A DNA stretch of 64,000 bases. It comes from Candidatus Marinacidobacterales bacterium (GTDB taxonomy: Bacteria > Acidobacteriota > Vicinamibacteria > Marinacidobacterales > SMYC01). The DNA is taken from contig OZ253507.1 of assembly GCA_965262245.1 (NCBI GenBank), positions 8,796,911 through 8,860,910 on the forward strand. Reading direction: 5' to 3'. Shown in pieces: positions 1 to 64,000 of this stretch (positions are counted from its first letter, which is position 1; every line of letters starts with the position of its first letter). The position numbers and the translations under genes were made by a program. Under the pieces are notes generated by a model, which saw only the letters and a list, made by a program, of their open reading frames with translations, ran no database searches and had not been told where the DNA came from.

Positions 1-1
1 T

Positions 2-355
2 GACGCCGTCTACGAGGAGGTGGGAACATCTCAGACAATCAAGGGGGTCGATTCAATCATCGAGCAATTGAAAGGGTGGAAAGGAGCGATGCCCGACGTC
101 AAGGGTACCGTGGACAATTTAGAACTCACGGAAAAAGGAGTCCTCCTCGAAGTGACATGGACGGGTACCAACACGGGTCCCTTAGTCGGACCGCACACGG
201 TTTCAAAATATGGTCCCGAAGGCTTTCCGGCTACCGGAAAGGTCCAGACTACGCGTGCAGCCTGGGTACTGGAATTCGATGGACCAAAGCTCAGTCGGAG
301 CCGCCACTACTTCGACATGCTCTCATTCATGAAACAGCTTGGTGTGATCGAGTAG
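2..355 (+). CDS. SnoaL-like ester cyclase / NTF2-fold protein, 5' end off the window
   Basis: ORF open to the left edge; translation matches the SnoaL-like polyketide-cyclase family pattern (..WTGTNTG..VGPHTV.. GKV ..EFDG.K..RHYFDMLSFMKQLG). Confidence 0.55.
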   Translation, partial: DAVYEEVGTSQTIKGVDSIIEQLKGWKGAMPDVKGTVDNLELTEKGVLLEVTWTGTNTGPLVGPHTVSKYGPEGFPATGKVQTTRAAWVLEFDGPKLSRSRHYFDMLSFMKQLGVIE

Positions 356-816
356 CACGTTCCGGGTTCGCATCGGTCCGATAGATTTGCCGACCTGCTT
401 GCTGCGCCCGTGCAACATGCTTCCCTCTGTAATCCCCGAAAATTCCGGTGCTCCGGGGTTTAGCCTTTATCCCTAACCGGACAGAAACGAGAATTTTGTT
501 CACGTTTTGGAGCAAGAAAATCTCACCGCAGAGGCGCAGAGTGCGCGGAGAAGAAAAGGGCTGTCTCGATCTCTGGCTGGGTTCGGACTTTCCCGGATCC
601 TCCTCTGCGCTCTCGGCGTCTCTGCGGTTCAAAAACTTTCAGGTTTACCTGGCTAGCCTTAGCCTTAGTCGTTTCCCCACGTTCTTGTGCCACGCGACCT
701 GTAAACACCGCGCGATCCGGCGACTGTAAAACACAGCTGCAGCCGATAGAGTTATCAACTCGTCAACTGCGGGTCGCAGCGTCGCTGACCGAGCTGTCAC
801 GGGTCTTGCTCGAGCT

Positions 817-1272
817 TCACGCTGCGCGTCGGTAGTCGCCTTGAACGCCGCCGAGGACTGGAAGTCGAATGACACTTCCGTTGCTCGGAGAATGCTGCGC
901 GAATTCTAGATCCGAACATGGATCTGGGATCCCGCACAACCCTTGATGCGGTCGAGCTCCATGAAAAAATCGGATGTACTCCGAAACCACACGATGAACG
1001 TGGGCTTCACCGAAGAAGACAAAATGATTGAGCGCTTCCTCGCGTAGAGTCCGGTTGAAGCGTTCGATATGCGGCATCTCCTGCGGACAGCCTGGCGTGA
1101 TGGGAATGCCCCGGATGCCTATGGTTTCCTTCAGCCAATAATCAAGGTGTGAGCGATAGCCAAGGTGCGACCGGCGGTCTTTACCAAACTGGCCGTAGAT
1201 CCCGTCGTTGTCGTGAATCAAGATCCTTGGCTGCACGCCGAAGGCTGTGGCCTCTCGAATTTGCTGCTTCAC
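817..1272 (-). pseudogene. C-terminal fragment of an rve (DDE integrase-core) transposase
   Basis: IERFNRTLREE and HGARPHQGL motifs typical of the rve integrase core; the N-terminal two thirds are missing. Confidence 0.7.
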
Positions 1273-1383
1273 CCATGCGAGTGTGGGACGATGATCTTAC
1301 GCGTTGAAATCTCCATAATGATGAAGATATAGACTACGGAGAATAAGGCAGTGTGCTGGACCAGGAAATCGCAGGACCAGATC

Positions 1384-2307
1384 TCATCTTTGTGGTTCTT
1401 CATGAGGGTCCTCCGTCTGGAGCACGTAGGCGTGACGAGACTTTGGAAGGTACGAGCGAAGATTTCGGAGTTTATGGATCTGGCACCTTTGGATGACCGC
1501 GAGATCCCCCAAAACGTCGACGAGCGCCTTGCGGATACCTTTGCCTCCGTCCACTACACAGAGAATCGACTCATCGACGCGCAAACCCCGCTCGAGAAGG
1601 TCCTGCAACATCGCGGTGCACACGCGAGAGTTTTCCGTCGAACCCAGCCATATGCCCAGGGGCACCTTCGTCCCATCTATTGTGATACCGAGAGTTACGA
1701 CGACGGTCTGTCCGGCCACCTCAAGGCCATCCATCATCAGTGCCGCAAGCTCAAACGACTCCAGCCGCCGAGACAGGTATTCCTCGAGCTTCTGCGTCGT
1801 CTGGCTCACGAGGTGACGGCTGGCGGCACTCTTGCTCGTGCCACGAGACTTCAACTTGGCCGCGGGTTTGTCCAGACTCGATTCGTAATTTCGGGTCGAT
1901 ACCCCCACCAAGATCTGATTCAACACTCGCTCTGGAAGCGGGTCTTCTTCGCGGAAGGCTTCGAAGTGTGGAAGCGACGCCTCCTCGCCCGACTTCGAAC
2001 GAACTCGAGGTCGCGACACTTGGATTCGACGACCACTGAAGCTCAGCTCTCCGTTCGTGCTCCCCCAGTGGTTATGAGTTCGCCCCTTCTCGTGCTTGCC
2101 CTTGGGCCCGGCGATCTCCTCGGCGTCCTCTTTCAGGAGTAGGTGCAGAGCTGTCAGTCCTTGCTCGTACACCCATTCCGTCAAGTCCGCCTTCGTGGCC
2201 GCGATCCCCGCTATCATCGGTAGCAGTATCTGACCGACTTGGCCGACTACCTCGCCCGTAGGCGATTGCGTTTGCTTTCTTACTGGCTTCTTTGATTTCC
2301 TTGGCAT
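1384..2307 (-). pseudogene. IS256-family (mutator-type) transposase, C-terminally truncated (~307 of ~400 aa)
   Basis: MMDGLEVAGQTVVVTLGITIDGTKVPLGIWLGSTENSRVCTAMLQDLLERGLR and CQIHKLRNL are IS256-family signatures; the ORF ends prematurely next to the rve fragment. Confidence 0.75.
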
Positions 2308-2379
2308 GGTGGCTCCTTGTCCCCCTCTGGAGACGGTTGTTTGGCACGACCTATTCTTAGGCCGGCCAAGGAGCCGCCG

Positions 2380-3840
2380 CTACCCAAAATTCAACATCCG
2401 GCGGGACATCCCCTCGAAACGACTCTCCATCCTCAGACTGGTGATCTCGGTTCCCCAGGTCCGCCCCAGCAGCCAGCGCGGTGCGGTGATCGCTGCTTGC
2501 AACTCCTGGCCGTAGAGCACGTGACGAGTGAACACTACCGCTTGCGTCTGAGGCTGGCCGTCACCACCCATAGTGCCGAACACCAGGGTACGCCCGTCGT
2601 TCAGCAGCGCGAGTGGAGGTTGAATGGTGTGAAACGGCCGGCGGCGCGGTTTGAGCTCATTCAGCGAGTGCTTGTCCAGCGCAAAACTGCAGCCGCGGTT
2701 CTGCCAGGTGATGCCGGTATCCGGCAACACCACCCCCGAACCGAACTCCCAGTAGAGGCTTTGGATCATGCTGACCGCCCGACCAGTGGCATCGATTGCG
2801 CCCAGCCAAACCGTATCGCCCGCCGTCGCGGGATGGGGCCAGGGTGCCGCTCGCTCGCGATCGATGTCGGCCGCCATGGCATCGAGTGCCTGCTCGGTGA
2901 GGAATTCGGCCGGGTCCCGAGGCATGTAATCCGGATCCGTGACCTGCGCATCCCGCACCCGGATTGCCTGTTTGGTGGCCTCGACCAGACCGTGTACGAA
3001 ATCAAAGCTCTCCACCTTGCTGACACCTAACCGATCGAACACCCCCAACAGGATCAGCGACGCCAGTCCCTGGGTGGGGGGTGGCAGATTGAAAATCCGG
3101 CCGCAGTCGAGCGCCAAACAAAGCGGCACGACGTCGAGGCAACGGTAGCGTTTGAGGTCTTCGTGCCCGAGCGGGCTGGCGGCTGCCTGCAAGCCGGCCC
3201 CGATGCGGCGAGCCAGCTCGCCGCGGTAGAAATCATCGAGACCGTTGCGCACCAGCAGTTTCAGGGTTTCCGCAAGTGCGAGGTTCCTGAACAGCTCACC
3301 GGCAACCGGGATCCGTCCGCTCGGCATGTACAGGTCGTGGAACCCGACCGTATCCGCCATCTGATTGTGCCTTGCTGCGGTGTGACTGCTTTGACTGGCC
3401 GATACGGCAAAACCGTGTTCCGCGTAGAACACGGCATCTTCGAGCAGGCGGGCAAGTGGCAGACGGCCACCCCAGGTCCTGCCGACTTCGAAGGCGCGCT
3501 GCCAGCCGGAAACCGCGCCCGCTACCGTGAGGGCGGCACGGGGACCACGCGCCGGTATCGCCGCATCGCCGTGGTCGAGATAGTAGCGGGTGTCGGCGGC
3601 ATCGGCAGCGCCTCCGCAGGCATCGATACCAGCCGGCTCACTGCCGGGGGTGTGGAACAGCCAGAAGTTGTCACCGCCCAGACCGTTCATGTGCGGGTAC
3701 ACGACGGCGATAGTACTGCATGCTGCCAGCATTGCCTCGATGGCATTGCCACCTTCGGCAAGCACGCGTTGCCCCGCGCGCGCGGCGAGGTAGTGCGGCG
3801 CCGTTACCATACCCTGGTAGGCACGTCGGGTCTGCAGCAT
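2380..3840 (-). CDS. ggt: gamma-glutamyltransferase family protein (Ntn hydrolase)
   Basis: 486-aa ORF with a GGT-family layout; GDTVWLGAIDATGRAVSMIQSLYWEFGSGVVLPDTGITWQNRG nucleophile-region motif. Confidence 0.7.
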   Translation of the reverse strand: MLQTRRAYQGMVTAPHYLAARAGQRVLAEGGNAIEAMLAACSTIAVVYPHMNGLGGDNFWLFHTPGSEPAGIDACGGAADAADTRYYLDHGDAAIPARGPRAALTVAGAVSGWQRAFEVGRTWGGRLPLARLLEDAVFYAEHGFAVSASQSSHTAARHNQMADTVGFHDLYMPSGRIPVAGELFRNLALAETLKLLVRNGLDDFYRGELARRIGAGLQAAASPLGHEDLKRYRCLDVVPLCLALDCGRIFNLPPPTQGLASLILLGVFDRLGVSKVESFDFVHGLVEATKQAIRVRDAQVTDPDYMPRDPAEFLTEQALDAMAADIDRERAAPWPHPATAGDTVWLGAIDATGRAVSMIQSLYWEFGSGVVLPDTGITWQNRGCSFALDKHSLNELKPRRRPFHTIQPPLALLNDGRTLVFGTMGGDGQPQTQAVVFTRHVLYGQELQAAITAPRWLLGRTWGTEITSLRMESRFEGMSRRMLNFG

Positions 3841-3986
3841 TGAGGCCGTTTTCGAATACTAAGCGGACGATTCCGCTCCTGCAAGTGTGAATGCGCCGTG
3901 GCCGCCGACGCAAGCCGTCTCACTCACGCGACACGTGATTCATACGCGACGCATCCGCCGCCGTGTGAAAGGCAATGATGAGGTAG

Positions 3987-4262
3987 GATAGTTTTCTCCA
4001 ACCACGCCCCTCAGGGTCACGGATGCGGAGATCGGCATCGCCGACGATCAGCTGGAGTCGCTGTTCGATGAATTCACCCAGGCCAACAGCTCGACATCGC
4101 GACGCTACGGCGGCACCGGCTTGGAGCTTGCGATCAGTCGCCGTTTCTGTCGCTGATGGGCGGCGATATCACGGTCGAGAGCAACCCCAACAAAGGCACG
4201 ACGTTTGTCATGCAACTGCCGACCAACCCGGCCGCTCCACAGTCCGACGCGAGGGGCGGATA
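3987..4262 (+). pseudogene. histidine-kinase HATPase_c remnant, 5'-truncated, one frameshift
   Basis: Translation ..[45 protein letters not shown] / [23 protein letters not shown] is the G1/G2-box region of a sensor kinase; the frame breaks at a CC homopolymer near 4143. Confidence 0.55.
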
Positions 4263-4369
4263 GGTCCAGAACGTGGACATCGCTACGATGTGCGTCGCTG
4301 TTCCGTGACACGATGCGCCTGGTAACGTCGCTGGACAGTATCGCACGGATTGTGGTGTGATCGTTTGCT

Positions 4370-5475
4370 ATGGATGACATGCCGAGCAGTCGGACACCCG
4401 CCCTTTTCGACGCGCTGGACCCGCTACCAAGACTGCTGATGGGTCCGGGTCCGGTCGACGTCTATCCGCCGGTATTGCATGCCATGGCAACACCCATGCT
4501 GGGTCAGTTCGATCCACAGTTTACCGCCTACATGGACGAGGTCATGGTGTTGTACCGGCAGGTGTTTCGTACCGACAATCAGTGGACGCTGCTGGTCGAC
4601 GGCACGGCCAGAGCCGGTATCGAAGCCTGTCTGGCATCCCTGATCACGCCGGGGGATACGGTGCTGGTGCCGGTGTTCGGGCGTTTCGGGCACTTGCTGA
4701 TGGAGATCGCGGCGCGCTGTGACGCGCGCGTCGAATCGATCGAAACCGAGTGGGGCAGCGTGTTCGAGCCCGACCAGATCGCCGACGCGGTGCGTCGACA
4801 TCGGCCCAAGGTACTGGCGATGGTTCATGGTGACACCTCGACGACCATGGCGCAGCCGCTCGACGAAATCGGGGCGTATTGTCGTGACGCGGATGTCCTG
4901 GTTTACGTTGACTCCACGGCGACGCTCGGTGGCAATCCGCTGGAAGTCGATGCGTGGCAGCTCGATGCCGTGACCGCCGGATTGCAGAAATGTATGTCAG
5001 GCCCCCGGGTTCTGCGCCAGTCACTTTCAATGAACGCGTGGCGGACGTCGTCAATACGCGTAAACACATCGAACTCGGCATTCGCCCGCAAGGAGCCCGG
5101 GACGCTGCAGGCGGCCGTATACGCTCGAACTATTTCGATCTGCCGATGCTGATGGACTACTGGTCGCCGGCACGCCTGAATCACCACACCGAGGCGACCA
5201 GCATGCTCTACGCAGCGCGCGAGTGCGCCCGCGTAGTATTGGCCGAGGGTCTGGAGCAGGGGTTTCAGAGACACGCCGTTACCGGGCGCGCGTTGCGTGC
5301 CGGGCTCGAGGCTATGGATCTGCAACTATACGGCGACCCGGGTGCGCGGATGGCGAACGTGACCGGCGTAGTGATTCCAGATGGCATCGACGGTGATCGG
5401 CTGCGAACCGAAATGCTGGAGGATTTCGGTATCGAGATCGGCACCTCGTTCGGCCCGTTGCACGGCAAGATCTAG
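4370..5475 (+). CDS. class-V aminotransferase (serine-pyruvate / alanine-glyoxylate / ureidoglycine-glyoxylate, PucG/AGXT-like); split into two ORFs by a 1-bp indel in a C5 run near 5002-5006
   Basis: N-terminal LLMGPGPVDVYPPVL and C-terminal NYFDL..YWS..HHTEATSMLYAAREC follow AGXT-family order. ORFs 4370..5152 and 4954..5475 are the same protein in frames offset by one at ggcccccgggt. Confidence 0.75.
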
Positions 5476-5637
5476 CGGATCGGTACCATGGGTCACGTTT
5501 GTCGCCGAACGAGCGTATTCCGCTGTCTTACTGCACTGGAAGCCGTGCTCCGTCGGCAGAACTATACTTCGAGCCTTGGTGCGGCGGTCGATGCCGCCTA
5601 CGCCGCCTACGAACAGCCGAGCTGAGCCGTCGCGCCC

Positions 5638-7083
5638 ATGTCGAAACCGCCAGATCGTAAACGCCTCGATCATGTAACCGGCGTCATCAACGTGGGTCTC
5701 GATGCGTTCGCCAGTGACCTGGCAGAGCTCGGTGTCGATGTCGTGCACGTGGACTGGGCTCCGCCCGCTGGCGGCGATCCGGAGCTGGCGTCGCTGCTCG
5801 ATCAGCTCGATGACGTGTCGGCGAGCGGCCTGAGTTCGCGCGTCGAGACGGCCAATCGGGAGGCATTGCAGCGCATCCTGGCTGCAGACCCGGTGCTGAT
5901 CGATGTCGTGCCAGCGTCTGAATGCATCGCCGGGCTGGGGCCGCAAATGATCCTGCATGCCGGCCCGCCAATCGACTGGCAGCGTATGTGCGGGCCGATG
6001 CGGGGTGCGGTGGCCGGGATCGCGGTTTTCGAGGGCTGGGCGGAGGATCTGGCCGCGGCGGAACGCATGGCGGCGCGCGGTGCTTTCGACTTTCAGCCCA
6101 ACCATCACTTTGCCGCCGTTGGACCGATGACCGGTCTGACCACGATGTCCCAGCCACTGATGGTAGTAGAGAACAGGGCGTTCGGCAACCGTGCGTATTG
6201 CACGATCAACGAAGGCCTGGGAAAAGTCATGCGCTTCGGTGGCAACGACGCGGATGTCCTCAGCCGGCTCGCGTGGCTGCGTGACGTGCTCGGTCCGGTG
6301 TTGGGCGATGCTTTGCGTGACATGCGGGGCGTCCCACTCAAGAACCTGGTGGCCCGCGGTCTCGGGATGGGTGATGAGATGCACCAGCGAAACGTTGCCT
6401 GCACGGGACTGCTGTTGCGAGCATTGGCGCCCGCGCTGGCGCGGCGTTGTAACGATAGCGAAACGCTCGCGCAAGCTCTGACGTTCATCGCTGGCAACGA
6501 CCAGTTCTTCCTCAATATCGCGATGGTGCTCGGCAAGGCGATGATGGATCCGGTGCGCGGTATCGAAGCGAGCACCGTGGTGACCGCCATGTCCCGCAAC
6601 GGTACCGATTTTGGCATCCGAGTGAGTGGCACCGGCGATGAGTGGTTCATCGCGCCGGTGGAGATGCCGCAGGGCCTGTACTTCCCGGGGTTCAGCGAGG
6701 TTGACGCCAACCCGGACATGGGTGATTCGACGATCGTCGAGACCGTCGGGCTTGGCGGATTTGCGATGGGCGCAGCGCCAGCGGTGGCAGGGTTCGTAGG
6801 GGCCGGACAAGCATCCGAAGCGGCGCTCTTCACACACCGTATGCGTGAGATCACCGTCGGTGGGAACCCCGAGTGGACGATACCCGCGCTTGACTACCTG
6901 GGCGTACCAACCGGCATCGACATTCGCCGCGTCGTCGCGAGGCGCATCGCCCCGACCATCAACACCGGCATTGCGCACCGCGAACCCGGAATAGGGCAGG
7001 TCGGCGCCGGGGTTGTCGAAGCACCGCTCGGCTGCTTTGAGCAGGCGTTGCGTGCCTTCGCGGCCAGCATGGGTATCCGATGA
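5638..7083 (+). CDS. ylbE: DUF1116-family protein (YlbE-like)
   Basis: 481-aa ORF directly upstream of, and overlapping by 4 bp, an FdrA-like gene, as in the E. coli fdrA-ylbE-ylbF-ybcF locus. The assignment rests on recalled family resemblance. Confidence 0.55.
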   Translation: MSKPPDRKRLDHVTGVINVGLDAFASDLAELGVDVVHVDWAPPAGGDPELASLLDQLDDVSASGLSSRVETANREALQRILAADPVLIDVVPASECIAGLGPQMILHAGPPIDWQRMCGPMRGAVAGIAVFEGWAEDLAAAERMAARGAFDFQPNHHFAAVGPMTGLTTMSQPLMVVENRAFGNRAYCTINEGLGKVMRFGGNDADVLSRLAWLRDVLGPVLGDALRDMRGVPLKNLVARGLGMGDEMHQRNVACTGLLLRALAPALARRCNDSETLAQALTFIAGNDQFFLNIAMVLGKAMMDPVRGIEASTVVTAMSRNGTDFGIRVSGTGDEWFIAPVEMPQGLYFPGFSEVDANPDMGDSTIVETVGLGGFAMGAAPAVAGFVGAGQASEAALFTHRMREITVGGNPEWTIPALDYLGVPTGIDIRRVVARRIAPTINTGIAHREPGIGQVGAGVVEAPLGCFEQALRAFAASMGIR

Positions 7084-8588
7084 GCATATCCCTGCACCGA
7101 GTACGGACCGGTTTTTTTCTCGACTCGGTCGCCCTCATGCGCATCTCGCGAGCCGTGGCCGACAGCGACGGTGTCGAGGACGCCGCACTGATGATGGGTT
7201 CGCCAACCAATCAACGACTCATGCTCGATGCGGGACTCCTGAGTGGCGACGGTATCGACGCGAGTGGTGGTGATCTGGTGATAGCGGTTCGCGCGCGCTC
7301 AGGGGCTGCGGCGGAACAGGCGCTCGAAGCTGCCGAGTACGCGCTTGATGCGGATCGCGGTTCGCGCGGCCAGCAGAAGACTGGCGGCTTTCGACCGCGC
7401 GACCTGCGCGGTGCCTCGCAGGTGCTGCCGGTTGCCAACCTGGTGTTGATTTCGGTGCCGGGTTCGTACGCCGCTGCAGAAGCGCGCAAGGCACTCGCAA
7501 GCGGCCGGCATGTGATGATCTTCAGCGACAACGTGGCGCTGGCCGATGAGGTGGCGCTCAAACGCCAGGCGCGGGATCTCGGCTTGCTGGTGATGGGGCC
7601 GGACTGCGGCACCGCCATCATCGATGGCGTGCCGCTGGCGTTCGCGAACCGCGTCTCGAGGGGCGAGATCGGCATCGTCGGTGCATCCGGGACGGGAATG
7701 CAGGAGGTGTCGTCGCTGCTGTCCGAAGCCGGGGGCGGTGTTTCTCATGCACTGGGCGTGGGCGGGCGTGACCTCAGCGAAGCGGTGGGCGGGATTTCGA
7801 CCCTGATGGCCATGGAAGTACTCGAAGCCGACCCCGGCACTCGACATATCGTGCTGATCTCCAAACCGCCTGCCGGTGATGTCGTTGCACGCATTACGGC
7901 AAAGATCGCCGCAAGTGCAAAATCCTACACCGTGTGTTTTGTCGGGGCGGATAGTATTCCGTTGCCTCATAACGCCACCATGGCGCGTACCCTGAAGGCC
8001 GCGGCCGAGCAGGCACTCGGCGGCGTAAGCCTTGCGGGTCCCGAAGCGGTCCGGGTCGAAACGCACCGGACCATTGCGCGCGGTAGCCGTGTGCGAGGAT
8101 TGTTCGCTGGTGGTACGCTCGCCGCCGAAGCTCAAGTGGTGTTTACCGAGGCCGGTGAAGCCGTGGCGTCCAACGCCCCAGTTCCCGGGGCGAGGGAACT
8201 GGCGCGAGCCGACGGTGCACACGTCCTGCTGGATCTGGGCGATGACGAGTACACCCGGGGTCGGCCACATCCCATGATCGATCCCGCCGTGCGCGATGCG
8301 CCGCTCGCCGAGGCGTTCGCCGACGCCGGCGTCGGGGTCATTTTGCTCGACATCGTGATAGGTCAGGGTGCCGCGGAAGATCCCGCGGGCCACCTGGCAA
8401 ACTGTCTGAACGGGCGCGGCGAACAGCTACCCGTTATCGTCTGTTCGGTCACCGGCACGCGTGGCGATCGGCAGGACCGGTCACAGCAGATCGCGACACT
8501 GCGGGAGGCTGGTGTCGTCGTGGCCCCGTCGAACGCGGATGCCGCGGCGCTGGCGCTCGAGTGTCTCGGTAGCCGGCGAGGCGGCTAG
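7080..8588 (+). CDS. fdrA: FdrA-like acyl-CoA synthetase (NDP-forming) with CoA-binding and succinyl-CoA-synthetase-alpha-like domains
   Basis: LVMGPDCGTAIIDGVPLAFANRVSRGEIGIVGASGTGMQEV matches the SCS-alpha/FdrA CoA-ligase motif; 502 aa; translationally coupled to its neighbours. Confidence 0.7.
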   Translation: MSISLHRVRTGFFLDSVALMRISRAVADSDGVEDAALMMGSPTNQRLMLDAGLLSGDGIDASGGDLVIAVRARSGAAAEQALEAAEYALDADRGSRGQQKTGGFRPRDLRGASQVLPVANLVLISVPGSYAAAEARKALASGRHVMIFSDNVALADEVALKRQARDLGLLVMGPDCGTAIIDGVPLAFANRVSRGEIGIVGASGTGMQEVSSLLSEAGGGVSHALGVGGRDLSEAVGGISTLMAMEVLEADPGTRHIVLISKPPAGDVVARITAKIAASAKSYTVCFVGADSIPLPHNATMARTLKAAAEQALGGVSLAGPEAVRVETHRTIARGSRVRGLFAGGTLAAEAQVVFTEAGEAVASNAPVPGARELARADGAHVLLDLGDDEYTRGRPHPMIDPAVRDAPLAEAFADAGVGVILLDIVIGQGAAEDPAGHLANCLNGRGEQLPVIVCSVTGTRGDRQDRSQQIATLREAGVVVAPSNADAAALALECLGSRRGG

Positions 8589-8590
8589 CT

Positions 8591-9523
8591 ATGGTGTTCC
8601 CGATCCCTGATCGTCTGCTGGTCGCGATCGGCGGCAACGCGACTCACCCCGAGGACATCGAAGGGACCTCCAACGAGCAGAAGGCGATAGCGGCTCGTAC
8701 CGCTACTTCGCTGCTGCCGCTGTTGCTGCAGGACAACGAGTTGATCATCACGCACGGCAACGGTCCGGTGGTTGGCAAGATATTCATGCGCCAGGCGCTT
8801 ACGCGCGATCGCATCGCGCCGATGCCGCTCGATATCTGCGTCGCCCACAGCCAGGGCGGTATCGCTTACCTGCTCGTGCAGGCACTGGAGAGCGCGCTGC
8901 GCAGGGCCGGCAATGAGCGCCATGTCGCGTGCCTGCTTACCCGGGTCGAGGTCGACGGCGAGGACCCGGAGTTCGCACAGCCGACCAAACCGATCGGCCC
9001 GTTTTTCAGCGCGGCAGATGCCGCCGCCGTACAGGCCGAACTCGGCTGGTTGATGAAACCGGACGGCGCTCGTGGCTGGCGCCATGTTGTGCCGTCACCC
9101 GAACCGCTGCATATCTGTGACATTTCACTGGTCGAGGAGCTGGCGCAACGGGGTACGGCGGTGATCGCCGGGGGCGGTGGCGGTATTCCGGTCGTGCGCG
9201 CCCCCGATGGCGCGCGATGCGGTGTCGAAGCCGTCATCGACAAGGATCGGACATCAGCGCACATGGCCAATATTCTGGGCATCGAGACGCTGTTGATCCT
9301 CACCGCGGTGGAGCAAGTGTCAGTGGATTTCGGCGGGCCTAACGAGCGCTCGCTCGATACCGTGAGTCTGCAAGAGATCCGCCGCCTGCGTGCCGAACAT
9401 CAGTTTCCACCGGGCAGCATGGGTCCGAAGATCGACGCCGCGATTCACTTCATTGAAGGTGGCGGCGAGCGGGCAGCATTACGCGGCGAAGCCGGCACCC
9501 ATATCGTGCGAGACGATGCTTGA
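8591..9523 (+). CDS. arcC: carbamate kinase
   Basis: LLVAIGGNA ... ITHGNGPVVG amino-acid-kinase / carbamate-kinase motifs; 310 aa. Confidence 0.8.
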   Translation: MVFPIPDRLLVAIGGNATHPEDIEGTSNEQKAIAARTATSLLPLLLQDNELIITHGNGPVVGKIFMRQALTRDRIAPMPLDICVAHSQGGIAYLLVQALESALRRAGNERHVACLLTRVEVDGEDPEFAQPTKPIGPFFSAADAAAVQAELGWLMKPDGARGWRHVVPSPEPLHICDISLVEELAQRGTAVIAGGGGGIPVVRAPDGARCGVEAVIDKDRTSAHMANILGIETLLILTAVEQVSVDFGGPNERSLDTVSLQEIRRLRAEHQFPPGSMGPKIDAAIHFIEGGGERAALRGEAGTHIVRDDA

Positions 9524-10448
9524 TTCTAGCCAGCGTCTGGCGATCAGTGCTATCGAAGTCGGTTGTATTGCGCAGCCGAGTCTGATAGCGGGCACCGAGT
9601 TTCGGGTGGCTTCGGTGTTCACGCGCAGCTGCTACCTGGTGTCAGTGACCGGCGACTGGATCTGCCTGCTGCCCGAGACGGCTACGGCCGACCCGCTGGG
9701 CGTGCGGCTTCGCGTGTCTGGCGGTGTGGACTGGCACGCAAGCGGGGTGGCCGCCGGCATGCATTGCTGGTGCGGCGTATCGGCACTTTATGTCGGCGCG
9801 CGACTGGCGATACACCTCAGTGATGCACCCACCTGGACTCCGTCGGCGCCGCCGCCATGCAACAGGGTGTCGCTGATGCGGGGCTTGACGTGTCTCGATG
9901 CAAGCGCGATGACACGGGATGCCGGCGAGAAGCAGGGGTTGCTGTCGCTCGTCTACCCTGCAGCTGGGTATGCTGGCCGTCTTGCGCACGCCGCGGACCC
10001 GACGGTCCGGGCATTACGCGCGTGGTTGAGGCAGGCGCTGCCGGCGGCGACGGTCATGGCTCCGCCTGCGCTCGACTCGCTGGTCGGACTCGGTCCGGGT
10101 CTCACCCCATCAGGTGACGATTTCATCGGCGGCGTTCTGGCCACGTTGTATCAACTGGGCTACCAGCCGGTTGCCGAGCGGCTCTACGAGACCGCCGCGC
10201 CGCTCGCGGCGCAATCCGGCAATCCGATCAGCGCCGCCTACCTTGCCGCTGCTGCGCGCGGGGCGGCGAATGCTGACATTCATCGAGGATTGCACGCAGT
10301 GCTCAACGGTGACATGGACGAGATTGGCGAAGCGTTGCGGGCGATTGGCGGTATCGGGCACACGTCGGGATTCGATACGTTTGCCGGTGTCATCGTGACG
10401 CTGCGTTGCATAGCCGAATTCGAGTTCGGCGGGTGCCCAACCAGATGA
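9516..10448 (+). CDS. ylbF: DUF2877-family protein (YlbF-like); likely start ATG at ~9516, overlapping the carbamate-kinase stop (ATGCTTGA)
   Basis: 310-aa protein after carbamate kinase in the position YlbF holds in the E. coli locus; 8-bp overlap implies translational coupling. Confidence 0.5.
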   Translation: MLDSSQRLAISAIEVGCIAQPSLIAGTEFRVASVFTRSCYLVSVTGDWICLLPETATADPLGVRLRVSGGVDWHASGVAAGMHCWCGVSALYVGARLAIHLSDAPTWTPSAPPPCNRVSLMRGLTCLDASAMTRDAGEKQGLLSLVYPAAGYAGRLAHAADPTVRALRAWLRQALPAATVMAPPALDSLVGLGPGLTPSGDDFIGGVLATLYQLGYQPVAERLYETAAPLAAQSGNPISAAYLAAAARGAANADIHRGLHAVLNGDMDEIGEALRAIGGIGHTSGFDTFAGVIVTLRCIAEFEFGGCPTR

Positions 10449-10644
10449 ACGAACCAGGTCTTTTTACAGCCGATTACAGGAGTAAACCCGGCAGGGTCGA
10501 GGGCTGGCGCGGTACTCCGAGCTTTGAGGACTCTGTGCTCCTCAAGCAAGTAGACGATAGCGGCCTGGTCACGCTGGATCCAACCAGCCACAGCGACGAC
10601 CAAGAACGTCCAGGGTTGGATCGGCGTGCTCATGACGGAGCATT

Positions 10645-10809
10645 CTAGTCCCCTGTATCAGTAGTTCGTTGCATAAAGCTCGAAGTCATTTTGTGCGCTG
10701 GCGAGGCGCGACGACGACTTCATATCTAGATATTCTGAGGAGGAGCAACGAAGCCAGCACGCAAAAGGACCCGAGATTTATGTGACGAATTACTGATACA
10801 GGGGACTAG
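10645..10809. mobile_element. MITE-like element, 157 bp, with 16-19-bp terminal inverted repeats (TCCCCTGTATCAGTAG) and flanking CTAG duplication
   Basis: ctagTCCCCTGTATCAGTAG ... TTACTGATACAGGGGActag. No coding capacity. A related solo terminus lies at ~27102. Confidence 0.65.
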
Positions 10810-10943
10810 CTTCCTTTGGCGAAGTAAGCGTTAGACGCGTCTATCCGAAACGCCCCGGCTGACGCGGGTCTTGAGTTCGTTCGTGTTTTTGGACAGGACG
10901 GGATAGCGTCGTTGTCCGAGCTCCGATCAAGCCGACGGCACAC

Positions 10944-10986
10944 CCAGCGGCCTCGCACCCCAAGTCGGGAGCCGCTGGGTTTTTGG
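10944..10986 (+). terminator. rho-independent terminator candidate
   Basis: cccagcggc-N18-gccgctggg stem followed by TTTTT. Confidence 0.45.
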
Positions 10987-11114
10987 GCCACCACTCGATG
11001 CTAGATTAGTGCCGCCGGGCTGGCATCGTTGCAACGCCCGCGCTTCGCGTGGGCTAGCCCTCCGCCCGACAGGGTCGCTGCGGGAGGCGGCACGGCAAGC
11101 CCTCCGCCACGCCG

Positions 11115-14100
11115 TCACGGCTGCCGGCCGGTTGAGGACTCTCCGTTACTCGACTCGGTGGCTCCCAGGATTCCGTCGAGCTTTTCCACTTGCTCCCGAA
11201 GTGCGCCTTCCAGTTGCTCGTAACGCTCGTAGGCGTCTCGGCCGGGCCGCTGGTCGGTGCGCCTCAAGTTCTGATAGAGGTAAACGAGCTGGTCCAAGAT
11301 CATGGGCTCGGCCTTCCACACGCTTCCAGCTTTGGGCAGCGCGGGGAGCAGCGCCTTTTTGATCTCGAGGAGAGTCTCGTCGTCGGGCCGTTGTTCGAGC
11401 GCCTTGTCGAGTCGGGTTGCAGCCCGGCGCGCGCTGCTGAGGGCATCACGCGTTTTGAGAACGAGCTCGACCTGAGCGGTGACGTCCGCCTCGGTGACCG
11501 TGCCTTCCTTGACGATTCGGGGATCCATCCTTGTTTCGAACGAGACGGTTTGCGTCCAATCTCCCGAAGTGAGTCGCGCCCGGTAGGTTCCCGGCGCCGC
11601 CATAGGTCCGTCTCGGCCGGATCGCTTCTCATCGGAATCCCACGGACCGTCATGCAAAAGATCCCAAAGGAAGCGATGCATCCCGGCGCTTTTCTCTAGC
11701 GCCGGACGTTCGAGCTCCGACTCGCCCATGCTGACCTGCTCGGGCACTACGTTCTGCTCGCTTGACGCCTCGCTCGAGTAGGCACGGATGACGTTTTCCT
11801 GCCCGTCGAGAATCTCGAGCTGGATCTCTCCCGCCGGCTCGGTGGCCAAGTAGTAGTCGATGTTGGCCCCGGGGAGTGGGTACTGAGGCTCGCTGGGTTC
11901 TGGAGTGCGGCTGAATCGGCGAGGGTAGAAAAGACGATAGGCATCCTTGACCTCGAAAAGATGGCTCTCCGCAGACGCCACTTTGTCGTCGATCTCGTGA
12001 AGCGGCGTCACGTCGTACAAGATCCAAAAACCCCTGCCCATCGTGGACAGCACCAGATCCTCGTTTACCACCTTGATGTCGGTCACCGGTGTGACAGGCA
12101 AGTCGAGCTGAAACGACTGCCAGTGTGCCCCGTCATCGAACGAGAGGAACATCCCGAACTCGGTTCCCGCGTAGAGCAGCCCCTCTCGATCGGGATCCTC
12201 CCGGACTACCCGGACCGGGTAGTCGTTGGGAATGCCGTTCTCCCCGGTTGTGATCCGCGTCCAGCTCTCCCCGTAATCCTCGGTTTTGTAGACGTGGGGG
12301 GTGAAGTCGTCGAGCATGTATCTCAGGATGGAGATGTATGCCTTGGATGGCTTGTGGGGGGACACCTCGATTTGCTGAACTCGGCCATAGGGTCCGAGCC
12401 CGGAAGGGGTCACGTCCTTCCAGTTCTTCCCGTTGTCCCGAGTGATATGGATGGGCCCGTCATTGGCGCCTACCCAGACCACCCCCCGCTCATGTGGCGA
12501 CTCCTGGATGTCGTAGATGGTGCTGAAGTGCTCCTCCCCGGTTGCATCGATGGTGATCGGTGTGCCGGAGAGCACCTGGGTTTCCGTCGTGAAGGCGGTG
12601 AGGTCCGGGGATATAGTCTGCCAGGACCTGCCGGCGTCCTCGGTCACGTGCACGTAGTGCGAGGTATGGTAGACCCGATTCGGATCGTGCGGAGAGACGT
12701 GGATGGGCGACACCCTCTGGAAGCGGAATCGGAGGTCTTTCGGGTTGAAACCGTTGATGTTCCAAAATCCTACGTAATAATGTTGCTCCTGGCCCGTGCG
12801 CCGGTTGTAGAGGCTGAAACGGCCCTTGCATTCGGCGTAGACAAGGTCGGCATCACCCGGCTTGGGAACCACCGGTCCGGTCTCGCAACCGCCGTGGGTT
12901 TCCCATAGCGCCGTGTGCCCGCCGGGCATGCTCCGCGGCGGAAGGCTCGGAAGGGAGATGGTCGTGTTGTCTTGCTGCCCCGCGTACATCCGATAAGGGA
13001 ACTCATCGCTCACGTCCACCTGATAGAGCTCCGCGGTCGACTGGTTGTGCATACTGGACCAAGTCTTGCCGCCATCGAGGGTGACGACCGCCCCTCCGTC
13101 GTTCGCTTGGATGAAGATGTGCGGGTTATCGGGGTTGATCCACATGTCATGGTTGTCACCGTGGGGTATGGTCTGGCGATCCCAAGTCTTGCCGCCGTCC
13201 TCGGATTTGTAGTACCCCTCGGCCATCGCCCAAAGCGTGTCCGGATCCTTCGGATGAGCATCGAGGTTGCAAAAGTAGAAGGGGCGGTAGAGGATCTCTT
13301 TGTGGTCCGAGACTTGAGACCAGCTCCCGCCGCGATCGTCGGAGCGGTAAACGCCGCCCTCGTCGCCGGGCGCTTCGATCAACACATAAACCCTATCGGG
13401 GTCGGCCGCCGAGACGGCTAGATCCGCTTTTCCTCGGAGGCCGTTCGGGAGGCCATTCGTCAACTGGGACCAGTGATCCCCTCCGTCAGTGGATTTATAG
13501 ACCCCTCCCTCGTCGCCGCCGCTGATGATGGTCCAGGGCTTGCGCTCCGCGAGCCACATGGTGGCGTAGATCTCATCCGGATTGTCCGGGGCGAACTCGA
13601 GGTCGACGGCGCCCGTTTTCTCCGATATGTACAGCACCTTCTCCCAGGACTCTCCTCCGTCCCTCGACCGGTAGACCCCACGCTCGGGGTTCGCGCCAAA
13701 CGGGTTGCCGATGGCGGCGACGTACACGAGATCCGGGTTGCGCGGATGGATGAGGAGCGCTCCACTATTGCCCGTCTTCTCGAGGCCGATATGCGTCCAG
13801 GTCTTCCCGGCGTCGGTGGACTTGTAAACGCCTTTTCCGATGATCACGTTGCTTCGGATTCCGTCCGAGCCGGTGGCGACGTAGACGATATTGGGATCCG
13901 ACTCGGCAACCCGGATGGCGCCAATCGAGCCGGTGGCAAAGTAGCCATCGGAGATGGGGTGCCAGGTGTGGCCGTAATCGGTGGTCTTCCAGACGCCACC
14001 TCCGCTCGCTCCCATGTAGAACGTCGACGGCTGGTCCCGGTGGCCGGCAACCGCGGTCACCCGGCCTCCCCGGGACGGGCCCACCGTCCGATAGGACAGA

Positions 14101-14222
14101 CCAGAGAAAAGTGCCGGAGCGTAGATCTCGTTGCCGGACGCGGGAAGAGTTTCACCGACCAGCATCGAGACCTGACTGTTTACCAGCAGGGCGAGCGCGC
14201 CCACGACCCACTTCATCTGCAT
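11115..14222 (-). CDS. secreted BNR/Asp-box repeat protein (sortilin/VPS10-like, glycosyl-hydrolase-like beta-propellers), 1035 aa
   Basis: N-terminal signal peptide. Many S-x-D-x-G-x-T-W Asp-box repeats (YKSTDAGKTW, YRSRDGGESW, YKSEDGGKTW and others). Confidence 0.8.
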   Translation of the reverse strand: MQMKWVVGALALLVNSQVSMLVGETLPASGNEIYAPALFSGLSYRTVGPSRGGRVTAVAGHRDQPSTFYMGASGGGVWKTTDYGHTWHPISDGYFATGSIGAIRVAESDPNIVYVATGSDGIRSNVIIGKGVYKSTDAGKTWTHIGLEKTGNSGALLIHPRNPDLVYVAAIGNPFGANPERGVYRSRDGGESWEKVLYISEKTGAVDLEFAPDNPDEIYATMWLAERKPWTIISGGDEGGVYKSTDGGDHWSQLTNGLPNGLRGKADLAVSAADPDRVYVLIEAPGDEGGVYRSDDRGGSWSQVSDHKEILYRPFYFCNLDAHPKDPDTLWAMAEGYYKSEDGGKTWDRQTIPHGDNHDMWINPDNPHIFIQANDGGAVVTLDGGKTWSSMHNQSTAELYQVDVSDEFPYRMYAGQQDNTTISLPSLPPRSMPGGHTALWETHGGCETGPVVPKPGDADLVYAECKGRFSLYNRRTGQEQHYYVGFWNINGFNPKDLRFRFQRVSPIHVSPHDPNRVYHTSHYVHVTEDAGRSWQTISPDLTAFTTETQVLSGTPITIDATGEEHFSTIYDIQESPHERGVVWVGANDGPIHITRDNGKNWKDVTPSGLGPYGRVQQIEVSPHKPSKAYISILRYMLDDFTPHVYKTEDYGESWTRITTGENGIPNDYPVRVVREDPDREGLLYAGTEFGMFLSFDDGAHWQSFQLDLPVTPVTDIKVVNEDLVLSTMGRGFWILYDVTPLHEIDDKVASAESHLFEVKDAYRLFYPRRFSRTPEPSEPQYPLPGANIDYYLATEPAGEIQLEILDGQENVIRAYSSEASSEQNVVPEQVSMGESELERPALEKSAGMHRFLWDLLHDGPWDSDEKRSGRDGPMAAPGTYRARLTSGDWTQTVSFETRMDPRIVKEGTVTEADVTAQVELVLKTRDALSSARRAATRLDKALEQRPDDETLLEIKKALLPALPKAGSVWKAEPMILDQLVYLYQNLRRTDQRPGRDAYERYEQLEGALREQVEKLDGILGATESSNGESSTGRQP

Positions 14223-14473
14223 GGTTCCATGCCTCCTCGAGAAGTCTCGCGTGATGCTAGATGGCCAAGAGTTGGAAAGTCAAGAGGTAGACGTGATGCT
14301 CAGCTCACCACCGCCCCGCTCGTTCTGCTCCTCGCAGCCGCCAGCTTGATCTGGAAGGGACTCGCCGACAACTTGACGACTGGGGTATTAGTCGTCGCCA
14401 AGGGTCCGCGCAAAGAATAAGTTCGCATTTTCCGGCGTCGAGGCGCCCGTCTGGCAAGGCGCGAGGCGCGAAT

Positions 14474-14485
14474 AATATCTAGATA
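14474..14485. promoter_or_regulatory. perfect 12-bp palindrome ATATCTAGATAT about 30 bp upstream of the aldolase start; candidate operator
   Basis: The same palindrome, preceded by a GGCGAGGCGCGA motif, also occurs inside the MITE at 10722-10733. Confidence 0.35.
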
Positions 14486-14515
14486 TGTGAGCGCGGCACG
14501 AGAGAGAAAACCCAG

Positions 14516-15298
14516 ATGCCCAACCTCAAAGACCGGTTCCGCGACGGTGAGATTCTGGTCGGAACCTGGCTCAATGGGCCGGTCGCTTCGCAGGTCGAGA
14601 TCATCGGGGGCGCCGGCTTCGACTTCGTGATTCTCGACTCAGAGCACAGCTCCTACGGCCTTGACCAGTGTGAGGACCTCGTGCGCGCCGCCGATGCTGT
14701 GACGTTGCCTTGCCTCGTCCGCGTGGCTCCGGGCGATGCGCGAGAGGTCGGCAAGGCGCTCGACTTCGGAGCTCAGGGCATCATCGTTCCTCACGTGAGC
14801 TCTGACGAAGAGGCACGCGCTTCCGTTCGGTACGCTCACTTTGCGCCACAGGGCGCGCGCGGCGCGGCGCCGACGGTGCGAGGCGCCCGCTTCGGACGCA
14901 CGGCCTGGAAAGACTACCTCGCCCAGGCGACGTCCGAAACGATGGTGGTGCTCCAGATCGAGGGCCAGGAGGGGATCGATCAGCTCGACCGCATCATGTC
15001 GGTGGAGGGCGTGGATGTTCTCTTCGTCGGCACGTTCGATCTTTCGGAATCGCTGGGGGTCTCGGGTCAGCTCGACCATCCGAAGCTTCTGGACGCCGTC
15101 GCCCATATCGTCCGTCGGGCGCGGGAGAAAGAGATTGCGCTGGGTCTGTGGATGCCGAAGCCCGAACAGGTGGGGCCGTGGATCGAGCGCGGCGTCCAGA
15201 TGATCACCGTCGCCAACAACGACATGATCTTCTTCGAGGCCTGCCGGGCCGTCGCGGAAGCGGTGAAGGCCCGCATCGCGGATCGGTCGGCGTCGTGA
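14516..15298 (+). CDS. HpcH/HpaI-family aldolase (2-keto-3-deoxy-sugar acid / 2,4-dihydroxyhept-2-enedioate aldolase class)
   Basis: 260 aa; TWLNGP..VEIIGGAGFDFVILDSEHS ... GIIVPHV pattern of HpcH-family class II aldolases. Confidence 0.75.
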   Translation: MPNLKDRFRDGEILVGTWLNGPVASQVEIIGGAGFDFVILDSEHSSYGLDQCEDLVRAADAVTLPCLVRVAPGDAREVGKALDFGAQGIIVPHVSSDEEARASVRYAHFAPQGARGAAPTVRGARFGRTAWKDYLAQATSETMVVLQIEGQEGIDQLDRIMSVEGVDVLFVGTFDLSESLGVSGQLDHPKLLDAVAHIVRRAREKEIALGLWMPKPEQVGPWIERGVQMITVANNDMIFFEACRAVAEAVKARIADRSAS

Positions 15299-16346
15299 CG
15301 GACCCGACGCCGGCGAGAATCGGATTCGCCGCGCCGTTGACAGGCGACCAGGCGATCGTGGGCGTGCCCATGCGCCAATGCGCCGAGCTCGCCGTCGAGG
15401 AGATCAACGCGCGGGAGTCGGCTCCCTTCCGATGGAAGCTGGTGGCGGAAGACGACCGGGCCGATCCCAGGGTGGCCGTCGACGTCGCGCGCCGCTTCGT
15501 CGACGACCCCGCCGTCATCGGTGTGGTGGGACACAAGAACAGCGGTCCTTCGGAGGCGGCAGCGCCCATCTACGCCGAGGCTGGTCTCGCCCAAATGACG
15601 CCTTCGTCGACCAATCCGGCTTTGAGCCGAAAGGGTTATCGCACCTTCTTCCGCCTCTGCGCGCACGATACCCGGCAGGGCGAGGAGGCGGCTCGCTTCG
15701 CGGTACGCTCGCTGAAGGTGGCGACGGTCATCGTGATCCACGACGGCACGAGCTACGGCAAGCCTCTGGCCGAAGTGACGCGGGATACCTTCCTCGCCGA
15801 GGGGGCCAACGTTGTGCTGTTCAAAGGTATCGTGCCGGGAGAACGTCGCTATCCGGAGACCGTCGCCTGCATCCGGGACCTGAGGCCGGAGCTCGTCTAT
15901 TTTGCCCTCACGGAGATCGAGAGCTCGATTCTGGCGCGGGAGCTGAGAGCTGCCAACGTCGATGCCGCGCTCTTCGGAACCGATGGGAGCCGGCAGTCGC
16001 AGTTCCTTCCACTCGCCGGCGAAGCGGCGGAGGGAGCGTATCAGACCTACGCCGGGGTCGACCCGGAGAGCGCGCCGACGGCGCAGAACTTTGTAGAGTC
16101 GTTCAACGCCCGCTACGGGCCGGCGCCCGTTTACGGCGCCGAGGTCTACGATGCGACGCGAGTATTGATCGACGCAGCGGAGCGGGCAGATCGTCTCGAC
16201 CGTTCGCGTGTTCTGGGAGAGGTGGCGGGAGGCCGTTTCGAAGGCATCACCGGCACGATCCGCTTCGATGCGAGCGGCGAGAGGCGTGATGCAGCCGTCA
16301 GCGTCTGGCAGGTGCGAGAAGGGCAAATGGAGCTAGTTCCGTTCCA
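15295..16346 (+). CDS. Leu/Ile/Val-type (type I periplasmic-binding-protein fold) ABC substrate-binding protein. Likely GTG start overlapping the aldolase stop. The true stop is probably ~16346 after correcting a GGG homopolymer
   Basis: IGFAAPLTGDQAIVGVPMRQCAELAVEEINA is typical of branched-chain-amino-acid-binding proteins. The ORF track reads through to 16593, but dropping one G at ~16330 gives ..VWQVREGKWS*, a typical family C-terminus. No obvious signal peptide. Confidence 0.6.
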
Positions 16347-16495
16347 ACTTGTTTCGCCTAGTACGATCGCCGCTGAATCCAGGTTGGAGCCACATTCGAA
16401 AGCTCCCGGCCCTAGGCGCAGATCGTTGGGACGGCTTACTAGTCGGTCTCGCCCAGGACCTTGCTGCAGGCTGGCGGGGCCCACCAGAGGAAAGA

Positions 16496-16526
16496 CCCCG
16501 ATCGTTGTGCCGATCGGGGTTTTTTC
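16496..16526 (+). terminator. rho-independent terminator (CCCCGATCG-loop-CGATCGGGG followed by T6) downstream of the aldolase/binding-protein pair
   Basis: 9-bp perfect GC-rich stem, 6-nt loop, TTTTTT tail. Confidence 0.65.
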
Positions 16527-16619
16527 TTCCCTCCCGACTTGTAACCCTACGCCAATCCAGTCCAGTTTGGTCGTGTTCCAGTTCGTGGGCTGAAGGATCC
16601 ATGTCGGCGAGAGTACAGG

Positions 16620-17426
16620 GCGTGTCCCCTCTGGCCGGAGACCGTGGATGCACTTCGGACTTATCTCCAACAACGCGACGATGGAAACCAGCCGGATGCG
16701 CCCCTCTTCCTGAATGCGCACCGCAGACGGCTCTCCCGCTTCGGCGTCGTCACGATCTTTAAACGACACGTCGCGACCGCGGCCACCAACCAACCGTCCC
16801 TCGCGGCAAAGCGCATCGGTCCTCACACTATGCGACACTATGTCGGGTCCCGGACTATGTCGAGTCGTTACTAAACGACGCCGCAGAAGGACTCCGAGGC
16901 GGTGTTTACTCGACATAGTCCGAGGTTGTTCTGGAAGACCAAAAGCCGAGGCCGTACCGAGCTGACAAGAGCTAATGTTGCAGAACCCCTATGAATTCCG
17001 TATCGACCGTCTCTCACATCTTTCGGCTAGAGGACAGGTGCCGAATAGGCGATTGAGAAACCTCCGTTTTATGTCGGCTAACACTCGTATCGCTTCCGGC
17101 CGCAATCCACTGAAAACCGGGGAATTTCGTTCGAGTGCGAAGACTCTACTCGACATAGTCCGGAACCCGACATAGTGTCGCCTATGTCTTTGAAGACATA
17201 GCGACATACGGCTGCCATGCATCTGCTCCAGTCTGGTGTCGAGCTCAACGTCATCAAGTCGTGGCTCGGGCACGTTAGTATCACCACGACGAGCCAGTAC
17301 ATCGAGATCGACATGGAGATGAAGCGCGAGGCACTCGAGCGCTGCACCCCGCCGGTCCCCGTGACCACAGGTGACAGACCCTGGCACTCCCAGAGCGATA
17401 TCATCCAATGGCTCGAGGACCTGTGA
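16620..17426 (+). pseudogene. tyrosine recombinase (XerC/D-like integrase) 3' remnant, further split by a MITE insertion between ..HTMRH and TAAMHLLQSG..
   Basis: LFLNAHRRRLSRFGV and the HxxR box (HTMRH) lie in ORF 16644..16874; LLQSGVELNVIKSWLGHVSITTTSQY (the C-terminal Tyr region) lies in ORF 17217..17426. The N-terminal half of the integrase is absent. Confidence 0.7.
16831..17207. mobile_element. MITE-like insertion, ~370 bp, with ~35-bp imperfect terminal inverted repeats rich in GACATAG/CTATGTC motifs; splits the integrase HxxR box
   Basis: Left ATGCGACACTATGTCGGGTCCCGGACTATGTCGAGTCG matches the right-end reverse complement GCGACACTATGTCGGGTTCCGGACTATGTCGAGTA at 34 of 36. An extra internal copy of ACTCGACATAGTCCG at ~16911. 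Flanking GCGACA(C/T) is a possible duplication. Confidence 0.6.
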
Positions 17427-17482
17427 GCCTCCGAAACTTATGTGAAGTAATACGTCGCCCGTGCTGTCGAGACCCGCCTCAA

Positions 17483-17893
17483 TCAAGGCTCGTCGGCCGC
17501 GACGTCCATGCTACTCCACATATCCGCAAGCTTCACATAACTTGAATTTTCCTTCGCCATCGTGAGCACGAGCTCACGTATCGTTTCCATCACGCGAGGT
17601 CGCCCTGGACCGCGGCGATGGCTCCCATCGTACTTTGCCGCGATGAGCTCTCTGTACCAGCGCAACAATGTGTCAGGTGTCACGAGGTCAGCGATTTCCC
17701 TCAGGCTCTCCCGGCACAACGCCTTCGCCTTCGCTGCCAGGCGCCGACGCTGGTCATCCGTGAAACTTAGGCGACGGGCACCGAGCTGCTCCCGGAGCAC
17801 TCGATTCTCTTCCTTCAGGTACTCGATTACATCCAATCCGATCGGCGACCTCCGCCCTCTGTCCGGGTTGACGTCGCTGAAGCGCCTGGTCAT
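17483..17893 (-). pseudogene. N-terminal HTH fragment (136 aa) of an rve-type DDE transposase
   Basis: ..[69 protein letters not shown].. matches the N-terminal domain of a widespread HTH+rve transposase family. It stops where the catalytic domain should begin. Confidence 0.6.
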
Positions 17894-18348
17894 GAATCAC
17901 GCCGCGCTCTCCGGCTTGACGTCGCTCGAGGTACTGGGTCTCGATCATAATCGCATCCGCGATATCAGCGCGCTGGCTGATCTCGATGAGCTGCGGACGC
18001 TCTCTCTCAGCTTCAACCAGATCAGCGACGTGAGCCCTGTGGCCACGCTCGCCTCACTCGAGACGTTCCGCGCCGGCCACAACGAGATCGGCGACATCGG
18101 TCCGCTGGCTGGCCTCGAGAGGCTTCGCGAGCTGCACCTGGAGGCTAATCAGATTGATGACATCGCCGCCCTCTCGGGAAACGCGTAGCTTCGCCGCATG
18201 TTCTCGTGGCCAACGAAATCTCCGACCTCTCGCCACTGGCCGACAACGGTGGTGTCGGGGAGGGCGATAGCGTATATCTGGGCGCTAATCCCATCGACTG
18301 CCAGGATCAGGCTGAGCAGTACGACGCGCTAACCCCGGAACGGAGCTA
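17830..18348 (+). pseudogene. leucine-rich-repeat (internalin-like LRR) protein fragment, 5'-truncated with one frameshift near 18185
   Basis: Repeating L..L..L.L..N.I.DISPLA.L units in ORF 17562..18188 continue in another frame (VANEISDLSPLADNGGVGEGDSVYLGANPIDCQDQAEQY) to ~18348. Confidence 0.55.
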
Positions 18349-18585
18349 ACGTGTTCCCCTCCTGCAGGTAGCTGAGCGGGATTGTCTGGACATCCGATTG
18401 TAGGATGGGCGAGACACCTGAACCTTGGCTCCTGTCGATCCGAAACGGCTACGCCAGTACCGATAACGGCGCGGGACCCGTGGGTCGAACCGACCGATGC
18501 CATCCGCTTCGACAGGCTTGCCAAACGGCTCGAGGACGGCTAACCTAGTGCCTCGCTTCGGAAATCCATCGTTGGGAGGGCGCGA

Positions 18586-19311
18586 ATGGAGCCGAGAGCC
18601 ACGAGTCTTTTGCAGATCGTCGATCGCCAGTTCCGCAGATGGGAGCTCCTGCGCGAAAAGCATCGCGCGGATGCGAAGCCTGTCCACTGGCCTATCATTA
18701 CCATCGCCCGCGAGTTTGGCGCCCGAGGGGAGGCACTCGGTCGAACGCTCGCGGAGGGAATCGATTTCTCCTTCTGGGACCAAGAGCTGGTCCACGCCAT
18801 GGCGGAGGAGTCGGGTGCGAACGAAGCCTTGCTCGCGACCCTCGACGAGTATCGCCGCAACGTCATCGAGGACAGTGTGGACGGCGCGCTCATGGGCGGA
18901 AAATACATGAACAGCGCATATATACGGCGCCTCGTCAACCTGGTGCATACGATCGCGACCCAGGGGAGAAGCGTCGTCGTGGGCCGCGGCGCTCACTATG
19001 TGGTGGCCCCCGATGAGGCGCTTCGAGTTCGAGTCGTGTGTTCGCTTGAAGAGCGTGTCCGCCGGTACAGCGAGCACGAGGGAACGAGTCTCGATGCCGC
19101 CCGCAAGATTTTGGATCGTGAGGACGCTGCGCGTGCCCGCTTCCTGCGCCACAACTACGGGAGCGATGGGACGAACCCGGCCGACTACGACTTGATCGTC
19201 AATACGGGACCGATACCGCTCGAGCGGGCTGCCGCGCCGATCCTCGCCGCCTACGAAGCGAAGTTTGCTCGCAGACCCGGGGAGGCGGAAACAGAACCCC
19301 TCAGATCTTGA
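18586..19311 (+). CDS. cytidylate-kinase-like family protein (P-loop NTPase, PF13189-like)
   Basis: PIITIAREFGARGEALGRTLAEGIDFSFWDQELVHAMAEESG matches the cytidylate-kinase-like family start; 241 aa. The longer antisense ORF 18346..19386 was rejected. Confidence 0.6.
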   Translation: MEPRATSLLQIVDRQFRRWELLREKHRADAKPVHWPIITIAREFGARGEALGRTLAEGIDFSFWDQELVHAMAEESGANEALLATLDEYRRNVIEDSVDGALMGGKYMNSAYIRRLVNLVHTIATQGRSVVVGRGAHYVVAPDEALRVRVVCSLEERVRRYSEHEGTSLDAARKILDREDAARARFLRHNYGSDGTNPADYDLIVNTGPIPLERAAAPILAAYEAKFARRPGEAETEPLRS

Positions 19312-19389
19312 TCGCCAGGTCGGCGCCGTCGCGGGAGGAGAAACCTCGTAGGTGACTGCCATGGAGCAGACGCGTGTCGCTTCCACTTA

Positions 19390-20266
19390 GCTCTTGATCG
19401 CCAGAACGTCTTCGATCGCCGCGCGGTCCACTCGACCCTCATTTCGAAGGATCTGCCGTTTGGCCACCTCGTGTGAGACAACATCACCTGAGTCAGCGGC
19501 CTCCAGAGCGCGATCGATCTTCTTCTTAACGTAACGTCCAAGATCGAAAGCGTGAAAGGGTGGAGCAGCTGGTTCTGGAGAAGAGCTTGCTTCCGTCGAG
19601 AGCCGAGCACACGTCGTACTTCTTCCAAATGAGAGATGGGGAAAACCGCGCGCCCGCTTCGTTGAACTCCGTCACGAGAAACTCTGACGGCGCCCTTTCG
19701 CCATCGAGCGGCAATATCCAGAGGTCGTTCCCGGTGCTCGAATTCTGTTCCTCGTAAGCGAGGACGGCGCCGTCGGGAGACCAGGAGGTAATGATGACGG
19801 GGCACTCGTTCGAGAACAGGCGCTCGGCTTCCCCGCCGCCATCCGCTCGCATCTTGTCGAAGTGATGTGAATCGGACGTCGAAAGGAAGATGACACTCGC
19901 CCCATCCGGGGACCAAACCGGCGTTTGGGCGCTGGCGTCCATGGTGAGACGCGTTCTTGTGTCGCGAACCAAATGGAGTATCCAGATAACGTTGTCCGCA
20001 TCGGTGGCCAAGCGTTGGCCGTCGGGCGCGATGCGTGGATGATAGCTAGCTCCGCCGAGAAGACTCGACGTCCCGAGTCGGTCGACCCACGTGAGCTGTT
20101 GGTTGGCCGAGGTCCCCGGCACGTAGGCGAGCGAGCCGTTGTCCGAGACGGCAAAATGGGCGGCGTTTTCGAGCGCCCAGATGTCGTTGGCCAACAAGGT
20201 TGGGGCGTCAGTGATTCGCAAGCGCATCGGATCGAAGGGCACCGTGACTAAGCGCGCGCGCTCCAT
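19390..20266 (-). pseudogene. TolB-like PD40 (WD40-like beta-propeller) repeat protein fragment; N-terminal domain missing and C-terminus frameshifted
   Basis: Repeated ..SPDG..LAY.. and ..SWSPDGAVLAYEE.. propeller motifs. The reading frame decays after ..EAGARFSP; the continuation appears in the overlapping ORF 19251..19916. Confidence 0.5.
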
Positions 20267-20398
20267 CGCCTAAAGGCGATGGGTTCGGTCGCCGACTAAA
20301 GTCGGCCAGGCCTTGCCGCGATTCGCTATTCGCTTACCTTGAAACTATCGTCGTCCTGGGGCACGTCACCTTGGAGCTCTATGTACTTCGCTATAACC

Positions 20399-20779
20399 TC
20401 ATCCGTCACATTGCCCCGTCGACCTCACGAAGTAACCACGGGCCCAAAGGTGACGACCCCAGAACTCCTTGCGGATCGACCGAAAGTCGCGCATCAACCG
20501 ATGCGACGACTTGCCCTTGATTAACTGCATCACACGACTCGGCGACAGGCTCGGCGGCACGCTCAGCAACAGGTGCACGTGCTCTGGCCGTACATGACCC
20601 TTCAGTATTTCTATCTGGTTTCGAGCACAGATCTCTCGGATAAGATCCCTCAGGCGAACTGCCACATCTCCTCTCAAAGCCGGCTTGCGGTACTTCGGGA
20701 TGAATACAAAGTGATAGTTTAACTGGTACGCCGTGTGCGATGATTTTCGGTATCCTTTCATCCGGGGATCGTACCGCAT
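20399..20779 (-). CDS. tnpA: IS200/IS605-family TnpA (Y1/HUH transposase)
   Basis: YHFVFIPKYRK..., HVHLLLSVPPSLSPSRVMQLIKGKSS and WARGYF are IS200-like motifs; 126 aa. Confidence 0.8.
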   Translation of the reverse strand: MRYDPRMKGYRKSSHTAYQLNYHFVFIPKYRKPALRGDVAVRLRDLIREICARNQIEILKGHVRPEHVHLLLSVPPSLSPSRVMQLIKGKSSHRLMRDFRSIRKEFWGRHLWARGYFVRSTGQCDG

Positions 20780-20797
20780 GCCTCCTTAAGGCTTCGC

Positions 20798-21363
20798 CTA
20801 AAGGCGAGGGGTTTCAACCATCCCCGAGTGAGACACTAAGTTTTCCGACAGCGGGATGAGGAAGTCTAAGCACTCTCGTCGGGTGGTGCCGATCAATCTC
20901 TCACAATAACAATTCGCTTGCGGCGCGAATGGCGGCGTCCTCAACACCCTAACGCCCATCGCTCGCACGGACCTCCGCAAGTCTTCGAAGAACTTGGAAT
21001 CTCGGTCGACGATCGCGAAACGATAATCGTGCTCGCACGGTATCGCTTCGGAACTGCTGCAAGGTCCACTCCGCGGTCGGCTGCGTGGTCACGTTCACGT
21101 GGAGAATCCTGCGCGTATCGACTTCCATCACGACGAAGACATAGAGGAATTGGAACCTCGCCGTGACAACGGTCAAGAAGTCGGCGGCGATGATCGCCTC
21201 CGCATGATTGCGAACGAATGTGGACGATGAATGGCGTGTGCCTCGGTTGCTGTCATCTCGACTCGGCATGTACTTTCGCACCGTACGCGGCGACACTCGG
21301 ATCCCGAGCTTGACGAGGAGCTCATGAGCGATTCTCTCTTCGCCCCAGCTGACGAAATGTGGA
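20798..21363 (-). pseudogene. rve-type DDE transposase fragment (HTH-linker and integrase core), frameshifted and N-terminally truncated
   Basis: ..[27 protein letters not shown].. then ..AEAIIAADFLTVVTARFQFLYVFVVMEVDTRRILHVNVTTQPTAEW.. and ..GVRVLRTPPFAPQANCYCERLIGTTRRECLD.. in two overlapping ORFs (20949..21296 and 20798..20980). Confidence 0.65.
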
Positions 21364-21386
21364 GCTCCACATTTCGTCAGCTGGGG
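21341..21386. repeat. 46-bp perfect palindrome (two 23-bp arms, no spacer) at the head-to-head junction of two diverged rve transposase fragments
   Basis: gCCCCAGCTGACGAAATGTGGAG|CTCCACATTTCGTCAGCTGGGGc. Both flanking ORFs read ..HFVSWG.. from the palindrome outward, then diverge (..[15 protein letters not shown].. versus ..[17 protein letters not shown]..). Confidence 0.8.
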
Positions 21387-21843
21387 CTATACGAGGATTT
21401 GTGGGGCTCTCGCTAACATGGGCCACGAGGTCGGCAGAAACACCGTGAAACGCATCCTCGCGGAACACGGTATCGAGCCCGTACCCGCGAGGGACAAACG
21501 CACTCCCTGGAGCACCTTCCTGAAAGCCCACTGGGGAGCCATAGCTGCAACGGATTTCTTCACCGTGGAAGTGCTCACCGCCCGTGGATTGATTCGCTAT
21601 TTCGTGCTTTTCGTTATCGATCTCAAGACCCGTCGCGTCGAGATCGCGGGCATCGTCCATCAGCCCTACGATGATTGGATGAAGCAAATCGCGCGAAACT
21701 TGACGGACGCGATGGATGGATTTCTTCGCGACGCTCGATTTCTGATATGTATTGAACTGTCAAGCCCCGGCACGATCTTTTTTAGAGCATCCGATCTCCC
21801 ACGCTCATCTGGTCAGGGCACGAGCAGCATGAAGCGACGGTGA
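21364..21843 (+). pseudogene. rve-type DDE transposase fragment (a diverged paralog of the minus-strand copy), truncated at both ends
   Basis: ..[87 protein letters not shown].. is the HTH-linker plus the first part of the integrase core; it ends before the catalytic E. Confidence 0.65.
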
Positions 21844-22604
21844 ATCAACCTGATATACGCGTGTTGGTTAACGCCTGATATGTATTCGTCGCGGAGCTGC
21901 CTCTGTCTACTGGCGAGTGTTCTCCCGATAGGGGAGTCTCTTAGCACATTACGAGGATTCTCCAACCGGGCTCCTCGTGCCCTGGCCACATCGTTGCGAT
22001 GCCGACCTGTTCTGCCTGTTGCGCGGTATCGTGTGTCGTGGTGATCCACCTCCTGAGTCCGGAGCCTCCGGCGGATGCCTCCGGGAGTTACCTGAGAGTT
22101 GTGTCCGGAACATGCCCGGTTCGTGGCACAGTGTCTCAGGGCATAGTCATAACCCACGGTCCCCCCGAGACCAATCGATGTTTTTTAACACGACTCTGGC
22201 TCAATCTCCGTTCTTTTTATTTGAGGGAGGCTGTGGGAAACGCCATCGTTGTCCTCCAGTTGTTCGACGCCGTTGGTACAGGCTCCGAAGTAACCAAAAT
22301 GCACTGGCGTTTTCCATGGCCTCCACTAATGAAGCAACCCTTCCGCTAGTAATGTTTCCTCTTGAACATTTTTCATATATATATTTTCTGGCGTTGGTTG
22401 AATGGCTCAGCGTTTTCAATCGAATCTCGACGGTACAGGCCGATTTCGCTCTCAGTGCTCTTGACTGCGGCTGAACTCGTGATTCGAGCTCACCATCCCG
22501 GTGTCGGGGCGCCTCAGCACGGACACAAAGCCTCCTTCGTCCATCGCCCATAGTTTCGGGAACCTCGGCGCGCAGGGCATGCATTCGGTTCAGTGCCTCT
22601 CGAT

Positions 22605-23723
22605 CTACTTCGTCTTCTGCTCTGCCATAACGGCGCAGGCAATCGCCCAAACAAAACCGCTCAGTTCTCTTGCGATCGCCGTCGCGACCTTTCCTGGTTC
22701 CTTTCCGTTGCGTTGCAAAACCCGGTAGCGATTGCACAGCCGCTTCTGCGCCTTCCATGCAATCGCCTGCGCTGGTTTCGTCGCCTTCTCCGCTTTCTTC
22801 TGCATGTGGTAGCTCTGCCGTGCCGGAAACCGGTACGACCATGCCGCTTCGACCAATAGACGACGCACACGACCGTTGCCCGTTTTAGTGATCCCACCGC
22901 GCTTCTGCTTGCCGCCGCTCGTATGCTCAGAGGGAACCAAGCCAACGTACGCCATCAACTCGCGAGGCGAGTCGAATCGGCTGATATCACCGAGCTCCGT
23001 CACCAGCGACATCGCAGTCAACAGCTGCACCCCACGAAGCGCCATCAACGATTCCACCACTGGTTTCAAGCTCCAGTTCGCAAGGACTCTCTCCATCTCC
23101 TTGTCTAGACCTCGAACACGCTCCTCCGTTTGTTTCACCGCGCCCACGTATTCTTCCAGCACGATCTGCTGAACCGGAAACTTCATCTTCACCTCTGCCA
23201 ACCAGCAGTAGTACCCCTGGGTCCATTTGCTCTTGCCCGCCGTGTACCTCTTGCTGTAGCGCAGGAGAAACGCACTCACGCGCTGTTTCAGCTGCAATTC
23301 CACCCGTTTCATCTCTCCTCGAGCTCGCGTCAAATCTCTTATCGCTTCCTGCTCCTCGTCCGGTACCCAAACCGGCGTCAACTCACCAGAGCGAAACAGC
23401 GACGCTAACTTCAACCCATCGCGACGATCCGTCTTCACTCGCTCGCCAGGTTTCTTCGGAATCAACGACGGCGCCACCACTACACAATCGTGACCCGTCT
23501 CTTTAATCCAACGGTAAACTTCGTATCCACACGGTCCCGCCTCGTAACAGAATCCAAGCACTTCGCCCTCTCGCGAGAGGCGATGGACCAGATTCTGAAT
23601 TGATTTCTTCGTGTTGGCGATCACACCCAGCGATTCGGGCTTGGACCGACCCGGGTTCGCCAACGCTGGCGAGATCGTCTCCTTGTGTACGTCCAGTCCC
23701 ACGTATCCGCTATACTCTTCCAC
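22605..23723 (-). CDS. IS110-family transposase (DEDD), full length 372 aa; the IS110 element spans roughly 22.3-23.8 kb
   Basis: N-terminal YVGLDVHKETI, then ELGDISRFDSPRELMAYVGLVPSEHTSGGKQKRGGITKTGNGRVRRLL, a typical IS110 C-terminal module. Confidence 0.8.
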   Translation of the reverse strand: MEEYSGYVGLDVHKETISPALANPGRSKPESLGVIANTKKSIQNLVHRLSREGEVLGFCYEAGPCGYEVYRWIKETGHDCVVVAPSLIPKKPGERVKTDRRDGLKLASLFRSGELTPVWVPDEEQEAIRDLTRARGEMKRVELQLKQRVSAFLLRYSKRYTAGKSKWTQGYYCWLAEVKMKFPVQQIVLEEYVGAVKQTEERVRGLDKEMERVLANWSLKPVVESLMALRGVQLLTAMSLVTELGDISRFDSPRELMAYVGLVPSEHTSGGKQKRGGITKTGNGRVRRLLVEAAWSYRFPARQSYHMQKKAEKATKPAQAIAWKAQKRLCNRYRVLQRNGKEPGKVATAIARELSGFVWAIACAVMAEQKTK

Positions 23724-23855
23724 GACCTGTCCTCCTTGATTATGGCTCTGAGCCTTCTTGCTAGATCCTCGAAAGCTTAACCCACGCCCTCAAGGTCAGG
23801 GCAGGTTCAATACATACTATCTACTGGGCTGGGCTAGAGCTAGAATGTCGACACT

Positions 23856-25220
23856 ATGGAATACCGGACGGTGAATCCGACGACAGGAGAGCTCATCGAG
23901 AGCTTCCCGAATGCCGCCGATGCAGATGCCGACAGGGCACTCGATGCCGCCACGGCTGGTTTCGCCACCTGGTCGAAGAGCCCCTTTGCCGAGCGTCGGG
24001 AACTCCTACGGTCGCTCGCACAACGGCTCGAGGGGAGAGCCACGCCCTTTGCGGAGACCATGGCACTCGAGATGGGTAAGCCGCTTGCGGAAGGCGAGGC
24101 TGAGGCGAAGAAGTGCGCCTGGGTCTGTCGCTACTACGCCGAGGAGGGCGAGCGGGCGCTCGCGCCGGACTCCCACGAGTCCGACGGGTCCGAAGCCTAT
24201 GTGCGTTACGACGCGCTGGGGCCCATTCTCGCGATCATGCCCTGGAATTTTCCCTTCTGGCAGGTCTTCCGCTTCATGGCGCCAGCGATCGCCGCCGGCA
24301 ACGTCACGATCCTGAAGCACGCGCCCGGTGTCCCGCGGTGCGCGCTCGCGATCTCCGATCTGATGAAGGAAGCGGGCACGCCGGAGGGCGTCTTTCAGAA
24401 TCTCTTTCTTGGAAACGACCAGGCGGCGCGCGTGATACGGGACCCAAGAATCCAGGGGGTGACGCTCACGGGAAGCTCCCGAGCGGGAAAGCAGGTCGGC
24501 GCGGTGGCTGGCGGAAACCTCAAGACGATGGTGATGGAGCTCGGCGGCAGCGACCCGTTCATCGTTTTCGCGGATGCCGATCTCGACGAAGCGGCCGAAG
24601 TCGGTGCGCTGGCTCGCTGCATCAACTCCGGTCAGAGCTGCGTGTCGGCGAAACGTTTCCTCGTGGAGCGTTCCGCTTTCGACGATTTCGAGAAGCGCTT
24701 CATCGAACGGCTTTCGACACGGAAGGTGGGCGATCCGACAGACCGCTCGGTCCAGATCGGGCCGCTGGCGCGGAAGGACTTGAAAGACAACCTGGTCCGT
24801 CAGGTTTCAGAGAGCGTCGCCGCGGGCGCCGAGGTGGTGTTTCGCGGTGAGGCCCCCGACGGCCCGGGCTTCTTCTATCCGGTGTCGGCCATCACGAAAG
24901 TGACCGAGGAGATGCCCGCCTATAGCGAAGAGCTCTTCGGACCGGCCGCGGTGCTCCTGCCGTTCGACGACGAGGATCGCGCGGTCTCGGTGGCCAACGA
25001 CACCTCGTACGGGCTCGGCGCCAGCCTGTGGACGAGCGACCGCTCCCGCGCCGAGCGGCTAATCCCGCGCATCGAGGCGGGCGCGGTCTTCATCAACGGT
25101 CTCGTGAAATCGGATCCAAGGATCCCTTTCGGGGGAATCAAGGAATCCGGTTTCGGGCGCGAGCTCGCCTACGAAGGCCTGCGGGAGTTCGTGAACCGCA
25201 AGACGGTCTGGATCAAGTGA
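23856..25220 (+). CDS. gabD: NAD(P)-dependent succinate-semialdehyde / aldehyde dehydrogenase
   Basis: 454 aa; MPWNFPFWQ, VMELGGSDPFIV and the catalytic-Cys context CINSGQSC fit ALDH-family motifs, with SSADH-like ends. Confidence 0.8.
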   Translation: MEYRTVNPTTGELIESFPNAADADADRALDAATAGFATWSKSPFAERRELLRSLAQRLEGRATPFAETMALEMGKPLAEGEAEAKKCAWVCRYYAEEGERALAPDSHESDGSEAYVRYDALGPILAIMPWNFPFWQVFRFMAPAIAAGNVTILKHAPGVPRCALAISDLMKEAGTPEGVFQNLFLGNDQAARVIRDPRIQGVTLTGSSRAGKQVGAVAGGNLKTMVMELGGSDPFIVFADADLDEAAEVGALARCINSGQSCVSAKRFLVERSAFDDFEKRFIERLSTRKVGDPTDRSVQIGPLARKDLKDNLVRQVSESVAAGAEVVFRGEAPDGPGFFYPVSAITKVTEEMPAYSEELFGPAAVLLPFDDEDRAVSVANDTSYGLGASLWTSDRSRAERLIPRIEAGAVFINGLVKSDPRIPFGGIKESGFGRELAYEGLREFVNRKTVWIK

Positions 25221-25256
25221 ACCGCCGACGCCGCGTCGCGTTCGTCTTGCGCCGTC

Positions 25257-26740
25257 TCACCCGTGTGGACCCAGATAGATACCCTGCGGGTCGAGCTCGT
25301 TCCGAAGAAGCTCCAGAACATCTTTGCCGGGACGCGCGGTGATCGAGAGGGGTTCTTTGATTTTCAATGGCCAGCCTACCTCGGACCGGACCTCATCGAC
25401 ACTCACCCCAGGATGGAGCTTCTCCAGCACCATTTCCCGCGACTCGGGATCGAAGCCGTAGACACCCAGGTTGGTGATCACCCTCTCGCAGACGCTTTGC
25501 CACTTCCAGGTTGTGCTGGTACTTGGGATTGTCTTCCGGCGGTTCTTCCACTGCCAGGGCGTCCCGAAGGCGTTTTTCGTTGTGAGGGTGAAACTTCTTC
25601 GATTCAACGATGTCTTCGAGCGTCTGGTAGGGTGCGTGGGGCCCCAGGCTCTCCAGGTATCGATTGAAGTCGTACTTCAGGCTGCCCGCTCTTCTCCGGA
25701 ACGAGTCACGGATCTCTTGCAAGCCCTCGATCCGTACCGGGTCGATGAGGGTGGCGCCGAGCGATCTCAGCTCGGCCAGGGCCTCTTCCATCACCCGCAG
25801 CACTTCGGGATCGGCGTCCCCCGGTGCGAACAACTGGCGGGCCACACCGAGGCGAGCGTCCTTCGGTCCGTCAGGATCCAGGTACTGGGTGTAGCTGTCC
25901 GGCACTTTCCCCCGGCTTGCCGCGGTCACCGGGTCGCTGGGATCGTAGCCGGCGAGGACTTCGAGCACGCGAACGGCATCGTCCACGCTGCGAGCCATGG
26001 GTCCCAACACGTCGCGCGCCGAGGACAACGGGATTACGCCATCACGACTGACGAGCCCCATGGTCGCGCGGATTCCCACCAGGCTCTGGTGGGAAGACGG
26101 ACCACGGATGGAAGCTCCGGTGTCGGTGCCAAGCCCCACGGTGGCGAAGTTGGCGGCAATCGCCGCCGCGGTTCCGCCGCTCGATCCGGCGCTGACGTAG
26201 CGGGTGTCGTAGGGATTCCGTGTATAACCTGGCAGGACCGAGCTCACCGTCTCCGCGCCAGCAAAACGAACTCCGCCATATTGGACTTGGCCAGAATGAT
26301 TGCCCCGCCGCTTTCAACTTGCGGATCCCGTGCGCGTTATCGGGCGGGATGGAGCCTTTCAGGGCCAGGACACCATTGGTGGTGGGCATACCCTGCGTGT
26401 CGATGTTGTCTTTTACGATGAACGGGATGCCGTGAAGGGGCCCGACGAGCCCCTCATCCCGGAGCTTACGATCCAGCTCCTCGGCAATCCGCAGCGCTCT
26501 CGGATTGATCGTGATGATGGTATTCAGCGACGGGCCCTGCTTGTCGTAGGCTTCGATCCGCTCGAGGTACATCTGCACCAGCTCTCGAGCCGTGAGTCTT
26601 CCGCGTTTCATCGCGTCATGGATGTCGCTGATGGAGGCTTCCTCGATTCGCCAGACGCGAGCTCCCGTGGCGGACACCGGTGCAACGCTCTCGAAGAGCG
26701 CAAGAAGCGTCGCGCCGAAAAAGAAGACTCTACGAACCAT
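25257..26740 (-). CDS. secreted amidase-signature (AS) family amidase. It is broken into three or four ORFs by 1-bp indels in G-runs (near 26290, 26260, 25450)
   Basis: Signal peptide. KDNIDTQGMPTTNG, then AGAIILAKSNMAEF in a third frame, then GGSSGGTAAAIAANFATVGLGTDTGASIRGP (the Ser-cisSer-Lys signature region). Every frame switch coincides with GGG or GGGG. Confidence 0.65.
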
Positions 26741-27101
26741 CGTGTGCTCCTCGGACCGTCAACACTTTAATGCCCTAGTCGTAGCGAGCGACCTCATACC
26801 GCCGAGACGTGTTAGGATGCGCCGAAATGGACGTCGCGCGGAATCGACGAAACGCCGTAGATCGGCAAGCGCGCTTTGTGCGCGGAAGGAAGACGGCAAG
26901 AAGGATCGCCAAGCTGCGGTCCAAGCTAGGTTCCCAAAAAACGGGGAAGGCAGAATAAAGCCACCGTCAGAGTAACAGCAAAATAGAGTTCGCCGCTTTC
27001 GCCGTGTTGTAACCCAGCGAGCGAGTACGGGGGTGTTGGGACGGTGTTTCTTTGTCTTTGGCACCAAACTTGACCGTTTTGTGAACTTCTCCGAGATCAA
27101 A

Positions 27102-27124
27102 TACTAGTGCCCTGTATCAGTAGT
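27102..27124. repeat. solo copy of the MITE terminal repeat (ctagTGCCCTGTATCAGTAGTACG); no matching partner nearby
   Basis: 22 of 24 identity with the 10645-10668 terminus, CTAG included. Confidence 0.5.
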
Positions 27125-27673
27125 ACGTCACCTAAATCTCGGCCCCTTTCGCGTATCTGGACTCCTCTGTCAATAGAAAGTTTCGATTTTGTTGGCAGCC
27201 TCCTCTCGGAGTTGGTAATGGAATGCATTTGTAGTGTGTGGCGTGTGGGTGAAACCCCGGATCCCGGAGCCCCCCGTTTGCCCATCGCCCATAGTTGCTG
27301 GGACCACGGCCGAGCACCGTGGTCTGCTGAAGGGGCGATGGGCAAAGGGTTTCGACCCCAGATTATGCTGAAGAGCGTAAAGTTCAATCATCTGTTTTCA
27401 CAGCCCCTCGAGCACATGTAACTTCGACAGGCGTTTCAATTCGCTGCATTGAGATCGATAGATGGCGAGCAGTACCTACAACCGTATCTTCGGCCAAGGG
27501 AGCTTATTTTCTCCGGGCCACGATGGAGTTTTCGAGGACGCCCGGGTTGCCTATCGCGCTCGCGGCCCTCTCGATGGAGGCCAGAAGAGCTATCGGCGAT
27601 TACCCGGGAACAGAAAACTGTGTTTGCCATCATCCTAATTCATAGTAGCGATTGAGAAACGTTCATGCCGGAT

Positions 27674-28696
27674 TCAACGCGCCAAGTTCGGCTCGTACAG
27701 AGTTCCTCGCTTGAGTACAGCGAAGACGATACGGGCCAGTTTGTTCGCCGTGGCGATCGCGGCTTTGTTATGTCCGGTGCGCTTTTGTACTTGTAAAGCC
27801 CATGTGAAGAGCGGATCGGATTTCGAGTTCTTCTGAGCGGCGAGGAGCACCGAGCGGGCCCCATGAGTCAATAGGGTCCTGATATAGACGTTTCCTTGTT
27901 TGCTGATGGTCCCAAGGAAGCGATGCATTCCGGTGGAATGCTCCTTTGGCGTCAGGCCGAGGTAGCTGGAAAATTTGCGGCAGTTTTGGAAGCGCTGGAC
28001 TCCACCACCGACAAAGCCAACGATGGCTGTGGAGGTGATGAGCCCGATTCCAGGAATGCTCCGGAGAATCTCGACAGTTGGGGTCTGCTTGGCGACGGCT
28101 TCGAGGTTCGCCTCGAGTTGTTTGATATTGGTTTCGAGGGTTCGGATTTCGTCGACCATCGCATCTAGGACGCTACGGACAACATCAGGAATCGCAACGT
28201 CTGCATCCTCGACCAAGCCAGGAAGTGCTGAGATGAAACGTTTAGCACCGACGGGGACGAAGATACCGAGCTCCCTCAGAATGCCCCGCGCGGTATTGAT
28301 TCGAGCAGTTCGAGTGGCCATCCAACCTGAACGCGTACGATGAAGGGCGGCCAGGGCATGTTGACCGATGGTTTTGATGGGAACCGGGTGGATATCTTCG
28401 TTGCGGTTGGCTTCCAGAAGCCCCCGAACATCGGTCCGGTCGGTTTTGTTTCGTCGGACGTAGGGCTTGGTGTGAAGCGTGGGTAGTAGCCTCACGGTAT
28501 GACCAAGTTGAGTTATTTCGCGCCCCCAATGATGGGCACTACCGCAGGCTTCCATCACGACCGTCGCCGGCTGACGTTGTACGAAGAAGGGAACAAAATC
28601 GCGACGTCGAAGACGACAACGCTCGGCTACCTTTCCTGGCGTTTTTGACACTGCAATTTCAAAAACCTCTTTTGAAATGTCGCCGGCGAGCGTTGT
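27674..28696 (-). CDS. IS110-family transposase, second copy, with a +1A indel in an AAA run at codon 2 (ATGAAACC); otherwise full length
   Basis: FVQRQPATVVMEACGSAHHWGR (second catalytic region) and the C-terminal IPGIGLITSTAIVGFVGGGVQRFQNCRKFSSYLGLTPKEHSTGMHRFLGTISKQGN. An upstream RBS plus ATG whose corrected reading gives MNHTTLAGDISKEV.. (DxSK box). Confidence 0.7.
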   Translation of the reverse strand, partial: TTLAGDISKEVFEIAVSKTPGKVAERCRLRRRDFVPFFVQRQPATVVMEACGSAHHWGREITQLGHTVRLLPTLHTKPYVRRNKTDRTDVRGLLEANRNEDIHPVPIKTIGQHALAALHRTRSGWMATRTARINTARGILRELGIFVPVGAKRFISALPGLVEDADVAIPDVVRSVLDAMVDEIRTLETNIKQLEANLEAVAKQTPTVEILRSIPGIGLITSTAIVGFVGGGVQRFQNCRKFSSYLGLTPKEHSTGMHRFLGTISKQGNVYIRTLLTHGARSVLLAAQKNSKSDPLFTWALQVQKRTGHNKAAIATANKLARIVFAVLKRGTLYEPNLAR

Positions 28697-28779
28697 ATGG
28701 TTTCATCTGGACTCCTCCTGTGAGTTAACTCTGGCACTGACTTAGTCTGAAGTTCCTTTCCAGAAAAACCGACATCCCG

Positions 28780-31700
28780 TGTTAATCCAGAGGCATAGGC
28801 TGATTGGAAGGTACGCGCTTCTGTCTACACGGTGATACCCTTCAGCAGTTCGTAGGCCCTACGCTGTTTGGAGTCCGGTGATGTAGTCACGTCAAAGGTC
28901 ATGTCGCTCGATGCCGCCCCCGGGGTCCGACATTTGTTTCGGACGATGTTGCTGAGAAGGCGCAGCAGCGTGCGGAAGCTGGAAGCTGGACTCCCATCGT
29001 CAAGCTTCTTGGTCTGTATCTTGCGCATGGCCGCCTCGGAGCGCTTCGCGGGAGCAACGGGGTCACGCTTTGCCTTCGCCTGCTGGTCCTCGTCAGCGAA
29101 TAGCAAGGGCCGCCAAGCCTCCATCATGTGCCACAGGACGTAGTAGGACAGCATACACAAGAAGATGTGCGCCCGGACTCGGTTTTCGCGCCGGTGACGA
29201 ATGGGCCGCACCTTCAGGTCGATGTTCTTGAAGGAACGAAACGCCCTCTCGACCTGGGTCAGCAACTTGTAGCTGCGCACTAAGTCATCTGTTTTCATCC
29301 GCTGTTCAGCAAGACTGGTGCGGATGACGTAGAAGCCGTCAAGTGCAGCTTCCGCAGTGACCTTTGTGTCGTCGATTTCGAAGCTAAAGCTGTTGTCGCG
29401 AATGTCCAGTGTGAAGTGCTTGCCGACTTTGTACTTGTTGAGAACTTTGCCTACCCGCACACCGATTTTATCTTTACCATGCAGCTGACCCTGCCCGATC
29501 CGTTGGCGAATCTGGTCCAACTGCTTAGCGATCGTCTCCACGTGTCGCTTCCACCGCTGGAGCCGTTTGTTGGCGAGCTCTGAGTTGCCGCTGGCGAGGC
29601 GCGAGGCGTCGGCATCCATCGTTGTCTCGTCTAGCAGCCCGGTGAAAAAGTCCAGATTCTGCTCACGGAGAAAGTTTGGTGGGCAAGTTCAAGGAAGATG
29701 TGATTCGGCGGAACGGCCAAGTTGAGACGCCCGATGGATTGCAGCGGGGCAAAACGTGCGCCTATGGTCGAGACGAAGCGCAATAAAGCAGCGATCAGAC
29801 TGGCGTTGAGCTCCGCGTATTCCTTCGGCGTGGCCTTGCCGATGAGATTGCGCATCAGAATCCCGAGATTGAATCCGGCCACGTGCGTGAGGAGGCGCTT
29901 GAGTATATTTTCGTGTCTTCGCAAATGCGTTCGTCGCATGCCTCCCGCTTCGAGGTAGTGCGCGAAAGGTCGTTCGAGTAACTCGCCGCGACGGCGTATT
30001 AATCGCTTACCTCGAGTCCCGCGAATGCGACGTCGGTTCGCGTAGGTGGCGGCTTGCTCGGCCTGTTTGTCCTTCCATTTGCGGCCACCTCGCTCTGGCT
30101 CCGAAATGTAGCTCCGGTATTCTTGTTCGACCAGCTCAACCAGGATGTCGTTGCCGTGATAGCCCTTGTCCCCGACCACTTCGCGACCCGCGTCTTCATG
30201 TATTCGTTCACAACATTCCGCGTTGTTCGCGAGCTCTTGCAGATTTGACTGCGCTTTTTCCAGCGTATCCGGTAGGCTCTTTGTGTCACCCTTCGCGCCT
30301 CCGTGAAGCGTCACGGCAATTACCGCACCTTCCCCGCTCATGTCCACAGCATGCTCGGCTTTGTGCGCCATATCCGTGCCCCCGCTCTTCATTTTCATGA
30401 TCTCCGCATCCGGCTCGTTCGGATTCACCCACTCCTTGTTCGACCCTTTCTTTGGCCGCTTCTTGTCCAACTTTGCAATGTCCGCTCGGCTCGGCTCTTC
30501 GATACCACTCTTGCGCGCAAGCTCCTTCAAATACGATTCGTAGCTTTCCCCCGTGTCTCGACGAACGATTGACCGAAGCGCCGCATTCGCTTCCAGCGTC
30601 GTCGCGTCCACACCCAGTGTCTTGCCATCTATCATCCCTCTCGACGCTAGAACTTCTAGCACCCATCCAAATACAGATTCGTGAACTTCCAGCGGAAGTC
30701 GATTCCGTATCCGAGACAGCGACGAATGGTCCGGCGTTCGCTCTTCCATTCCAAGGCCAAGAAACTGGCGCAAAGACAGTGAGTCCGAACACCGCCAGCA
30801 GATCCCGCGCTCTGAATCGATGCGCTCAAAGTAGCCGATCAACAGCATTCGAAAATACACACCCGGCGGTATGCTCGGCCGACCTTGCTTCTTCGCGTAA
30901 TACGGCGAGCATTTCGACTCCACAAACGAGTCAAACTCTTCCTCTCGAAGTACCCGCTCGAGTTCCTCATAAAAAGGATGACCAGGACTCGACGCAACCG
31001 CATCGTGTGGAATCCATAAAGTCTCTTGGCAACTTTTCTTTTTCTTCTTCATCGACATGCGATGCAATTTTACATCGTCATCGAATGAGTCTTCAGAGAA
31101 ATATCGACCGGATACGACTTTTTCAACGGGCTGCTAGCTCGAAGTCGAAACCGTCGTCACGGATATCGAGTCTGTAGTAGCTGCCGACTTTGTACTTGTT
31201 GAGGAGCTTTTTCACTGCAGCACGGATGTTCTCCTTGCCCTGCAAACGTCGCCGCTCGACCATCCGACAAACCTTCTCAAGCTCCTTGCAGGTCGCTTCG
31301 AGCAGAGCACGACGCTTGTGACGCCGCCTCTCGGCCAGTTCCGGATTGCGGCAAGCGACCAGCCTCTCGTTGGGAAAATCCGGGTGCGTCACCTCAAACA
31401 GATTCCGCTCGTCGAATAGCCCCATCTGGAGCAGCCCATCGTTGATGAGCTTGCGAATCGCCTCGGGTCGAAGAGCGGTAATCCAGTCGACACCGTCCAT
31501 CTCTCGCAACGCGTCGATCTGGGCCTGGGTGATCATCCCGCGGTCGCCCACCATCACAAACTGCTCGATTCCGAACCGCTCTTGCACCTTTTCTATCTGA
31601 GGCAAGAGCGTTTTGGGATCGCCCGAGTTGCCCTCGAAGACGGATACAGACACAGGGATACCGCGTTCGTTGGTCAGTAGACCGTAGTTGACCTGCAGCT

Positions 31701-32345
31701 TGCCTTTCTTGCCGTCACGGTCGTATCCGAGCTTGGCGATCGGACAACTCACACCCTCGAAGTAGCTTGAGGTTAGGTCATAGAGCGCGAGGCCGTCGTT
31801 TTGGAGATGGCGCGCCGCGAGTTTCTTTTCGATGACCTCCTGGCGTTCGAGAACCCAGTCCATGGCGGCATAGAGATCGTCTTCGTCGGCGTCGCTCACC
31901 CCAGGATTTCGGGCAGTGTGGTTGTGTGCCACCACAGGCTAGTCGCCAGCTTCGACTGCGGTTCGAGGATCCGCGCGGCTACCATGGCCATGACCAAATC
32001 CCGCTCTCGTGAGTGTCGAGAGCCAACGAGTTTTTCGAAACCGAGCTGTCTCATGGCGCTGAGCACCGCATCGACGTGGCCATGGAGCCGGGAGCCGTTC
32101 TCGACGATTTCGAAGGCGTCTTCGAGCGAAACGAGCTTCTCCCCTTTGAGAATGCGTTTAATGGCGTCGACTGCGTCCATGGGCAATTTGGACAAGTTAG
32201 CAAGCGTGCGCTTGCGGACGTTTCCACCCACCCGATAGGACTCACGCAGCAGGACGGCAGGCTTAGAGTTGCGATTGGGGATGATGTGGATATGCATGCC
32301 CACTATAATAGCATTAACAATGTTAATAACCTACGGCTATTCTAT
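28780..32345 (-). mobile_element. IS1634-family (IS4-superfamily) element. Its transposase lies in pieces 31896..32303, 31123..31935 and 28825..29619, interrupted by a nested IS5/IS1182-like element
   Basis: Pieces carry LYDLTSSYFEG.., ..VGDRGM.. and ..VRPIRHRRENRVRAHIFLCMLSYYV.. DDE modules in IS1634 order. The reading frame is continuous across the nested insertion once the insertion and one CTAG are removed. An AT-rich terminus lies at 32300-32400. Confidence 0.65.
29631..31132 (-). mobile_element. IS5-family (IS1182-like) element, ~1.5 kb, with 22-bp terminal inverted repeats and a CTAG target duplication; encodes an intact 478-aa transposase (29631..31067)
   Basis: The ends CTAGCAGCCCGGTGAAAAAGTC and GACTTTTTCAACGGGCTGCTAG are reverse complements at 21 of 22. 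The transposase has a DUF772-like N-terminus (YFRMLLIGYFERIDSERG..RQFLGL) and a C-terminal DDE (..ILKRLLTHVAGFNLGILMRNL). Confidence 0.75.
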
Positions 32346-32456
32346 TAATTACATGCCTATATATTGTCCGCCAAAATTAGCCCCCGACGTCCCTAAAGAC
32401 GCGTAATCATTGGGGATTCAAACAGTCAGTGGTTCTTTCGACCAGGGAACTTCAGA

Positions 32457-33356
32457 CTAGCTCCTGCTGAACGTCGCCTTGAGGATATAACCGGCAATGG
32501 CAGGATTCTTGCGCAGTCTCCGAAGCGAATACGGATACCAGTTGGGGCCGAACGAGACCGACACTCGGAGACGGTGTCCCGCGTCCAGAATGATGCGTCG
32601 GAGCTGGAGGTCGACGCCGTGCAGCATCTGGAACTCGTACTGTGAGGGCTGGAGCCCGAGGCGCTCGATGATCCGGTACGCGGCCCAGACGAGCTGCTCG
32701 TCATGGGTGGCGATACCAACGTAGCAGCCGGCGCTCAAGAGCTCGTCCAGGAGCATCACGTAGTTGTCCCTGATGATCTGCGGGTCCACGAAAGCGATCT
32801 CGCGAGGCTCGATGTAAATGCCTTTGCAAAGCCGCACGTTTGCCTTGACCTCCTGGAGCTTTCGCACATCGGCCAGGCTGCGCCGCATGCGTGACTGGAT
32901 GACCACCCCGGTGTTGTCGAACTCCTCCCTCAGCCGAAAGTAGGTGTCGAGTGTGGCGTCGATGCACGAGGAGTCCTCCATGTCCATGCGCACGAAGTTC
33001 TTTCGTTCGCGCGCATGAGTGAGGATCTGGAGCATGTTCTGGTAGCAGAACTCCTTGTCCAGCTTGAGCCCAAAGTGAGTGAGCTTGACGTGGATGTTGC
33101 TGTCGAGCTTCCTCTCCTCAATCTGGTCGAGGACTTGCTTGTAATCACGAACGGCTTCTTCCGACTCCTCCCGGCGGGTCACGAACTCGCCGAGAATGCC
33201 GGTAGTCACCATGAACCCGTCGCGGTTGAGCTTCTCGGTCTCCCGTATCTGGTCCTCGAGCCTCTCTCCGGCGATGTAGGGCCGGGCAAAGACCCGGACC
33301 AGCGGCTTGGGAACGACGGGCAGCGAGGTCGCGATGAGCTTGTCGAGGGCACTCAT
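32457..33356 (-). CDS. proline dehydrogenase family protein (PutA PRODH-domain-like, monofunctional)
   Basis: 299 aa; NIHVKLTHFGL, VRMDMEDSS and ATHDEQL match the Pro_dh family. Confidence 0.7.
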   Translation of the reverse strand: MSALDKLIATSLPVVPKPLVRVFARPYIAGERLEDQIRETEKLNRDGFMVTTGILGEFVTRREESEEAVRDYKQVLDQIEERKLDSNIHVKLTHFGLKLDKEFCYQNMLQILTHARERKNFVRMDMEDSSCIDATLDTYFRLREEFDNTGVVIQSRMRRSLADVRKLQEVKANVRLCKGIYIEPREIAFVDPQIIRDNYVMLLDELLSAGCYVGIATHDEQLVWAAYRIIERLGLQPSQYEFQMLHGVDLQLRRIILDAGHRLRVSVSFGPNWYPYSLRRLRKNPAIAGYILKATFSRS

Positions 33357-33366
33357 GACGAAAACC

Positions 33367-34555
33367 TCAATCCAGGTCGAGCCATTTCAGGATGCGGTAG
33401 CGTTGACCTCTCCGCCGGCTCATGATCTTCTCGATGATCTCGTCCGAGAGGATCATCGCCTCTTCCGAGAAGTCGCTGAAATAGCGCGCGGTATCCTGAA
33501 AATAGTCCGCGAACGCCAGCCGGTCCTCCTCGGAGAGGATAGTCGAGAGACGTATCGCCTGCTCGACGAAGCGTTCGCGGACAGTGCCGGAGAAGGGATT
33601 GCGCATGAGGATTTCCCGGTAGAGCTCGGGGCTTTGTGAGAAGAGCCGCCCCACCATCGAGACCTCGAGACGGTAGATGGGACTCATGAAGGCAAGTGTC
33701 TCCTCGAGAGACAGTCCCGACTCGCTCAGTGCGCGGCCCATCACCATGGTGCCGAAGTGGGTCATCACTTTGCACGATACCCATCATTCGATCGTGGGTC
33801 TCGGCGTCGGTGCGAATGAGCTCGGCTCCCATGCGCCCGAGCTCCGATTCCAGCCACCCCACCATCGGGCCGGGCGCGACCGGGCAGATCACGATCTTCT
33901 GGCGCCGGAACGAGCGGACCGTTGGCCCGAACATCGGGTGCATGCCGACACTCTCACCGGCGCCGTGCTCGGCGAGTGCCGCACAGACGCCCTTTTTCAG
34001 ACTGTTGATGTCGCACAAGAGGGCGTCCGAGCGCACCCGTGGTCCGAGCGCGGCGGTGACCGACTCCGCTTCGACCATCGGCACCGCCAACATGACGATG
34101 TCGGCTCGCTCGACCCTTGGAGCATCGAGAGGCTCTCCCTTCTCGAGAACATCGACCGGGTGAGCACGTCTCCGAAAGGCCTTTTCAAAGAGGCGCCCCA
34201 TCTTTCCGCGCCCGCCCACGATGAGCACTCGCCGGGTCTCCTCCGACGCCCGAGCCGATGCACTCTCTGTCTCGAGCTCTTCGTCCTCCTCCTGCAAGGT
34301 GTGCGACGCTTCGATGAGCACCGCCATGACCTCACGTACCACCGGTCTCGGCAAGCCCAGCTCGGCTCCGATGTCCTCGGCGCGCCGGAACACTGCGCGC
34401 TCCCGCGAGCGGTCGAAAGAATGCTTGCCCGAAAAGCGCTTAGCTTTCCGAACTTCCGCGACGAGCCGCATCCGCTCCTTGATGAGGTCGAAGAGCGCGC
34501 GGTCGACCCGGTCGAGCTCGTCCCGGATCGTGTCGAGGGATGGCTCCTCTTTCAT
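33367..34555 (-). CDS. tyrA: bifunctional chorismate mutase / prephenate dehydrogenase (TyrA-like), with one +1A indel near 33775
   Basis: N-terminal AroQ chorismate-mutase helix (LDTIRDELDRVDRALFDLIKERMRLVAEV), then a Rossmann fold (VLIVGGRGKMGRLF) and ..GMHPMFGP... The C-terminal third continues in ORF 33367..33768 (..MTHFGTMVMG..SPIYRLEVSMVGRLF..). Confidence 0.75.
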
Positions 34556-34712
34556 CTCGAGGACTGTAGCACGCGCGCCGATCGATCAGCTGATCCTCTC
34601 CAGTGGATCCGCAACACGGCCAGTCGCCATTTTGCGGTAGTGCGTCAGTTTGATTATTTTAGACCTTGATTTCTTGCCCGCACTCTGGCAGCGTTTGTCA
34701 CTTGGAGGTGAC

Positions 34713-34967
34713 ATGCCACGAGGACCGCAGAAACAATGGAGACCAGCAGGCACCGCCGAGTGTGCCGTCCACGTCATGAGGATCGCAACCGGCGAGCTCG
34801 ACGAGACGTTTGAGCCGCCCAGTAGAGATTCGGACCCGGACGCCAGCAAGCGCGCATCGGTGGCCGGCAAGGCTCGCGCCGCCAGCCTGACGCCAGAGCA
34901 GCGCTCAGAAATCGCACGGAAGGGTGGCAAGGCGAAGGCCAAGAGGAAGGCGGATGCTCCCGGCTAA
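34713..34967 (+). CDS. small basic hypothetical protein (~84 aa) with a KGG-like basic tail
   Basis: ..ASLTPEQRSEIARKGGKAKAKRK..; an ORF only, with weak resemblance to KGG stress-protein repeats. Confidence 0.3.
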   Translation: MPRGPQKQWRPAGTAECAVHVMRIATGELDETFEPPSRDSDPDASKRASVAGKARAASLTPEQRSEIARKGGKAKAKRKADAPG

Positions 34968-35040
34968 CAAAGCTTCGTGCTATATTTCTCCTGTGAGTCC
35001 GTGTCGAGTTGTTCGTCCGCTACCGAGGCTTCGGTCTGCC

Positions 35041-35286
35041 ATGCAGCAGACTTGCAAGATGTGCGGGCAGCCGGATAAGTTCGACTTCCAAGTTCCCGAC
35101 GAGTTGTGGCGGGAGGTCGTGCCTAAAGACTATCAAAGTCTTGCCGTTTGCCTATATTGCTTCGATGAAGAGGCCGCCGCGAAGGGTCTCGACTTCGCGG
35201 CGGCCTTGACCGAGCTCTGCTTCGTGGGCCGCTCTGCTTGCCTAGGCTTTCGGATATCCAGCATGGGAGGCGGCGCCACAGACTAA
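35041..35286 (+). CDS. small Cys-rich hypothetical protein (CxxC ... CxxC zinc-ribbon-like)
   Basis: MQQTCKMCGQPDKFDFQV..VCLYCFDEEAAAKG. Confidence 0.3.
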   Translation: MQQTCKMCGQPDKFDFQVPDELWREVVPKDYQSLAVCLYCFDEEAAAKGLDFAAALTELCFVGRSACLGFRISSMGGGATD

Positions 35287-35465
35287 TCGCAGATTTTGTC
35301 CTTATTCTCCTCCTTGCCTTGACATTGGTTGCAGAACTCGCCAGATGTTGGCTTGCTCCACTTATCTTCATAGTCGCGCTTCGGCCAATTTCCGCAATTG
35401 GTGCAGAAGTGCCAGGTATCGCTATCTTTGCGCCGTCGATAGTGTGGCCGTGCCATCCTCATCAC
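35283..35465 (-). CDS. small zinc-ribbon hypothetical protein (60 aa)
   Basis: ..HFCTNCGNWP..CNQCQG.., a CxxC-N20-CxxC arrangement. Confidence 0.3.
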   Translation of the reverse strand: MMRMARPHYRRRKDSDTWHFCTNCGNWPKRDYEDKWSKPTSGEFCNQCQGKEENKDKICD

Positions 35466-35483
35466 CTCCGTTCTTGTTGAGAG

Positions 35484-36032
35484 CTATGGGCTAGCGATTG
35501 AAAACTCTCGCCCCTCGGGCAGCAATGCTGGCGTGAGGGTAACGCGTACACCGTCAAATCCGGACAAACGTATTGCCCTTTGCTGAACGGTTCCATCCTT
35601 CTTGTCGGTGAATCCAGCTAGAAGCTGGAAATCGTCCCAATCTCCTGATTTGACATTGGTCCTTGCGGTAATTGAAATTGTTTGATCTGAGCCTGCGCCT
35701 ATATCGCTATAGCCTGCCGCCCTGATGTCGGCAGCGGTCAGCTCGTAACGCTCTACTTGTCTGCCTTGCTGGAAGTACGTAACCCGAAAAAAGTTCCAGG
35801 TTGCCGTGCCACCTCCAGTCTCTCGGATCCGTATCGGATACTTCACCGCTAGCCAGAATGTGCGGTTGATGCTGGGGTGTAGCGTAACAGTGCCGCTGCC
35901 AGTGAATTCCACTACAGCGGAGGGAGTCGGCGGAGGCGGTGTGGGCCTCGTTGGTGTCTTGTCGCCTCCATTCCCGCAACCGAAAAAAAGAATAAGTATG
36001 GCCACTCCGAATACAGCTTTCCGTCTGAACAT
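35484..36032 (-). CDS. hypothetical lipoprotein (~183 aa)
   Basis: MFRRKAVFGVAILILFFGCGNGG signal peptide with a lipobox; Pro/Thr-rich linker. Confidence 0.5.
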   Translation of the reverse strand: MFRRKAVFGVAILILFFGCGNGGDKTPTRPTPPPPTPSAVVEFTGSGTVTLHPSINRTFWLAVKYPIRIRETGGGTATWNFFRVTYFQQGRQVERYELTAADIRAAGYSDIGAGSDQTISITARTNVKSGDWDDFQLLAGFTDKKDGTVQQRAIRLSGFDGVRVTLTPALLPEGREFSIASP

Positions 36033-36263
36033 GGAACATCCTCCTGTGGTTTGGTCCCGGAGAATTGGTCGCCGGGCCAGTCGCCAAACAAGGCTGCACG
36101 TGGCGTGCAGGCTCCCGCTTATTCCCCCCACGCAAAAAGGTGTTGTATTTAGCGGGTGACCCGACGCTCGGGCCACGCACAACCTTGTTTGGCGGGAGTG
36201 AGATTACACCAACTTGCGCGCGCAAGTCGAGCGGAATCTTTGGACCTTTGGGCCATCCGAAAA

Positions 36264-36298
36264 GAGTTGACATTCCTGCTTGCGGAATATATACTTTT
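36264..36298 (+). promoter_or_regulatory. sigma70-like promoter candidate (TTGACA-N17-TATACT) ahead of the IS1-like transposase
   Basis: gagTTGACAttcctgcttgcggaataTATACTtttgattATG. Confidence 0.45.
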
Positions 36299-36302
36299 GA
36301 TT

Positions 36303-37181
36303 ATGAATAAGCTGCCGGTTGAGAAGCGAGCCACCATCCTCAAAATGTTGATGCATGGATCGTCCATACGGTCGATCAGCGAGATTATGGACGCGTCCGC
36401 CAACACGATCTCAAAGCTGCTGATCGATGCCGGAAAGGCTTGCTCTGCCTACCACGACGTGGCGGTCCGTAACGTGAGTTCGAAGCGCGTTCAGGTCGAT
36501 GAGATCTGGTCATTCACCTACGCGAAAGCGAAGAACGTCGCGCGGGCGAAGGCCGCTCCCGAGGGCGCAGGCGACACCTGGACGTGGACGGCGCTCGATG
36601 CCGACTCCAAGCTGATCGTCTCCTGGCTCGTTGGTGGGCGCGACGCCGGATACGCCACCGAGTTCATGCAGGACGTGGCTAGTCGTCTTGCCAACCGCGT
36701 GCAACTCACGAGCGACGGCCTCAATGTGTACCTCTCGGCCGTCGAGGATGCGTTCGGTGCGGATATCGACTACGCCATGCTGATCAAAAGCTACGGAGAC
36801 GCGCCGGAGGGCCAGCGGCGGTACAGCCCCGCCGTCTGCACCGGAACAACGAAGAAACCCGTCACCGGCGACCCCGACGATGCGCACATCAGCACCAGCT
36901 ACGTCGAGCGGCACAACCTGACGATGCGGATGGCGATGCGTCGGTTCACGCGGCTGACGAACGCTTTCTCGAAGAAGCTGGCGAACCATGAGCATAACGT
37001 CGCGCTCTACACCGTGTGGTACAACTTCTGCCGTATCCACCGGAGCCTTCGTGTCACTCCAGCGATGGAAGCCGGACTGGCCGACACTCCCTACGATGCC
37101 GAGTGGATCGTCGGACTGGTGGATGCGGCAGCGCCGAAGCCGCGTAAGCCAGGCCCGAAGGGGCCGCGCAAGAAAAAGTAG
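36303..37181 (+). CDS. IS1-family-like DDE transposase (single ORF with N-terminal HTH), 292 aa
   Basis: HTH (..SIRSISEIMDASANTISKLL..) then VQVDEIWSF..., ERHNLTMRMAMRRFTRLTNAFSKK and YNFCRIHRSLRVTPAMEAGL, typical of DDE_Tnp_IS1-type proteins. Confidence 0.6.
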   Translation: MNKLPVEKRATILKMLMHGSSIRSISEIMDASANTISKLLIDAGKACSAYHDVAVRNVSSKRVQVDEIWSFTYAKAKNVARAKAAPEGAGDTWTWTALDADSKLIVSWLVGGRDAGYATEFMQDVASRLANRVQLTSDGLNVYLSAVEDAFGADIDYAMLIKSYGDAPEGQRRYSPAVCTGTTKKPVTGDPDDAHISTSYVERHNLTMRMAMRRFTRLTNAFSKKLANHEHNVALYTVWYNFCRIHRSLRVTPAMEAGLADTPYDAEWIVGLVDAAAPKPRKPGPKGPRKKK

Positions 37182-37184
37182 GGG

Positions 37185-37598
37185 TTAGAAGAACAGAGTC
37201 TCAAGTGCTTTTCGGATGACCTGCCAGCGAAGATATTCACCATCGTAGGTTCCATCTTCACCTTTCGCCATTTTGTATCGGCAGTCTCCGTCGGCGTTTA
37301 AAGTGAGAGATGCTCGGAATATCTCATTCTCGACGTTGTCTTGGACCAGGATATGGCTCGGGTTGAGCATGAAATAAACCGAGCTTGAGTTCTTTGGATT
37401 GTAATGAGCTGTGACATAGAACATCCGATCCTTCTCCCGCTCACTAAAGTTGAAGTGGAGGCTGCCACCATTGCTAACCAGCTTATTACGGGCGACAATA
37501 TCTTCCTTGACTGCGGCCTTTATCCTCTCGAACTGAACCGCAAGCGAGCACTCGGCTCTGACCGTTACCCAATCGAAGCCGTGGTCCTTCGGGCTCAT
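37185..37598 (-). CDS. hypothetical protein (137 aa) in a locally lower-GC patch next to the IS1-like gene
   Basis: ORF with a coding-like composition; no motif recognised. Confidence 0.35.
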   Translation of the reverse strand: MSPKDHGFDWVTVRAECSLAVQFERIKAAVKEDIVARNKLVSNGGSLHFNFSEREKDRMFYVTAHYNPKNSSSVYFMLNPSHILVQDNVENEIFRASLTLNADGDCRYKMAKGEDGTYDGEYLRWQVIRKALETLFF

Positions 37599-37828
37599 TC
37601 AAAATCCTCCCAGGCGCAGGTTAGCAGCGCAGGCGGAAATAATCAAACTGATGCAGTACCCATTTTGCGGTCTGCTTGACATTCCCGAGGGCACCATGTA
37701 AATAGCAGTGTGAATCCGTTCGGCGGCCCGATGAAAATCTTCAGACACACATATGCCGGCCAATCTCCTCGTTCGAAAAACCGCTGAACGCACGCACTCC
37801 GTTCGGCCGGCGTACTCGGAACGACGAC

Positions 37829-39973
37829 GTGGACGTTGGAGGGAAGGCAGTCATGGAAAACGTTTCTCGGAACCCGATGACCCGGCATGCACTCGTCCCG
37901 GGACTCCTCTGCCTGACCTTGGCCGCGGGTCCAACGATCGGATCCGGCGCATCACCTGCGGGCCTTCAGGAGGGAAAGCCCGCGTCCGTAGAGGTCGACC
38001 CGCCGGAGCTGGAGCTCGAGGTCGGCGAGACGATCCAGCTTCGAGCCGTCGTGAAAGACGCACGGGGAACCGTCCTGCCGGGAGCCCAGGTGGTTTTTTT
38101 CTCCGGATCGCGCTCGTCGGTGGGAGTGACTCCCTCGGGAATGGTGGAGGCCTATCAGCCCGGCGAGCACGAGCTCACCGCCCTGTCCCCCGCTGAATCT
38201 TTCGAGGGAGAGCCCGATAGCTACAGTCGACGCGATAGCGGGATTCGGACCACGATCAAAGTGAAGGTCCCGGTGCCGCCTTTGGCCCGGCTGGATTTCG
38301 TCGATTTGCCCGCGACGCTCTATGCCGGAACCACGGTGCCGGTCGAGGTGAGTGCAACCGATGTGAGCGGGACCACCCGCGGGGACATTGAATCCGTTTT
38401 GAGCGTCAGCGACACCAGCGTCGCCCGGGCCGGCGTGGGCGAGGTTACCGCCTTGAGACCCGGGAAAGTGAAGCTCGAAGCCCGAGCGGAACGGGTCACG
38501 GCCAACTTCGAGCTGACCGTACGAGAGAATCCGGTTCGCTCACTCGAGCTCGAGGCCTCCCGCGAGGAAGGACGCACCGGGGACGTGATCCACTTCGAGA
38601 CGACCGCGAAGGACGAGAGGGGACGGCCGGTCGCCGACGCTCCAGTCACTTACACCCTGCTGGCCCGGCCGGACCCCAATCGCGCCGAAACCGTCGGTGC
38701 TGGAGCACCGGCACAAGTGGCCGACGACGGTCGCTTCGTGGCCGAGCAGCCGGGAATCTACACCGTGATTGCGATGTCGGGCCCGCACTTAGCCCGACGG
38801 AGCGTTCGGATCACCCCGCGCGACGTTCAGCGAAAGATCGAGCTGGTCGGCCATGCGCCCGTCGGGGACCGGGTGACCTCGGATCTCTGGGTCTGGGAGG
38901 GGGTCGACGGCCGAGATTACGCGGTTCACGGCACTTGGAACGCGGGGGGTCACGCGTATTTCTACGACGTCACCGACCCCTCCAACATGCAGCGCATCGA
39001 TATCATCCAAGTCGACGCCCGGACCGTCAACGACGTAAAGGTCTCCGAGGACGGACGCATCTGCGTCATCAGCCGCGAGGGGGCTTCGAACCGGCGCAAC
39101 GGCATCGTGATTCTAGACGTGAGCGATCCTCGAAACGTGCGCATTCTCTCTCAGTTCGACGAGCAGTTGACAGGAGGCGTGCACAACGTGTTCATTCACG
39201 ACAAACACGTTTACGCGGTCAATAACGGGCGTCGCTGGGACGTCATCAACGTCGAAGACCCCACCAAGCCCCAGCGGGTCTCTCGTTTCGAGTCCACGAC
39301 GCCGGGCCACGCCATCCACGACGTCTGGGTGCGCGACGGTATCGTTTACCAGGCGGGGCGGACCGACGGCCTGGTCATGATCGACGTCGGCGGCGGGGGC
39401 AAGGGCGGCTCTCCGACGAACCCGGTGGAGATGGGCCGCCTGGGACAGCTCACCGGATGGAATCACTCGGTGTGGCCGTTCCAGAGCAAGTCCGCCGGCA
39501 AGTTCTATATCGCCGGCGGCGACGAAGCCTTCTGGGACAACCCTCTGGCGCCCGGCGTTGGCATTAGCTGGCAGGAACGGATACCCTCGTATGCGAAGGG
39601 CTGGATTCACTTCGCGGAGTTCGACGACCCGAAGAACCCGCGGGAGGTGGCCCGCTATCAAGTCCCCGAATCGGGTCCACATAACTACTGGATAGACTGG
39701 GAAGAGGAGATCCTGTACGTCGCCCACTTCGACGCTGGCCTTCGCGTCGTCGACATCTCCGGAGAGCTGATGGGCGATCTCTATCGGCAAGGGCGTGAGA
39801 TCGCCAAGTTCTACTCCGACGATTCCAAGGGGTTCATACCGAACGCGCCTTTCGCTTGGGGACCGCAACCGCACAAGGGCACCATCTTCTTCACCGACCT
39901 CTACAGCGGGCTTTGGGCAGTCCGGCTGCTTCCCAAGGAAGATTCGGAAGCGGAAACGACGAGCATGCGATGA
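37829..39973 (+). CDS. secreted surface protein: N-terminal bacterial Ig-like (Big_2) domains plus a C-terminal LVIVD-repeat beta-propeller (~714 aa). The true start is probably an internal Met preceding the signal peptide
   Basis: Signal peptide. Big_2-like ..VEVDPPELELEVGETIQLRAVVKDARGTVLPGAQVVFFSG..; LVIVD-type repeats (GIVILDVSDP, GLVMIDVG, GLRVVDISG). Confidence 0.7.
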   Translation: MDVGGKAVMENVSRNPMTRHALVPGLLCLTLAAGPTIGSGASPAGLQEGKPASVEVDPPELELEVGETIQLRAVVKDARGTVLPGAQVVFFSGSRSSVGVTPSGMVEAYQPGEHELTALSPAESFEGEPDSYSRRDSGIRTTIKVKVPVPPLARLDFVDLPATLYAGTTVPVEVSATDVSGTTRGDIESVLSVSDTSVARAGVGEVTALRPGKVKLEARAERVTANFELTVRENPVRSLELEASREEGRTGDVIHFETTAKDERGRPVADAPVTYTLLARPDPNRAETVGAGAPAQVADDGRFVAEQPGIYTVIAMSGPHLARRSVRITPRDVQRKIELVGHAPVGDRVTSDLWVWEGVDGRDYAVHGTWNAGGHAYFYDVTDPSNMQRIDIIQVDARTVNDVKVSEDGRICVISREGASNRRNGIVILDVSDPRNVRILSQFDEQLTGGVHNVFIHDKHVYAVNNGRRWDVINVEDPTKPQRVSRFESTTPGHAIHDVWVRDGIVYQAGRTDGLVMIDVGGGGKGGSPTNPVEMGRLGQLTGWNHSVWPFQSKSAGKFYIAGGDEAFWDNPLAPGVGISWQERIPSYAKGWIHFAEFDDPKNPREVARYQVPESGPHNYWIDWEEEILYVAHFDAGLRVVDISGELMGDLYRQGREIAKFYSDDSKGFIPNAPFAWGPQPHKGTIFFTDLYSGLWAVRLLPKEDSEAETTSMR

Positions 39974-42150
39974 AGCCGGAGGCCAAAACGATGAGATCCG
40001 TTGTGACGCGATGCTGCTGGCTGATGTTGGCGGCGATGCCGAGTGCCTTGGCGGCGGCTCTACCTGCGCCGACACAGCCCGCCGACACGCCCGATTCCAT
40101 CGAAGTGACGCCGAGCTCACTGGAGCTCAGGGCCGGCGAGACGGCTCAACTGACGGCCCTGGTCAAAGACGCCAGCGGCAACGTCTTACCGAATGCCCCG
40201 GTGATCTTCTTCTCCACCGGCCGCTCCTCGGTGACGGTGACGCCGGCGGGCAGGGTGGAGGCCCGCCGCGCCGGTGAGCACACCGTCGTGGCGCTGTGCC
40301 CTTCGGAACGTCTGGAAGCCGACGCGTCGCTGCGCGGCGTTCCCGGGATCCGCTTCTCGGTCCCCGTCAAAGTAACGCCGTCTCCCCTCGCACGACTCGA
40401 CTTCGGTGACGTCCCGGCAAGGCTCCACGTGGGCGCGGTGGTGCCCGTGGCTGTCACGGGAACCGATGTCAACCAGAATCGACAAGACGTTCGCGCGGAG
40501 CTAACGGTGAGCGACCCTTCGATCGCAAAAGCTGTGAGCTTCGGACCCACCTTTCAGGGTTCGACAGACGCACACCCGCAGTATCGTCGTCCTCGACCCG
40601 AGCTGTTTCCATCGGACGCAACGGGAATCTTGACGGCGCTGGCACCGGGAAAGGTAACGGTGACCGCGACCACGGCCGAAGGCGTCTCGGCGCAAATGGA
40701 GCTGAGGATCGACGCGAATCCAGCCCGCTCGCTCGAGCTGACCGCTTCTCGAGACGAGGCACGCACCGGCGACGTGGTCCACTTCGAGGCGGTGGCCAGG
40801 GACGGCGAGCAAAGGACCGTTGCGGAGGCGCCCATCCGTTACATGCTTCAGGCCTGGTCCGATCCGAGTCGGCCAGAGACCGTGGGGGCGGGGGCGCCGG
40901 CGCAGGTAACCCCAGACGGGCGGTTCGTCGCGGAACAGGCGGGCCTCTACACGGTGGTGGCCATGTCCGGAACTCTCGTCGCGGAGCGGACCGTTCGGAT
41001 CGCTCCTCGAAACGTGAAGAAGCGGGTCGAGTTCGTGGGTCATGCCCCCGTACGCGACCGCGTCACCTCGGACCTCTGGGTCTGGGAGGGCGTGGACGGG
41101 CGAGACTACGCGGTGCACGGCACGTGGAACGCCGATGGCCACGCCTACTTTTACGACGTCACCGATCCCGCCAACATGCAGAGGATCGACATCGTGCAGG
41201 TCGACGCGAGAACGGTCAATGACGTCAAGGTCTCCGAGGACGGTCGGATCTGCGTGATCAGCCGCGAAGGCGCTTCCAACCGGAAAAACGGGCTCGTCAT
41301 TCTGGATGTAAGCGATCCGCGTAACGTCACGATTCTGTCCAGATACGACGATCAGCTCACCGGCGGGGTGCACAATGTTTTCATTCACGAGAATCATATC
41401 TACGCGGTGAACAACGGCCGGCGGTGGGACGTGATCAACATCGAGGATCCGAAGAGTCCGGCTCGCGCGGCTCGTTTCGAGACCTCAACGCCGGGCCGAT
41501 CCGTGCACGACGTTTGGGTACGCGACGGGATCGCCTACCAGGCAGGCAACACGGATTCGCTGATTCTCTTGGACGTCGGCGGCGGCGGCATGGGCGGCTC
41601 GCCGGCACAGCCCGTCGAGATGAGCCGGTTGCCTCAGCTCACCGGTTGGAACCACGCCGTATGGCCTTTTAAGAGCAAGTCGGCCGGCAAGTTATACGTC
41701 TTCGCCGGGGACGAAGCCCACCCGTTCAACCCGCGCGTGCCCGGGGAGATCATTTCCTGGAAACAGCGCGTGCCCAGCCGCGCGATGGGGTGGATCCACG
41801 TCGCGGACTTCACCGATAAGGAGCGGCCGCGGGAAGTGGCTCGCTACCAGATTCCGGAGGCCGGGCCTCACAACTACTGGATCGATTGGGAGCAAGAGGT
41901 CATGTACGTTGGCTACTTCAATGCCGGCCTTCGGGTAGTCGACGTCTCCGGCGAGTTGCTGGGCGACTTGTACGGTCAAGGGCGGGAGATCGCGAAATTC
42001 TACTCCGACGACAGCGCCGGCTTCGTGCCGAACGCCCCGTTCGTCTGGGGTGCCCAACCGCACAAAGGGCACATCTTCTTCGCGGACTTCCACAGCGGTC
42101 TTTGGGCCGTCCGCCTCGTCGATACCGAGGAGAGCAGCACCGAACAATGA
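39970..42150 (+). CDS. paralog of the preceding Big_2 + LVIVD beta-propeller surface protein (~55-60% identical), start overlapping the upstream stop
   Basis: Signal peptide MRSVVTRCCWLMLAAMPSALAA; near-colinear motifs with the first copy throughout. Confidence 0.7.
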   Translation: MKPEAKTMRSVVTRCCWLMLAAMPSALAAALPAPTQPADTPDSIEVTPSSLELRAGETAQLTALVKDASGNVLPNAPVIFFSTGRSSVTVTPAGRVEARRAGEHTVVALCPSERLEADASLRGVPGIRFSVPVKVTPSPLARLDFGDVPARLHVGAVVPVAVTGTDVNQNRQDVRAELTVSDPSIAKAVSFGPTFQGSTDAHPQYRRPRPELFPSDATGILTALAPGKVTVTATTAEGVSAQMELRIDANPARSLELTASRDEARTGDVVHFEAVARDGEQRTVAEAPIRYMLQAWSDPSRPETVGAGAPAQVTPDGRFVAEQAGLYTVVAMSGTLVAERTVRIAPRNVKKRVEFVGHAPVRDRVTSDLWVWEGVDGRDYAVHGTWNADGHAYFYDVTDPANMQRIDIVQVDARTVNDVKVSEDGRICVISREGASNRKNGLVILDVSDPRNVTILSRYDDQLTGGVHNVFIHENHIYAVNNGRRWDVINIEDPKSPARAARFETSTPGRSVHDVWVRDGIAYQAGNTDSLILLDVGGGGMGGSPAQPVEMSRLPQLTGWNHAVWPFKSKSAGKLYVFAGDEAHPFNPRVPGEIISWKQRVPSRAMGWIHVADFTDKERPREVARYQIPEAGPHNYWIDWEQEVMYVGYFNAGLRVVDVSGELLGDLYGQGREIAKFYSDDSAGFVPNAPFVWGAQPHKGHIFFADFHSGLWAVRLVDTEESSTEQ

Positions 42151-42371
42151 CGCGATGCTTCAGAGTTGGTTTTCCGGTTTGGCTTTGCTGGTGCCTCCGC
42201 AAACCAAGCTCATGCTGATCGCGCCGACGGCCGGGTGTCACGAGGTGAGGGCCACCGACGTACGCGGCGCCACCCGTGGTCGAGCTGATCGTTCGAGAAC
42301 CTGTGGGACGAGTCCTTAGGGTCGCGCAAGAATAACTACCGATTCTTGCGTGGACCCTTATCGAGCCGCCG

Positions 42372-44012
42372 TCATTCGGGCGATCTGATCGTCGTAGCCG
42401 GCCAGCTCCCAGCGAACGAGCGACACGGGAATGACTCCTGCCGCATGGAACTCGTCCATGAAGCGCTTGAGAGTGAAATCGTCGCGAGCTGGAGGGCCCG
42501 TTCGGCCATCAGCATATCGATCTGGATCTTGCCGATGAGGTAGCTCGTCCCGTAGCCGGGCTGCTGCAGGTAGAGATGCTTCTCGCCATAAACGGTGTCG
42601 CTGCCCTCGGGCATCCACCCCCGCGGGGTCCATTTCGCGGCAAACTGCGCCGCCTCGTCGATGGTGTACTCGTTGCTGTGCATGCGCAGGCCACCCAGAG
42701 CGCGGGCGGTACGCTGAGCGAGAAGAATCCAGATGAGCTCACGCGAGCGGGGGCGATCGTCGAAGAGCCCGGCGTGCATCATCATCTCTTCCATCGCGGT
42801 GGCGATCCCCTCGGAGCGTGCGTCGTAGATGTTGCTGAGCGACGGCACCCGCCGGATCGGACTCGCGTGCGGCTCTTGGTCCATCCGGGCGAGGTCGAAC
42901 CAGTGGTGCCCGTGGGTCCGCATCGTCAGCGGGTCGCGATAACTGACCTCTGAGAAGAAACCGCGCAGTCCGTCGGCCGGGCTGAAACGCCCGATTCGGG
43001 CTCGGAGCGCTGCATCTTCGTAGTCACGGACCGAAATGATTTCCTCTTCTTCGAGAAACTTCATGTATTCGGTCACCGCATCGTTGAAGCGGCGGTCGTA
43101 CGCTTCGGCGCTCGCGATGCGGGTCTGCTCCGGCAGCTTGCGGTTGCGGTTCTCTTCGAGCCGCAGGGACCGTGGGAGCGGACGAGCTCCCGGAGCATGA
43201 GCGTCTCTTGTTGTTCCCAGGTGTACGGGACGAGGTGGACGTTTTGCAGGTACCAGGTGTAGTTGTCCGCCCCGACGCCCGAGGGTCCCGTCTTCGAATC
43301 CGCCTCGTTTTCGAGCCAGTCGATGAATGCGTCGGTGGCCTCGCGGGCCGCCACGATGGCCGCATCCAGCTCGTCGCTTTGGCCGGACACCCGACTCGCG
43401 AAATTCTGCAGATCAGTGCTCTGGCCTTTCATGGCCCGGATCCCCATCACCCAGAGGTCCCGGGCGTCTTCGACCAGATTGCCCCGGGCCTGCTCGAGAA
43501 GGGCCGCTCCCGATCCGTGCTGCGAGCTCCGCAGCATCCGCCTCGGAAAGCGGATACTCGTAGGTCCACAAGTCGATCCAGCCATGGATGACCGGGCCTT
43601 CGTGAGCCGGCACGTCGCTCTGGGAAGGAAAGATCGTCGTGTAGAACGCCGGGTTGCGCGCCCACGGCCGACGCACCCTTTGGTCGAAGTCGAGCCCGTT
43701 CATCTCCGCTCGTACCAGATGGTGGTCGATTTGCTGCGACACCGGCCAGCCGCTCGGGTCGATGGCGGCGAGCCGTTGCTGATACCCGGCCAACTCGCGG
43801 TGCTGGGCCGCCATGGCTCCCGAGGCATAGTCCGGGACGCCGTAGACCATCTCGGGCCGCTCGAACTCCCTCCACTCCTCGAACAGCGCGACGAGATCAT
43901 CGTAGCTGGTACTCGTGGCGGCAGTACCCGCCGCCTCTTCGCTGGGAGCGCCGCCGGGGCCGCAGCCAGCAGCGAGAGCGAGCACTGCGGCCAGCCAGAG
44001 AAACGTTGCCAT
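42372..44012 (-). CDS. DUF885-family lipoprotein (putative metallopeptidase-like, ~545 aa), spread over three ORFs by two frameshifts
   Basis: Lipoprotein signal (MATFLWLAAVLALAAGC). ORFs 43413..44126, 43073..43585 and 42372..43076 are colinear with DUF885 and sum to about 600 aa. Confidence 0.55.
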
Positions 44013-44154
44013 CGGAGCGAGCAAGACATGGTAGACCTCCATTGTCGCCGGCAAGTCACCGGAACACGACGCGCCGATACTCGTTCTCGACTCGCCGGAT
44101 GTCAAACGGCAAGGCGAAGCGGGCAAACCCTCACGGAGTCAAAATGCCGGATTG

Positions 44155-44183
44155 TTGTACAGGCTTGCTTCCGGGAGTACAAT
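44155..44183 (+). promoter_or_regulatory. promoter candidate TTGTAC-N17-TACAAT in the divergent intergenic region
   Basis: ATTGTTGTACaggcttgcttccgggagTACAATcaaacgc, about 80 bp upstream of the M28 start; the hexamers are mutually reverse-complementary. Confidence 0.35.
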
Positions 44184-44265
44184 CAAACGCTGATATCGGT
44201 ACCAGGCGGTACGTCGGTGCCATTCGTCGGGACACGAGATCCGGACGTTACAGGAGAGTCGAGCG

Positions 44266-45951
44266 ATGCCGGTAAAAACGTCCATTCTTGTTTTCCTGAG
44301 TGCGGCAGTGGCCATGCCGTTGCTCGCGCAGCCGGACGAGGCTCGCACCGGCTTCGACAGCATCCGGGCAGATGCGCTGAAGGGCCACATCTACTTTCTC
44401 GCATCCGAGGAGCTGGGAGGGCGGCTCTCGCTGAGCTACCAGGCGCGCGTGGCCGCCAGCTACGTGGCGGCGGGCTTCTATCGTGCGGGGCTTACGCCGA
44501 TGGGGAGTGGCAGCCGCTCGCCAGTGCTCGTCACTTACCGCGAATCGAGGAATCATCCTGGCGGCGTATCTTTCTTTCAAAGCTTCGAAATGGTCGATGC
44601 CGAGCTCGATCGGGAAGGCACGCGTCTCGGCGCGACGATCGCGACGCCGTCCGGTGGCCTGCTCGAAAAGGAATACGTGGCCGGTTCGGACTTTTTCGTT
44701 GGACGGCACTGGAACGGAAACGTCGAGGTGAGCGCCCCCGTTGCCTTCGCCGGCTACGGCGTCTCGGCACCCGAATACGCCTATGATGATTTCGAAGAGC
44801 TCGACGTGTCCGGAAAAGTCGTTTTGGTGCTCGCCATGGAACCGCAGCTCGACGATCCGGACAGTGCCTTTCTCGGAGCGTCGGAGACGTTCCACGCCTA
44901 CAACTTCTACAAGCACGAGGTGCTCCGGAAGCGCGGCGCCGCCGCCATCCTGATGGTGGGGCGCGATCGTCGCACTCGTCCGACTCCCCGCGTGCCGAGT
45001 GGTCCCACCAGCACCGAGGCGATTCCGAACCGGCCCTCGCACACGCTCACGCCGCCCTACTACGGGATTCCACTCTTCCGCGTAACCGAGCGTGTTGCCG
45101 ACGAGCTGCTGGGACCTTCCGGCAAGACGCTTCGAGAGCTGCAATCGGAGATTGACGCCACCGGAAAGCCTCGCTCCATCGCGGTACCTGATGTTACGGT
45201 GCGCCTGGTCCGGCCACTGAGAGACCTGAAGCTGGTCTCTACCCGGAACGTCATCGGCGCACTCGAGGGATCCGATCCGGCGCTCAGAGACGAGTACGTG
45301 ATCATCACCGCCCACTACGACCACTCCGGAGCGACAGACCAGGTTATCTTTCACGGCGCCGACGACAACGCCTCGGGAACGGCGGCGGTTATGGCTCTCG
45401 CCGAAGCGTTCGCCGCGAATCCGGCACGCCCGAAACGAAGCGTTTTGTTCCTCGCCTTCGATGCAGAGGAGAACGGACTCCTGGGTGCGTTTCACTACGT
45501 CGAGAATCCGATCGTAGCTCTTGAGAAAACGGTCGCGGTTCTCAACATGGACATGATTGGCCGCAACGAGGAGTCCGCCACCTGGGCGAGTCGTGCCGCC
45601 GACACTGGAAACACCGTGAACCTCGTGGGAACACGCTACAGCGCCGATCTGCGGGCCGTCATCGAGAAGGCCAATCGAGCCATTGGACTCTCTCTCGACG
45701 AGAAGATGGAGCGAGACGATCGAGAGAACTGGTTCGCACGCAGCGATCACTTCGCCTTCGCGACGCGTTCCATCCCGATGGTTCTCTTCAGCACCGGGGA
45801 GCATCCCGACTACCACACGCCCAACGACACTTGGGATCGCATCGACTACCCCAAGCTCACCCGCATCGTGCGGTTGGTGTACTTGACGGCGTGGGAGCTG
45901 GCGAACGGCGCGAGCCGTCCACGGTTCGTCGCGCGTCTAGTGAGCGAATGA
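44266..45951 (+). CDS. secreted M28-family aminopeptidase with a PA (protease-associated) domain
   Basis: Signal peptide; ..ITAHYDHSG..GADDNASGTAAVMALAEAF ... FLAFDAEENGLLGA.. are the zinc-ligand motifs of peptidase M28. Confidence 0.8.
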   Translation: MPVKTSILVFLSAAVAMPLLAQPDEARTGFDSIRADALKGHIYFLASEELGGRLSLSYQARVAASYVAAGFYRAGLTPMGSGSRSPVLVTYRESRNHPGGVSFFQSFEMVDAELDREGTRLGATIATPSGGLLEKEYVAGSDFFVGRHWNGNVEVSAPVAFAGYGVSAPEYAYDDFEELDVSGKVVLVLAMEPQLDDPDSAFLGASETFHAYNFYKHEVLRKRGAAAILMVGRDRRTRPTPRVPSGPTSTEAIPNRPSHTLTPPYYGIPLFRVTERVADELLGPSGKTLRELQSEIDATGKPRSIAVPDVTVRLVRPLRDLKLVSTRNVIGALEGSDPALRDEYVIITAHYDHSGATDQVIFHGADDNASGTAAVMALAEAFAANPARPKRSVLFLAFDAEENGLLGAFHYVENPIVALEKTVAVLNMDMIGRNEESATWASRAADTGNTVNLVGTRYSADLRAVIEKANRAIGLSLDEKMERDDRENWFARSDHFAFATRSIPMVLFSTGEHPDYHTPNDTWDRIDYPKLTRIVRLVYLTAWELANGASRPRFVARLVSE

Positions 45952-46014
45952 CGTCAAGAATTGTCTGGAGACGGAGCGAGTCGCTTTCAAGGAACGAACT
46001 TGCCCCGGACCTGA

Positions 46015-47958
46015 TTGACGAGGGGGAATGACATGAGAACGGCGTTGCTTGTGTGTCTTTGCTGCTTGCTGGCCTCCGCGGTCGCGACTTCCCAGCCCGG
46101 CTCCGAGGCTCTTCGGGTGGACAATCTTCTGTCCATCAACTCCGTCGTCGGTGGCGAAACTCCGCAATGGTCGCCCGACGGGAAGCATCTTCTCTTCGCC
46201 TCGAGTCTGGGAGACGGCGGTCTTCTGACGATCTCTCCCGACGGCGGTTTCCCCACGCGCGTTCCCCTCGATCTCGGCGGGTCGGGGCATTTTCTGGCGC
46301 TTCAGACGCCGCAATGGTCGCCCGACGGTGCCTGGATCGCTTACGTTGCGGACAAGTCCGGCTCTCCCGAGCTCTGGCTCTGGTCGGTCGCAGGTGGGCG
46401 TGACCGGCAGCTCACCGATCTGGGCGGACGCATCAATTCCTTTCGCTGGTCCCCGGATGGGACCGCCATTGCTTTCGCAGGCGACCGCTACGGCAACTAC
46501 GATATCTGGAAGGCGCGCGTAGACGACGGTACGATCCATCGTTTGACCAAAAAGGAGCGCTACGAAGTGTTCCCCTTCTGGACTCCGGACGGCGAGACGA
46601 TCCTCTACGCCGAGCTGGACGAACGATGGGAGGACCACACCGTGATCGCGATGACGGGTGATGGAGAAAGCCCGCGGGTCGTGGTGGTAGACACCGACTT
46701 TTTCGACTATCGAGCCGGTGGCACGTTCGCCTATCCCCGCGTCTCGCCCGATGGGCAGGCCGTGCTCTTTCGCTCGCACCGAAGCGGCTGGATCAACTAC
46801 TGGGTGGTGCCCCTCGGAGTCGGCGAGCCGAGAGCCGTTCATGCCGAGGAGGCCGACCAGAGCCACGCCCGCTGGTCTCCCGATGGACAATCCATCGCGT
46901 TCGTCTCGAACCGGAACGGGACGCACCATCTCATGGTGGTTGCGGCGAGCGGCGGGACACCCCGCGCTCTCGTGAGTCCCGAAGTGGGCGTGGTTGCCAG
47001 CCCCGAGTGGTCGCCCGACGGGACGCGGCTGAGCTACACCTTTGAGACGACGACCCGTCCTCGAGATCTGTTCGTGGTGGAAGTTTCGAGCGGTGACAGG
47101 CGCCAGCTCACCGACTCCCTCCTGGCAGGTGGCCTCGAAGCGACGCTGATCCCACCCGAGAAGATCCGTTACCGGAGCACCGACGGTTTCGAGATTGCCG
47201 CCTACCTCTACAAGCCTGCTGCGTTCCGTTCCGGCGAGCGCTTTCCCGGAGTTCTGTGGATCCACGGCGGTCCCACCTCCCAGTTCCACGACACCTTTCA
47301 ACAACACGTTCAGTTCTTTGTTCAGCGAGGCTACGTCGTGCTCCTCCCCAACATCCGCGGCAGCTCCGGCTACGGAAAGGCGTTCGCAGACGCCAACAAC
47401 GGCTGCTGGGGACATTGCGATCTCGAAGACGTCCTGGCCGGAGTCGACTACTTGAAAACGCTCGCCTACGTGGACTCGGACAAGATAGGCATTACCGGAA
47501 CGAGCTACGGGGGCTGCATGAGCCTCTCGGCCGTTGCGTTCGCGCCCGGCGTCTTTCAAGCCGCGATCCCGGGCTCCGGCTACGCCGACTGGTTCCATTT
47601 CACGGAAGAGCAGGAGCTCCGTCACATCAAGCTCCTCGAGCACGAGTTCGGACCGCTGCCCGACAACGAGGAGACCTACCGTCGGAACTCCCCAATCTTC
47701 TCAGTCGAGCGCGTCACCACACCAACGTTTCTCGTTCACGGTGAGGGGCGGTTCCCACGCTCGAGCGCCTCGCTGAACTTCGCCCTCGAGCTCAAGAAGA
47801 ACTACAAGGTGTTTCGGCTGAAGGCCTACCCGAACGAGAACTACTACGTGCGAGGCAGGAAGAACCGGCGTCAGCTGCTTCTCGATATGTTGTCCTTTTT
47901 CGACCAGTTTCTGAAAGGTGGCCCGAAAGGGGACCCGCCGGTCACCTCGAACGAATAG
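46015..47958 (+). CDS. S9-family serine peptidase (prolyl oligopeptidase / acylaminoacyl-peptidase type): N-terminal PD40 propeller plus alpha/beta hydrolase
   Basis: Signal peptide; repeated ..WSPDG.. blades; GITGTSYGG nucleophile elbow; ..GSGYADW.. catalytic region. Confidence 0.8.
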   Translation: MTRGNDMRTALLVCLCCLLASAVATSQPGSEALRVDNLLSINSVVGGETPQWSPDGKHLLFASSLGDGGLLTISPDGGFPTRVPLDLGGSGHFLALQTPQWSPDGAWIAYVADKSGSPELWLWSVAGGRDRQLTDLGGRINSFRWSPDGTAIAFAGDRYGNYDIWKARVDDGTIHRLTKKERYEVFPFWTPDGETILYAELDERWEDHTVIAMTGDGESPRVVVVDTDFFDYRAGGTFAYPRVSPDGQAVLFRSHRSGWINYWVVPLGVGEPRAVHAEEADQSHARWSPDGQSIAFVSNRNGTHHLMVVAASGGTPRALVSPEVGVVASPEWSPDGTRLSYTFETTTRPRDLFVVEVSSGDRRQLTDSLLAGGLEATLIPPEKIRYRSTDGFEIAAYLYKPAAFRSGERFPGVLWIHGGPTSQFHDTFQQHVQFFVQRGYVVLLPNIRGSSGYGKAFADANNGCWGHCDLEDVLAGVDYLKTLAYVDSDKIGITGTSYGGCMSLSAVAFAPGVFQAAIPGSGYADWFHFTEEQELRHIKLLEHEFGPLPDNEETYRRNSPIFSVERVTTPTFLVHGEGRFPRSSASLNFALELKKNYKVFRLKAYPNENYYVRGRKNRRQLLLDMLSFFDQFLKGGPKGDPPVTSNE

Positions 47959-48148
47959 GTGCGGGCGATGCTCACCGACATGCTCCGATTCTTCGACTTC
48001 TACCTCAAGGACAAGGATCTCGAGCTCCCCGGAGTGGGGCACATTGAGGAGCTCACGCCAGCCAGAAAGTGAAACTGCAGGAGCAAGCTCGTCGCTTCCG
48101 CTCAGCACGTGAGCGACAAGCGACTGAGCTAAAGGAAAGGGTGTAACC

Positions 48149-49861
48149 ATGCGTTCCCTACGGTCGATGACGATGATTGCCGCCATGTTCCTGGCGGTAT
48201 TTGTTCATTCGGTGGGCGAGGCGCAGACAAAAGCGTTGCCTACCGATCCAAGAGACCCGCTTCTCAATCAGGGGCCGAAAGAGGAAGAGATCGCGGAGAA
48301 GGCCATGGTCAGCACCCAGCTTCCCGCGGTGACCGAGGCGGCTCTTCAGGTGCTGAGAGAAGGCGGTAATGCCGCGGATGCTTTCATCACCGCGGTTTTC
48401 ATGCAGCACGTCAACGACTTCCACCAGGTGTCTCTCTTCGGGGCCATGACCGGGCTCTACTACGAGGCGTCGTCGGGAAAGTATTACGCGTTCAACGCTT
48501 TTTCGGACCGACCCCTGGCCGACCGAAGTGAAGTGGGCGACCCCAGCAAGGTGGCCATCGCGGGCACCGTTCGCGGTCTCGAAGCCCTCGCCAAGCGCTT
48601 TGGAACCCGTGCCTGGGCGAGCTACCTCAAGCCGTCGATCGCCTCGGCCGAAGAAGGTGTCCTCGTCACCTCCTTCATGTATGCCAGCAATTACTCGACG
48701 ATGGAAAGAAGCCTGGCGGAGAACCGCGAAGCGAGAGAGTTCTACAAGCCGGACGGGCATCTCGTTCCCGTCGGGTTCCGCTGGAAGATGCCCAAACTGG
48801 CGGAGACGCTCCGCAAAGTAGCGTCGGAAGGGGCGGACTATATGTATACCGGCGCCTGGGGGCAGAAGTTCGTCGAGGAAGCAGTCGAGCGTGGAGGTCG
48901 CGTGACGCTCGAGGACATGGCGAGCTACGAAGTGCGGTGGATGGAGCCGGTGCGCTTCACGTATCGCGGACACGAGATCATTGGCGAGCCACCGCCCGGC
49001 ACCGGCGGCCTGATTCAAGCCTACAGTATGAACATCCTCGAGAACTTTGACTTGAGAGCGCTGGGGCACTTCACCACCTCGCCGCGAACCCTCGAGATCA
49101 TGGCGCGCACCTTTGGCCGTGTCGAGGACGAGCTGCGTTGGACGCTACGGGATCCGCTGAGTTTCCAAATCCCGAGCGAGGTCTGGCTTTCCAAGGAGTA
49201 TGGACGAACGGGCGCCGAATTTGCGCGGAAGACCACGACGCACCCCGGGGTGAGTCTTGCCGGCAGCAAGGAAACGGCGGGCGCTGACGGCGGTGTCCCT
49301 CTCCTCGCACGTCAGGAGCGAGACGGGCTTCCGGTTCTGGGCAGCAATCACAACGTGATCGTGGACGCCCAGGGAAACTGGATCTCGTCTCTCCATACCG
49401 GCCACGGAGGCGCTCCCGGCGTCTTCATCGACGGTGTCCGTGCAACCGGGAGCGGGATGCGGGGAGAAACGACGGGGCCGGGGCGGCGCATCCTGGCCGG
49501 AGTGGGTGCGGTCATGGTGGCCAAGGACGGTGTCCCGTGGCTGGCTTTGGGCACGCCCGGCTGGCCGCCTCAACCCATCGTGGAAGTGCTCGTCAACATC
49601 ATCGATTTCGACATGCACCCGAAGGACGCAGCCGACGCGCCGCGCTTCTTTGCTTTTCTCAACAACGAGAACGTGGTGGAGATAGAGTCTCGGATCTCGG
49701 AGGAGGTGCGAGAAGGGATGGCCGCCGCGGGCATCAAGCTGAACGAGCTCGGAGACTACAATTGGCATACCGGCTCAATACAAATCGTCTGGCGCGACGC
49801 CGATGGAAAACTCCACGGTGTCAGCGACCCCCGTCGCCTGGGATATTCGGCGGGCTACTAG
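48149..49861 (+). CDS. ggt: secreted gamma-glutamyltransferase-family protein (second GGT-like gene in the window)
   Basis: Signal peptide; 570 aa; GGNAADAFITAVFMQHV, the ..VDAQGNWISSLHTGHGGAPG.. nucleophile region and a C-terminal ..GDYNWHTGSIQIV.. follow the GGT fold order. Confidence 0.65.
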   Translation: MRSLRSMTMIAAMFLAVFVHSVGEAQTKALPTDPRDPLLNQGPKEEEIAEKAMVSTQLPAVTEAALQVLREGGNAADAFITAVFMQHVNDFHQVSLFGAMTGLYYEASSGKYYAFNAFSDRPLADRSEVGDPSKVAIAGTVRGLEALAKRFGTRAWASYLKPSIASAEEGVLVTSFMYASNYSTMERSLAENREAREFYKPDGHLVPVGFRWKMPKLAETLRKVASEGADYMYTGAWGQKFVEEAVERGGRVTLEDMASYEVRWMEPVRFTYRGHEIIGEPPPGTGGLIQAYSMNILENFDLRALGHFTTSPRTLEIMARTFGRVEDELRWTLRDPLSFQIPSEVWLSKEYGRTGAEFARKTTTHPGVSLAGSKETAGADGGVPLLARQERDGLPVLGSNHNVIVDAQGNWISSLHTGHGGAPGVFIDGVRATGSGMRGETTGPGRRILAGVGAVMVAKDGVPWLALGTPGWPPQPIVEVLVNIIDFDMHPKDAADAPRFFAFLNNENVVEIESRISEEVREGMAAAGIKLNELGDYNWHTGSIQIVWRDADGKLHGVSDPRRLGYSAGY

Positions 49862-50044
49862 AACTAGTCTCAGTTCTCATCTGTGCGCCGCGTCGAGGCC
49901 GGGATGGAAACGTCCCGGAACAGGTCCGCGTTACCGGTCGCGGCGATGGCATCGCGCAGCCTATGGTCGTAGGTTTGTCGAACTCGGAGGGTTCTTTCCA
50001 TGCCCAAGCATGGCAGGCAGCCATTCACATGGCCAGCCGGCCAC

Positions 50045-51328
50045 TCATAGAAGTCTGCGAACGATCCTGTCGAACGTTCGCTCTCCGTACTCCACAATGA
50101 TCGTGCGAGTAGCACGGCTCGGGCAGGCCGACCAGGTACCGTTGTATTCGTCGGGGTAAAACACCTGGAACGCAAGCGACGTCCACCCAACGGTCGAGCC
50201 GCCGTAGAGCACCCGCGCACAGCCTTCTCCGATACCCCGGAATGTTTTCTCGATGAACGCAATGAGCTCGTAGGTGACCGCGTCGCCGTAGGGGCCGTTG
50301 TTGGCCGAGTTCACGCCGTAGGAGCCGTCGTAGTAGGGAGTGGCTGCCTGGACGTCGACCTTGATCACCCGCGGGAAGCCCGGTCCGGTCCAGTCCTTGT
50401 AGAGCTGGTAGGCGTAGCGCTCCTCTGTCGGTTTGTAGCTCGGATGGTTTCGGTACCCCACGATAGGCTCGACCCAGGGTTGTCCGCGGAGCGCCGCGCG
50501 GATGGGCTCGACTTTGGGCCGGTCCTCCGTTTGGGCTGGCTCCGGCTCGGAGTCTGCGGTCCTCATCTCATCCTCCGGAGGCGTCTCGCGCCAGTGCGCA
50601 ATGGTGCGCCGATAGTGTCCTTGGGTCACCACGAGCGGATAGCGCGCCTCGGGATGCTCGTCGAAGGCTTCCGGCAGCAGGACGATCGCGTCGAGATACA
50701 TCGGGCGGCCCCAGAACTCGCTGAGAAGCGCGCTCTCGAACCGCACGTGCTTCACGTACTTGGTGTCCTCGGGCTCGGGGATGGGAGGAATTTCCTGATC
50801 CATTGAAATCTCGATGGTGGCGTCCTCACCCGCGTCGAGACGAACCTTTCGAGGGGTGCTGTACAGATTGCCCGGCGCCCGGTTCTACTTGATGCCTTCG
50901 TCCCGGTTGATCGGCAGCTTCAACCGGTGTCCGTCACTCCGATGAAACGTCTCGTAGCGGTGGAGCACTGCCTGGACCCAGTACTCTCCTCGCGGAATGT
51001 CCGCGACGCTGTCGACGGGGTAGCCGAGGACGTCGCCATCGAGGACAGCGTCTTCTCCGGGCGCCAAGCCTTCCACGTCGATCCCGAACAGGAGCTGGGT
51101 ATCCTGACCGTTCTTGATCTGGAACCGCGGCTCCTCGGCATCGTTCGTCGAGATCGCCAGCAGCAGACGCCCGTCCAAGGCCGTGCTCGACCGCTCTTCG
51201 GGAAACGAAACGGCAAAGCGAAGTCCGGCGGGCTCGCAGGACACGGTGAAGAGAAGCGACAGGACTACCGCCCATCGCATCACCGCCTCTGAGAGCTGAG
51301 AGACTAGCGCTAGCGTGACTCTATACAT
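50045..51328 (-). CDS. secreted esterase-like alpha/beta-hydrolase protein, interrupted by a single in-frame TAG (50885..50887). The C-terminus may also carry a frameshift
   Basis: ORFs 50885..51328 (signal peptide) and 50045..50803 share one frame; only the TAG separates them. ..YPLVVTQGHY.. and ..VLYGGSTVGWTSLAFQVFYPDEY.. resemble putative-esterase motifs. Confidence 0.45.
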
Positions 51329-51428
51329 GGCAAAGTACCTTTCCCGAGATGGCGGAAACGCTGAAGGCCATCGCTAGAGATGGACCCGGAATCTTCTATG
51401 GAGGGGCGCTTGCGGAGCGCTTCGCCGC

Positions 51429-53150
51429 TCATTGTACCGCGCTGCCACGGCCCGGGTGCGAGTGCCCTTGCGAAAGCGGCAGCGCGTCGGCGCCCTTCTG
51501 GGGACTCCCGAATTTTTCACCGAAGAAGTCCCCGGGGTTCCAGGTGGGCCGATCCGCGTCCGAGGCCACGTGAAATCCCAGGATAAAGTTCGTATTGGCG
51601 AAGAGGGCGGCAGCGTCCAGATCCATCGGCTGGTTCAGATCGTCGGCGGGCTGATGGTAGCGTGTTCGTCTCCACTCGTCCTTGAGCGCCGCGCCATCCC
51701 GGTCGGGCTCGCCCGTCTCGAGACCCAGGTTCATGAAGACGGCGGGTACGCCCCAGCGCACGAAGCTGTACTGGTCGCTTCGGATGAAGAGCACTTCTTC
51801 TGGCTCGGGGTCGGGGCTGACCCGGAGGTCCATTTGTGCCGCGACACGCTCGACGACGTCGGCAAGGCTGGAGTGCTCGGCGCCGGTGGGAATGATCTCG
51901 TGGAGCGCGTGCATTACCGGTCCGGCATCCAGGTTGAGGTTGGCCACTATCTGCTCCCGGGGGACGGTGGGGCGAGACATGAAGTAGTCCGAGCCGAGGA
52001 GTCCCTTCTCCTCTCCGGTCACGGCCAGAAACAATACGGAGCGCCTGGGTGGTTCTTCCAGCGTGGCGAAGGCGTGAGCGATCTCAATCATCACCGCCAC
52101 CCAGACGGCGTTGTCCATGGCGCCGTTGTATATCGCGTCACCGTCGACCGGCTCACCGATGCCAACGTGATCCAGATGCGCGCTGTAGACGACGTACTCG
52201 TCTCGAAGCTCCGGATCCGAGCCCCGGCGCTGGCCGATGACATTGGGGCTTTCGACGCGCTCGTGGCGCGTCGCCACGTCGAGCTCCGCTTCGAAGGCAA
52301 GGTCGAACGGCTGCGGCCCCCCGTTCCCGGCTCGCGACAAAACATCCTCCAGCCTCTGCGGAGCGCCTTCGAACACCGCCTCGGCGCCGTCCAGGCTCAG
52401 CTGGGCAGCGGCACGGATCGCATTTGCCACGCCGACGGGCTCGTTGTCTTCGTTCAGCCAGCGCATGCTGGCGAACCCGCTTCGGCGAACCAGGGCGGGC
52501 CAAGGCCGCCGCCTCCGGTCCACCGCGCTCTGAACGGTCAGCACGCCCACCGCTCCGTGGTAGGCGGCATTCTCGAGCTTCAGCCGGCTCGACGAGAAGT
52601 AAGCGCGCTCGTTGTGGGGGAAGCGCGCGGGCGCGCCTGACAACAGGACCGCGATCTTTCCCGCCGCATCGATCCCCGCGTAGTCGTCGTGGTCGAGCTC
52701 CGGCGCCGTCACCCCGAAGCCGACGAAGACGAGGGGAGCACGCACCCGGCTTCGCTCGCGCACGAGGTCCGCCGACAGCAGGTAGTGCTCACCGTGCTCC
52801 AGCCGCCGTGCCACCCCCTCCCTATAGAGGGTCAGGGAGCTTTCGCCGGGCACGAGGTCGGCTTTGCGAAAGGCAACGGGCTGAAAGTATGTTCCACCGT
52901 TCCCGGCGGGCTCGAGACCCACGGCCTCCAGCTGAGCCGCAACGTAGTTGGCCGCAAGCTGGTAACCGCGCGTCCCCGTGCCGCGCCCTTCGAGCAGGTC
53001 ATCCGCCAGAAAACGTACATGTGCCCGGATGGCGTCGGGACGGATAGTCTCGAGCGCGGCGGCGGTGGCGGTCCGCGGCCTCGACGACCCACACGAGAGG
53101 GAACCGAGCGCGAGGACTAGGACGAAAAGGACGGACGTGCGATCTTGCAT
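51429..53150 (-). CDS. M28-family peptidase lipoprotein with a PA domain (second copy, diverged)
   Basis: Likely start MQDRTSVLFVLVLALGSLSCGSS (lipobox) with an AGGAGA RBS; ..YSAHLDHVG..GAMDNAVWVAVMIEIAHAF..FLAVTGEEKGLLGS.. M28 zinc-ligand motifs. Confidence 0.75.
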   Translation of the reverse strand: MQDRTSVLFVLVLALGSLSCGSSRPRTATAAALETIRPDAIRAHVRFLADDLLEGRGTGTRGYQLAANYVAAQLEAVGLEPAGNGGTYFQPVAFRKADLVPGESSLTLYREGVARRLEHGEHYLLSADLVRERSRVRAPLVFVGFGVTAPELDHDDYAGIDAAGKIAVLLSGAPARFPHNERAYFSSSRLKLENAAYHGAVGVLTVQSAVDRRRRPWPALVRRSGFASMRWLNEDNEPVGVANAIRAAAQLSLDGAEAVFEGAPQRLEDVLSRAGNGGPQPFDLAFEAELDVATRHERVESPNVIGQRRGSDPELRDEYVVYSAHLDHVGIGEPVDGDAIYNGAMDNAVWVAVMIEIAHAFATLEEPPRRSVLFLAVTGEEKGLLGSDYFMSRPTVPREQIVANLNLDAGPVMHALHEIIPTGAEHSSLADVVERVAAQMDLRVSPDPEPEEVLFIRSDQYSFVRWGVPAVFMNLGLETGEPDRDGAALKDEWRRTRYHQPADDLNQPMDLDAAALFANTNFILGFHVASDADRPTWNPGDFFGEKFGSPQKGADALPLSQGHSHPGRGSAVQ

Positions 53151-53302
53151 GGGCGTTATCTCCTGAGATGGGCGTGAATTTTCTGTAATCTTGAACAGTT
53201 TCATATAGAAATAATAACTTGACAAATAAGGAAAAGTGAGTGTCCTTCCACATACCAAAAACAAAACGGTCGCAGCTAAGCGGCCAATGGAGGGACACCT
53301 CA

Positions 53303-53590
53303 ATGAAGAGCAATATCACGCGCGAAGAGTTCAGTAAAGAGGTAGGTCGTCTGTTCGAGGAATTCGCCGAGGAAGTTTGGCAGGCGGTAGTGGAACTGGA
53401 AGCCGATGTGCAACGGTGTGATGAGTGGATGCGGGACAAGGGAAGCGCCTACCTTCGCGAAGTCCTAGGCAAGGCGCTCAGCCAACGCGCGGAGGGTGTT
53501 ATCTCTCACGCTGTGCCGCGATCCACCATCCTTGATCGTCGGATTATGCCCGGGGTGAAATGCCTGAGAAGGTGGCGACGGGTGGGATGA
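53303..53590 (+). CDS. small hypothetical protein (~95 aa) at the start of the transposition module
   Basis: ATG with a GGAGGG RBS, straight after an AT-rich stretch. Confidence 0.3.
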   Translation: MKSNITREEFSKEVGRLFEEFAEEVWQAVVELEADVQRCDEWMRDKGSAYLREVLGKALSQRAEGVISHAVPRSTILDRRIMPGVKCLRRWRRVG

Positions 53591-53666
53591 GGAGAGGTTG
53601 GCGGTATGTGATGAGATCGGTTATGAGGAGAGTGCGGTCTCGGGCATCTGAGGCTGGAAAAAGGAG

Positions 53667-54311
53667 ATGGGCCCGCCACGTTCCAAGCGTGCGGGCCCGT
53701 GGCCGGTGCAACTTCGTCAGCATACAACGCTCACCAGCGAGCAATACGTTAGCGAAAGAGGCTGGCTTCACGCAAGTCTGAAACGGTGCCCAAGTCACCC
53801 TGGTGGTGGCTGTCGTTTTTCCCGCCATGGCACCTACCCGAGGGTTGAGCCGCCTGGGATGGAAGTGCCTCGTTGGTACTGCCGGGATGCCCATCGAACG
53901 TTTAGCTTGCTGCCGGACTGCATGAGCGCGCGGCTGACGGGAAGCCTCGACGAGGCGGAGCAGGTCGTGGTGAAGGTGGAGGAGTCTCGGAGCGTTGAGG
54001 CGGCGGCAAAGAAGCTGCGTCCGGAGATCGAGGTGGCAGGAGCGGTCCGCTGGGTTCGCCAGCGTCTGCAAGGTGTGCGCGACAGCCTACTGATTCTACT
54101 GACGCTGTTGCCCGACCGTCTGGGGACAAAGGCACGGTTGGTGGAGGTGCGGAGCATCCTGGCGTCGGAGCGGGCTTTGGTGGCGTTGCGCGAGATCGGC
54201 GCGCCGCATCTCCACGTTTTGCCTCGGCCGCTCGGATTCCGCCCGGCCGGAATCCGAACGTCGAAAAGTGAGGATCGACTCCAACACAAAACGGGGGCAG
54301 ACCCGCCGTAG
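53667..54311 (+). CDS. zinc-ribbon protein (zf-ISL3-like CP..G..R.HG.Y.R ... RW.C....RTFS.LP) of unknown role, first gene of the TniA/TniB-like module
   Basis: ..KRCPSHPGGGCRFSRHGTYPRVEPPGMEVPRWYCRDAHRTFSLLPDC..; no DDE domain follows. Confidence 0.4.
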   Translation: MGPPRSKRAGPWPVQLRQHTTLTSEQYVSERGWLHASLKRCPSHPGGGCRFSRHGTYPRVEPPGMEVPRWYCRDAHRTFSLLPDCMSARLTGSLDEAEQVVVKVEESRSVEAAAKKLRPEIEVAGAVRWVRQRLQGVRDSLLILLTLLPDRLGTKARLVEVRSILASERALVALREIGAPHLHVLPRPLGFRPAGIRTSKSEDRLQHKTGADPP

Positions 54312-55382
54312 CACCTTGCGGTAGATTCCTCTCGCCCGCTAGCAAGCCGGGCAGAGAGGAGCCAACAGTCATGGATAAGAAGACACGCCAGCAGATCGCG
54401 CTGTTTCGCCACGGCCTCATCGGAGACCTCGTGCACCGGAAAGTGGGTGAGCGGGGTCTTTATGCTCTGCTGCGTGACAAAGCAGAGCGGGTCTACGAGA
54501 TCCCGGGGTCCCGAAGAACTCGTGTAGCCGTCGAGACGCTTCGGGATTGGCTGGACTCGTACCGGCGCGGTGGATTCGATGCACTCTATCCCCAGCCGCG
54601 ACGCGATCAAGGGCAAGCTCGCGCGATTCCACAAGAGGTGGCCGATCATCTCTGCACCATCAAGGAGAACAACCGTGCCCTTTCGGTTGCCCTTGTTATC
54701 GAACAAGCTCAGCGAAGCGGTGCGGTTCCCGAATCGGTAAACCTTGCTCCCGCCACGGTGCATCGCCTGCTTTGTCGCCATGACCTTATGGGCAAGAAAG
54801 CTTACGAGCCCACCTCCAAGGACCGCCGGCGCTTCGCCTTCGACAAAGCGAATGAGCTGTGGATGAGTGACGTGATGCACGGGCCGAGCGTCTTTGCCGA
54901 CGGAAAACGCAAACGCAAAACGTACTTGATCGCGACGCTCGACGACGCCACCCGCGTCGTTCCTTACGCCGCCTTCGCTATGCATGAGAACACTGCTGCC
55001 TTCTTGCCTGTTCTGCAAACAGCCATCCTACGCCGCGGCATCCCCAAAAGACTCTACGTCGACGACGGCTCCGCCTACCGCTCTCAGCACCTCGCGCTCG
55101 TCTGCGCCAAGCTCGGCATCACGCTCATCCACGCTCGCCCCTACCAGCCTCAGGGCAAAGGAAAACAAGAACGTTGGTTTCGCACCGTGCGGATGCAACT
55201 TCTGCCCATGCTCACCCAAGACGATTTCAAAAGCCTCGAAGCGCTCAACTCCAGGCTCTGGAGTTGGGTCGAGGCCGAATATCACATGAGTCCCCACCTC
55301 AGGCTGAAGTGGACCCCATTTTTTAGACCAGGGGTTAAGGTGGTAAAACAAGCCTGCTCAATAAAAAAAGGAGCAGAGAAAA

Positions 55383-55670
55383 GTGAAGAAAAATCGCACG
55401 AAGCACAGCCCTGTTTTCAAGGCGAAAGTTGCATTGGCGGTACTACGCGAGCAGGAGACAGTGGCGGAACTATCCCGGCGGCACAAGGTTCACGCGAACC
55501 AGATCTACAAATGGAAGCGGCAGCTTTTGGAGAACGTCACGCGTGCTTTCGAGACCGAAGAGGTGGGCGGAGGCGATGCCTCGATGCGCGAGGCCGAACT
55601 GCTTCAGAAAATCGGGGAGCTGACGATGGAGCGCGATTTTTTATCACACGGGCTCGGTCGATTGCGATGA
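55383..55670 (+). CDS. IS3-family OrfA (HTH transposase subunit) ending just after a canonical T-TTT-TTA -1 frameshift heptamer (~55627)
   Basis: ..[33 protein letters not shown].. IS3/IS911 OrfA; the heptamer lies in frame 0 with orfB in frame -1. Confidence 0.8.
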
Positions 55671-56506
55671 CGCCCCGGCGGGAGTTGGTCGAACCCAACG
55701 CTCCGCTGTCGATGCGCTGGCAGTGCGAGCTGCTCGGCGTGAATCGGTCGAGCCTATACTACGAACCTGTCGAGCCGGATGGCGAGCAACTCGCATTGAT
55801 GCGTCGGATGGACGAGCTACATCTGAAGCGTCCATTTTTCGGCAGCCGCATGATGACACAGACACTCAAAGCGGAGGGGTCGGCCGTCAACCGCAAGCGC
55901 GTGCAGCGTCTTATGCGGTTGATGGGGCTCGAGAGCACTGCGCCCAAGCCGAACACAAGCAAGCCAGCGCCGGAACACACGGTATACCCCTATCTACTGA
56001 GGAATCTGACGGTTTCTCGGATCAATCAGGTGTGGGCCGCCGACATCACATACATCCCGATGGCGCGAGGCTTCGTATACCTGGTGGCGGTCATCGATTG
56101 GTATTCGCGGCGGGTGCTCGCCTGGCGCTTGTCCAACACGTTGGAGACGACCTTCTGCGTGGAGGCTCTGAACGAAGCTGTGGCACGCTACGGTTGCCCA
56201 GAGATATTCAACACGGACCAGGGCTCTCAGTTCACCTCGGAGGAGTTCACCAGTGTATTGCTTGCTCTTGAGATCAAGATCAGCATGGATGGCAAAGGTC
56301 GCTGTATCGACAACATCTTCGTGGAGCGGCTCTGGCGCTCGCTGAAGTACGAGGAGGTCTACCTGTACGCCTACGACACCGTGCAAATGGCTCGCGCGGG
56401 CATCGCTTGCTACTTCGATTTCTTCAATGACGAGCGCCCGCACAAAGCGTTAGGCTATCAAACGCCCGCGAGCTTCTACGATGGACTGCTTGGCGAGGTT
56501 GCTTGA
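55667..56506 (+). CDS. IS3-family OrfB (rve integrase core), expressed as an OrfAB fusion
   Basis: [36 protein letters not shown].. ..[11 protein letters not shown].. ..[13 protein letters not shown].. ..[12 protein letters not shown]; the DDE triad context is intact. Confidence 0.8.
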
Positions 56507-56762
56507 AGATGATTGGCCATCGACCGATTTGTACATCACAGCATCATCCTGGAGCTCAACGTCGGCAGTTACCGACTGGGGCAATCGAAGCAGAACAAGG
56601 CCAAAGAGGCCACGGCGGTAGAAAACCGGGAAAAGGAATGAACCTTGCCACGAGTCCACAAAACGAATGCGAGAATCGCCGCAGGAGACCCTCTCGCGGC
56701 TTGGCCCATACCCCAGGTACCCCGATTTTTGCACTATTCAGGTGGACCAGCGAAAGGGCGGC

Positions 56763-56853
56763 TTCGATCCGGGGCCCCGACGGAGGGAGCGGACAAGGAA
56801 GCTTCGCATCTTTTTTTAAGGGTCCGCTCCCTCCGTCGGGGCCCCGGATCGAA
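56763..56853. repeat. large perfect inverted repeat (29-32-bp arms, 27-nt loop holding a T7 run) inside the IS3 3' non-coding region
   Basis: ttGATCCGGGGCCCCGACGGAGGGAGCGGAC-aaggaagcttcgcatctttttttaagg-GTCCGCTCCCTCCGTCGGGGCCCCGGATCaa. Confidence 0.8.
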
Positions 56854-57535
56854 CATGGGACACTTTGCTGATAAGTGACGGAGCAAGACCGGTAGGTACC
56901 CGGGAATTCTAACTTGTTGCTGAAGAGAAATAATAATTGCCGCTAGACACAATGATGGCTACAGCGAAAAACAAACTGTCCACAGATTTTCAATCTGCCA
57001 TAAACTGTGTTCCCGAACGCTCCCTTCTAGGAGCCTTCGGGAAACAACATCACGACTATGACCACGACGTGTTCAACTCGGCAGGCTCCACCTTAGCTAC
57101 CCCCTATTTTGGTCCAGAGAATGGGGTCCACCTCAGGCCTCGACGGCATCACACCTTTCGACCGCTGGGCCACCGCCGCAGACGACGTCACCCTACCCGG
57201 CCCTGAGCGCGACCTCGATGAACTGTTCCTCTTCGAGCTCAACCGCAAAGTTCAGAGTGACCGTACCATCAGCCTGCATGGCGCCGTGTACGAGCTCGAT
57301 GCTTGCTTGGTCGGCCAGACCGTCACCGTGCGTTTCAACCCCTCCCGCCGCGGCCAGCCCATCGACGTCTACTTCAAGGGACGCAAATACAAAAAAGCTA
57401 AAACCGTGGACACCTACGCCAACTGCTTCGTTCGCCGGGACCACACCACCAAGCACCTTTATCCCGACACACCGCCTAAGCCGCCGCCGCCAGGACTATC
57501 CTTGCGCCATCTCAAAAATCGGAAGGATCGTTAAC

Positions 57536-58333
57536 ATGTACCGCAAGCACTTCGGCCTCACCCAACATCCCTTCAGCAACGAGATCGAACCCGAGGAGCT
57601 TTTCCTCGCAACCTCTTACAAGGAGCTCGAGGTCCGCCTCGCACACCTCATCGATATGCGCGGCATCGGGCTCGTCACCGGTGATAGCGGAAGCGGAAAA
57701 ACTTGCTGCTGTCGTAAGGTCCTTCACGCTCTGCACGCCTCGCTCTATCGCGTGCTATACGTGTGCCTGTCCACCGGAAACGTCATGGACCTCTACAAAA
57801 CCATCTCCTGGGAGATGGGACTGCCCGTTGAACGCAGCCGAGCCGCACTCTTCCGTCAGATCCGCGCCGAGGTCACGCGGCTCGTCTCCGAGGCAAGATG
57901 CCGACCTATCCTCGTCATCGATGAGGCTCACCACCTCAGGCCCGAGGTGCTCGAGGAGCTCCGCCTGCTCACCAACTACAACATGGACGCCGAAAACCGC
58001 CTTTGTCTGTTACTGCTCGGCCAGAGCGAGCTGAGACGGCGACTCTCCATGGCCGTCCACGAGGCGCTCTCTCAGCGCATCGTCGTCCGATACCATCTCA
58101 GCCCTCTCACCCGCGAGGAGCTCCCCGCCTATCTCACCCATCGTCTCCGGTGCGCCGGTACCGAACTGCCCATCTTCGAGCCACCCGCACAAGAGGCCCT
58201 GTTCCAGGCGAGCGGCGGCCTGCCCCGCAAAGTCAATCTCCTCGCTCACCACGCTCTGCTCGCCGCCGCTCTAGCTCGCACTAAATCCGTCTCCGCCGAG
58301 CACGTCGAGCTCGCTCTTCCCGAGGTCGCCTGA
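57536..58333 (+). CDS. AAA+ ATPase of the ExeA/TniB-like (AAA_22) type; transposition-ATPase partner of the Mu-type transposase
   Basis: MYRKHFGLTQHPF.. (ExeA-like start), Walker A GDSGSGKT, Walker B ILVIDEAHHL, then ..LLGQSELRRRL.. and RIVVRYHLSPLTREE. Confidence 0.7.
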   Translation: MYRKHFGLTQHPFSNEIEPEELFLATSYKELEVRLAHLIDMRGIGLVTGDSGSGKTCCCRKVLHALHASLYRVLYVCLSTGNVMDLYKTISWEMGLPVERSRAALFRQIRAEVTRLVSEARCRPILVIDEAHHLRPEVLEELRLLTNYNMDAENRLCLLLLGQSELRRRLSMAVHEALSQRIVVRYHLSPLTREELPAYLTHRLRCAGTELPIFEPPAQEALFQASGGLPRKVNLLAHHALLAAALARTKSVSAEHVELALPEVA

Positions 58334-58348
58334 GGGGGGAGCGTCGCT

Positions 58349-58687
58349 ATGACCCAGCACAACCGACACCCGCCTCCCGGTGACGCCTTGGCATCGAAGC
58401 GACAGGACCACACGACCATCGACTTCTCGTCGACTCCTACCCTTCAGCACGACCATCGTATTACCGACCTACTCGACTACCTGCAACACCGCTTCTCCGC
58501 CTATCCCTTCAATCGAAAACTCGACACCGCCTTCATCCTCGAACTCGCCGCTGACTTCGAACGAGTGAATCTCCTCGAGCAGACCAAAACTTTCCGCTGG
58601 TACTACGACGATGATCTTTCTCGTCTCGGCAACCCACGAGCTGCGCTACGACGATGGATGGCTCGGGCTCAGGATCGTTTTGCGTGA
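58349..58687 (+). CDS. hypothetical protein (112 aa) between the ATPase genes
   Basis: ORF only. Confidence 0.3.
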   Translation: MTQHNRHPPPGDALASKRQDHTTIDFSSTPTLQHDHRITDLLDYLQHRFSAYPFNRKLDTAFILELAADFERVNLLEQTKTFRWYYDDDLSRLGNPRAALRRWMARAQDRFA

Positions 58688-58736
58688 GCAGCCGCCGTCG
58701 CAGTGCGTGCCCTGCCTCTTTGGTGCCCTCCCGAGG

Positions 58737-59714
58737 ATGAGTCTCGCGCTTCCCGTTCAGCCCGCTCACGAGCTCGACGCTCACCTTGCTGCTCCTCGAT
58801 GGCTCATCGAAGGCTTATGGGCCGACGAGGCGGTCGGTATCGTCGGCGGCGAACCCAAATCTTTCAAGAGCTTCCTCGTCCTAGATATGGCCGTTGCCGT
58901 CGATTCCGGCTCACCTTGTCTTCGACACTTTCCCGTTGCCCACACGGGACGCGTTCTCCTCTACGCCGCCGAAGATGCGCTTCAGGTCGTGCGCCGAAGA
59001 CTCGAAGGTATCTGCCATCTCACACATCTCAACCTCGCACAACTCGATATTCAGGTCATTACCGCTCCGTCGCTCAGACTCGACACCCTCGAGGATCAGA
59101 AGAGGCTTCGTTTTACTATCGAGCAGCTTCGACCTAGGCTCCTGCTCCTCGACCCCTTTGTTCGCCTCCACCGTATCGACGAAAACGCTTCTTCCGATGT
59201 CGCCGCCATTCTGGCTTACTTCCGTGAGCTCCAGCGTTTGTTTCATCTCGCCGTTGTTGTCGTCCACCACGCTAGAAAAGCTGCCAACCACCTCCGCGCT
59301 GGGCAGGCACTGCGCGGCAGCTCCGAGTTTCATGCTTGGGGCGATTCCAACCTCTACATCAAGCGAAAGGCCGATCATCTCACGCTCACCATCGAGCACC
59401 GCGCCGCGGCCGAGCAGAACGACCTGCCTTTGACTCTTCAGGGAGCGAACGACCAGCTTGCTCTTTGCATGCTCGAAAACCGGCCGCCACCAAAGCCGCC
59501 CCGCTCCCCAGCCCACGAGCAAATCCTTGATGCGCTCGCTACTGCTGAATCACCTCTTGTTTTTTCCGTACTTCGCCAAGCCTGTCGCATGCGAACTCAG
59601 ATCTTCTGCAGCGTCCTCGCTGAAATGCAACAGCAGGGCAAGGTGGTCAAAACTCCGAACGGCTATCAGCTCGTCTCCGCAGCTGCCGGCGTTTCCCTTT
59701 CCCGATCTCTATAG
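58737..59714 (+). CDS. AAA_25 / RepA-like (RecA-fold) ATPase, ~325 aa, cargo of the transposition module
   Basis: ..WLIEGLWADEAVGIVGGEPKSFKSFLVLDMAVAV.. (Walker A GxxKS), ..LLLLDPFVRLH.. (Walker B), ..VVVVHHARK..; start chosen at an internal Met after the upstream stop. Confidence 0.55.
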   Translation: MSLALPVQPAHELDAHLAAPRWLIEGLWADEAVGIVGGEPKSFKSFLVLDMAVAVDSGSPCLRHFPVAHTGRVLLYAAEDALQVVRRRLEGICHLTHLNLAQLDIQVITAPSLRLDTLEDQKRLRFTIEQLRPRLLLLDPFVRLHRIDENASSDVAAILAYFRELQRLFHLAVVVVHHARKAANHLRAGQALRGSSEFHAWGDSNLYIKRKADHLTLTIEHRAAAEQNDLPLTLQGANDQLALCMLENRPPPKPPRSPAHEQILDALATAESPLVFSVLRQACRMRTQIFCSVLAEMQQQGKVVKTPNGYQLVSAAAGVSLSRSL

Positions 59715-59890
59715 AGAGATCGGGAAGCGGAAACGAAACTCCTCTCGTTCTCACCACATCTGCTCACTTTGCTCCGTCGAAGACCACAAACCACACGACC
59801 CTTCAATGTGAGATATCGCCCTCTTTGCATCACGGATCACCGTGATAAATACGTAAGGGAACTCCTCGATAAATAACAGAGAGTCTCGGA

Positions 59891-60229
59891 GTGTCAGGCG
59901 CATGCGAATGCGGCGCGGCGATGGAGTTCCGACAACGTCGACCGTTCCGGGTGCACACGGTGCTGGCGGGGCGAGAAGTTGAGCTGAGTGTTTTCTACGG
60001 GCAGTGTTGTGAATGCCGGCAAGGCAACTACCCGCTGCTGGAAGAGATGAAAGTGGACCGGGAAGGATTCACGCAAGCCCTACAGGAGTTGTCGCTGTTG
60101 GCGGGAGTGATCGAACCCTACCGCTCCGCGAGCGAGCAACTGCTGCGAAAATTCACCGGGGTGGAGGTGAGCTCGGAGAAAATTCATGATCTATTCCTGA
60201 TCCTCCTGATCCTTGCTGAAGCTATATAG
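59891..60229 (+). pseudogene. N-terminal fragment (112 aa) of an ISKra4-like (ISNCY-type) transposase, truncated where it meets hyuB
   Basis: CxxC...CxC zinc module, then ..YPLLEEM..SEQLLRKFTGVEVSSEKIHDL.. as in ISKra4-type N-termini; the reading ends in junk. Confidence 0.4.
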
Positions 60230-61867
60230 CTTCCAGGCGGCTTCGGCGGAGACGAGCTCGTTCGCCACGTCCGAGCGTACCTGCTCGCGATCTCTAGCCT
60301 TGGGGTCACCGTAGCCACCTCCGCCGGGGGTGTGAATGATCAGCCGTTCGCCGGCGCGAATGATCTGGGTCCCCTTGCCGCGCAACCGCTCGCCGGAGGC
60401 GAGGAACACCGCACCGGACTCCCCCTGGCCGCCTAAACGTCGGCCCAAAGCCGGGTGCGCAATGCGATCGAAGGCCGCGAGCAGTTCGAAATCGGAGTCG
60501 ATCGCGCTTTCGATCTCGAGCACCTGGCCGAGGCCGCCGCGATGCTCGCCGGCGCCGCCAGAATCCGGCCGGAGCTCCTTGCGGTGGAAAATCAGCGGCG
60601 CCAAGGATTCGTTGATCTCCACGGGGGTTCCCCGGACACCGCTGGGATAGGCGGTAGCGGACAGGCCGTCGCTCGTCGGTCGCGCGCCAGTGCCTCCGTT
60701 CGTGACGGCGGTGGTGATGAAGATGGTGCTGTCGTTCGGGCCCCGATCCCTTTCGCCCCGGAAGGTGAGATTCCAAAGGCAAGAGGCGCCCTCGGCGGGG
60801 ACGCGGTCGGGCTTCACCTGAACGAGACAGCCGAAGACAACGTCGGGCAGCATTTGACCGATAATGTGGCGGGCATTGATCGCCGCCGGATAAGGAGCGT
60901 TCAAAATAGATCGTAGCGGGGCGGTGACCTTGAAGGGCGCGAGCGATCCCGCGTTATTGGGCACCTCCGGCGAGACAATGCAGCGCAAGCCGAAACAGGT
61001 ATAAGCTGCCGTATAGGCGATCGGCACATTGACGCCGTACTTGGACATGGGCGATGTGCCGTCGTAATCGACGGAAATACCGTCATCGGAAATGGTCAGC
61101 TCCGCGACCAGATCGACTGCATTGTCGTATCCGTCGATGCGCATGGTGTTGCGGAAGGTGCCCTTCGGCAACTCGGCGATTTCGGCCATCACCGCATCGT
61201 AGGAGTTGGCGCAGATGTATTCGGCAAGTGAGTCGAGTCTCTCCAAATCGAATTCGTCCATCATCTCGACCAGCCGAGCGCAGCCGATATCGTTGCAGGC
61301 GGCCAGCGAGTAGACATCGCCTTCCGTTTCCACGGGCTGGCGTGTATTGGCCCGAATCATCGCCATCAGAGTCTCGTTGATTTCCCCCCGGTCGGCGAGC
61401 TTCAGCATCGGGATGTAGATGCCTTCCATGTGCACGTCCGTGCCGTCTGGTCCCATGCCGACACCGCCGATGTCCGTGATATGGGACGTGCAGGAAAAGA
61501 GCGCGACGAGATGCCCGGCTTTGAAGCAGGGAGTCGTGAGAACGAAGTCGTTGGTATGTCCGGTTCCCAGCCAGGGATCGTTGGTAATGTAGATGTCGCC
61601 CTCGCGCATCGTCTCGATTGAGAAATGACGAAGGAAGTGCTTGACCGATTCCGCCATGGAGTTCACATGACCCGGGGTGCCCGTGACCGCCTGCGCGAGC
61701 ATCCGCCCCTTGATGTCGAAGACACCGGCGGACAGGTCGCCGCATTCGCGTACGATGGCGCTGAAGGCCGTGCGTACCAGGGTCCTTGCTTGCTCCTCGA
61801 CCACAGAGATGAGCCGATTCCACATCACCTGCATGCGAATCGTGTCCAAGGCGCCTTTGTCGCTCAT
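60191..61867 (-). CDS. hyuB: hydantoinase B / 5-oxoprolinase B subunit (HyuB family)
   Basis: 558 aa; the ..DPWLGTGH..HLNDF.. Hydantoinase_B core region is preserved. Confidence 0.8.
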   Translation of the reverse strand: MSDKGALDTIRMQVMWNRLISVVEEQARTLVRTAFSAIVRECGDLSAGVFDIKGRMLAQAVTGTPGHVNSMAESVKHFLRHFSIETMREGDIYITNDPWLGTGHTNDFVLTTPCFKAGHLVALFSCTSHITDIGGVGMGPDGTDVHMEGIYIPMLKLADRGEINETLMAMIRANTRQPVETEGDVYSLAACNDIGCARLVEMMDEFDLERLDSLAEYICANSYDAVMAEIAELPKGTFRNTMRIDGYDNAVDLVAELTISDDGISVDYDGTSPMSKYGVNVPIAYTAAYTCFGLRCIVSPEVPNNAGSLAPFKVTAPLRSILNAPYPAAINARHIIGQMLPDVVFGCLVQVKPDRVPAEGASCLWNLTFRGERDRGPNDSTIFITTAVTNGGTGARPTSDGLSATAYPSGVRGTPVEINESLAPLIFHRKELRPDSGGAGEHRGGLGQVLEIESAIDSDFELLAAFDRIAHPALGRRLGGQGESGAVFLASGERLRGKGTQIIRAGERLIIHTPGGGGYGDPKARDREQVRSDVANELVSAEAAWKLYSFSKDQEDQE

Positions 61868-63960
61868 GCGTCGTTCTCCGGGATGCGTTGCATGACGATG
61901 TGCCCGCTGCCGCTAACGCACGCGTCGAAGCCTGCGGGAACGAAGCTGGTGGTCTCGTCCTCGGCGATCAACGCGGGTCCGGAGAGCTTCACCCCCGGCA
62001 CGAGATCGGGCCGCCAATAGAGGGGCACACTGACCGTGCGATCCGTTTCAGCGTCGTAGACGTTGCGCGCCGAGGCCGGATCCCTGATCCCGGATGTACC
62101 GGCATCGCTCGGTTTCTCGGCCGGCCTTGGAACCGTCGAGATCGTGAGCGCCCAGGTCAACACCTCTACCTCGGCATTGGGAAGAACGCGCATGTAGAGC
62201 GCGACGTACTCCTCGTCGAAGGCCGCCTGCAGCGTGGCCTTGTCGCTGGCGTCCAGGGGGCGGTTCGGCAATGTCACCACGATCTCGTGGCCCTGCCCCC
62301 GATAGCGCATGTAGGCTTGGCGCTGCTCGACAACGTCGGCACCTGGAGCCCCGGCCTCGACGATCCCGAGCGCCTCCTGGCTCATCTCACTCATTACACG
62401 GTTGATCGGCTCCGGATGGAAAGCGGCCAGGCTCATGTGCATGCTGCGCACGACTTCGTAGGAAACGGGCGCGCGCAAGAACCCGATCGCGGAGCCGACA
62501 CCGGCGTTGGTCGGAATCACGATCCGGGAGACACCGAGCTTTTCGGCAAGGTGGCCCACGTGCAACGGCGCCGCGCCCCCGAAGGCGATGAGCGTGTGCT
62601 CCGCTGCATCTTCGCCCTGCTCCACCGCGTGCACGCGGGCGGCATTGGACATGGTCTCGTCGACGATTTCCGTGATGCCGAACGCGGCCATCTCCGCCGT
62701 CAGGCCGAGCGGCTCGCCGATATCTGTCTCCAGGGCCCGACGGGCGAGATCTGTTTGCAACGTGAGATTGCCGCCGGCGAAGCGGTCCGGATCGATTTTG
62801 CCCAGCACGATGTCCGCATCCGTGATGGTGGGATGGACACCGCCGCGATCATAGGCAGCCGGCCCCGGATCCGCTCCCGCGCTGTCCGGCCCGACCGTGA
62901 TTCGCCTCATGGAATCGACGCGCGCGATGGAGCCCCCGCCGGCGCCGATTTCGACCATTTCGATCACGGGGATGCGAAGCGGCAGGCCGCTGCCCTTCAG
63001 GAACCGAGCCTGACGATCCACCTCGAACTCACGGGCCTTCCCCGGCTCGAAATCCTCGATCAGGCAGATCTTCGCGGTGGTGCCGCCCATATCGAAGGAA
63101 ATCACCTTATCCAGTCCCAGTTCCATGGCGATTTCCCGGGCGAGAATCGCGCCCCCAGCCGGTCCCGATTCGGCCAGCCGGATGGGGTGACGCTTCGCCG
63201 TGTCGAGCGTCGTCAGGCCGCCACCCGAGGTCATCAGCAGCACCGGGCAGGACAACTCGAGCTCCGCGAGTCGGTGTGCGAGCCGTGACAGATAGCTCGC
63301 CATCAACGGTCGCACATAGGCGTTGGCGGTCGCCGTGGTCAGGCGTTCATATTCGCGAACTTCGGGGCAAACGTCACTCGACAAGGTGATCGAGACCTCC
63401 GGAAAGGCCTCGGCCAAGATCTCGCCCGTGCGTTGCTCGTGCGTCGGATTGGCGTAGGCATGGAGGAAACCAATCACGATACTCTCGGCACCGCAGTCGC
63501 GTAGCCGGGGGATGAGGCGGCGAACCGCATCCTCGTCCAGCTCTCGCACGACGTTGCCCTTTCGATCGACGCGCTCGGCAACGGTGAAGCGCCGCATGCG
63601 GGGCACGAGGGGCACTGCCTTTTGGAGCATGATGTCGTACTGGTCGTAACGGCTTTCGTATCCGATCTCGAGCACGTCGCGGAAGCCGTCGGTCGTGACG
63701 AGGGCGGTAACGGCCCCTTTGCGCTCGATCACCGCATTCGTGGCCAGCGTCGTGCCGTGGATCAGGAGCTCAAGGGTCTCGGCCGCGACCCCCGATCTGG
63801 CCAACACGTCCGTCACACCGGCGATCACCCCTTCTTCCGGTGCCGAAGGCGTGGTCTGTACCTTCGACGTCGTACGGTTGTTGACGGATTCGAGAACAAC
63901 GTCGGTGAACGTGCCGCCGATGTCCACGGCAAGCCGAGCACCGGTGCTGTCATTCGGCAT
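61864..63960 (-). CDS. hyuA: hydantoinase A / 5-oxoprolinase A subunit (HyuA family), overlapping hyuB by 4 bp (ATGA)
   Basis: 698 aa; N-terminal RLAVDIGGTFTDVVL actin-fold ATPase start typical of Hydantoinase_A. Confidence 0.8.
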   Translation of the reverse strand: MPNDSTGARLAVDIGGTFTDVVLESVNNRTTSKVQTTPSAPEEGVIAGVTDVLARSGVAAETLELLIHGTTLATNAVIERKGAVTALVTTDGFRDVLEIGYESRYDQYDIMLQKAVPLVPRMRRFTVAERVDRKGNVVRELDEDAVRRLIPRLRDCGAESIVIGFLHAYANPTHEQRTGEILAEAFPEVSITLSSDVCPEVREYERLTTATANAYVRPLMASYLSRLAHRLAELELSCPVLLMTSGGGLTTLDTAKRHPIRLAESGPAGGAILAREIAMELGLDKVISFDMGGTTAKICLIEDFEPGKAREFEVDRQARFLKGSGLPLRIPVIEMVEIGAGGGSIARVDSMRRITVGPDSAGADPGPAAYDRGGVHPTITDADIVLGKIDPDRFAGGNLTLQTDLARRALETDIGEPLGLTAEMAAFGITEIVDETMSNAARVHAVEQGEDAAEHTLIAFGGAAPLHVGHLAEKLGVSRIVIPTNAGVGSAIGFLRAPVSYEVVRSMHMSLAAFHPEPINRVMSEMSQEALGIVEAGAPGADVVEQRQAYMRYRGQGHEIVVTLPNRPLDASDKATLQAAFDEEYVALYMRVLPNAEVEVLTWALTISTVPRPAEKPSDAGTSGIRDPASARNVYDAETDRTVSVPLYWRPDLVPGVKLSGPALIAEDETTSFVPAGFDACVSGSGHIVMQRIPENDA

Positions 63961-64000
63961 GCAAAAGCTCCTGCGGATTCATGGTGCCTTGGGCTCGCGC

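Follow-up and report, generated by a model that had tools for sequence, protein, structure and literature searches.

The locus described here is a six-gene ureide-catabolic unit of the oxalurate branch of purine/allantoin breakdown, consisting of a divergent hpxW gene and the series UGXT-allG-allF-carbamate kinase-allH. It lies in a window of 64,000 nucleotides, the whole stretch of DNA that was analyzed. We consider it likely (probability about 0.8) that this known oxalurate unit is present as a decaying copy, probably acquired laterally from Alphaproteobacteria and repeatedly lost. The locus would then capture an ordinary pathway, with enzymes already known, while it is being lost.

Organization of the locus

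Five co-directional coding regions occupy positions 4370-10448 of the plus strand, in the order given by an earlier note made from the sequence alone. That note also described 4- to 8-bp overlaps between the genes; these were found at only two of the four junctions, AllG/AllF (ATGA, 4 bp) and kinase/AllH (8 bp), whereas gaps of 12 bp and 2 bp separate the aminotransferase from AllG and AllF from the kinase, respectively. Profile searches backed all five gene identities, and the naming of the products as aminotransferase, DUF1116, FdrA, carbamate kinase, and DUF2877 proteins was right. A sixth, functionally related gene was overlooked: it lies divergently at 2380-3840 on the minus strand and encodes an HpxW-like amidohydrolase. 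Dozens of unrelated genomes have the same gene set, so its co-occurrence exceeds chance. The 64-kb window was found to contain neither an allantoate amidohydrolase gene nor any other upstream gene of purine catabolism. The host lineage has a large genome with many insertion sequences and, judging by the planctomycete-type domain families encoded by the flanking genes, is probably planctomycete.

The three genes for oxamate carbamoyltransferase (OXTCase) subunits are open. allG (5638-7083, plus strand) encodes an apparently intact 481-aa DUF1116 subunit (PF06545, 294.5 bits versus a cutoff of 27) that is 54% identical to E. coli YlbE/AllG over 418 aa and matches a solved homologue, 3clq, at 389 bits. 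allF (7080-8588, plus strand) encodes an apparently intact 502-aa FdrA-like subunit resembling succinyl-CoA synthetase alpha (NF004760, 472.5 bits versus a cutoff of 433; PF00549 and PF02629 also matched), with 43% identity to E. coli FdrA over 494 aa and a score of 289 bits against 3dmy. The intact allH (9516-10448, plus strand) encodes a 310-aa DUF2877 subunit (PF11392, 81.6 bits versus a cutoff of 25) that is 30% identical to E. coli YlbF/AllH across the C-terminal 140 residues, and its conserved motifs GPGLTPSGDD and GHTSG are common to E. coli YlbF. The family assignments proposed earlier for these three proteins are thus borne out; Pfam now calls the DUF1116 and DUF2877 families AllG and AllH.

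AllG carries an N-terminal tail (residues ∼9-62, positions 5662-5823) that shares homology with the last 45 residues of AllF/FdrA from E. coli, with 47% identity to the FdrA C terminus and a match of residues 10-57 to positions 507-554 of the NF004760 profile. This segment of ∼55 residues, located on AllF in E. coli and on AllG here, stands alone as a mini-gene in 44 of 80 relatives.

Lesions in three of the six genes

UGXT, the carbamate kinase gene, and hpxW carry lesions. The earlier note had taken the aminotransferase for an open gene. Three-frame translation, a variant table, and structure-homologue scores instead identified positions 4370-5625 (plus strand) as a pseudogene of (S)-ureidoglycine-glyoxylate aminotransferase (UGXT; PucG/HpxJ type). 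The frame is open from 4370 to 5152 but is shifted by a 1-bp deletion in a C5 run at 5002-5006 (C6 in intact alleles), five codons past the PLP-lysine motif QKC. Farther downstream, positions 5473-5475 read TAG, whereas this codon is TGG in every relative and encodes the Trp of ...GKIWRIGTMG.... Other window-unique changes relative to six near-identical contigs are A182S, which is nonsynonymous, and two synonymous substitutions. When repaired, the protein grouped with two solved ureidoglycine-glyoxylate aminotransferases (3nnk, 545 bits; 3isl, 468 bits), versus 279 bits for the best AGXT/serine-pyruvate enzyme. The gene was therefore correctly recognized before as PucG-like rather than of the serine-pyruvate type.

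The fourth gene (8591-9523, plus strand) is, as previously proposed, a carbamate kinase of the AllK/ArcC type (NF009007, 288 bits versus a cutoff of 266; TIGR00746, 304 bits). An in-frame deletion after position 9475 has taken 30 bp (10 codons) that all six near-identical contigs retain. The residues lost are VIGHLDAALS, which belong to the conserved C-terminal ...GGGERAVIGHLDAALSALRGEAGT... segment, and the product has 310 aa versus 320 in intact alleles. Alignment to E. coli AllK (39% identity) shows the same 10-residue gap, and an intact allele aligns end to end, deleted segment included, with the Pyrococcus furiosus (P. furiosus) carbamate kinase 1e19. The deletion is presumed to be inactivating.

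hpxW (2380-3840, minus strand) is a truncated gene of the oxamate amidohydrolase type in the GGT/Ntn-hydrolase family (PF01019, 370 bits). Its product has 486 aa versus 529 in intact alleles: in place of the C-terminal 53 residues, among them the conserved ...DPRSDG..., it ends in 11 residues encoded by an insertion sequence (IS). The Thr343 nucleophile is kept. Among solved structures, Klebsiella HpxW (5hft chains A and B, 297 and 188 bits) ranks first, above other GGT-family enzymes, and scores of 289-317 fall below the NCBIfam GGT equivalog cutoff of 358. The C-terminal loss is presumably inactivating as well. A Mutator-family (IS256-like) IS fragment (1415-2413, minus strand; Pfam PF00872) stands in place of the hpxW 3' end, which was lost in a deletion associated with the element, and of some 580 bp downstream of the gene. 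Its transposase open reading frame (ORF; 1384-2307) is itself truncated (307 aa, covering profile positions 32-275 of 379). The window aligns with intact contigs at 1-1414 and again from 2414, and its positions 1893-2413 match a transposase gene elsewhere in contig L004.

With UGXT a pseudogene, the kinase missing 10 conserved residues, and hpxW missing its 3' end, the pathway is most likely nonfunctional in the window's strain. The proposal that the module is a working, self-contained unit fails on the same three defects.

Repeated loss among sister strains

We weighed whether the five-gene module is in fact intact and functional, with the lesions being sequencing or assembly errors. The 1-bp deletion does lie in a homopolymer (C5 versus C6), a classic site of long-read error, and the genes are fully intact in five near-identical contigs. 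However, the 14.4 kb of alignment between the window and contig L001 contains only two indels, and both are lesions, which argues against an error-prone assembly. The identical UGXT deletion also occurs in L003 and L006, two independent assemblies from other samples. The TGG-to-TAG change is a substitution, and neither the 30-bp deletion nor the clean IS junction that breaks hpxW is an error type. The lesions are, moreover, concentrated in a single operon, and those of other strains differ. Assembly noise is therefore very unlikely as an explanation.

Among the sister strains, intact copies are present in L001, L004, L005, L094, L095, and L102-105. In L002, a 220-bp MITE sits in UGXT and the kinase gene contains an IS200/IS605-type element, while L003 has further frameshifts in both of these genes. 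L098 and L100 lack the kinase gene and allH and retain hpxW as a remnant, and in L099 and L101 only the first 567 nt of allF remain. Given that near-identical strains have either intact copies or different lesions, the cluster is undergoing repeated, independent loss across strains of this insertion-sequence-rich lineage. The dN/dS ratios between sister lineages (0.29-0.64) show no specific signal of relaxed selection, since two flanking control genes gave 0.18 and 0.59.

Another reading is that allG-allF-allH still work alone: external oxalurate would be split, with carbamoyl phosphate passing to arginine/pyrimidine synthesis or a second kinase, and the flanking accessory genes would be dispensable. 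All four lesions do lie outside these three genes, whose window-unique changes are synonymous or conservative (one synonymous change in allG; one synonymous change and I496L in allF; an AllH 100% identical to that of L001). Nitrifier genomes, too, are reported to have allFGHK without upstream purine genes, read as use of cross-fed oxalurate (PMC12625717). Yet these genes account for about half of the total coding length, and four lesions would all fall elsewhere by chance in roughly 6-12% of cases, so the pattern is not significant. Sister lineages show a truncated allF (L099 and L101) or a deleted allH (L098 and L100). The three genes also follow a pseudogene within one transcription unit, where a sigma-70 consensus scan detected no separate promoter. 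We regard such residual function as unlikely and favor decay of the whole unit.

Distribution and probable origin

A close AllG relative was found in at least 595 species-representative genomes, mostly of Proteobacteria, and allFGHK has been reported from ammonia-oxidizing archaea and comammox Nitrospira (PMC12625717). The arrangement is thus not rare outside enterobacteria and Firmicutes, where the earlier note had not expected it. AllC-UGXT-AllG-AllF-kinase-AllH-HpxW clusters are common in Alpha-, Beta-, and Gammaproteobacteria. Among 43 well-flanked relatives, the neighbors were AllF (36), AllH (27), kinase (25), UGXT (19), HpxW (14), AllC (11), AllD (1), and AllE (0). UGXT lies immediately upstream in 12 of its 19 cases, in keeping with the conserved linkage to allG/allF that the earlier note had anticipated. 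Four relatives (L008, L013, L016, and L023) have the full order, and the upstream gene of L013 is an allantoate amidohydrolase (NF006775, 537 bits versus a cutoff of 479).

In a neighbor-joining tree without support values, the window AllG nests in an alphaproteobacterial clade, and its best non-self identities (75-78%) are to Alphaproteobacteria. Together, these observations suggest Alphaproteobacteria as the probable source from which this lineage acquired the cluster laterally.

Proposed pathway of the intact form

By homology to characterized enzymes, we infer four steps for the intact form carried by sister strains. UGXT would transaminate (S)-ureidoglycine to oxalurate, which AllF-AllG-AllH (oxamate carbamoyltransferase) would phosphorolyze to oxamate and carbamoyl phosphate. 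Carbamate kinase would convert carbamoyl phosphate and ADP to ATP, NH3, and CO2, and the HpxW-like amidohydrolase would convert oxamate to oxalate and NH3. On balance, nitrogen would be released without urea or urease, with a gain of one ATP.

The earlier view that oxamate carbamoyltransferase lacks an assigned gene is out of date: OXTCase genes were predicted in 2012 (PMC3364942), and purified E. coli AllF-AllG-AllH was shown to be the enzyme in 2024 (Kim & Kim, PMC11326118). Loss of any one of E. coli allF, allG, or allH stops oxamate formation (PMC11326118). The accompanying idea that the trio is the carbamoyltransferase feeding the kinase agrees with this role, experimentally established for E. 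coli (PMC11326118). According to an older annotation, the FdrA/DUF1116/DUF2877 proteins would instead make up an NDP-forming acyl-CoA synthetase-like enzyme with oxamate or another acid as its substrate, the kinase serving another carbamoyl donor. That idea, raised in 2012 (PMC3364942), draws on the CoA-ligase and CoA-binding Pfam domains of AllF and its likeness to succinyl-CoA synthetase alpha. It is hardly credible against the reaction catalyzed by the purified E. coli proteins, of which those in the window are clear orthologues. In many genomes, furthermore, the trio stands between oxalurate-forming and oxamate-consuming enzymes, an exact fit to the carbamoyltransferase role.

Comparison with known systems

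E. coli allFGHK (fdrA-ylbE-ylbF-ybcF; PMC11326118) comprises the same four protein families in the same tightly packed single operon, with identities to the window of 54% (AllG), 43% (AllF), 30% (AllH), and 39% (AllK). The chemistry is probably also the same (oxalurate and Pi to oxamate and carbamoyl phosphate, then ATP). The gene order differs (G-F-K-H in the window versus F-G-H-K), as does the position of the ∼45-residue tail, at the AllF C terminus in E. coli versus the AllG N terminus in the window. Oxalurate would come from the predicted ureidoglycine aminotransferase rather than from AllE and AllD, which are absent in the window and in 42-43 of the 43 relatives. Unlike the E. coli operon, the window unit has an oxamate amidohydrolase attached, so that oxamate would not be the end product, and is partly pseudogenized.

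The window aminotransferase aligns over its full length with Klebsiella HpxJ (3nnk) and Bacillus subtilis PucG (3isl), and the upstream gene shares the conserved Thr nucleophile of Klebsiella HpxW (5hft). PMC12625717 cites the HPX scheme, in which the amidase HpxY hydrolyzes oxalurate; in the window, an energy-conserving AllFGH and kinase route takes its place. Klebsiella pneumoniae lacks allFGHK, according to Kim & Kim (PMC11326118). The HpxJ-like and HpxW-like genes are both broken in the window, unlike in Klebsiella.

Other close counterparts are uncharacterized seven-gene clusters in alphaproteobacterial MAGs, ordered AllC-UGXT-(mini-ORF)-AllG-AllF-CK-AllH-HpxW (for example, L013 Rhodospirillales, L016 Magnetovibrio, L023, L008 Rhodobacterales). 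They open with an allantoate amidohydrolase that is missing in the window, and hpxW is co-directional at their 3' end but inverted and upstream in the window. No frame-disrupting lesions were seen in L013, the one such cluster read in detail. The tail is a separate ORF of ∼60 aa in these clusters and is fused to AllG in the window through loss of a stop codon. From UGXT to AllH, these clusters match the window in both gene set and gene order. The window AllG nests in their clade, and identities are 69-76% for AllG, 64-73% for UGXT, 69-73% for the kinase, and 59-63% for HpxW.

A known oxamate carbamoyltransferase system in an unusual host

The five co-directional coding regions at 4370-10448 (+ strand) lie in the order reported in the earlier note: an aminotransferase, allG, allF, a carbamate kinase gene, and allH. 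Overlaps of 4 to 8 bp, which that note had ascribed to the junctions, were found at two of the four, allG/allF (ATGA, 4 bp) and kinase/allH (8 bp); the aminotransferase is separated from allG by a 12-bp gap, and allF from the kinase gene by 2 bp. A sixth member, overlooked previously, is a divergent hpxW-like gene (2380-3840, - strand). An HpcH/HpaI aldolase gene and a periplasmic binding protein gene downstream were considered as further members and rejected, because a large opposite-strand gene intervenes and because they are unlinked to the cluster in sister lineages and other genomes.

Profile searches upheld the family assignments of AllG, AllF, AllH, and the kinase. The 481-aa AllG subunit (DUF1116) matched PF06545, currently named "Oxamate carbamoyltransferase subunit AllG" in Pfam, with 294.5 bits versus a cutoff of 27, and is 54% identical over 418 aa to AllG of the E. 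coli K-12 locus (L007). The 502-aa AllF subunit (FdrA family, CoA-ligase fold) scored 472.5 bits against NCBIfam NF004760 (cutoff, 433) and 289 bits against PDB 3dmy, with 43% identity to E. coli FdrA. For the 310-aa AllH subunit (DUF2877), the match to PF11392 ("subunit AllH") was 81.6 bits versus a cutoff of 25; identity to E. coli YlbF is 30% in the C-terminal 140 residues, and the GPGLTPS-DD and GHTSG motifs are common to both. The kinase scored 288 bits against NF009007 (cutoff, 266; intact allele, 309 bits) and is 39% identical to E. coli AllK. Its gene lies between allF and allH, placing the oxamate carbamoyltransferase (OXTCase) genes and a catabolic carbamate kinase in one operon.

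The earlier note was right to propose that the DUF1116, FdrA, and DUF2877 proteins form the carbamoyltransferase, though not that the enzyme lacks an assigned gene. Three candidate genes were proposed for this orphan activity in 2012 (PMC3364942), and the assignment was made experimentally in 2024, when Kim and Kim purified E. coli AllF-AllG-AllH, measured its activity, and renamed the genes allFGH and the kinase gene allK (PMC11326118). The window thus contributes no new enzyme. The window OXTCase is predicted, from orthology and gene context, to catalyze oxalurate + Pi <-> oxamate + carbamoyl phosphate. A phosphohistidine mechanism for AllF, of the kind used by succinyl-CoA synthetase, was considered but is not claimed, as the alignment to the alpha subunit of that enzyme stops before the histidine loop.

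The aminotransferase belongs to PF00266 (class-V aminotransferases), and its protein was compared after repair of the reading frame. In agreement with its previous description as PucG-like, the repaired protein is nearer to solved (S)-ureidoglycine-glyoxylate aminotransferases (UGXTs), aligning end to end with Klebsiella HpxJ (3nnk, 545 bits) and B. subtilis PucG (3isl, 468 bits), than to the next-best structure match, alanine-glyoxylate aminotransferase (279 bits). The hpxW-like gene encodes a member of the gamma-glutamyltranspeptidase (GGT/Ntn-hydrolase) family that scores below the canonical GGT equivalog cutoff. Its closest solved relative is Klebsiella HpxW (5hft; 297 bits for chain A and 188 bits for chain B, versus 231 bits for the next structure), and the Thr343 nucleophile is kept, aligning to residue 1 of the small chain. 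The locus is thus an instance of a known system, partly pseudogenized and in an unusual host.

Four further searches gave no added feature. A promoter scan of 3700-11200 returned no promoter-like sites, and terminator-like sites in the same interval numbered 6, not above the shuffled expectation of 3.8 ± 1.9; this result says little, and the consensus may not fit this organism. No riboswitch or RNA regulator was found when the whole window was scanned against Rfam at gathering thresholds, and megablast of 2380-10448 against a plasmid collection gave no match and so no sign that the cluster is plasmid-borne.

The pathway is most likely dead in the window strain

Twelve public contigs carry the exact window AllG protein, and ten of them were retrieved. 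Six long contigs are 99.3 to 99.7% identical to the window over 8 to 15 kb. An intact reference state, with HpxW of 529 aa, aminotransferase of 415 aa, AllG of 481, AllF of 502, kinase of 320, and AllH of 310, was found in L001, L004, L005, L094, and L095, all near-identical to the window.

In a column-by-column comparison with the near-identical contigs, the window aminotransferase, previously taken to be an open gene, is broken by a 1-bp deletion and a TAG codon. The frame that opens at 4370 runs to ...GLQKCMSGP, after which another frame reads PGSAPVTFNERV...; the break falls in a C run (5002-5006) that has five bases, one too few, and the deletion is common to L003 and L006, two of the near-identical contigs. 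Further on, TGG has become TAG at 5473-5475 (base 5474), so that GKIWRIGTMG reads GKI(stop)RIGTMG, a change unique to the window. The uninterrupted, full two-domain frame, absent here, is present in the five contigs with the intact state. We considered a programmed frameshift and rejected it, because a separate nonsense codon lies downstream and the intact alleles simply have one more C.

Two other genes are also affected. hpxW is broken at 2413/2414, where a fragment of a Mutator-family insertion sequence (IS) stands in place of the final 53 codons and of DNA downstream of the gene; the small subunit is incomplete, with its last 53 residues swapped for 11 IS-derived residues, and its match reaches only 134 residues of the 187 in chain B of 5hft. 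The kinase gene has a 30-bp deletion after 9475, unique to the window, that removes VIGHLDAALS; this segment is conserved both in E. coli AllK and in carbamate kinase 1e19 of P. furiosus, where it reads IIAHLEKAVE. The carbamoyltransferase genes carry only one synonymous change in allG and, in allF, one synonymous change and the conservative I496L.

Assembly error is an unlikely source of these lesions. Only two indels were present over 14.4 kb of alignment to L001, and both were lesions; one further lesion is a substitution and another a clean IS junction, and the 1-bp deletion recurs in independent assemblies. With the first, third, and fourth steps of the predicted pathway genetically compromised in the window, the pathway, which had been proposed as a self-contained module, is most likely dead in this strain. 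We suggest that annotators flag the aminotransferase, hpxW, and probably the kinase gene of this genome as pseudogenes or disrupted genes.

Decay of the cluster is recurrent in an IS-rich lineage

Damage to the cluster was also observed outside the window. In L002, another near-identical contig, a 220-bp MITE-like element (8987-9206) lies in the aminotransferase gene (nt 466-471), with terminal inverted repeats TGTTGTTTAT...ATAAACAACA and an apparent CCATG target duplication. L003 carries two further frameshifts. In a sister lineage 96 to 97% identical to the window, L098 and L100 have lost the kinase gene and allH to an IS and retain only a remnant of hpxW, and in L099 and L101 allF is reduced to its first 567 nt. 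In a 99% identical lineage (L102-L105), the cluster is intact, with sensor-kinase fragments between hpxW and the aminotransferase. In this IS-rich lineage decay is therefore recurrent, and the cluster illustrates clearly how, in nature, an accessory catabolic operon can be taken apart several times over within one lineage by insertion sequences, a MITE, small deletions, and point mutations.

Among haplotypes of the window's own lineage, three of four with a broken aminotransferase carry secondary lesions and none of the five others do, a count drawn from few and phylogenetically nonindependent strains; the pattern is suggestive of a cluster that works as a single functional unit. Relaxed selection could not be read from dN/dS between sister lineages, which was 0.29 to 0.64 for the six cluster genes and 0.18 and 0.59 for two flanking genes used as controls.

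Several observations concern the elements themselves. The short-read contig L096 begins at the exact nucleotide of the L002 MITE, as if the assembly broke on the same repeat. L002 also carries a 626-bp IS200/IS605-type element (13837-14462; Y1 transposase, hairpin ends) inside the kinase gene at nt 884, and the 30-bp kinase deletion in the window (9475/9476) has its left boundary at most 2 nt from that insertion point, a coincidence that indicates either an insertion/deletion hot spot or the footprint of an imprecise excision. A row of three ORFs at 5875-8625 of L102-L105, bearing PAS and HisKA/HATPase domains, resembles a single sensor kinase in pieces; these ORFs are absent from the window.

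The genomic setting is that of a large, IS-rich genome. At least 10 transposase-family ORFs were detected in the window, along with other split genes; mobile-element genes at 817-2307, 22605-23723, 27674-31938, 36153-37181, and 54371-58333 comprise rve_3, Mutator, two IS110, three DDE_Tnp_1, IS1-like, and an rve integrase with an AAA_22 partner. Flanking genes encode planctomycete-type domain families (PSD, PSCyt, HXXSHH, and PF07638), which suggest a planctomycete affiliation; homologues of one housekeeping gene, at ∼50% identity, bore mixed names (Planctomycetota, Phycisphaerales, Myxococcota, and Deltaproteobacteria), and the scan of the genome collection yielded no close relative of the species. 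At 25393-26740 (- strand), adjoining an aldehyde dehydrogenase gene, two ORFs covering profile positions 1-92 and 106-285 of 445 are the pieces of one amidase-signature gene (PF01425), which is probably another pseudogene. A chorismate mutase/prephenate dehydrogenase ORF (33353-34555, - strand) matches a 98%-identical homologue over 66% of its length, without the C-terminal PF20463 domain present in homologues, and is probably frameshifted as well. A second GGT-family gene, of canonical length (577 aa), stands beside an S9 peptidase gene at 46015-49861, 36 kb from the cluster; in L098 and L100 (13129-17894) the same pair lies inverted directly beside allF with only an IS between, which implies an IS-mediated rearrangement or deletion of ∼35 kb.

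The arrangement is common in Proteobacteria

The earlier note had not expected such an arrangement outside enterobacteria and Firmicutes. It is common: a scan of one genome per species returned at least 595 loci with a close AllG relative, and the best 80 of these, which were analyzed further, are mostly from Alpha-, Gamma-, and Betaproteobacteria. allFGHK has also been reported in ammonia-oxidizing archaea and comammox Nitrospira (PMC12625717). Among those 80, 43 loci had enough flanking DNA for a census of partners. AllF was present at 36 of the 43, AllH at 27, and carbamate kinase at 25; linkage to the aminotransferase is conserved, with a UGXT gene at 19 loci, directly upstream and co-directional at 12 of them. 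HpxW-like proteins were encoded at 14 loci and allantoate amidohydrolase at 11, while AllD occurred at 1/43 and AllE at 0/43. This genomic evidence points to UGXT and an HpxW-type oxamate amidohydrolase, frequently joined by allantoate amidohydrolase, as the natural partners of AllFGH and the kinase outside enterobacteria; the E. coli AllE/AllD route is not the usual one.

The full order AllC-UGXT-AllG-AllF-kinase-AllH-HpxW was found in several Alphaproteobacteria. In one of these clusters, L013, the first gene scored 537 bits against the NCBIfam model for allantoate amidohydrolase, above its cutoff of 479, and the unit is flanked by unrelated genes on both sides. In a neighbor-joining tree without support values, window AllG nests inside the alphaproteobacterial clade, which suggests that the cluster was acquired laterally.

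Two AllG/AllF pairs per locus were seen in two Bradyrhizobium loci (L072 and L073) and two Casimicrobiaceae loci (L042 and L047), for example as AllH-AllG-AllF-carbamate kinase followed by a more divergent AllF-AllG pair of 40 to 47% identity. This duplication hints at paralogous enzymes with another substrate.

A segment of ∼55 residues occurs within AllF, within AllG, or as a free-standing mini-gene

Residues ∼9 to 62 of window AllG (5662-5823) correspond by homology to the C-terminal 45 residues of E. coli AllF, at 47% identity, as well as to positions 507-554 in the FdrA model and 430-474 in the solved FdrA chain 3dmy. The segment has the motif ...VxNxGLxxFAxxL...VxWxPPAGGDPxLAxLLSKLG. It is fused to the C terminus of AllF in E. 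coli and to the N terminus of AllG in the window and in 27 of the best 80 relatives (among at least 595); in 44 of the same 80, it is free-standing, as an ORF of 57 to 65 codons just upstream of the AllG core (e.g., L013:9980-10159) that ends in ...DWxPPAGGDPxLAxLLSKLG and a stop codon. The linker in window AllG is precisely as long as the stop codon and spacer of L013 together, consistent with a fusion that arose by loss of the stop codon.

The copy of Pfam searched holds no family for this segment, and gene callers may overlook the mini-ORF. The alternating fusions suggest, from sequence comparison, a location for the segment at the interface of AllF and AllG, and its movement between AllF, AllG, and a mini-gene offers a lead for structural work on OXTCase.

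A proposed allantoate-to-oxalate route that avoids urea and yields ATP

Homology and gene context together predict four steps in the intact cluster. UGXT would transaminate ureidoglycine to oxalurate; AllF-AllG-AllH would phosphorolyze oxalurate to oxamate and carbamoyl phosphate; carbamate kinase would then make ATP, freeing NH3 and CO2; and HpxW would hydrolyze oxamate, giving oxalate and NH3. Where the chain starts with allantoate amidohydrolase, as it does in the proteobacterial clusters, the four nitrogens of allantoate would all be freed without urea and with the gain of one ATP. The partnership of UGXT, HpxW, and allantoate amidohydrolase supports such a complete route.

The boldest reading of these data has two linked parts. 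First, the unit allC-UGXT-(mini-ORF)-allG-allF-kinase-allH-hpxW, the eight-ORF form of what is otherwise called a seven-gene unit, would be a distinct route that takes allantoate to oxalate without urea and yields ATP, widespread in Proteobacteria, moved laterally into this lineage, and now being lost. Second, the ∼55-residue segment would be a fourth OXTCase component whose fusion pattern marks the AllF-AllG interface. We put the probability that both parts hold at a little under one-half.

Our literature search found no published description of the allC-UGXT-allG-allF-kinase-allH-hpxW cluster, and the chain from UGXT through oxalurate, a transcarbamylase, and oxamate to HpxW has already been sketched (PMC5270733). 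In the ALL regulon of E. coli, oxalurate is supplied by AllE (ureidoglycine aminohydrolase) and AllD (ureidoglycolate dehydrogenase), encoded beside allF; in contrast, the window cluster has neither, and neither gene was found within the 64-kb window. The full proteobacterial cluster joins HPX-type enzymes (HpxK/J/W) to the energy-conserving step of the ALL type.

Follow-up and report, generated by a model that had tools for sequence, protein, structure and literature searches.

RITs (recombinase in trio elements) are a family of mobile elements, and the family itself, its terminal repeats, its palindromic ends and single gene interruptions have already been described. Their ends bear terminal inverted repeats along with imperfect palindromic repeats of 47-51 bp, and a hairpin intermediate has been proposed for them (PMC5737581). 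They have been found inside IS66 tnpA, a Tn6049-like transposase and radC on an ICE (PMC2864759, PMC3414803). The RitC-type protein is Xer-like and has a conserved extra C-terminal helix (PMC8138268). RIT recombination has not been reproduced in the laboratory; a 2023 review lists the target specificity as 'not tested' in its table and gives no defined RIT attachment site, and for Tn554 and the SEs it describes a 6-bp carry-over from the previous site (PMC10214605). The 20-bp core, the mirrored or duplicated 6-bp crossover, the rve codon target, the IstB-type targets and the element-free palindromes reported below are absent from the RIT literature that we compared, Ricker et al. 2013 aside.

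We analysed a 64-kb stretch of DNA (the window) that contains a perfect palindrome between two transposase gene fragments. The first-pass annotation had described this palindrome as 46 bp long, with arms of 23+23 nt and no spacer, at 21341-21386. Length, arms and lack of a spacer were correct; the position is one base higher (Table 1). The 22-nt core of the palindrome occurred once in the window and was matched in 0 of 100 shuffles, and no further copy of the palindrome was found within the 64 kb. As a single strand, the palindrome had a predicted fold of -27.9 kcal/mol (z = -10.8).

Table 1. Features of the window and the palindromes of four RIT relatives. A slash within a sequence marks the centre of a palindrome.
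Feature	Position	Strand	Details
ritC remnant	16608-17426	+	last ~150 codons; 5' end truncated; interrupted by a ~350-bp miniature element
Miniature inverted-repeat element	16829-17184		37-nt arms; inside the ritC remnant
RIT terminal repeat, ritC side	17438-17540	+	103 bp; ends exactly at the break
Motif copy in terminal repeat	17438-17447		TTATGTGAAG
Motif copy in terminal repeat	17514-17523		CTCCACATAT
Motif copy in terminal repeat	17531-17540		CTTCACATAA
Gene B front half	17541-17834	-	ends ..MAKEN + 5 nt (TCAAG); left-hand RIT junction
IS200-type Y1 transposase gene	20399-20779	-	Pfam Y1_Tnp, E = 4e-37; at the cut-off end of gene A
Gene A back half, rve transposase	20840 (approx.)-21353	-	from V-S-W-G; frameshift near 21048; ends at ~residue 295/364
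Perfect palindrome, 46 bp	21342-21387		23+23 nt, no spacer; centre 21364/21365; GCCCCAGCTGACGAAATGTGGAG/CTCCACATTTCGTCAGCTGGGGC
Hexanucleotide CGTCAG, putative crossover	21349-21354	-	native to gene A (C of N codon + GTC AG)
RIT core palindrome, 20 bp	21355-21374		AAATGTGGAG/CTCCACATTT; two inverted copies of 10-nt WWATGTGRAG
Mirror CGTCAG on B side	21375-21380	+	foreign to B, whose own sequence is TCAAGC
Gene B back half, rve/HTH_21 transposase	21379-21747	+	from S-W-G-Y; cut off near 21745
Relative L015			palindrome AAATGTTGAG/CTCAACATTT; rve back half WGYRRIHGEL
Relative L016			palindrome AAATGTGGAG/CTCCACATTT, identical to the central 20 nt of the window palindrome; rve back half WGAPRIPGEIL
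Relative L017			palindrome AAATGTTGAG/CTCAACATTT; rve back half WGEDKVA
Relative L024			palindrome AAATGTGAAA/TTTCACATTT; rve back half WGYDRIAGAL

The fragments on the two sides come from different genes, which we designated A and B. The A fragment was 87-91% identical in tblastn to an intact 364-aa protein, P0241, and gave a weak Pfam rve_3 match; over all transposase fragments, Pfam detected HTH_21, HTH_32 and rve_3. P0241 reached 96 and 93 bits against the NCBIfam IS481 and IS3 models, whose cut-offs are 224 and 160. A and B fall in the rve/HTH_21 transposase group, and P0241 is an rve transposase that scores below the IS481 and IS3 family cut-offs. The earlier view that the two arms are different family members and not a fold-back was upheld; their protein identity, put at 40-50%, was 34% over 108 aa when measured. 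Both genes are dead as transposases. Beside the truncated end of gene A, 20-nt direct repeats at 20266 and 20794 flank the IS200-type gene.

A near-intact relative of B, L005, showed what an uninterrupted B gene looks like. The B back half was 94% identical in DNA to L005 positions 2691-3053, and the B front half was 95.6% identical to positions 2391-2684; in L005 the two are contiguous, and the counterparts of the two window pieces lie just 6 nt apart. L005 reads GGAAAATTCAAGCTGGGG at the breakpoint, and native B reads AAT TCAAGC TGGGGC. An N-terminal fragment at 17483-17893 had been said to end at the same breakpoint as the back halves. This was confirmed; the transposase part of that ORF is the B front half on the minus strand (Table 1), and the tail of the ORF is read-through into a RIT terminal repeat. 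Position 17834 is likely the left end of insertion sequence B, abutting a leucine-rich-repeat gene.

If the hexanucleotide beside the core is native to A, then intact A genes should encode N-V-S-W-G with GTCAGC. This forecast was tested and found to hold: intact A-type DNA (L095-L097) reads ..GCGAAC GTCAGC TGGGGC GAAGAG... Gene A sequence therefore extends up to the 20-mer, and just 20 of the 46 nt of the palindrome (21355-21374) are foreign to genes A and B. The native TCAAGC of B is kept only at the B front-half junction, as TCAAG, and the back-half junction has the CGTCAG of A. A common start at ..HFVSWG.. had been assigned to both fragments. The 'HF' is encoded by the palindrome and not by the genes; native A begins from V-S-W-G, and native B within S-W-G.

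The DNA next to the B front half carries the remains of a recombinase gene. In tblastn, it matched RitC of the relative L017 at residues 189-274 (16608-16865, 62% identity) and at residues 258-337, the C-terminal 80 residues (17175-17423, 82% identity), and both proteins have a C-terminal ..DIIQWLEDL tail. L017 carries three tyrosine recombinase genes encoding 418, 326 and 337 aa, with start/stop overlaps of 4 bp. Three overlapping recombinase genes are the RIT signature (PMC3414803, PMC2864759), so the neighbouring recombinase of the window was assigned to a RIT. The best NCBIfam matches of L017 RitC were XerD and XerC, below their cut-offs, and the RIT proteins in general scored highest with the XerC and XerD models, at values far under the cut-offs. 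Terminal inverted repeats of ~34 bp are a defining feature of RITs; the two ends of L017 have their first ~27 nt in common, in inverted orientation. L016 also has the recombinase trio, with an unrelated insertion inside it. The window lacks such a trio and has the ritC remnant in place of a whole element; tblastn found no intact RIT, ritA, ritB or A front half in the 64 kb. One terminal repeat end is present. It abuts CTTGAA, the reverse complement of the B hexanucleotide, and then the B front half. The architecture after ritC in the window is repeated in L013-L018 and L024, and all relatives of the recombinase have this tail, made of WWATGTGRAG copies, behind the stop codon. In L015-L017 and L024, ritC is followed at a distance of 90-155 bp by a spacer-less palindrome. 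Two other assignments were rejected. An IS91-family end at a CTTG target (CTTCACATAA/CTTG) was dropped, as the relatives of the recombinase are RIT trios; the integrase of the IS91-type element in L010 is also unrelated. An integron attC site did not fit the core-site consensus.

The RIT relatives linked the palindrome to this element. Palindromes homologous to the window core were present in L013, L014, L015, L017 and L024. Four close relatives from different phyla had the order element end, 6-7 nt, spacer-less palindrome, 7 nt and TGGGG, and the TGGGG in L015, L016, L017 and L024 is formed by the W-G codons of an rve back half on the same strand. The layout was the same, with other rve genes, in L013, L015, L017 and L024, with 7 nt before TGGGG in every case. 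L016 is a complete simple insertion, ..IRRMAIANPL/RIT/CTTCACATAA-ctaggga-AAATGTGGAGCTCCACATTT-c-CCGCTT-TGGGGT (PLWGAPRI), in which CCGCT(T) is duplicated on both sides of the RIT; its RIT-side spacer, ctaggga, is no mirror of the target-side spacer. In L013, the front half is followed by a RIT of reduced length, an unrelated element that has inserted there, a palindrome with the C>T variant that is also described below for two relatives of the window, and the back half. A RIT end stood directly against ..EN + 5 nt in the window, L013, L016, L018 and L019; in the window, L013, L018 and L019, the element end that precedes the palindrome in the four relatives above adjoins an rve front half in inverted orientation. 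In L014, the palindrome lies between two ritC-side RIT ends. None of the loci compared had a free-element junction, in which the palindrome would lie between the two different kinds of RIT end.

These junctions bear on the recurrent breakpoint of the first-pass annotation. It was considered as a trait of the whole B family and rejected, as nearly all of 120 B relatives ran uninterrupted through ..ENPxWGY... By its distribution, the breakpoint is a property of RIT-occupied copies and not of the transposase family, and the comparison shows that this RIT subfamily enters rve genes two codons before the conserved W-G of (E/A)NxxWG. The sequence ATGTGGAG common to both arms is the 10-nt motif WWATGTGRAG that is repeated in RIT ends; its presence in both arms is no coincidence. 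The proposal of a site-specific event at a conserved ..AAATGTGGAGC.. motif was thus supported, the motif being the RIT-end repeat and the breakpoint the insertion point of the RIT subfamily in rve genes. By comparison with these relatives, the 46-bp palindrome is made up of two mirror-image right-hand RIT junctions with one common core, and the locus is very probably a RIT attachment-site core without an adjoining element.

We then took a census of the 20-mer in metagenomes. Among the matches listed, the exact 20-mer occurred in more than 120 JGI metagenome contigs, across which 20-mers with RIT ends adjoined at least seven kinds of gene. About 25 of 75 more distant ritC loci had a spacer-less palindrome centred on ..ATGTGGAG/CTCCACAT.., 90-155 bp after ritC. 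Distant RITs in rve genes were judged by the DNA census, as the profile built from 120 proteins was too narrow. The spacer census covered 82 palindromes in the 80 loci retained from the matches listed, and the commonest state was RIT end, 6 nt, palindrome, 6 nt, interrupted gene. The two 6-nt spacers were mirrored at 6/6 positions in 33 of the 82 palindromes, at 5/6 in 12 and at 4/6 in 21, that is, at four or more positions in 66. The hexanucleotide (H) was also found at the far junction in all six loci with a whole RIT (3.53 or 3.87 kb). Mirrored spacers and the H at the far junction indicated the layout front half-H, RIT, rc(H)-palindrome-H, back half.

The interrupted genes encoded IstB of IS21, rve, ATP-dependent DNA ligase, DUF932, an AAA_22 ATPase and two kinds of DDE transposase; in the IstB interruptions, the back half started from the DE(L)GY motif in all cases. 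The many gene contexts, together with the 6-bp duplications of whole insertions, point to a mobile RIT. An arrangement comparable to that of the window, with other genes, was found in unrelated metagenomes: two diverged back halves stood head to head at a palindrome in L117 (rve, RLWSRRRIASEL.. and PSWGYTRIRDAL..), in L151, which equals L163 (two IstB genes), and in L148 (two FYExGY proteins). This class was limited to four cases that visual inspection and protein similarity confirmed, as the automatic flank classes mislabelled variants like TAATGGTGAG. A pattern that combined the half-site with the gene, CCACATTTCGTCAGCTGGGG, had no match among species-representative genomes; the source genome is evidently not one of them, and the A-type hexanucleotide beside the 20-bp core is evidently rare.

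A chimeric assembly junction had been named as the alternative, and palindromic joints are indeed a known assembler artefact. Related contigs were obtained by exact-protein look-ups in long-read metagenome assemblies from at least six samples. The junction was identical in eight of them (L001, L004, L006-L009, L011 and L012), and L002 and L003 had the same junction apart from a C>T substitution in the base immediately to the right of the centre. With ten related long-read contigs carrying the junction, two of them with a derived point mutation, and a like configuration of other genes in unrelated metagenomes (L117, L151/L163 and L148), the chimera was refuted. The junction-bearing strains are ~99.7% identical, yet many insertion sequences near the site have been gained or lost between them, which indicates that the junction is older than the divergence of the strains. 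The locus is a real recombination scar of a known, poorly understood element family.

The dif site of the Xer recombinases reads ..CGCATAA-TGTATA-TTATGTT... By analogy, the RIT motif pair CACATAA-N6-AAATGTG looks like dif, and the RIT motif may resemble the XerD arm of dif. A free RIT site would be a mirror-image pair of dif-like cores, S1-rc(h)-S2/S3-h-S4. Integration would proceed through one core, and the second core, S1-rc(h)-S2, would remain intact beside the palindrome. At the start, a RIT with h = CGTCAG would have resided in insertion sequence A, where CGTCAG is the native sequence. An intact B, ~3 kb away and in the same orientation, would have offered an equivalent, imperfect site for recombination with the spare core of this RIT, and the outcome would be an inversion of window positions ~17541-21380 (~3.8 kb). 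One product would be RIT end-CTTGAA-B front half (17531-17552), and the other A back half-CTGACG-palindrome-CGTCAG-B back half, which is the 46-bp palindrome. Sequence to the left of ~16620, comprising the A front half, ritA, ritB and the beginning of ritC, would have been lost afterwards; the entry of the miniature element into ritC and of the IS200-type element at the 3' end of A would be other later events. Each of these events has left a visible truncation or insertion.

Along the window, the ritC remnant is followed by the inverted B front half, host genes (3 kb), the inverted A back half, the palindrome and the B back half, an order that matches the forecast of one inversion exactly. When the inversion was reversed on paper, B became an intact gene again and the A back half regained a normal RIT-palindrome junction. 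The host genes in between encode a leucine-rich-repeat protein, a cytidylate kinase-like protein and a PD40-like protein. When Int-family recombinases exchange sites with unlike overlaps, one junction keeps the overlap of the target and the other keeps that of the element. The split of CGTCAG and TCAAG between the B junctions is the outcome expected from recombination across unlike overlaps. An inversion from a RIT in A, through its unused core, with an intact B is the route that we favour, although with modest assurance. The A-front-half::RIT junction is absent from the window, which counts against the full explanation. L010 keeps the RIT::B-front-half junction and diverges from the window beyond 20384, so at least one further rearrangement has occurred in the region, and the two B halves could stem from different B copies. 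With this weighed in, the full explanation, an element-free RIT core together with a proposed double core and an inversion, is probable. The proposed double core and its tolerance of unlike overlaps are read from sequence comparison; the double core and the likeness to the XerD arm of dif are offered as leads. In its general form, the model would have two dif-like sites on the 20-bp palindrome, a 6-bp overlap that sets the target, entry in either orientation and a spare core that rearranges targets; we propose this form tentatively, at slightly under even chances. The first-pass annotation had suggested hairpin resolution or recombination; recombination stood, and a hairpin, as formed where a dedicated resolvase cuts and reseals a palindromic telomere site, was neither required nor shown. 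It is not required because the 6-bp duplications are consistent with ordinary strand exchange.

Other routes to the same locus were weighed against this inversion. If A and B had both been occupied by a RIT, an exchange between their identical palindromes, aligned in inverted orientation, would have inverted the intervening DNA and given the same final order and the same palindrome. This exchange could be site-specific at the dyad or driven by homology. The B front-half junction shows that B once received a RIT, and the reciprocal RIT-palindrome-RIT junction that such an exchange forecasts exists in L014. That junction is absent from the window, however, and two RITs are needed where one suffices. 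The crossover would have to lie at the dyad, outside the 6-bp spacers in which the duplications place it, or RecA would have to act on just 20-32 bp. We consider this route unlikely. An emptied site would also leave a single palindrome: a RIT with palindromes on both sides would have separated the two back halves, and recombination of the palindromes would have deleted it. Loci with a palindrome at each end of a RIT and outward back halves do exist (L017 and the five JGI loci L107, L109, L141, L156 and L177). In L107, L141, L156 and L177, however, the outer flanks are mirror copies with 86-100% identity, versus 34% here, and the inverted B-front-half::RIT junction 3.8 kb away would need a separate event, which makes this explanation distinctly improbable.

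A fold-back repair unrelated to RITs would start from a hairpin-capped break that was opened off-centre and joined through the common 9 nt AGCTGGGGC. It is in keeping with an arm identity that ends exactly where A and B diverge, but it would not recreate a 20-mer that is conserved beside RIT ends in unrelated genomes and in the more than 120 metagenome contigs listed; such a repair is very improbable. Head-to-head partial genes at a repeat resemble the segment borders of a shufflon, and a programmed switch between alternative back halves behind a constant front half was considered. A fusion of the B front half to the back half through the motifs adds 26 nt and breaks the reading frame, the motifs at the B front-half junction and at the B back half are direct on the plus strand and not inverted, and frameshift and truncation have caused further decay in A and B alike. 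Such a switch and the assembly chimera refuted above are, taken together, scarcely credible.

We compared the locus with the known systems. As in described RIT elements (Van Houdt et al. 2009/2012, PMC3414803; C. metallidurans CH34, PMC2864759), tyrosine recombinase genes stand side by side in the relatives as a trio, overlapping by 4 bp (L017); the window differs in having a ritC tail and an element-free palindrome. The right B junction would have the hexanucleotide of the previous site, CGTCAG, and the left one keeps its own TCAAG; this single case, for which there are alternative histories, may be a carry-over like that of Tn554 and the SEs. Tn554, Tn916-type elements and SEs are tyrosine-recombinase transposons with unlike coupling sequences, and they have neither a palindromic double core nor a recombinase trio. 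Unlike elements that depend on XerC/D and dif, a RIT supplies its own recombinases, and its targets are coding motifs of multi-copy genes and not the chromosomal dif. Like a shufflon, the locus has a recombinase site from which partial genes are directed outward, and a tyrosine recombinase gene lies close by. Its decayed genes, however, could not be fused in frame; the arrangement here is a by-product and not a switch.

RITs are widespread, and this locus and its relatives give testable sites: a 10-nt candidate binding motif, a 20-bp core, a 6-bp crossover and the junctions themselves. They also define the rve target to the codon and place parallel targets in IstB, DNA ligase, DUF932 and DDE transposases. 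As these data suggest, a RIT can bring about chromosomal rearrangements between copies of insertion sequences, and the perfect palindrome that it leaves would otherwise be taken by annotators for an assembly error. The palindrome at 21342-21387 may still be a usable RIT site. If the general form of the model is true, the spare core would make inversions and element-free palindromes that are able to act as new attachment sites, and RITs would be specialised parasites of coding motifs in mobile-element genes (rve, IstB and DDE transposases) that drive rearrangement.

Among the JGI contigs (L098-L177), RITs carrying the identical 20-bp palindrome split several types of gene. IstB (IS21) was interrupted at its DE(L)GY Walker B motif, an ATP-dependent DNA ligase at ..GRPSF.. 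and an AAA_22 ATPase at VDEAHH; a DUF932 gene and two types of DDE transposase gene were split as well. In every one of these targets the break lay at a conserved motif, and each had its own 6-nt spacer.

At the RIT locus L013, an IS91-family element is inserted between the RIT and its palindrome, and a single rve gene therefore holds three nested mobile elements. In the window, the ritC remnant is broken at its H-x-x-R-H active-site codons by a miniature element, inside which a deletion in contig L010 begins.

The nearly intact relative of gene B in L005 (ENA ERZ25074053 ctg448528) contains a 7-nt tandem duplication (GCTGGGG-GCTGGGG, 2680-2700) exactly at the RIT insertion point, and the loss of a single nucleotide 25 nt farther downstream brings the gene back into frame. 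This duplication might be the footprint of an imprecise excision, or else simple slippage. Similarity between the back half of B and L005 ends past ..CGATTTCTGAT, at about 21745 in the window. The string CTGATATGTATT occurs at this point and again near 21875 (region 21740-21890); the two copies possibly mark the ends of a small insertion.

A 20-nt direct repeat, TCGCCTAAAGGCGA(T/G)GGGTT, stands on either side of the IS200-type gene (region 20266-20813). Both copies include a small hairpin, an arrangement that resembles the setting of REP-associated transposases. Strains L001-L003 carry about 1.08 kb extra at 20711/20712, and 19673-20955 is absent from L009 and L012. The match of L010 (ERZ28763718) to the window ends at 20384 (20384/20385 corresponds to L010 11800), beyond which lie unrelated genes: the contig there encodes a protein of 843 aa and carries an IS91-type element that has an integrase of its own. 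Position 20384/20385 is a strain-level rearrangement breakpoint adjoining the IS200-type element.

Elsewhere in the population, the IS110-family gene is broken up by further insertions, which in L006, L007 and L009 bring IS66-type or IS3-type genes. The further rve fragment showed 32-44% identity to P0241, the intact relative of A, and strains L001-L003 have a second copy of the IS256-family sequence at 18300.

Mobile-element features in the window and in L013
Feature	Location	Strand	Remarks
Miniature element	window 16829-17184		~350 bp; inverted ends of 37 nt (..ACTATGTCGGGTCCCGGACTATGTCGAGT..)
IS200-type Y1 transposase gene	window 20399-20779	minus	
IS110-family transposase gene	window 22605-23723	minus	intact, 372 aa
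Further rve fragment and adjoining IS256-family (Transposase_mut) copy	window 823-1409 and 1611-2413	minus (rve fragment)	
IS91-family element	L013 3100-5730		Y2 transposase and own integrase; between shortened RIT and its palindrome

In six RITs (L107, L141, L156, L177, L109 and L017) each end carries the palindrome, and the flanks outside the two palindromes mirror one another. The flanks of L141 are 100% identical over 62 nt and diverge beyond, and those of L107 and L177 share 86-92% identity. These loci suggest that a piece of the target can travel with the RIT.

Follow-up and report, generated by a model that had tools for sequence, protein, structure and literature searches.

Sb-PTE, the haloalkylphosphorus hydrolase of Sphingobium sp. 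TCM1 and Sphingomonas sp. TDK1 (PDB entries 5hrm and 5ioj), is a binuclear-metal phosphotriesterase with a propeller fold, and the triester it hydrolyzes is a xenobiotic of recent origin. Its metal ligands are presumably a histidine that opens the first strand of a repeat and an acidic residue that ends the next strand; we know of no paired or fused paralog of this enzyme. The NCBIfam choice-of-anchor B family (TIGR04312) carries what we take to be a C-terminal sorting or anchor signal (a PEP-CTERM, LPXTG or T9SS tail). Arrays of Big_2 domains occur in LigA/LigB, intimin and the S-layer protein SbsC. We compared a pair of genes, G1 and G2, with these systems.

The window, the whole stretch of 64,000 nucleotides that was analyzed (Candidatus Marinacidobacterales bacterium, GCA_965262245.1 OZ253507.1:8796911-8860910), holds on its + strand two adjoining open reading frames, 37829-39973 and 39856-42150, which contain G1 and G2 (Table 1). 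An earlier note on this DNA had described two adjacent genes of about 710-760 amino acids, with the second start overlapping the first stop. The adjacency was borne out. The lengths were not: 714 and 764 amino acids are the maximal open reading frames, and the proteins are likely 706 and 719 amino acids long. A 706-amino acid protein 99% identical to G1 was called on four contigs. The overlap arises only if G2 begins at ATG 39970, which meets the G1 stop as ATGA and gives 726 amino acids. ATG 39991 is the likelier start, because GGAGG lies 8 nt upstream, the resulting n-region is short, as in G2 orthologs, and 719-amino acid G2 genes with this start were called in L002-L004, three 99%-identical contigs; the two genes would thus be separated by a 17-nt gap, and the start/stop overlap is doubtful. 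No Rfam elements were found upstream of G1, and promoter and terminator scans gave nothing informative.

Table 1. Features of the G1-G2 locus, with positions counted from the first nucleotide of the window
Feature	Position	Strand	Description	Basis
SD-like GGAGGG	37838..37843	+	9 nt 5' of G1 start	Read from sequence
G1	37853..39973	+	706-aa predicted secreted protein: signal peptide, three Ig-like domains, 7-bladed LVIVD propeller	ORF and translation
G1 Ig-like (Big_2-type) beta-sandwich domains 1-3	37985..38815	+	aa 45-139, 144-224, 230-321	DSSP, AF2 model
G1 seven-bladed LVIVD propeller	38837..39928	+	aa 329-692; 28 strands	AF2 model
Shine-Dalgarno GGAGG	39978..39982	+	Inside 17-nt G1-G2 spacer, 8 nt 5' of ATG 39991	Read from sequence
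G2	39991..42150	+	719-aa G1 paralog, architecture identical in kind	ORF, alignment, gene calls
G2-clade-specific ~30-aa insertion, second Ig-like domain	40534..40623	+	VSFGPTFQGSTDAHPQYRRPRPELFPSDAT	Gap in G1/G2 alignment
G2 seven-bladed LVIVD propeller	41026..42117	+	Conserved His/Asp/Glu positions all kept	AF2 propeller-only model, motif coordinates
Exported-hydrolase block downstream of pair	44266..49861	+	M28, S9, GGT	Pfam, signal-like N-termini
M28 peptidase	44266-45951	+		Pfam, signal-like N-terminus
S9 peptidase	46015-47958	+		Pfam, signal-like N-terminus
Gamma-glutamyltranspeptidase (GGT)	48149-49861	+		Pfam, signal-like N-terminus

Both proteins begin with a hydrophobic, signal-like N-terminus as judged by eye, in agreement with the signal peptides proposed for them in the note. 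In the AF2 model of G1 (pLDDT 88.7), three beta-sandwich domains accompany a propeller of 28 strands, and a propeller-only model of G2 reached a pLDDT of 87.3; in these models (pLDDT 87-89), the 28 propeller strands form seven groups of four, the blades. On prediction, the region thus folds as the LVIVD propeller that had been expected, and all six motifs quoted for it are present. Pfam LVIVD (PF08309) scored 35.8 bits in G1 and 35.9 bits in G2, both above the gathering threshold of 20.2, and as in that family, repeats of about four strands assemble into a beta-propeller in the AF2 models. With Pfam Big_2 (PF02368; gathering threshold 22.8), G2 scored above the threshold at 30.2 bits and G1 just below it at 21.8 bits; of the Big_2 modules given to both proteins in the note, Pfam thus recovers those of G2 above its threshold, and the G1 model shows three beta-sandwiches. 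A family profile searched against the PDB matched Big_2-type domains of a teneurin-like protein, LigA and SbsC (E = 1e-25 to 1e-14). Each protein is therefore predicted to have a signal peptide, a trio of Ig-like domains and a 7-bladed LVIVD propeller.

The three tandem beta-sandwiches resemble the known Big_2 arrays, which both the family profile and Foldseek pick up, but the array in G1 and G2 is short (three domains) and joined to a conserved propeller, and the proteins have neither an anchor of the adhesin type nor a long series of repeats. The propeller of a relative aligns to positions 27-363 of the 364-position TIGR04312 model; nevertheless, the scores of the pair (57.6 and 50.4 bits) and of the relative (71.4 bits) are all below the cutoff of 100, and G1 and G2 lack the C-terminal anchor that names this family and have an N-terminal Ig stalk instead. 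Their C-termini are acidic tails extending 10-15 residues past the last propeller strand. No anchor, sorting or SLH/CTD domain was found in G1 or G2, which leaves the description of the pair as cell-surface proteins unproven.

G1 and G2 are 66% identical overall, more than the 55-60% given in the note, and their propellers (76.8%) are closer than their Ig regions (58.6%). The dS between them is about 1.4-1.6, indicating that the duplication is old, and the note's view that the genes are too diverged for a recent duplication was correct. Recent gene conversion as the source of the high propeller identity was ruled out by the dS of about 1.4. With a dN/dS of about 0.23, against about 0.12 for the propeller, the Ig region evolves about twice as fast. 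These comparisons support the view that G1 and G2 are anciently diverged tandem paralogs.

In Foldseek searches of the PDB, the full-length model drew nothing beyond generic Ig-array and WD40 matches, and a propeller-only model was therefore needed. The best match of the G2 propeller model was 5hrm_A, the phosphotriesterase Sb-PTE (E = 1.8e-10, 17% identity); the TM-score to 5hrm was low (0.44), and generic WD40 propellers superposed better (TM about 0.65). Single-sequence and shallow-profile searches of PDB sequences missed Sb-PTE, and its detection took a profile built from representatives at 30-70% identity. The profile of diverse family members matched 5hrm/5ioj, annotated as 'haloalkylphosphorus hydrolase', at E = 1e-10, and a propeller-only family profile did so at E = 2e-8; the sequence match to Sb-PTE depends largely on the repeat motif. 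These entries were the sole PDB propellers reached by sequence profile. In the profile alignment, the histidine of the GGVHN motif (H444) falls on 5ioj chain positions His258 and His389, and the residue ending the second strand falls on Glu407. Sb-PTE is likewise seven-bladed with LVIVD-type repeats, and conserved histidines and acidic residues of the family, at first-strand starts and next-strand ends, lie at repeat positions that may correspond to its metal ligands. It differs from G1 and G2 in the low identity and TM-score given above and in having no N-terminal triple Ig stalk. On profile and model evidence, the propeller is homologous to that of Sb-PTE.

The conserved residues of the G1 propeller are D344, D394, E409, H444, H489/D490, H538, D557/E558, H586 and H610/N611, and both G1 and G2 retain every conserved site residue. 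In a set of 55 representatives with identities as low as 30%, D394 was conserved in 51, E409 and D490 in 50 each, H444, H489, H538 and E558 in 48 each, and H610 in 45. Across phyla, family identity persists at about 60%, with invariant His, Asp, Glu, Arg and Asn residues. The conserved His, Asp and Glu sit at the starts of strands that we take to be innermost, and their strand positions suggest that they would cluster in one site. Such conservation speaks for a metal-dependent catalytic site, and the abundance of Arg and Lys that never vary hints at an anionic substrate.

The clade of G1-type genes is sister to that of G2-type genes. Their pairing is not confined to this contig: the G1-then-G2 order was found in the window and in several acidobacterial genomes (L001, L006, L028, P0003/P0017 and P0004/P0019), and in L032 with one gene between. 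The motif HPxY...P of the G2 insertion is present in 20/20 G2-clade sequences and in no other aligned family member. Three proteins from different samples (P0271, P0272 and P0273) are single-chain G1-G2 fusions of 1,377-1,397 amino acids, about 65% identical to one another, with a G1-type N-terminal half and a G2-type C-terminal half that carries the G2 insertion; an internal signal peptide is absent from all three, and they appear to derive from a single event. Taken together, the conserved order, the G2-clade insertion and the fusions without an internal signal peptide, a Rosetta-stone pattern, indicate that G1 and G2 very probably work together, and a physical heteromer of the two is plausible. 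In some genomes (L013/L022 and L021/L031), the two gene types are not linked, and other genomes hold a single copy only, so that G1-G2 adjacency is not obligatory.

The explanation that we favor, at somewhat less than an even chance, is that G1 and G2 are exported metal-dependent propeller hydrolases, ancient paralogs that act as a pair. Each would be exported by way of a cleavable signal peptide and would carry its seven-bladed LVIVD propeller together with a three-domain stalk of Big_2-type Ig-like modules. The propeller would be a hydrolase domain of the Sb-PTE kind that depends on metal, probably on a binuclear center, with the metals held at the top of the central channel by ligands at the innermost-strand starts of successive blades (D344, D394, H444, H489/D490, H538 and H610/N611) and at second-strand ends (E409 and D557/E558). 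Co-transcribed from genes 17 nt apart with a Shine-Dalgarno sequence in the spacer, the two proteins would act 1:1 in the periplasm or outside the cell, in the simplest form as a heterodimer whose ancestor was a homodimer. Each subunit would be capable of catalysis, and the main difference between them would be the Ig stalk. The analysis shows the architecture and fold, the homology to Sb-PTE, the conservation of residues, the age of the duplication, and the conserved order and fusion; we infer metal binding and hydrolase chemistry, and likewise the physical heterodimer and the nature of the substrate.

Elsewhere in the family, tandem or nearby duplications have arisen on independent occasions (L055, L072, L073, and L066/L082 with up to three copies). 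This, the unlinked genes, the retention of every conserved site residue in both copies and the faster evolution of the Ig region would all suit independent isozymes: G1 and G2 would then be the same kind of enzyme with two specificities, making no contact and merely co-expressed from one operon, after a tandem duplication and then divergence of the Ig stalk and substrate-contact residues. We consider this possible but doubtful, because the G1-then-G2 order has been retained over long divergence and a single-chain fusion has persisted through about 35% sequence divergence, which is more easily explained by a need for 1:1 proximity.

For the block of secreted peptidases mentioned in the note, M28, S9 and GGT genes with signal-like N-termini were confirmed downstream of the pair, and this block is present also in L002-L004. 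A Pfam scan of 122 genes flanking family members at about 40 other loci showed no enrichment of any peptidase family; the commonest genes were of the VWA/Bat type (7/122). The peptidase neighborhood was therefore rejected as a family-wide clue, and it is lineage-specific context, not part of a conserved module. This weighs against the proposal of the note that the pair forms a non-catalytic surface binding or scaffold heteromer, whose propellers and Ig domains serve to bind ligands or to organize the adjoining secreted peptidases at the cell surface. Annotations of LVIVD repeats and Big_2 domains typically concern surface proteins (PMC2447325), Foldseek likens the full-length model to S-layer and adhesin Ig arrays, and the exported hydrolase genes lie downstream in the window and its close relatives, all as such a scaffold would have it. 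However, neither protein has an anchor, sorting signal or SLH/CTD domain, the cross-phylum identity and invariant residues are unusual for adhesins, and the nearest solved relative is an enzyme, which makes a scaffold improbable. The observation made in the earlier note thus holds with corrections, and its interpretation is partly supported.

The family is very large: it gave 5,582 database matches at E <= 1e-10, and the GTDB species representatives yielded at least 598. Marine and sediment Acidobacteriota and also Balneolaceae carry it in abundance; it occurs as well in several Gammaproteobacteria and others, and is currently annotated only as 'hypothetical' or 'Ig-like domain-containing'. 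Its one conserved family-wide neighbor is a gene, Y, encoding a YVTN propeller of ~370 amino acids, which lies directly downstream of the family gene in 42 of 81 loci and is absent within the window and at the fusion loci. The motifs GPHG, AHG, LHG, MPHG and HGV are conserved in Y, whose His/Met-rich loop is variable, and Y is not detectably close to the family propeller (hhalign probability 64%). We rejected Y as a relative of L-NosZ because the match to that NCBIfam model was weak and partial (73 bits, cutoff 700) and its best PDB relatives were generic YVTN propellers. That G1 and G2 belong to a redox or copper-type propeller enzyme, whose ring of histidines holds a multicopper-like cluster (cf. 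N2O reductase and thiocyanate dehydrogenase) with Y as partner, is highly improbable, since the histidines supplied by successive blades and the position, motifs and faint L-NosZ likeness of Y are outweighed by the lack of any cupredoxin, cytochrome or copper-chaperone gene consistently nearby among the 122 flanking genes, by the generic relatives of Y and its absence here and at the fusions, and by conserved carboxylates that suit a hydrolytic binuclear site better.

Taken by itself, the window offers a modest finding, a conserved two-gene paralog operon. A wider reading, which we regard as possible but rather unlikely, is that the Ig3 plus LVIVD-propeller family, with proteins of ~700 amino acids, is a new and widespread class of exported binuclear-metal enzymes and the natural stock of Sb-PTE. 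If so, the family would normally work with a dedicated YVTN-propeller partner, and would form an obligate G1/G2 heterodimer in one acidobacterial lineage, the two halves of which would later have merged into one polypeptide in a sub-lineage. The reading of the family as a probable metalloenzyme related to Sb-PTE gives a concrete hypothesis for a 'hypothetical' family, as do the YVTN partner and the paired or fused form, and it may also hint at the natural ancestry of an enzyme used in organophosphate flame-retardant degradation.

A 1,086-amino acid protein (P0295) that joins an Ig/LVIVD-propeller family protein to Y was rejected as a fusion, because the family end is garbled and the Y signal peptide is retained; a frameshift or the merging of two gene calls seems to have produced it. 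Another protein, P0007, is 1,158 amino acids long and combines Pfam PQQ_2, Big_2 and LVIVD.

The plus strand carries two long open reading frames, 37829-39973 and 39856-42150, encoding the paralogs G1 and G2, and all six motifs quoted in the earlier note were found in their translations. The G1 start is most likely ATG 37853, which has GGAGGG 9 nt upstream and would give a 706-aa protein, the same length as a protein of 99% identity predicted on four other contigs. For G2, ATG 39970 shares ATGA with the G1 stop, and ATG 39991 follows a perfect GGAGG (39978-39982) by 8 nt. Because of this GGAGG, the short, positively charged n-region that follows ATG 39991 as in G2 orthologs, and the calling of this start in three near-identical contigs, G2 was taken as 39991-42150 (719 aa), 17 nt after G1. 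The tight linkage previously noted thus stands, and the proposed overlap of the G2 start with the G1 stop is doubtful. ARAGORN called a tRNA-Ser(cga) at 38470-38550 on the minus strand, inside the G1 coding region; an Rfam search of this region returned no tRNA even at E ≤ 10, and the call is almost certainly a false positive.

Pfam LVIVD scored above gathering in both proteins, and Big_2 above gathering in G2 and narrowly below it in G1. The AlphaFold2 model of G1, built with 84 homologs (pLDDT 88.7), folded as the earlier note had predicted, with Ig-like domains followed by a propeller of 28 strands in seven groups of four; judging from strand order, strand 329-336 would close the last blade as velcro. 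The G2 propeller modeled alone reached pLDDT 87.3. Both C-termini are short acidic tails extending 10-15 residues past the last strand. Because neither G1 nor G2 has an anchor or sorting domain, their description as cell-surface proteins is unproven, and they are just as likely to be periplasmic or released.

Coordinates of features in G1, G2 and neighboring genes
Feature	Sequence	Position	Basis
Signal region, disordered	G1 (residues)	1-37	AlphaFold2 model
Three beta-sandwich domains	G1 (residues)	45-139, 144-224, 230-321	AlphaFold2 model
Propeller	G1 (residues)	329-692	AlphaFold2 model
G2-clade insertion with HPxY...P	window	40534-40623	
Insertion, ~3,025 bp	window	34636-37660	
24-bp terminal inverted repeats	window	34636-34659, 37637-37660	
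IS1-like DDE transposase ORF	window	36156-37181	
DUF885 gene, minus strand	window	42372-44126	
Y gene	locus L001	14335-15432	
Y gene	locus L029	8986-10092	

G1 and G2 shared 66% identity over 688 residues by BLASTP, not the 55-60% first claimed, the propellers being more alike (76.8%) than the Ig parts (58.6%). By the Nei-Gojobori method, dS was ∼1.4-1.6 in the Ig part and propeller alike, and dN was 0.35 and 0.16, respectively. The pair is therefore an old duplication under purifying selection and not a recent conversion, and the view that it is too diverged for a recent duplication holds.

A second family copy lay within 7 kb in 10 of 80 GTDB loci, one of which held a third copy. In a neighbor-joining tree of 107 copies, G1 and G2 sit in two sister clades; the G2 clade has independent backing from a ∼30-aa insertion in the second Ig domain, whose HPxY...P motif is present in 20 of 20 G2-clade sequences and nowhere else. 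The G1-type gene precedes the G2-type gene in the window, at loci L001, L006 and L028, in the protein pairs P0003/P0017 and P0004/P0019, and, with one gene between, at L032. The pairing is not confined to this contig; with recurring pairs and the predicted fold, the observation is real and beyond chance. The same tree placed separate tandem duplications elsewhere in the family (L055, L072, L073 and L066/L082), and some genomes carry unlinked G1-type and G2-type genes (e.g. L013/L022 and L021/L031).

At L010 both genes are merged as one 1,397-aa ORF, and a database search with this fusion found two more full-length fusions, P0272 (1,377 aa) and P0273 (1,394 aa), each 65% identical to the L010 protein and from a different sample. 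Each of the three joins an N half nearest the L010 G1-type half to a C half that is nearest the L010 G2-type half and has the G2 insertion, with an acidic linker in place of the internal signal peptide. The likeliest origin of these proteins is one ancestral fusion kept over long divergence; this argues that G1 and G2 would act together at fixed stoichiometry, though a fusion does not prove contact. A G1-G2 heterodimer is plausible though unproven, at somewhat below even chances; the main rival, that G1 and G2 are independent isozymes, is rather unlikely. In the G2-type half of P0273 the equivalent of H489 is Gln (GRSVQDVWV), and the first half keeps His; one site may be able to degenerate after the halves fuse.

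Full-length Foldseek searches returned generic Ig-array and WD40 matches only. With the propeller alone, the top match was 5hrm_A (E = 1.8e-10), the phosphotriesterase Sb-PTE of Sphingobium sp. TCM1, the subject by title of Mabanglo et al. 2016 as cited in PMC11656708; yet identity was 17% and the TM-score only 0.44, and generic WD40 propellers superposed better. Against PDB sequences, single-sequence and shallow-profile searches found no propeller. The full profile of 55 representatives (30-70% identity) matched the 5hrm/5ioj "haloalkylphosphorus hydrolase" at E = 1e-10 and a propeller-only profile at 2e-8, and the profile searches found no other propeller below E = 0.01. In the HMMER alignments, the GGVHN histidine fell on 5ioj chain positions His258 and His389 and the residue closing the next strand on Glu407, all three of which we take to be Sb-PTE metal ligands.

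Among close homologs at least 120 positions are invariant, including H444, H489, H538, H586 and H610, the acidic residues D344, D394, E409, D490, D557 and E558, together with numerous Arg, Lys and Asn residues. Conservation stayed high across the 55 distant representatives, with D394 retained in 51, E409 and D490 in 50 each, H444, H489, H538 and E558 in 48 each and H610 in 45. In each four-strand group of the model, the conserved residues either open the second strand, at its first or second residue, or end the third. If the blades are laid out like WD40 and Sb-PTE repeats, the second strand would correspond to innermost strand A and the third to strand B, and the residues would lie at the mouth of the channel. 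Because G1 and G2 both retain all of these conserved His, Asp and Glu residues, neither looks, from its sequence, like a degenerate partner. Given the missing anchor and the lack of peptidase enrichment among the flanking genes scanned, the surface scaffold tied to peptidases that was first proposed is not supported; G1 and G2 more likely work together as exported propeller enzymes that are probably metal-dependent.

Downstream of G2 lie a fragmented minus-strand DUF885 gene and plus-strand M28, S9 and GGT genes, whose products all have signal-like N-termini. This M28-S9-GGT block is common to close relatives, and two more distant pair-bearing loci lie near other peptidases (S9, M14, M24 and Tricorn-like); among 122 flanking genes at ∼40 other loci scanned with Pfam, no peptidase family was enriched. 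Three overlapping ORF fragments make up the DUF885 gene here, which in L002-L004 is whole and encodes 559 aa. Over 12 kb, 17-18 gaps separate the window from those contigs, and the gene is either a pseudogene or broken by assembly indels. Upstream, a transposase-bearing insertion ends ∼190 bp before the G1 start; the 99%-identical L003 and L004 contigs lack it, so it may have displaced the native operon promoter.

The only conserved neighbor is Y, a ∼370-aa exported YVTN-type seven-bladed propeller encoded immediately downstream of a family member in 42 of 81 loci. It comes after the pair in L001, L055 and L073, and its start overlaps the preceding stop in L001, as is frequent among Y loci. 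Y was found neither in the window nor at the fusion loci, and is present at L019, which holds a third family paralog from the same species' MAG. Y has invariant GPHG, AHG, LHG, MPHG and HGV motifs and a variable His/Met-rich loop; its PDB matches were generic YVTN propellers only (1l0q, hydrazine synthase beta and YncE), and its match to NCBIfam L-NosZ was weak, partial and far below cutoff. The Ig stalk, the paired or fused paralogs and the Y partner set this variant apart among LVIVD/Sb-PTE-type propellers.

The family is very large: of 8,000 scored candidates, 5,582 proteins reached E ≤ 1e-10, and 311 clusters formed at 50% identity had E ≤ 1e-30; the top 120 database matches were all 58-75% identical and ∼700 aa long. 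At 98% identity, a MAG of Candidatus Marinacidobacterales (Acidobacteriota) is the nearest genome. The GTDB species representatives yielded at least 598 matches, in Acidobacteriota (Vicinamibacteria, Marinacidobacterales and Thermoanaerobaculia/Multivorans), Balneolaceae, Porticoccaceae, Lysobacterales, Planctomycetota and Cyclobacteriaceae. Throughout Balneolaceae (L035, L039, L040, L050, L052, L064, L071 and L073) a ZIP-family metal transporter gene lies two genes downstream of the family member and Y, which could be plain synteny or a metal-supply link. At L022-L025, G2-clade singletons of Vicinamibacteria are followed by an opposite-strand indoleamine 2,3-dioxygenase homolog (Pfam E = 6e-85).

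Follow-up and report, generated by a model that had tools for sequence, protein, structure and literature searches.

A small transposon carrying zinc-ribbon, DDE transposase, AAA+ ATPase and RepA-like ATPase genes, inactivated by a nested IS3-family element

The window, the whole 64-kb stretch of DNA analysed, contains a transposon on the plus strand at positions 53497-59878. It is 6,382 bp long as found and 4,548 bp without a nested IS3-family element and its 3-bp duplication. From the left end, a zinc-ribbon gene is followed by the genes for a DDE transposase, an AAA+ ATPase, a 112-aa protein and an AAA_25 ATPase, and then by the right end (Table 1).

Table 1 Features of the transposon and its insertion site (window positions).
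Feature	Position	Strand	Basis or remark
Target duplication, 5 bp, left copy GAGGG	53492..53496	.	Right copy GAGAG at 59879-59883
ISKra4-family transposase gene, 5' fragment (target, outside the element)	53303..53496	+	NF033572 profile, homologues
Left terminal inverted-repeat tip	53497..53509	+	TGTTATCTCTCAC
Zinc-ribbon protein, 214 aa, distant DUF6431-like relative	53667..54311	+	Homologues, motif, hhalign
DDE transposase, N-terminal 311 codons (HTH_28/HTH_32 and rve core)	54371..55304	+	Pfam, NCBIfam
Nested IS3-family insertion sequence, 1,831 bp	55305..57135	+	Terminal repeats, NF033516, empty site
DDE transposase, C-terminal part (Mu-transpos_C)	57139..57534	+	Pfam PF09299, 24.2 bits
AAA+ ATPase, 265 aa, ExeA/MuB-like	57536..58333	+	Pfam AAA_22, 91 bits
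Small protein, 112 aa	58349..58687	+	Conserved domain at residues ~35-110
AAA_25 RecA-fold ATPase, 325 aa, RepA-like, C-terminal winged-helix domain	58737..59714	+	Pfam AAA_25, 110 bits
Hairpin over the AAA_25 stop codon, 21-nt arms	59690..59735	+	Arms 90% complementary
Right end	59834..59878	+	Two 18-nt direct repeats GGATCACCGTGATAAATA / GGAACTCCTCGATAAATA, then tip ..GATAAATAACA
ISKra4 transposase gene, second fragment	59879..60190	+	NF033572 profile positions 58-154; ORF list

The limits were drawn from near-identical copies with differing flanks in related assemblies. Similarity to L001, L002 and L095/L096 begins exactly at 53497, where the left flanks differ (n = 4), and similarity to the copies stops exactly at 59878, where the right flanks differ (n = 3). 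The copy in L096 was 99.6% identical to the window element (20 differences over 4,548 positions). The region is one copy of a real small transposon, which has transposed in one piece to four or more sites in related genomes. An earlier note on this DNA had proposed a transposon and suggested a search for its ends and for further copies; both were found, in L001, L002 and L095/L096, and bear the proposal out. That note had bounded the block by AT-rich stretches, of which the right one does contain the end at 59878, whereas the left one (53160-53300) is no boundary.

The termini of the transposon are TGT...ACA. The left tip is the sole exact match within the window to the family consensus TGTTNNCTCTCAC, and the same sequence is present in the relatives L004, L006, L009 and L016. 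The right end is homologous to that of the close relative L107 (..GGGAACTACGTGAGAGACAACA) with a diverged tip, and the right and left tips differ beyond TGTTAT. The repeated motifs reported earlier from the right AT-rich stretch are real: GATAAATA occurs exactly twice in the window (59844 and 59868; 0.31 expected by chance), both times inside the 18-nt repeats of the true right end. The two copies of the target duplication differ by one base in the window; other window-type copies are flanked by CCCTCC (L095/L096) or CACGGCCC (L002). Five base pairs is the usual duplication length in the family, nine long-read copies of which had clean 5-bp duplications. A Mu-like transpososome would not usually give the spread of 5, 6 and 8 bp seen in the window-type copies.

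The transposon sits inside a decayed ISKra4-family transposase gene. When joined, the two fragments of this gene gave a continuous alignment to NF033572 (positions 30-153), which scored 40.7 bits as compared with 32.8 bits when only the right piece was used. In the homologues P0241-P0244, which are uninterrupted, ..ALSQRSERLGVSGACECG.. runs directly through the insertion junction, and in silico deletion of the element and 5 bp brought the ISKra4 protein back into frame and to the length of these homologues. The ISKra4 transposase gene was the insertion target, and 5 bp of it were duplicated. The first small ORF (53240-53590), previously counted as part of the element, is the 5' end of the ISKra4 gene and crosses the junction at 53496/53497; the rest of the co-directional block described earlier (zinc-ribbon, DDE transposase, AAA_22, small ORF and AAA_25 genes) stood. 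The second ISKra4 fragment is truncated at ~60190, beside the stop codon of a minus-strand neighbour gene (60191-61867).

The IS3-family element entered the transposon later. It has 27-nt terminal inverted repeats that are 85% complementary (TGAAGTGGACCCC.. / ..GGGGTCCACCTCA), is flanked by a GGC duplication (55302-55304 and 57136-57138), and contains orfA (55383-55670) and an orfB ending at 56506. It matched NF033516 at 275 bits; copies 97% identical occur in L002, whereas L096 has the site unoccupied, as CCCCACAAAGGCCTCGAC. Because it splits the transposase gene, the window copy of the transposon is inactivated and unable to move on its own. Even clean excision would leave a frameshift, since the left junction keeps one extra base (AAA to CTCA). 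A 711-aa "transposase" ORF (54371-56506) was rejected as a chimera of the first ~311 residues of the element transposase and the IS3-family orfB. The nested IS3, the ISKra4 target and the inactive state of this copy had been missed by the earlier note.

The intact transposase of 442 aa was found in L096 (7858-9186), and the C-terminal part in the window is colinear with its residues ~313-442. The best profile family of the window transposase was IS481 (NF033577), at 201.6 bits, which is under the NCBIfam cut-off of 224 bits; the IS21 profile NF033546 gave 40 bits against a cut-off of 160 bits. Matches to PDB sequences were TnsB of ShCAST (best, E 5e-11) and IstA (second, E 1e-9). RefSeq names Geobacillus plasmid relatives of 40% identity "IS481 family transposase". 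A classical IS481 member has one gene and a length of about 1-1.3 kb; the window-family transposase, in contrast, has an added Mu-type C-terminal domain and is always accompanied by an AAA+ ATPase and a zinc-ribbon protein. The TGT...ACA termini are shared with the IS481 family (PMC11406308). The AAA+ ATPase scored 173 bits with the ExeA-like profile TIGR03015 and 19 bits, under the cut-off, with Pfam TniB, and had no Pfam match to IstB_IS21. It matched phrog_296, "DNA transposition protein" (E 6.5e-30), and its only PDB sequence match was MuB (8xvb, E 2.5e-6). These profiles agree with the core of DDE transposase and AAA+ ATPase recognised in the earlier note.

More than 827 homologues of the zinc-ribbon protein were found; none had a precomputed Pfam domain, and the few named by their source are called "hypothetical protein". 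C41, H44, C49 and C72 are invariant in the family and C85 is nearly so. Pfam matches to DUF6431 were weak and limited to 4 of 35 members, and hhalign against a Cupriavidus DUF6431 protein gave E 0.0018 (probability 15%) over the zinc motif. The AlphaFold2 model (pLDDT 83) had no neighbour in the PDB. Zinc-ribbon, transposase and ATPase genes stood in that order in 58 of 80 genome loci from many phyla. In this element family the zinc-ribbon gene is thus a conserved member, at the first position, and does not lie outside the canonical set as had been proposed.

Identical 3.4-3.5-kb copies of family elements lie in differing contexts. The trio is also present on Geobacillus pGS18 and Cupriavidus pBB2, where RefSeq annotates it as "DUF6431 / IS481 family transposase / AAA ATPase"; the plasmid transposases are 40% and 39% identical, and the plasmid ATPases 37% and 33% identical, to those of the window. 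The DUF6431 proteins (PF20020) of these plasmids occupy the same position, immediately 5' of the transposase and ATPase genes, and share with the window zinc-ribbon family a C/H zinc-ribbon motif followed by R-[WFY]-x-C...T-x-S-x-LP. The window family differs in falling below Pfam significance, in having swapped some cysteines (CPxH...C, not CPxC) and in its longer helical C-terminal half. The element family is widespread and apparently undescribed.

The conserved domain of the 112-aa protein, matched by 79 cluster representatives at E <= 0.001, is shared with phage O-like replication initiators, which have it at their C-terminus, and longer members carry N-terminal Phage_rep_O, Lin1244_N, HTH_36 or PilZ domains. 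For the AAA_25 ATPase, a start at 58611 was dropped in favour of 58737, as judged from homologue lengths. Its only PDB sequence match was the RSF1010 RepA helicase (1g8y, E 2.2e-7). Among RepA structures (1g8y, 1nlf and 1olo) the target-normalised TM-score of the model was 0.67-0.69, with 1olo (0.69) the best of all fold matches, and matches to RAD51, KaiC and DnaB were nearly as good. The protein departs from RSF1010 RepA in carrying an extra winged-helix domain at the C-terminus and in its Walker A motif (GEPKSFKS), where the glycine before the lysine is replaced, and its gene lies in a transposon and not beside a primase gene or origin. With this replacement the protein is a putative ATPase.

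An AAA_22 ATPase gene lies directly upstream of AAA_25 relatives in 73/73 metagenome loci having upstream sequence. AAA_25 is therefore a recurrent module of such elements and not incidental cargo, as the earlier note had it, although that note rightly placed the gene within the element, whose limits enclose it. In a sister family, B, AAA_25 is the fixed fourth gene and lies inside the inverted repeats; in L092 the start and stop codons overlap. After the family-A core the gene occurs in three lineages (the window, L107 and L054/L055/L057, the L054-type element having a 5-bp duplication), and it has joined this core several times. About 55 of 58 family-A elements are without AAA_25, so that it is dispensable for the core.

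Window positions 58709-59744 were 88% identical in nucleotides to the family-B element L101. The hairpin region matched L101, L102, L104, L105 and L097 in both orientations at 85-87% identity, L107 aligned across it in one orientation only (75% over 94 bp), and the right-arm sequence is kept in L092/L093. Judging from these alignments, the hairpin moved together with the AAA_25 gene.

This small transposon, with its zinc-ribbon protein, IS481-like DDE transposase and ExeA/MuB-like ATPase, is probably an element of the Mu/IS21 style, a transposase with an AAA+ regulator, to which a replication-type add-on has been joined. Mu (MuA/MuB), IS21 (IstA/IstB) and Tn7/Tn5053 (TnsB/TnsC, TniA/TniB) likewise combine a DDE transposase with a dedicated AAA+ target-DNA ATPase, and Mu and Tn7 make 5-bp duplications. 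The window element differs from them in the absence of TniQ/TnsD, TnsA, TnsE, resolvase and phage genes and in its extra zinc-ribbon gene and optional RepA-like gene, and its ATPase is ExeA-like rather than TniB- or IstB-like. The earlier classification as a Tn7- or Tn5053-like element (TnsB/TniA and TnsC/TniB), with a new target selector and unrelated AAA_25 cargo, is quite unlikely. It agrees with the Mu-transpos_C transposase beside an AAA+ ATPase, the best PDB match to ShCAST TnsB, weak PADLOC matches to TnsB and TnsC (type V-K), and the termini and predominant duplication length, but no TniQ, TnsA or TniR/resolvase domain was detected in any ORF on either strand, in line with the absence of TnsA and TniQ noted before. 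TniQ is reported to be ubiquitous across the Tn7 branch (PMC10293859). The far higher IS481 score, the sub-cut-off TniB score and the tight association of AAA_25 with such modules also oppose this classification. An ordinary IS21 relative (IstA and IstB), against which the earlier note had weighed its own reading, was rejected on the profile scores and is extremely unlikely: the two-component design, the variable 5-8 bp duplications and the second-best PDB match to IstA resemble IS21, but IS21 has no conserved zinc-ribbon gene, and the ATPase lacks the IstB_IS21 match. The ATPase matches to phrog_296 and MuB would fit a Mu-like transposable prophage of which only the A and B genes are left; this is scarcely credible for a separate 4.5-kb unit that has ends and target duplications of its own and occurs in many copies and contexts, and phage structural genes were found in none of ~170 related loci.

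It is possible, but doubtful, that the small ORF and AAA_25 are passengers with a role other than transposition, for example as a plasmid or phage replication remnant or in defence or addiction of a kind not yet described. AAA_25 is missing from most family-A elements, its segment in the window clearly came from a family-B element by exchange, and in the L095/L096 copy, intact in other respects, a 1-nt deletion frameshifts the small ORF and joins it to the AAA_25 gene. Against this, AAA_25 always adjoins the AAA+ gene, is fixed in family B with overlapping start and stop codons, and entered three family-A lineages at one and the same position. PADLOC gave zero matches for the zinc-ribbon protein, the small ORF and AAA_25, and thus no defence signal, and the elements are merely 4.2-4.5 kb with no other passengers.

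For the preferred reading, a transposon with a replication-type add-on, a mechanism can be proposed by analogy at every step with MuA/MuB, IstA/IstB and TnsB/TnsC. The transposase would bind the terminal and subterminal repeats and carry out strand transfers staggered mostly 5 bp apart, while the ATP-bound AAA+ protein would coat target DNA and then recruit and activate the transposase. The RepA-like AAA_25 protein may be a hexameric helicase with the 112-aa O-C-terminal-like protein as its adaptor, and the two may together drive replication through the transposition intermediate. If so, the element would depend less on host restart proteins. The zinc-ribbon protein may be a DNA-binding accessory factor for regulation or for end or target recognition. 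Its role is unlikely to be DDE-dependent, because the zinc-ribbon family also heads recombinase-in-trio (RIT) elements. There, a member of a zinc-ribbon subclade (47-49% identity) is the first gene, followed by that of an HTH_36 protein, in elements with three consecutive tyrosine recombinases; in contrast to the window element, RIT elements use an entirely different recombination chemistry, without a DDE transposase or AAA+ ATPase. One such unit with a zinc-ribbon relative is carried by the Marinobacter VT8 plasmid pMAQU02.

About 7 kb of lower-GC DNA with mobile-element genes is flanked by two minus-strand genes, one peptidase-like with its start near 53150, the other ending at 60191. Profile searches mostly bore out the gene list that an earlier note had drawn from the sequence: a zinc-ribbon ORF, an rve transposase, an AAA_22 ATPase, a small ORF and an AAA_25 ATPase were recovered. 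The first small ORF of that list was really the N-terminus of an ISKra4-family transposase, completing a second ORF that an NCBIfam profile identified as a fragment of such a transposase. The 711-aa ORF did contain the DDE (rve) transposase, and it joined two different transposases, which the note had missed. Residues 1-311 matched HTH_28/HTH_32 and part of the rve core, and residues from about 470 to 700 formed an entire orfB of the IS3 family, containing HTH_21, rve and rve_3 (275 bits on NF033516). An Rfam scan gave only sub-threshold miRNA-like matches on two hairpins, which were dismissed as chance.

Positions of the transposon, its genes and the elements nested with it
Feature	Position	Description
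ISKra4-family transposase	53303-53496 and 59879-60190	split by the transposon
ISKra4 fragment ORF	59891-60229	NCBIfam profile
Transposon	53497-59878	6,382 bp as found; 4,548 bp without the nested IS3 and its 3-bp duplication
Zinc-ribbon ORF	53667-54311	unannotated
711-aa ORF	54371-56506	two different transposases in one ORF; Pfam profiles
Left IS3 junction	55294-55304	
IS3-family element	55305-57135	1,831 bp; 27-nt inverted repeats; GGC duplication
IS3 orfA	55383-55670	
IS3 tail 3' of orfB	56507-57135	about 630 bp
Hairpin in IS3 tail	56763-56853	perfect 32-nt inverted repeat
Right IS3 junction	57128-57138	
Mu-transpos_C remainder of the transposase	57139-57534	Pfam
AAA_22 ATPase	57536-58333	profile search
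Small ORF	58349-58687	112 aa
AAA_25 segment	58709-59744	
AAA_25 ATPase	start 58737	325 aa; start set from homologue lengths
AAA_25 hairpin	59690-59735	21-nt arms; overlaps the stop codon

The ends of the transposon were placed by comparison with other copies, not by an inverted-repeat search. The zinc-ribbon protein had near-identical relatives on large contigs of other assemblies. Alignment of other copies, as the earlier note had proposed, located both boundaries: DNA similarity began exactly at 53497 (TGTTATCTCTCAC...) and stopped exactly at 59878 (...GATAAATAACA), and the flanks differed each time. The termini were TGT...ACA in every copy. An inverted-repeat search over 52900-60400 detected no terminal repeats of the transposon, because its right tip has diverged. 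Short subterminal repeats, for which the note had proposed a search, were present at the right end as two 18-nt repeats 24 bp apart.

The 5-bp target duplications that the same note proposed to look for were found in the window copy (GAGGG/GAGAG, one mismatch), which is split by an IS3 element, and were clean in nine copies of long-read genomes, whose inverted repeats begin with TGT. Sister copies had longer duplications. These were CCCTCC (6 bp) in L095/L096, an intact copy 99.6% identical to that of the window with an uninterrupted 442-aa transposase, and CACGGCCC (8 bp) in the internally rearranged copy L002. At the P0105 loci L004, L006 and L009, duplications were unreadable and the left and right flanks did not match, likely reflecting short-read assemblies that joined the flanks of different copies. 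Target duplications were scored in the long-read genomes instead.

The two ISKra4 pieces, when joined, gave an unbroken alignment with the ISKra4 profile over the junction. Uninterrupted homologues read ..ALSQRSERLGVSGACECG.., and the window reads ..ALSQRAEG / insert / (E)SLGVSGACECG... The protein regains the length of its homologues only with a 5-bp duplication. An 8-bp duplication for this copy was ruled out, since the protein would be one residue shorter than its homologues. A plasmid search returned no match to the ISKra4 protein. The gene ends early at about 60190, and all five of its closest homologues (P0241-P0245, 61-86% identical) are short too, at 139-203 aa and not about 420 aa; this lineage seems to be decaying wherever it is observed.

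L096 represents the empty site of the nested IS3 element, reading CCCCAC-AAA-GGC-CTCGAC. At the left IS3 junction of the window, AAA is replaced by CTCA, and therefore a frameshift would remain even after clean excision of the IS. Because the IS3 splits the transposase gene and the CTCA change leaves this frameshift, the window copy is an inactive relic. The window holds a dead three-deep nest, IS3 inside the transposon inside ISKra4, of which the transposon is the middle layer.

The left IS3 junction reads CCACCTCA-GGC-TGAAGTGG: the terminal 8 nt of the right end of the IS, the 3-bp duplication and the left end, in this order. Intact L096 has CCCCACAAAGGC at this place. The arrangement resembles an abutted-ends junction or an insertion beside an end-like sequence. 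The tail of the IS3 looks non-coding and contains a hairpin; its ORFs had no Pfam match, and Rfam yielded only sub-threshold miRNA-like matches there. The IS3 in L002 is 97% identical and showed no alignment to 56863-56983 of the tail.

The core of the transposon, namely the zinc-ribbon protein, an IS481-like transposase and an ExeA/MuB-like ATPase, defines a family of units (family A). A genome-collection scan with the zinc-ribbon alignment detected 428 relatives in species-representative genomes, spanning Acidobacteriota, Proteobacteria, Spirochaetia, Chloroflexota, Gemmatimonadota, Actinomycetota and others. The zinc-ribbon gene was followed by the transposase (52-76% identity to that of the window) and the ATPase (58-88%) in 58 of the 80 fetched loci. 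Copies that were 99.9-100% identical, 3.4-3.5 kb in size, occurred at several places in single genomes or metagenomes. The units of 3.4-3.5 kb carry the three conserved genes, and those of 4.4-4.5 kb carry four to five. RefSeq plasmids from cultured species also carried the trio in this order, as in pGS18 of Geobacillus and pBB2 of Cupriavidus necator, whose transposases are 40% and 39% and ATPases 37% and 33% identical to those of the window, respectively. RefSeq names these proteins 'DUF6431 domain-containing protein', 'IS481 family transposase' or 'DDE-type integrase', and 'AAA family ATPase'. The unit is mobile, has defined ends, makes short target duplications and has a conserved gene set. 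Judged by its sequence, the transposon is a member of this three-gene unit, which RefSeq annotates piecemeal, here as a variant with a putative replication-type module. In the literature searched, no account of such an element turned up.

We compared the transposon with known families. The earlier note had called it Tn7/Tn5053-like, and the TGT...ACA ends and 5-bp duplication (6 and 8 bp in sister copies) are common to it and that group. The absence of TnsA and TniQ reported there held: no PF06527 or other TniQ-like domain occurred in any element ORF on either strand, nor did a TnsA endonuclease or a TniR/resolvase domain occur in any element ORF, and the lack of all three speaks against membership. 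The ATPase also scored below the Pfam TniB cut-off (19.2 versus 22.4 bits) and only 18 bits on PADLOC TnsC (V-K), a defence-system model. It scored 91 bits on AAA_22 and 173 bits on ExeA-like TIGR03015, and matched phrog_296 'DNA transposition protein'; MuB was its sole PDB match. The transposase combines rve and Mu-transpos_C, and its best PDB match was ShCAST TnsB (E 5e-11), followed by IS21 IstA (E 1e-9). An ordinary IS21 relative, the alternative raised in the note, is opposed by the score of the transposase on the IS21 profile NF033546 (40.3 bits, cut-off 160 bits), and the ATPase had no Pfam match to IstB_IS21.

The transposase is nearest to IS481: after repair it scored 201.6 bits on NF033577, under the 224-bit cut-off, and relatives at 40% identity are named IS481 family in RefSeq. 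IS481 members are defined in ISfinder as single-gene ISs of about 1-1.3 kb, whereas this element has three to five genes, so its architecture is not that of IS481. The element would work like the Mu/IS21/Tn7 group, yet by these comparisons falls outside each of these families. Gene order and a homologous transposase and ATPase are shared with the RefSeq units of DUF6431 protein, IS481-like transposase and AAA ATPase.

The zinc-ribbon protein of the window shares position and motif with DUF6431 proteins, and the sequence similarity is weak. PF20020 (DUF6431) weakly matched 4 of 35 members of the zinc-ribbon family (best E 0.015), and hhalign against DUF6431 gave a weak match over the zinc motif (E 0.0018, probability 15%). 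No PDB neighbour of the structure model was found (best E 0.018, TM ≤ 0.22). A zinc-ribbon subclade (47-49% identity) heads units that also encode an HTH_36 protein and three tyrosine recombinases in a row (recombinase-in-trio-like), at L045, L061, L070 (9992-14405), L085 and L098 (Marinobacter VT8 pMAQU02, 6001-9828); thus, one accessory protein family is common to two unrelated kinds of mobile element. Because the subclade also heads these trios, the role of the protein is probably regulatory or in DNA recognition, not catalytic, and by analogy it may be a DNA-binding accessory.

The AAA_25 ATPase had been regarded as cargo. A metagenome scan with the AAA_25 alignment gave 80 loci. In 73 of them the upstream sequence reached 200 bp or more, and every one of these had an AAA_22 ATPase gene immediately before AAA_25. 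The AAA_25 module thus recurs as a companion of such transposition modules and is not arbitrary cargo. Seventy-two of the 73 belonged to a sister family with a fixed AAA_25 (family B), which holds the closest AAA_25 relatives, and one (L107) was a close relative of the window core. Family B encodes a different zinc-ribbon/HTH protein, a 480-aa transposase (24-27% identical to that of the window), a 285-aa AAA_22 ATPase (about 30%) and AAA_25, in this order with overlapping start and stop codons, and its inverted repeats (TGAGCACG.../...CATGCTCA) enclose the AAA_25 gene. AAA_25 follows the ATPase in three family-A lineages, namely the window type, L107 and the alphaproteobacterial L054/L055/L057, whose element has 5-bp duplications. 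The AAA_25 segment, including the hairpin over the stop codon, is 88% DNA-identical to a family-B element, and past this segment the right end aligns to that of L107, a family-A end; therefore, the module was exchanged between the families. A right end derived from family B was ruled out by this alignment and by the family-B ends, which are TGAGCA.../...TGCTCA.

The AAA_25 hairpin moved together with its gene and is kept in AAA_25 genes of both families; it occurs in L101 (5482-5527) and also in L092, L093, L097, L102, L104, L105 and L107. It could act as a terminator or as a site for protein binding. L092 contains two family-B units head to tail (2260-6177 and 6325-9562), the second of which is without a zinc-ribbon gene and has an AAA_25 47% identical to that of the window.

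AAA_25 has a RecA fold with an atypical Walker A. Its sole PDB sequence match, RSF1010 RepA helicase, also ranked first among target-normalised fold matches, and fold-level matches to RAD51, KaiC and DnaB were seen too. AAA_25 versions of 454 aa in other copies are 1-nt frameshift fusions with the small ORF. The small ORF had 79 cluster representatives, and its domain is found again C-terminally in proteins that begin with Phage_rep_O, Lin1244_N or HTH_36. These proteins are replication-initiator-like, and therefore the small ORF may be a helicase-adaptor module. A leftover C-terminus of the family-B ATPase was ruled out as its origin, as there was no similarity. The accessory proteins matched no PADLOC defence-system model.

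By analogy with MuA/MuB, IstA/IstB and TnsB/TnsC, the transposase would bind the tips and subterminal repeats, and the ATP-bound AAA+ protein would mark target DNA and activate strand transfer. The RepA-like ATPase and the O-C-terminal-like small protein together would most plausibly support replication through the transposition intermediate, a suggestion we consider tentative, its chances falling somewhat short of even. A broader proposal is rather doubtful. In it, AAA_25 would form a helicase module encoded by the transposon, joined by the small protein in those elements that have it, and a DDE/AAA+ transposon could thereby direct its own replication. This could take the form of replicative transposition independent of host restart factors, or of a circular copy-out intermediate that persists briefly as an episome. 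On this view, the zinc-ribbon protein would serve DDE and tyrosine-recombinase elements alike as a general 'mobile-element adaptor'. Target choice is best understood in transposons that combine a DDE transposase with an AAA+ regulator, namely Mu, IS21, Tn7 and the CRISPR-associated transposons, and such transposons also underlie programmable insertion tools. Family A is compact (3.4-4.5 kb) and very widespread. Its IS481-type transposase is combined with a MuB-like ATPase, and an uncharacterised zinc-ribbon protein takes the place of TniQ. If the RepA-like ATPase that family B always carries is a helicase acting on transposition intermediates, this would be a rare bacterial DDE transposon with its own replication factor.

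Other elements also interrupt these transposase genes. Large-serine-recombinase cassettes of about 3.4 kb lie inside them in L005 (11482/11483), L003 (~11538 and ~14877), L027 (~11474 and ~14826) and L094 (3488-7484). Those of family A are all inserted at one and the same nucleotide position, AAGG|GGAA, in the codons of the conserved ..GKGK|xERW.. catalytic-E motif, and identity between the L003 and L005 cassettes is only 66%; therefore, they look like a family of integrative elements using the transposase motif as a putative attachment site. Tyrosine-recombinase trios interrupt or replace parts of the transposons in L022 (1793-4655), L069 (~10958-13518) and L097 (6104-9372). Together with the IS3 and serine-recombinase insertions, these trios show that other mobile elements often land in the transposase genes of these transposons.
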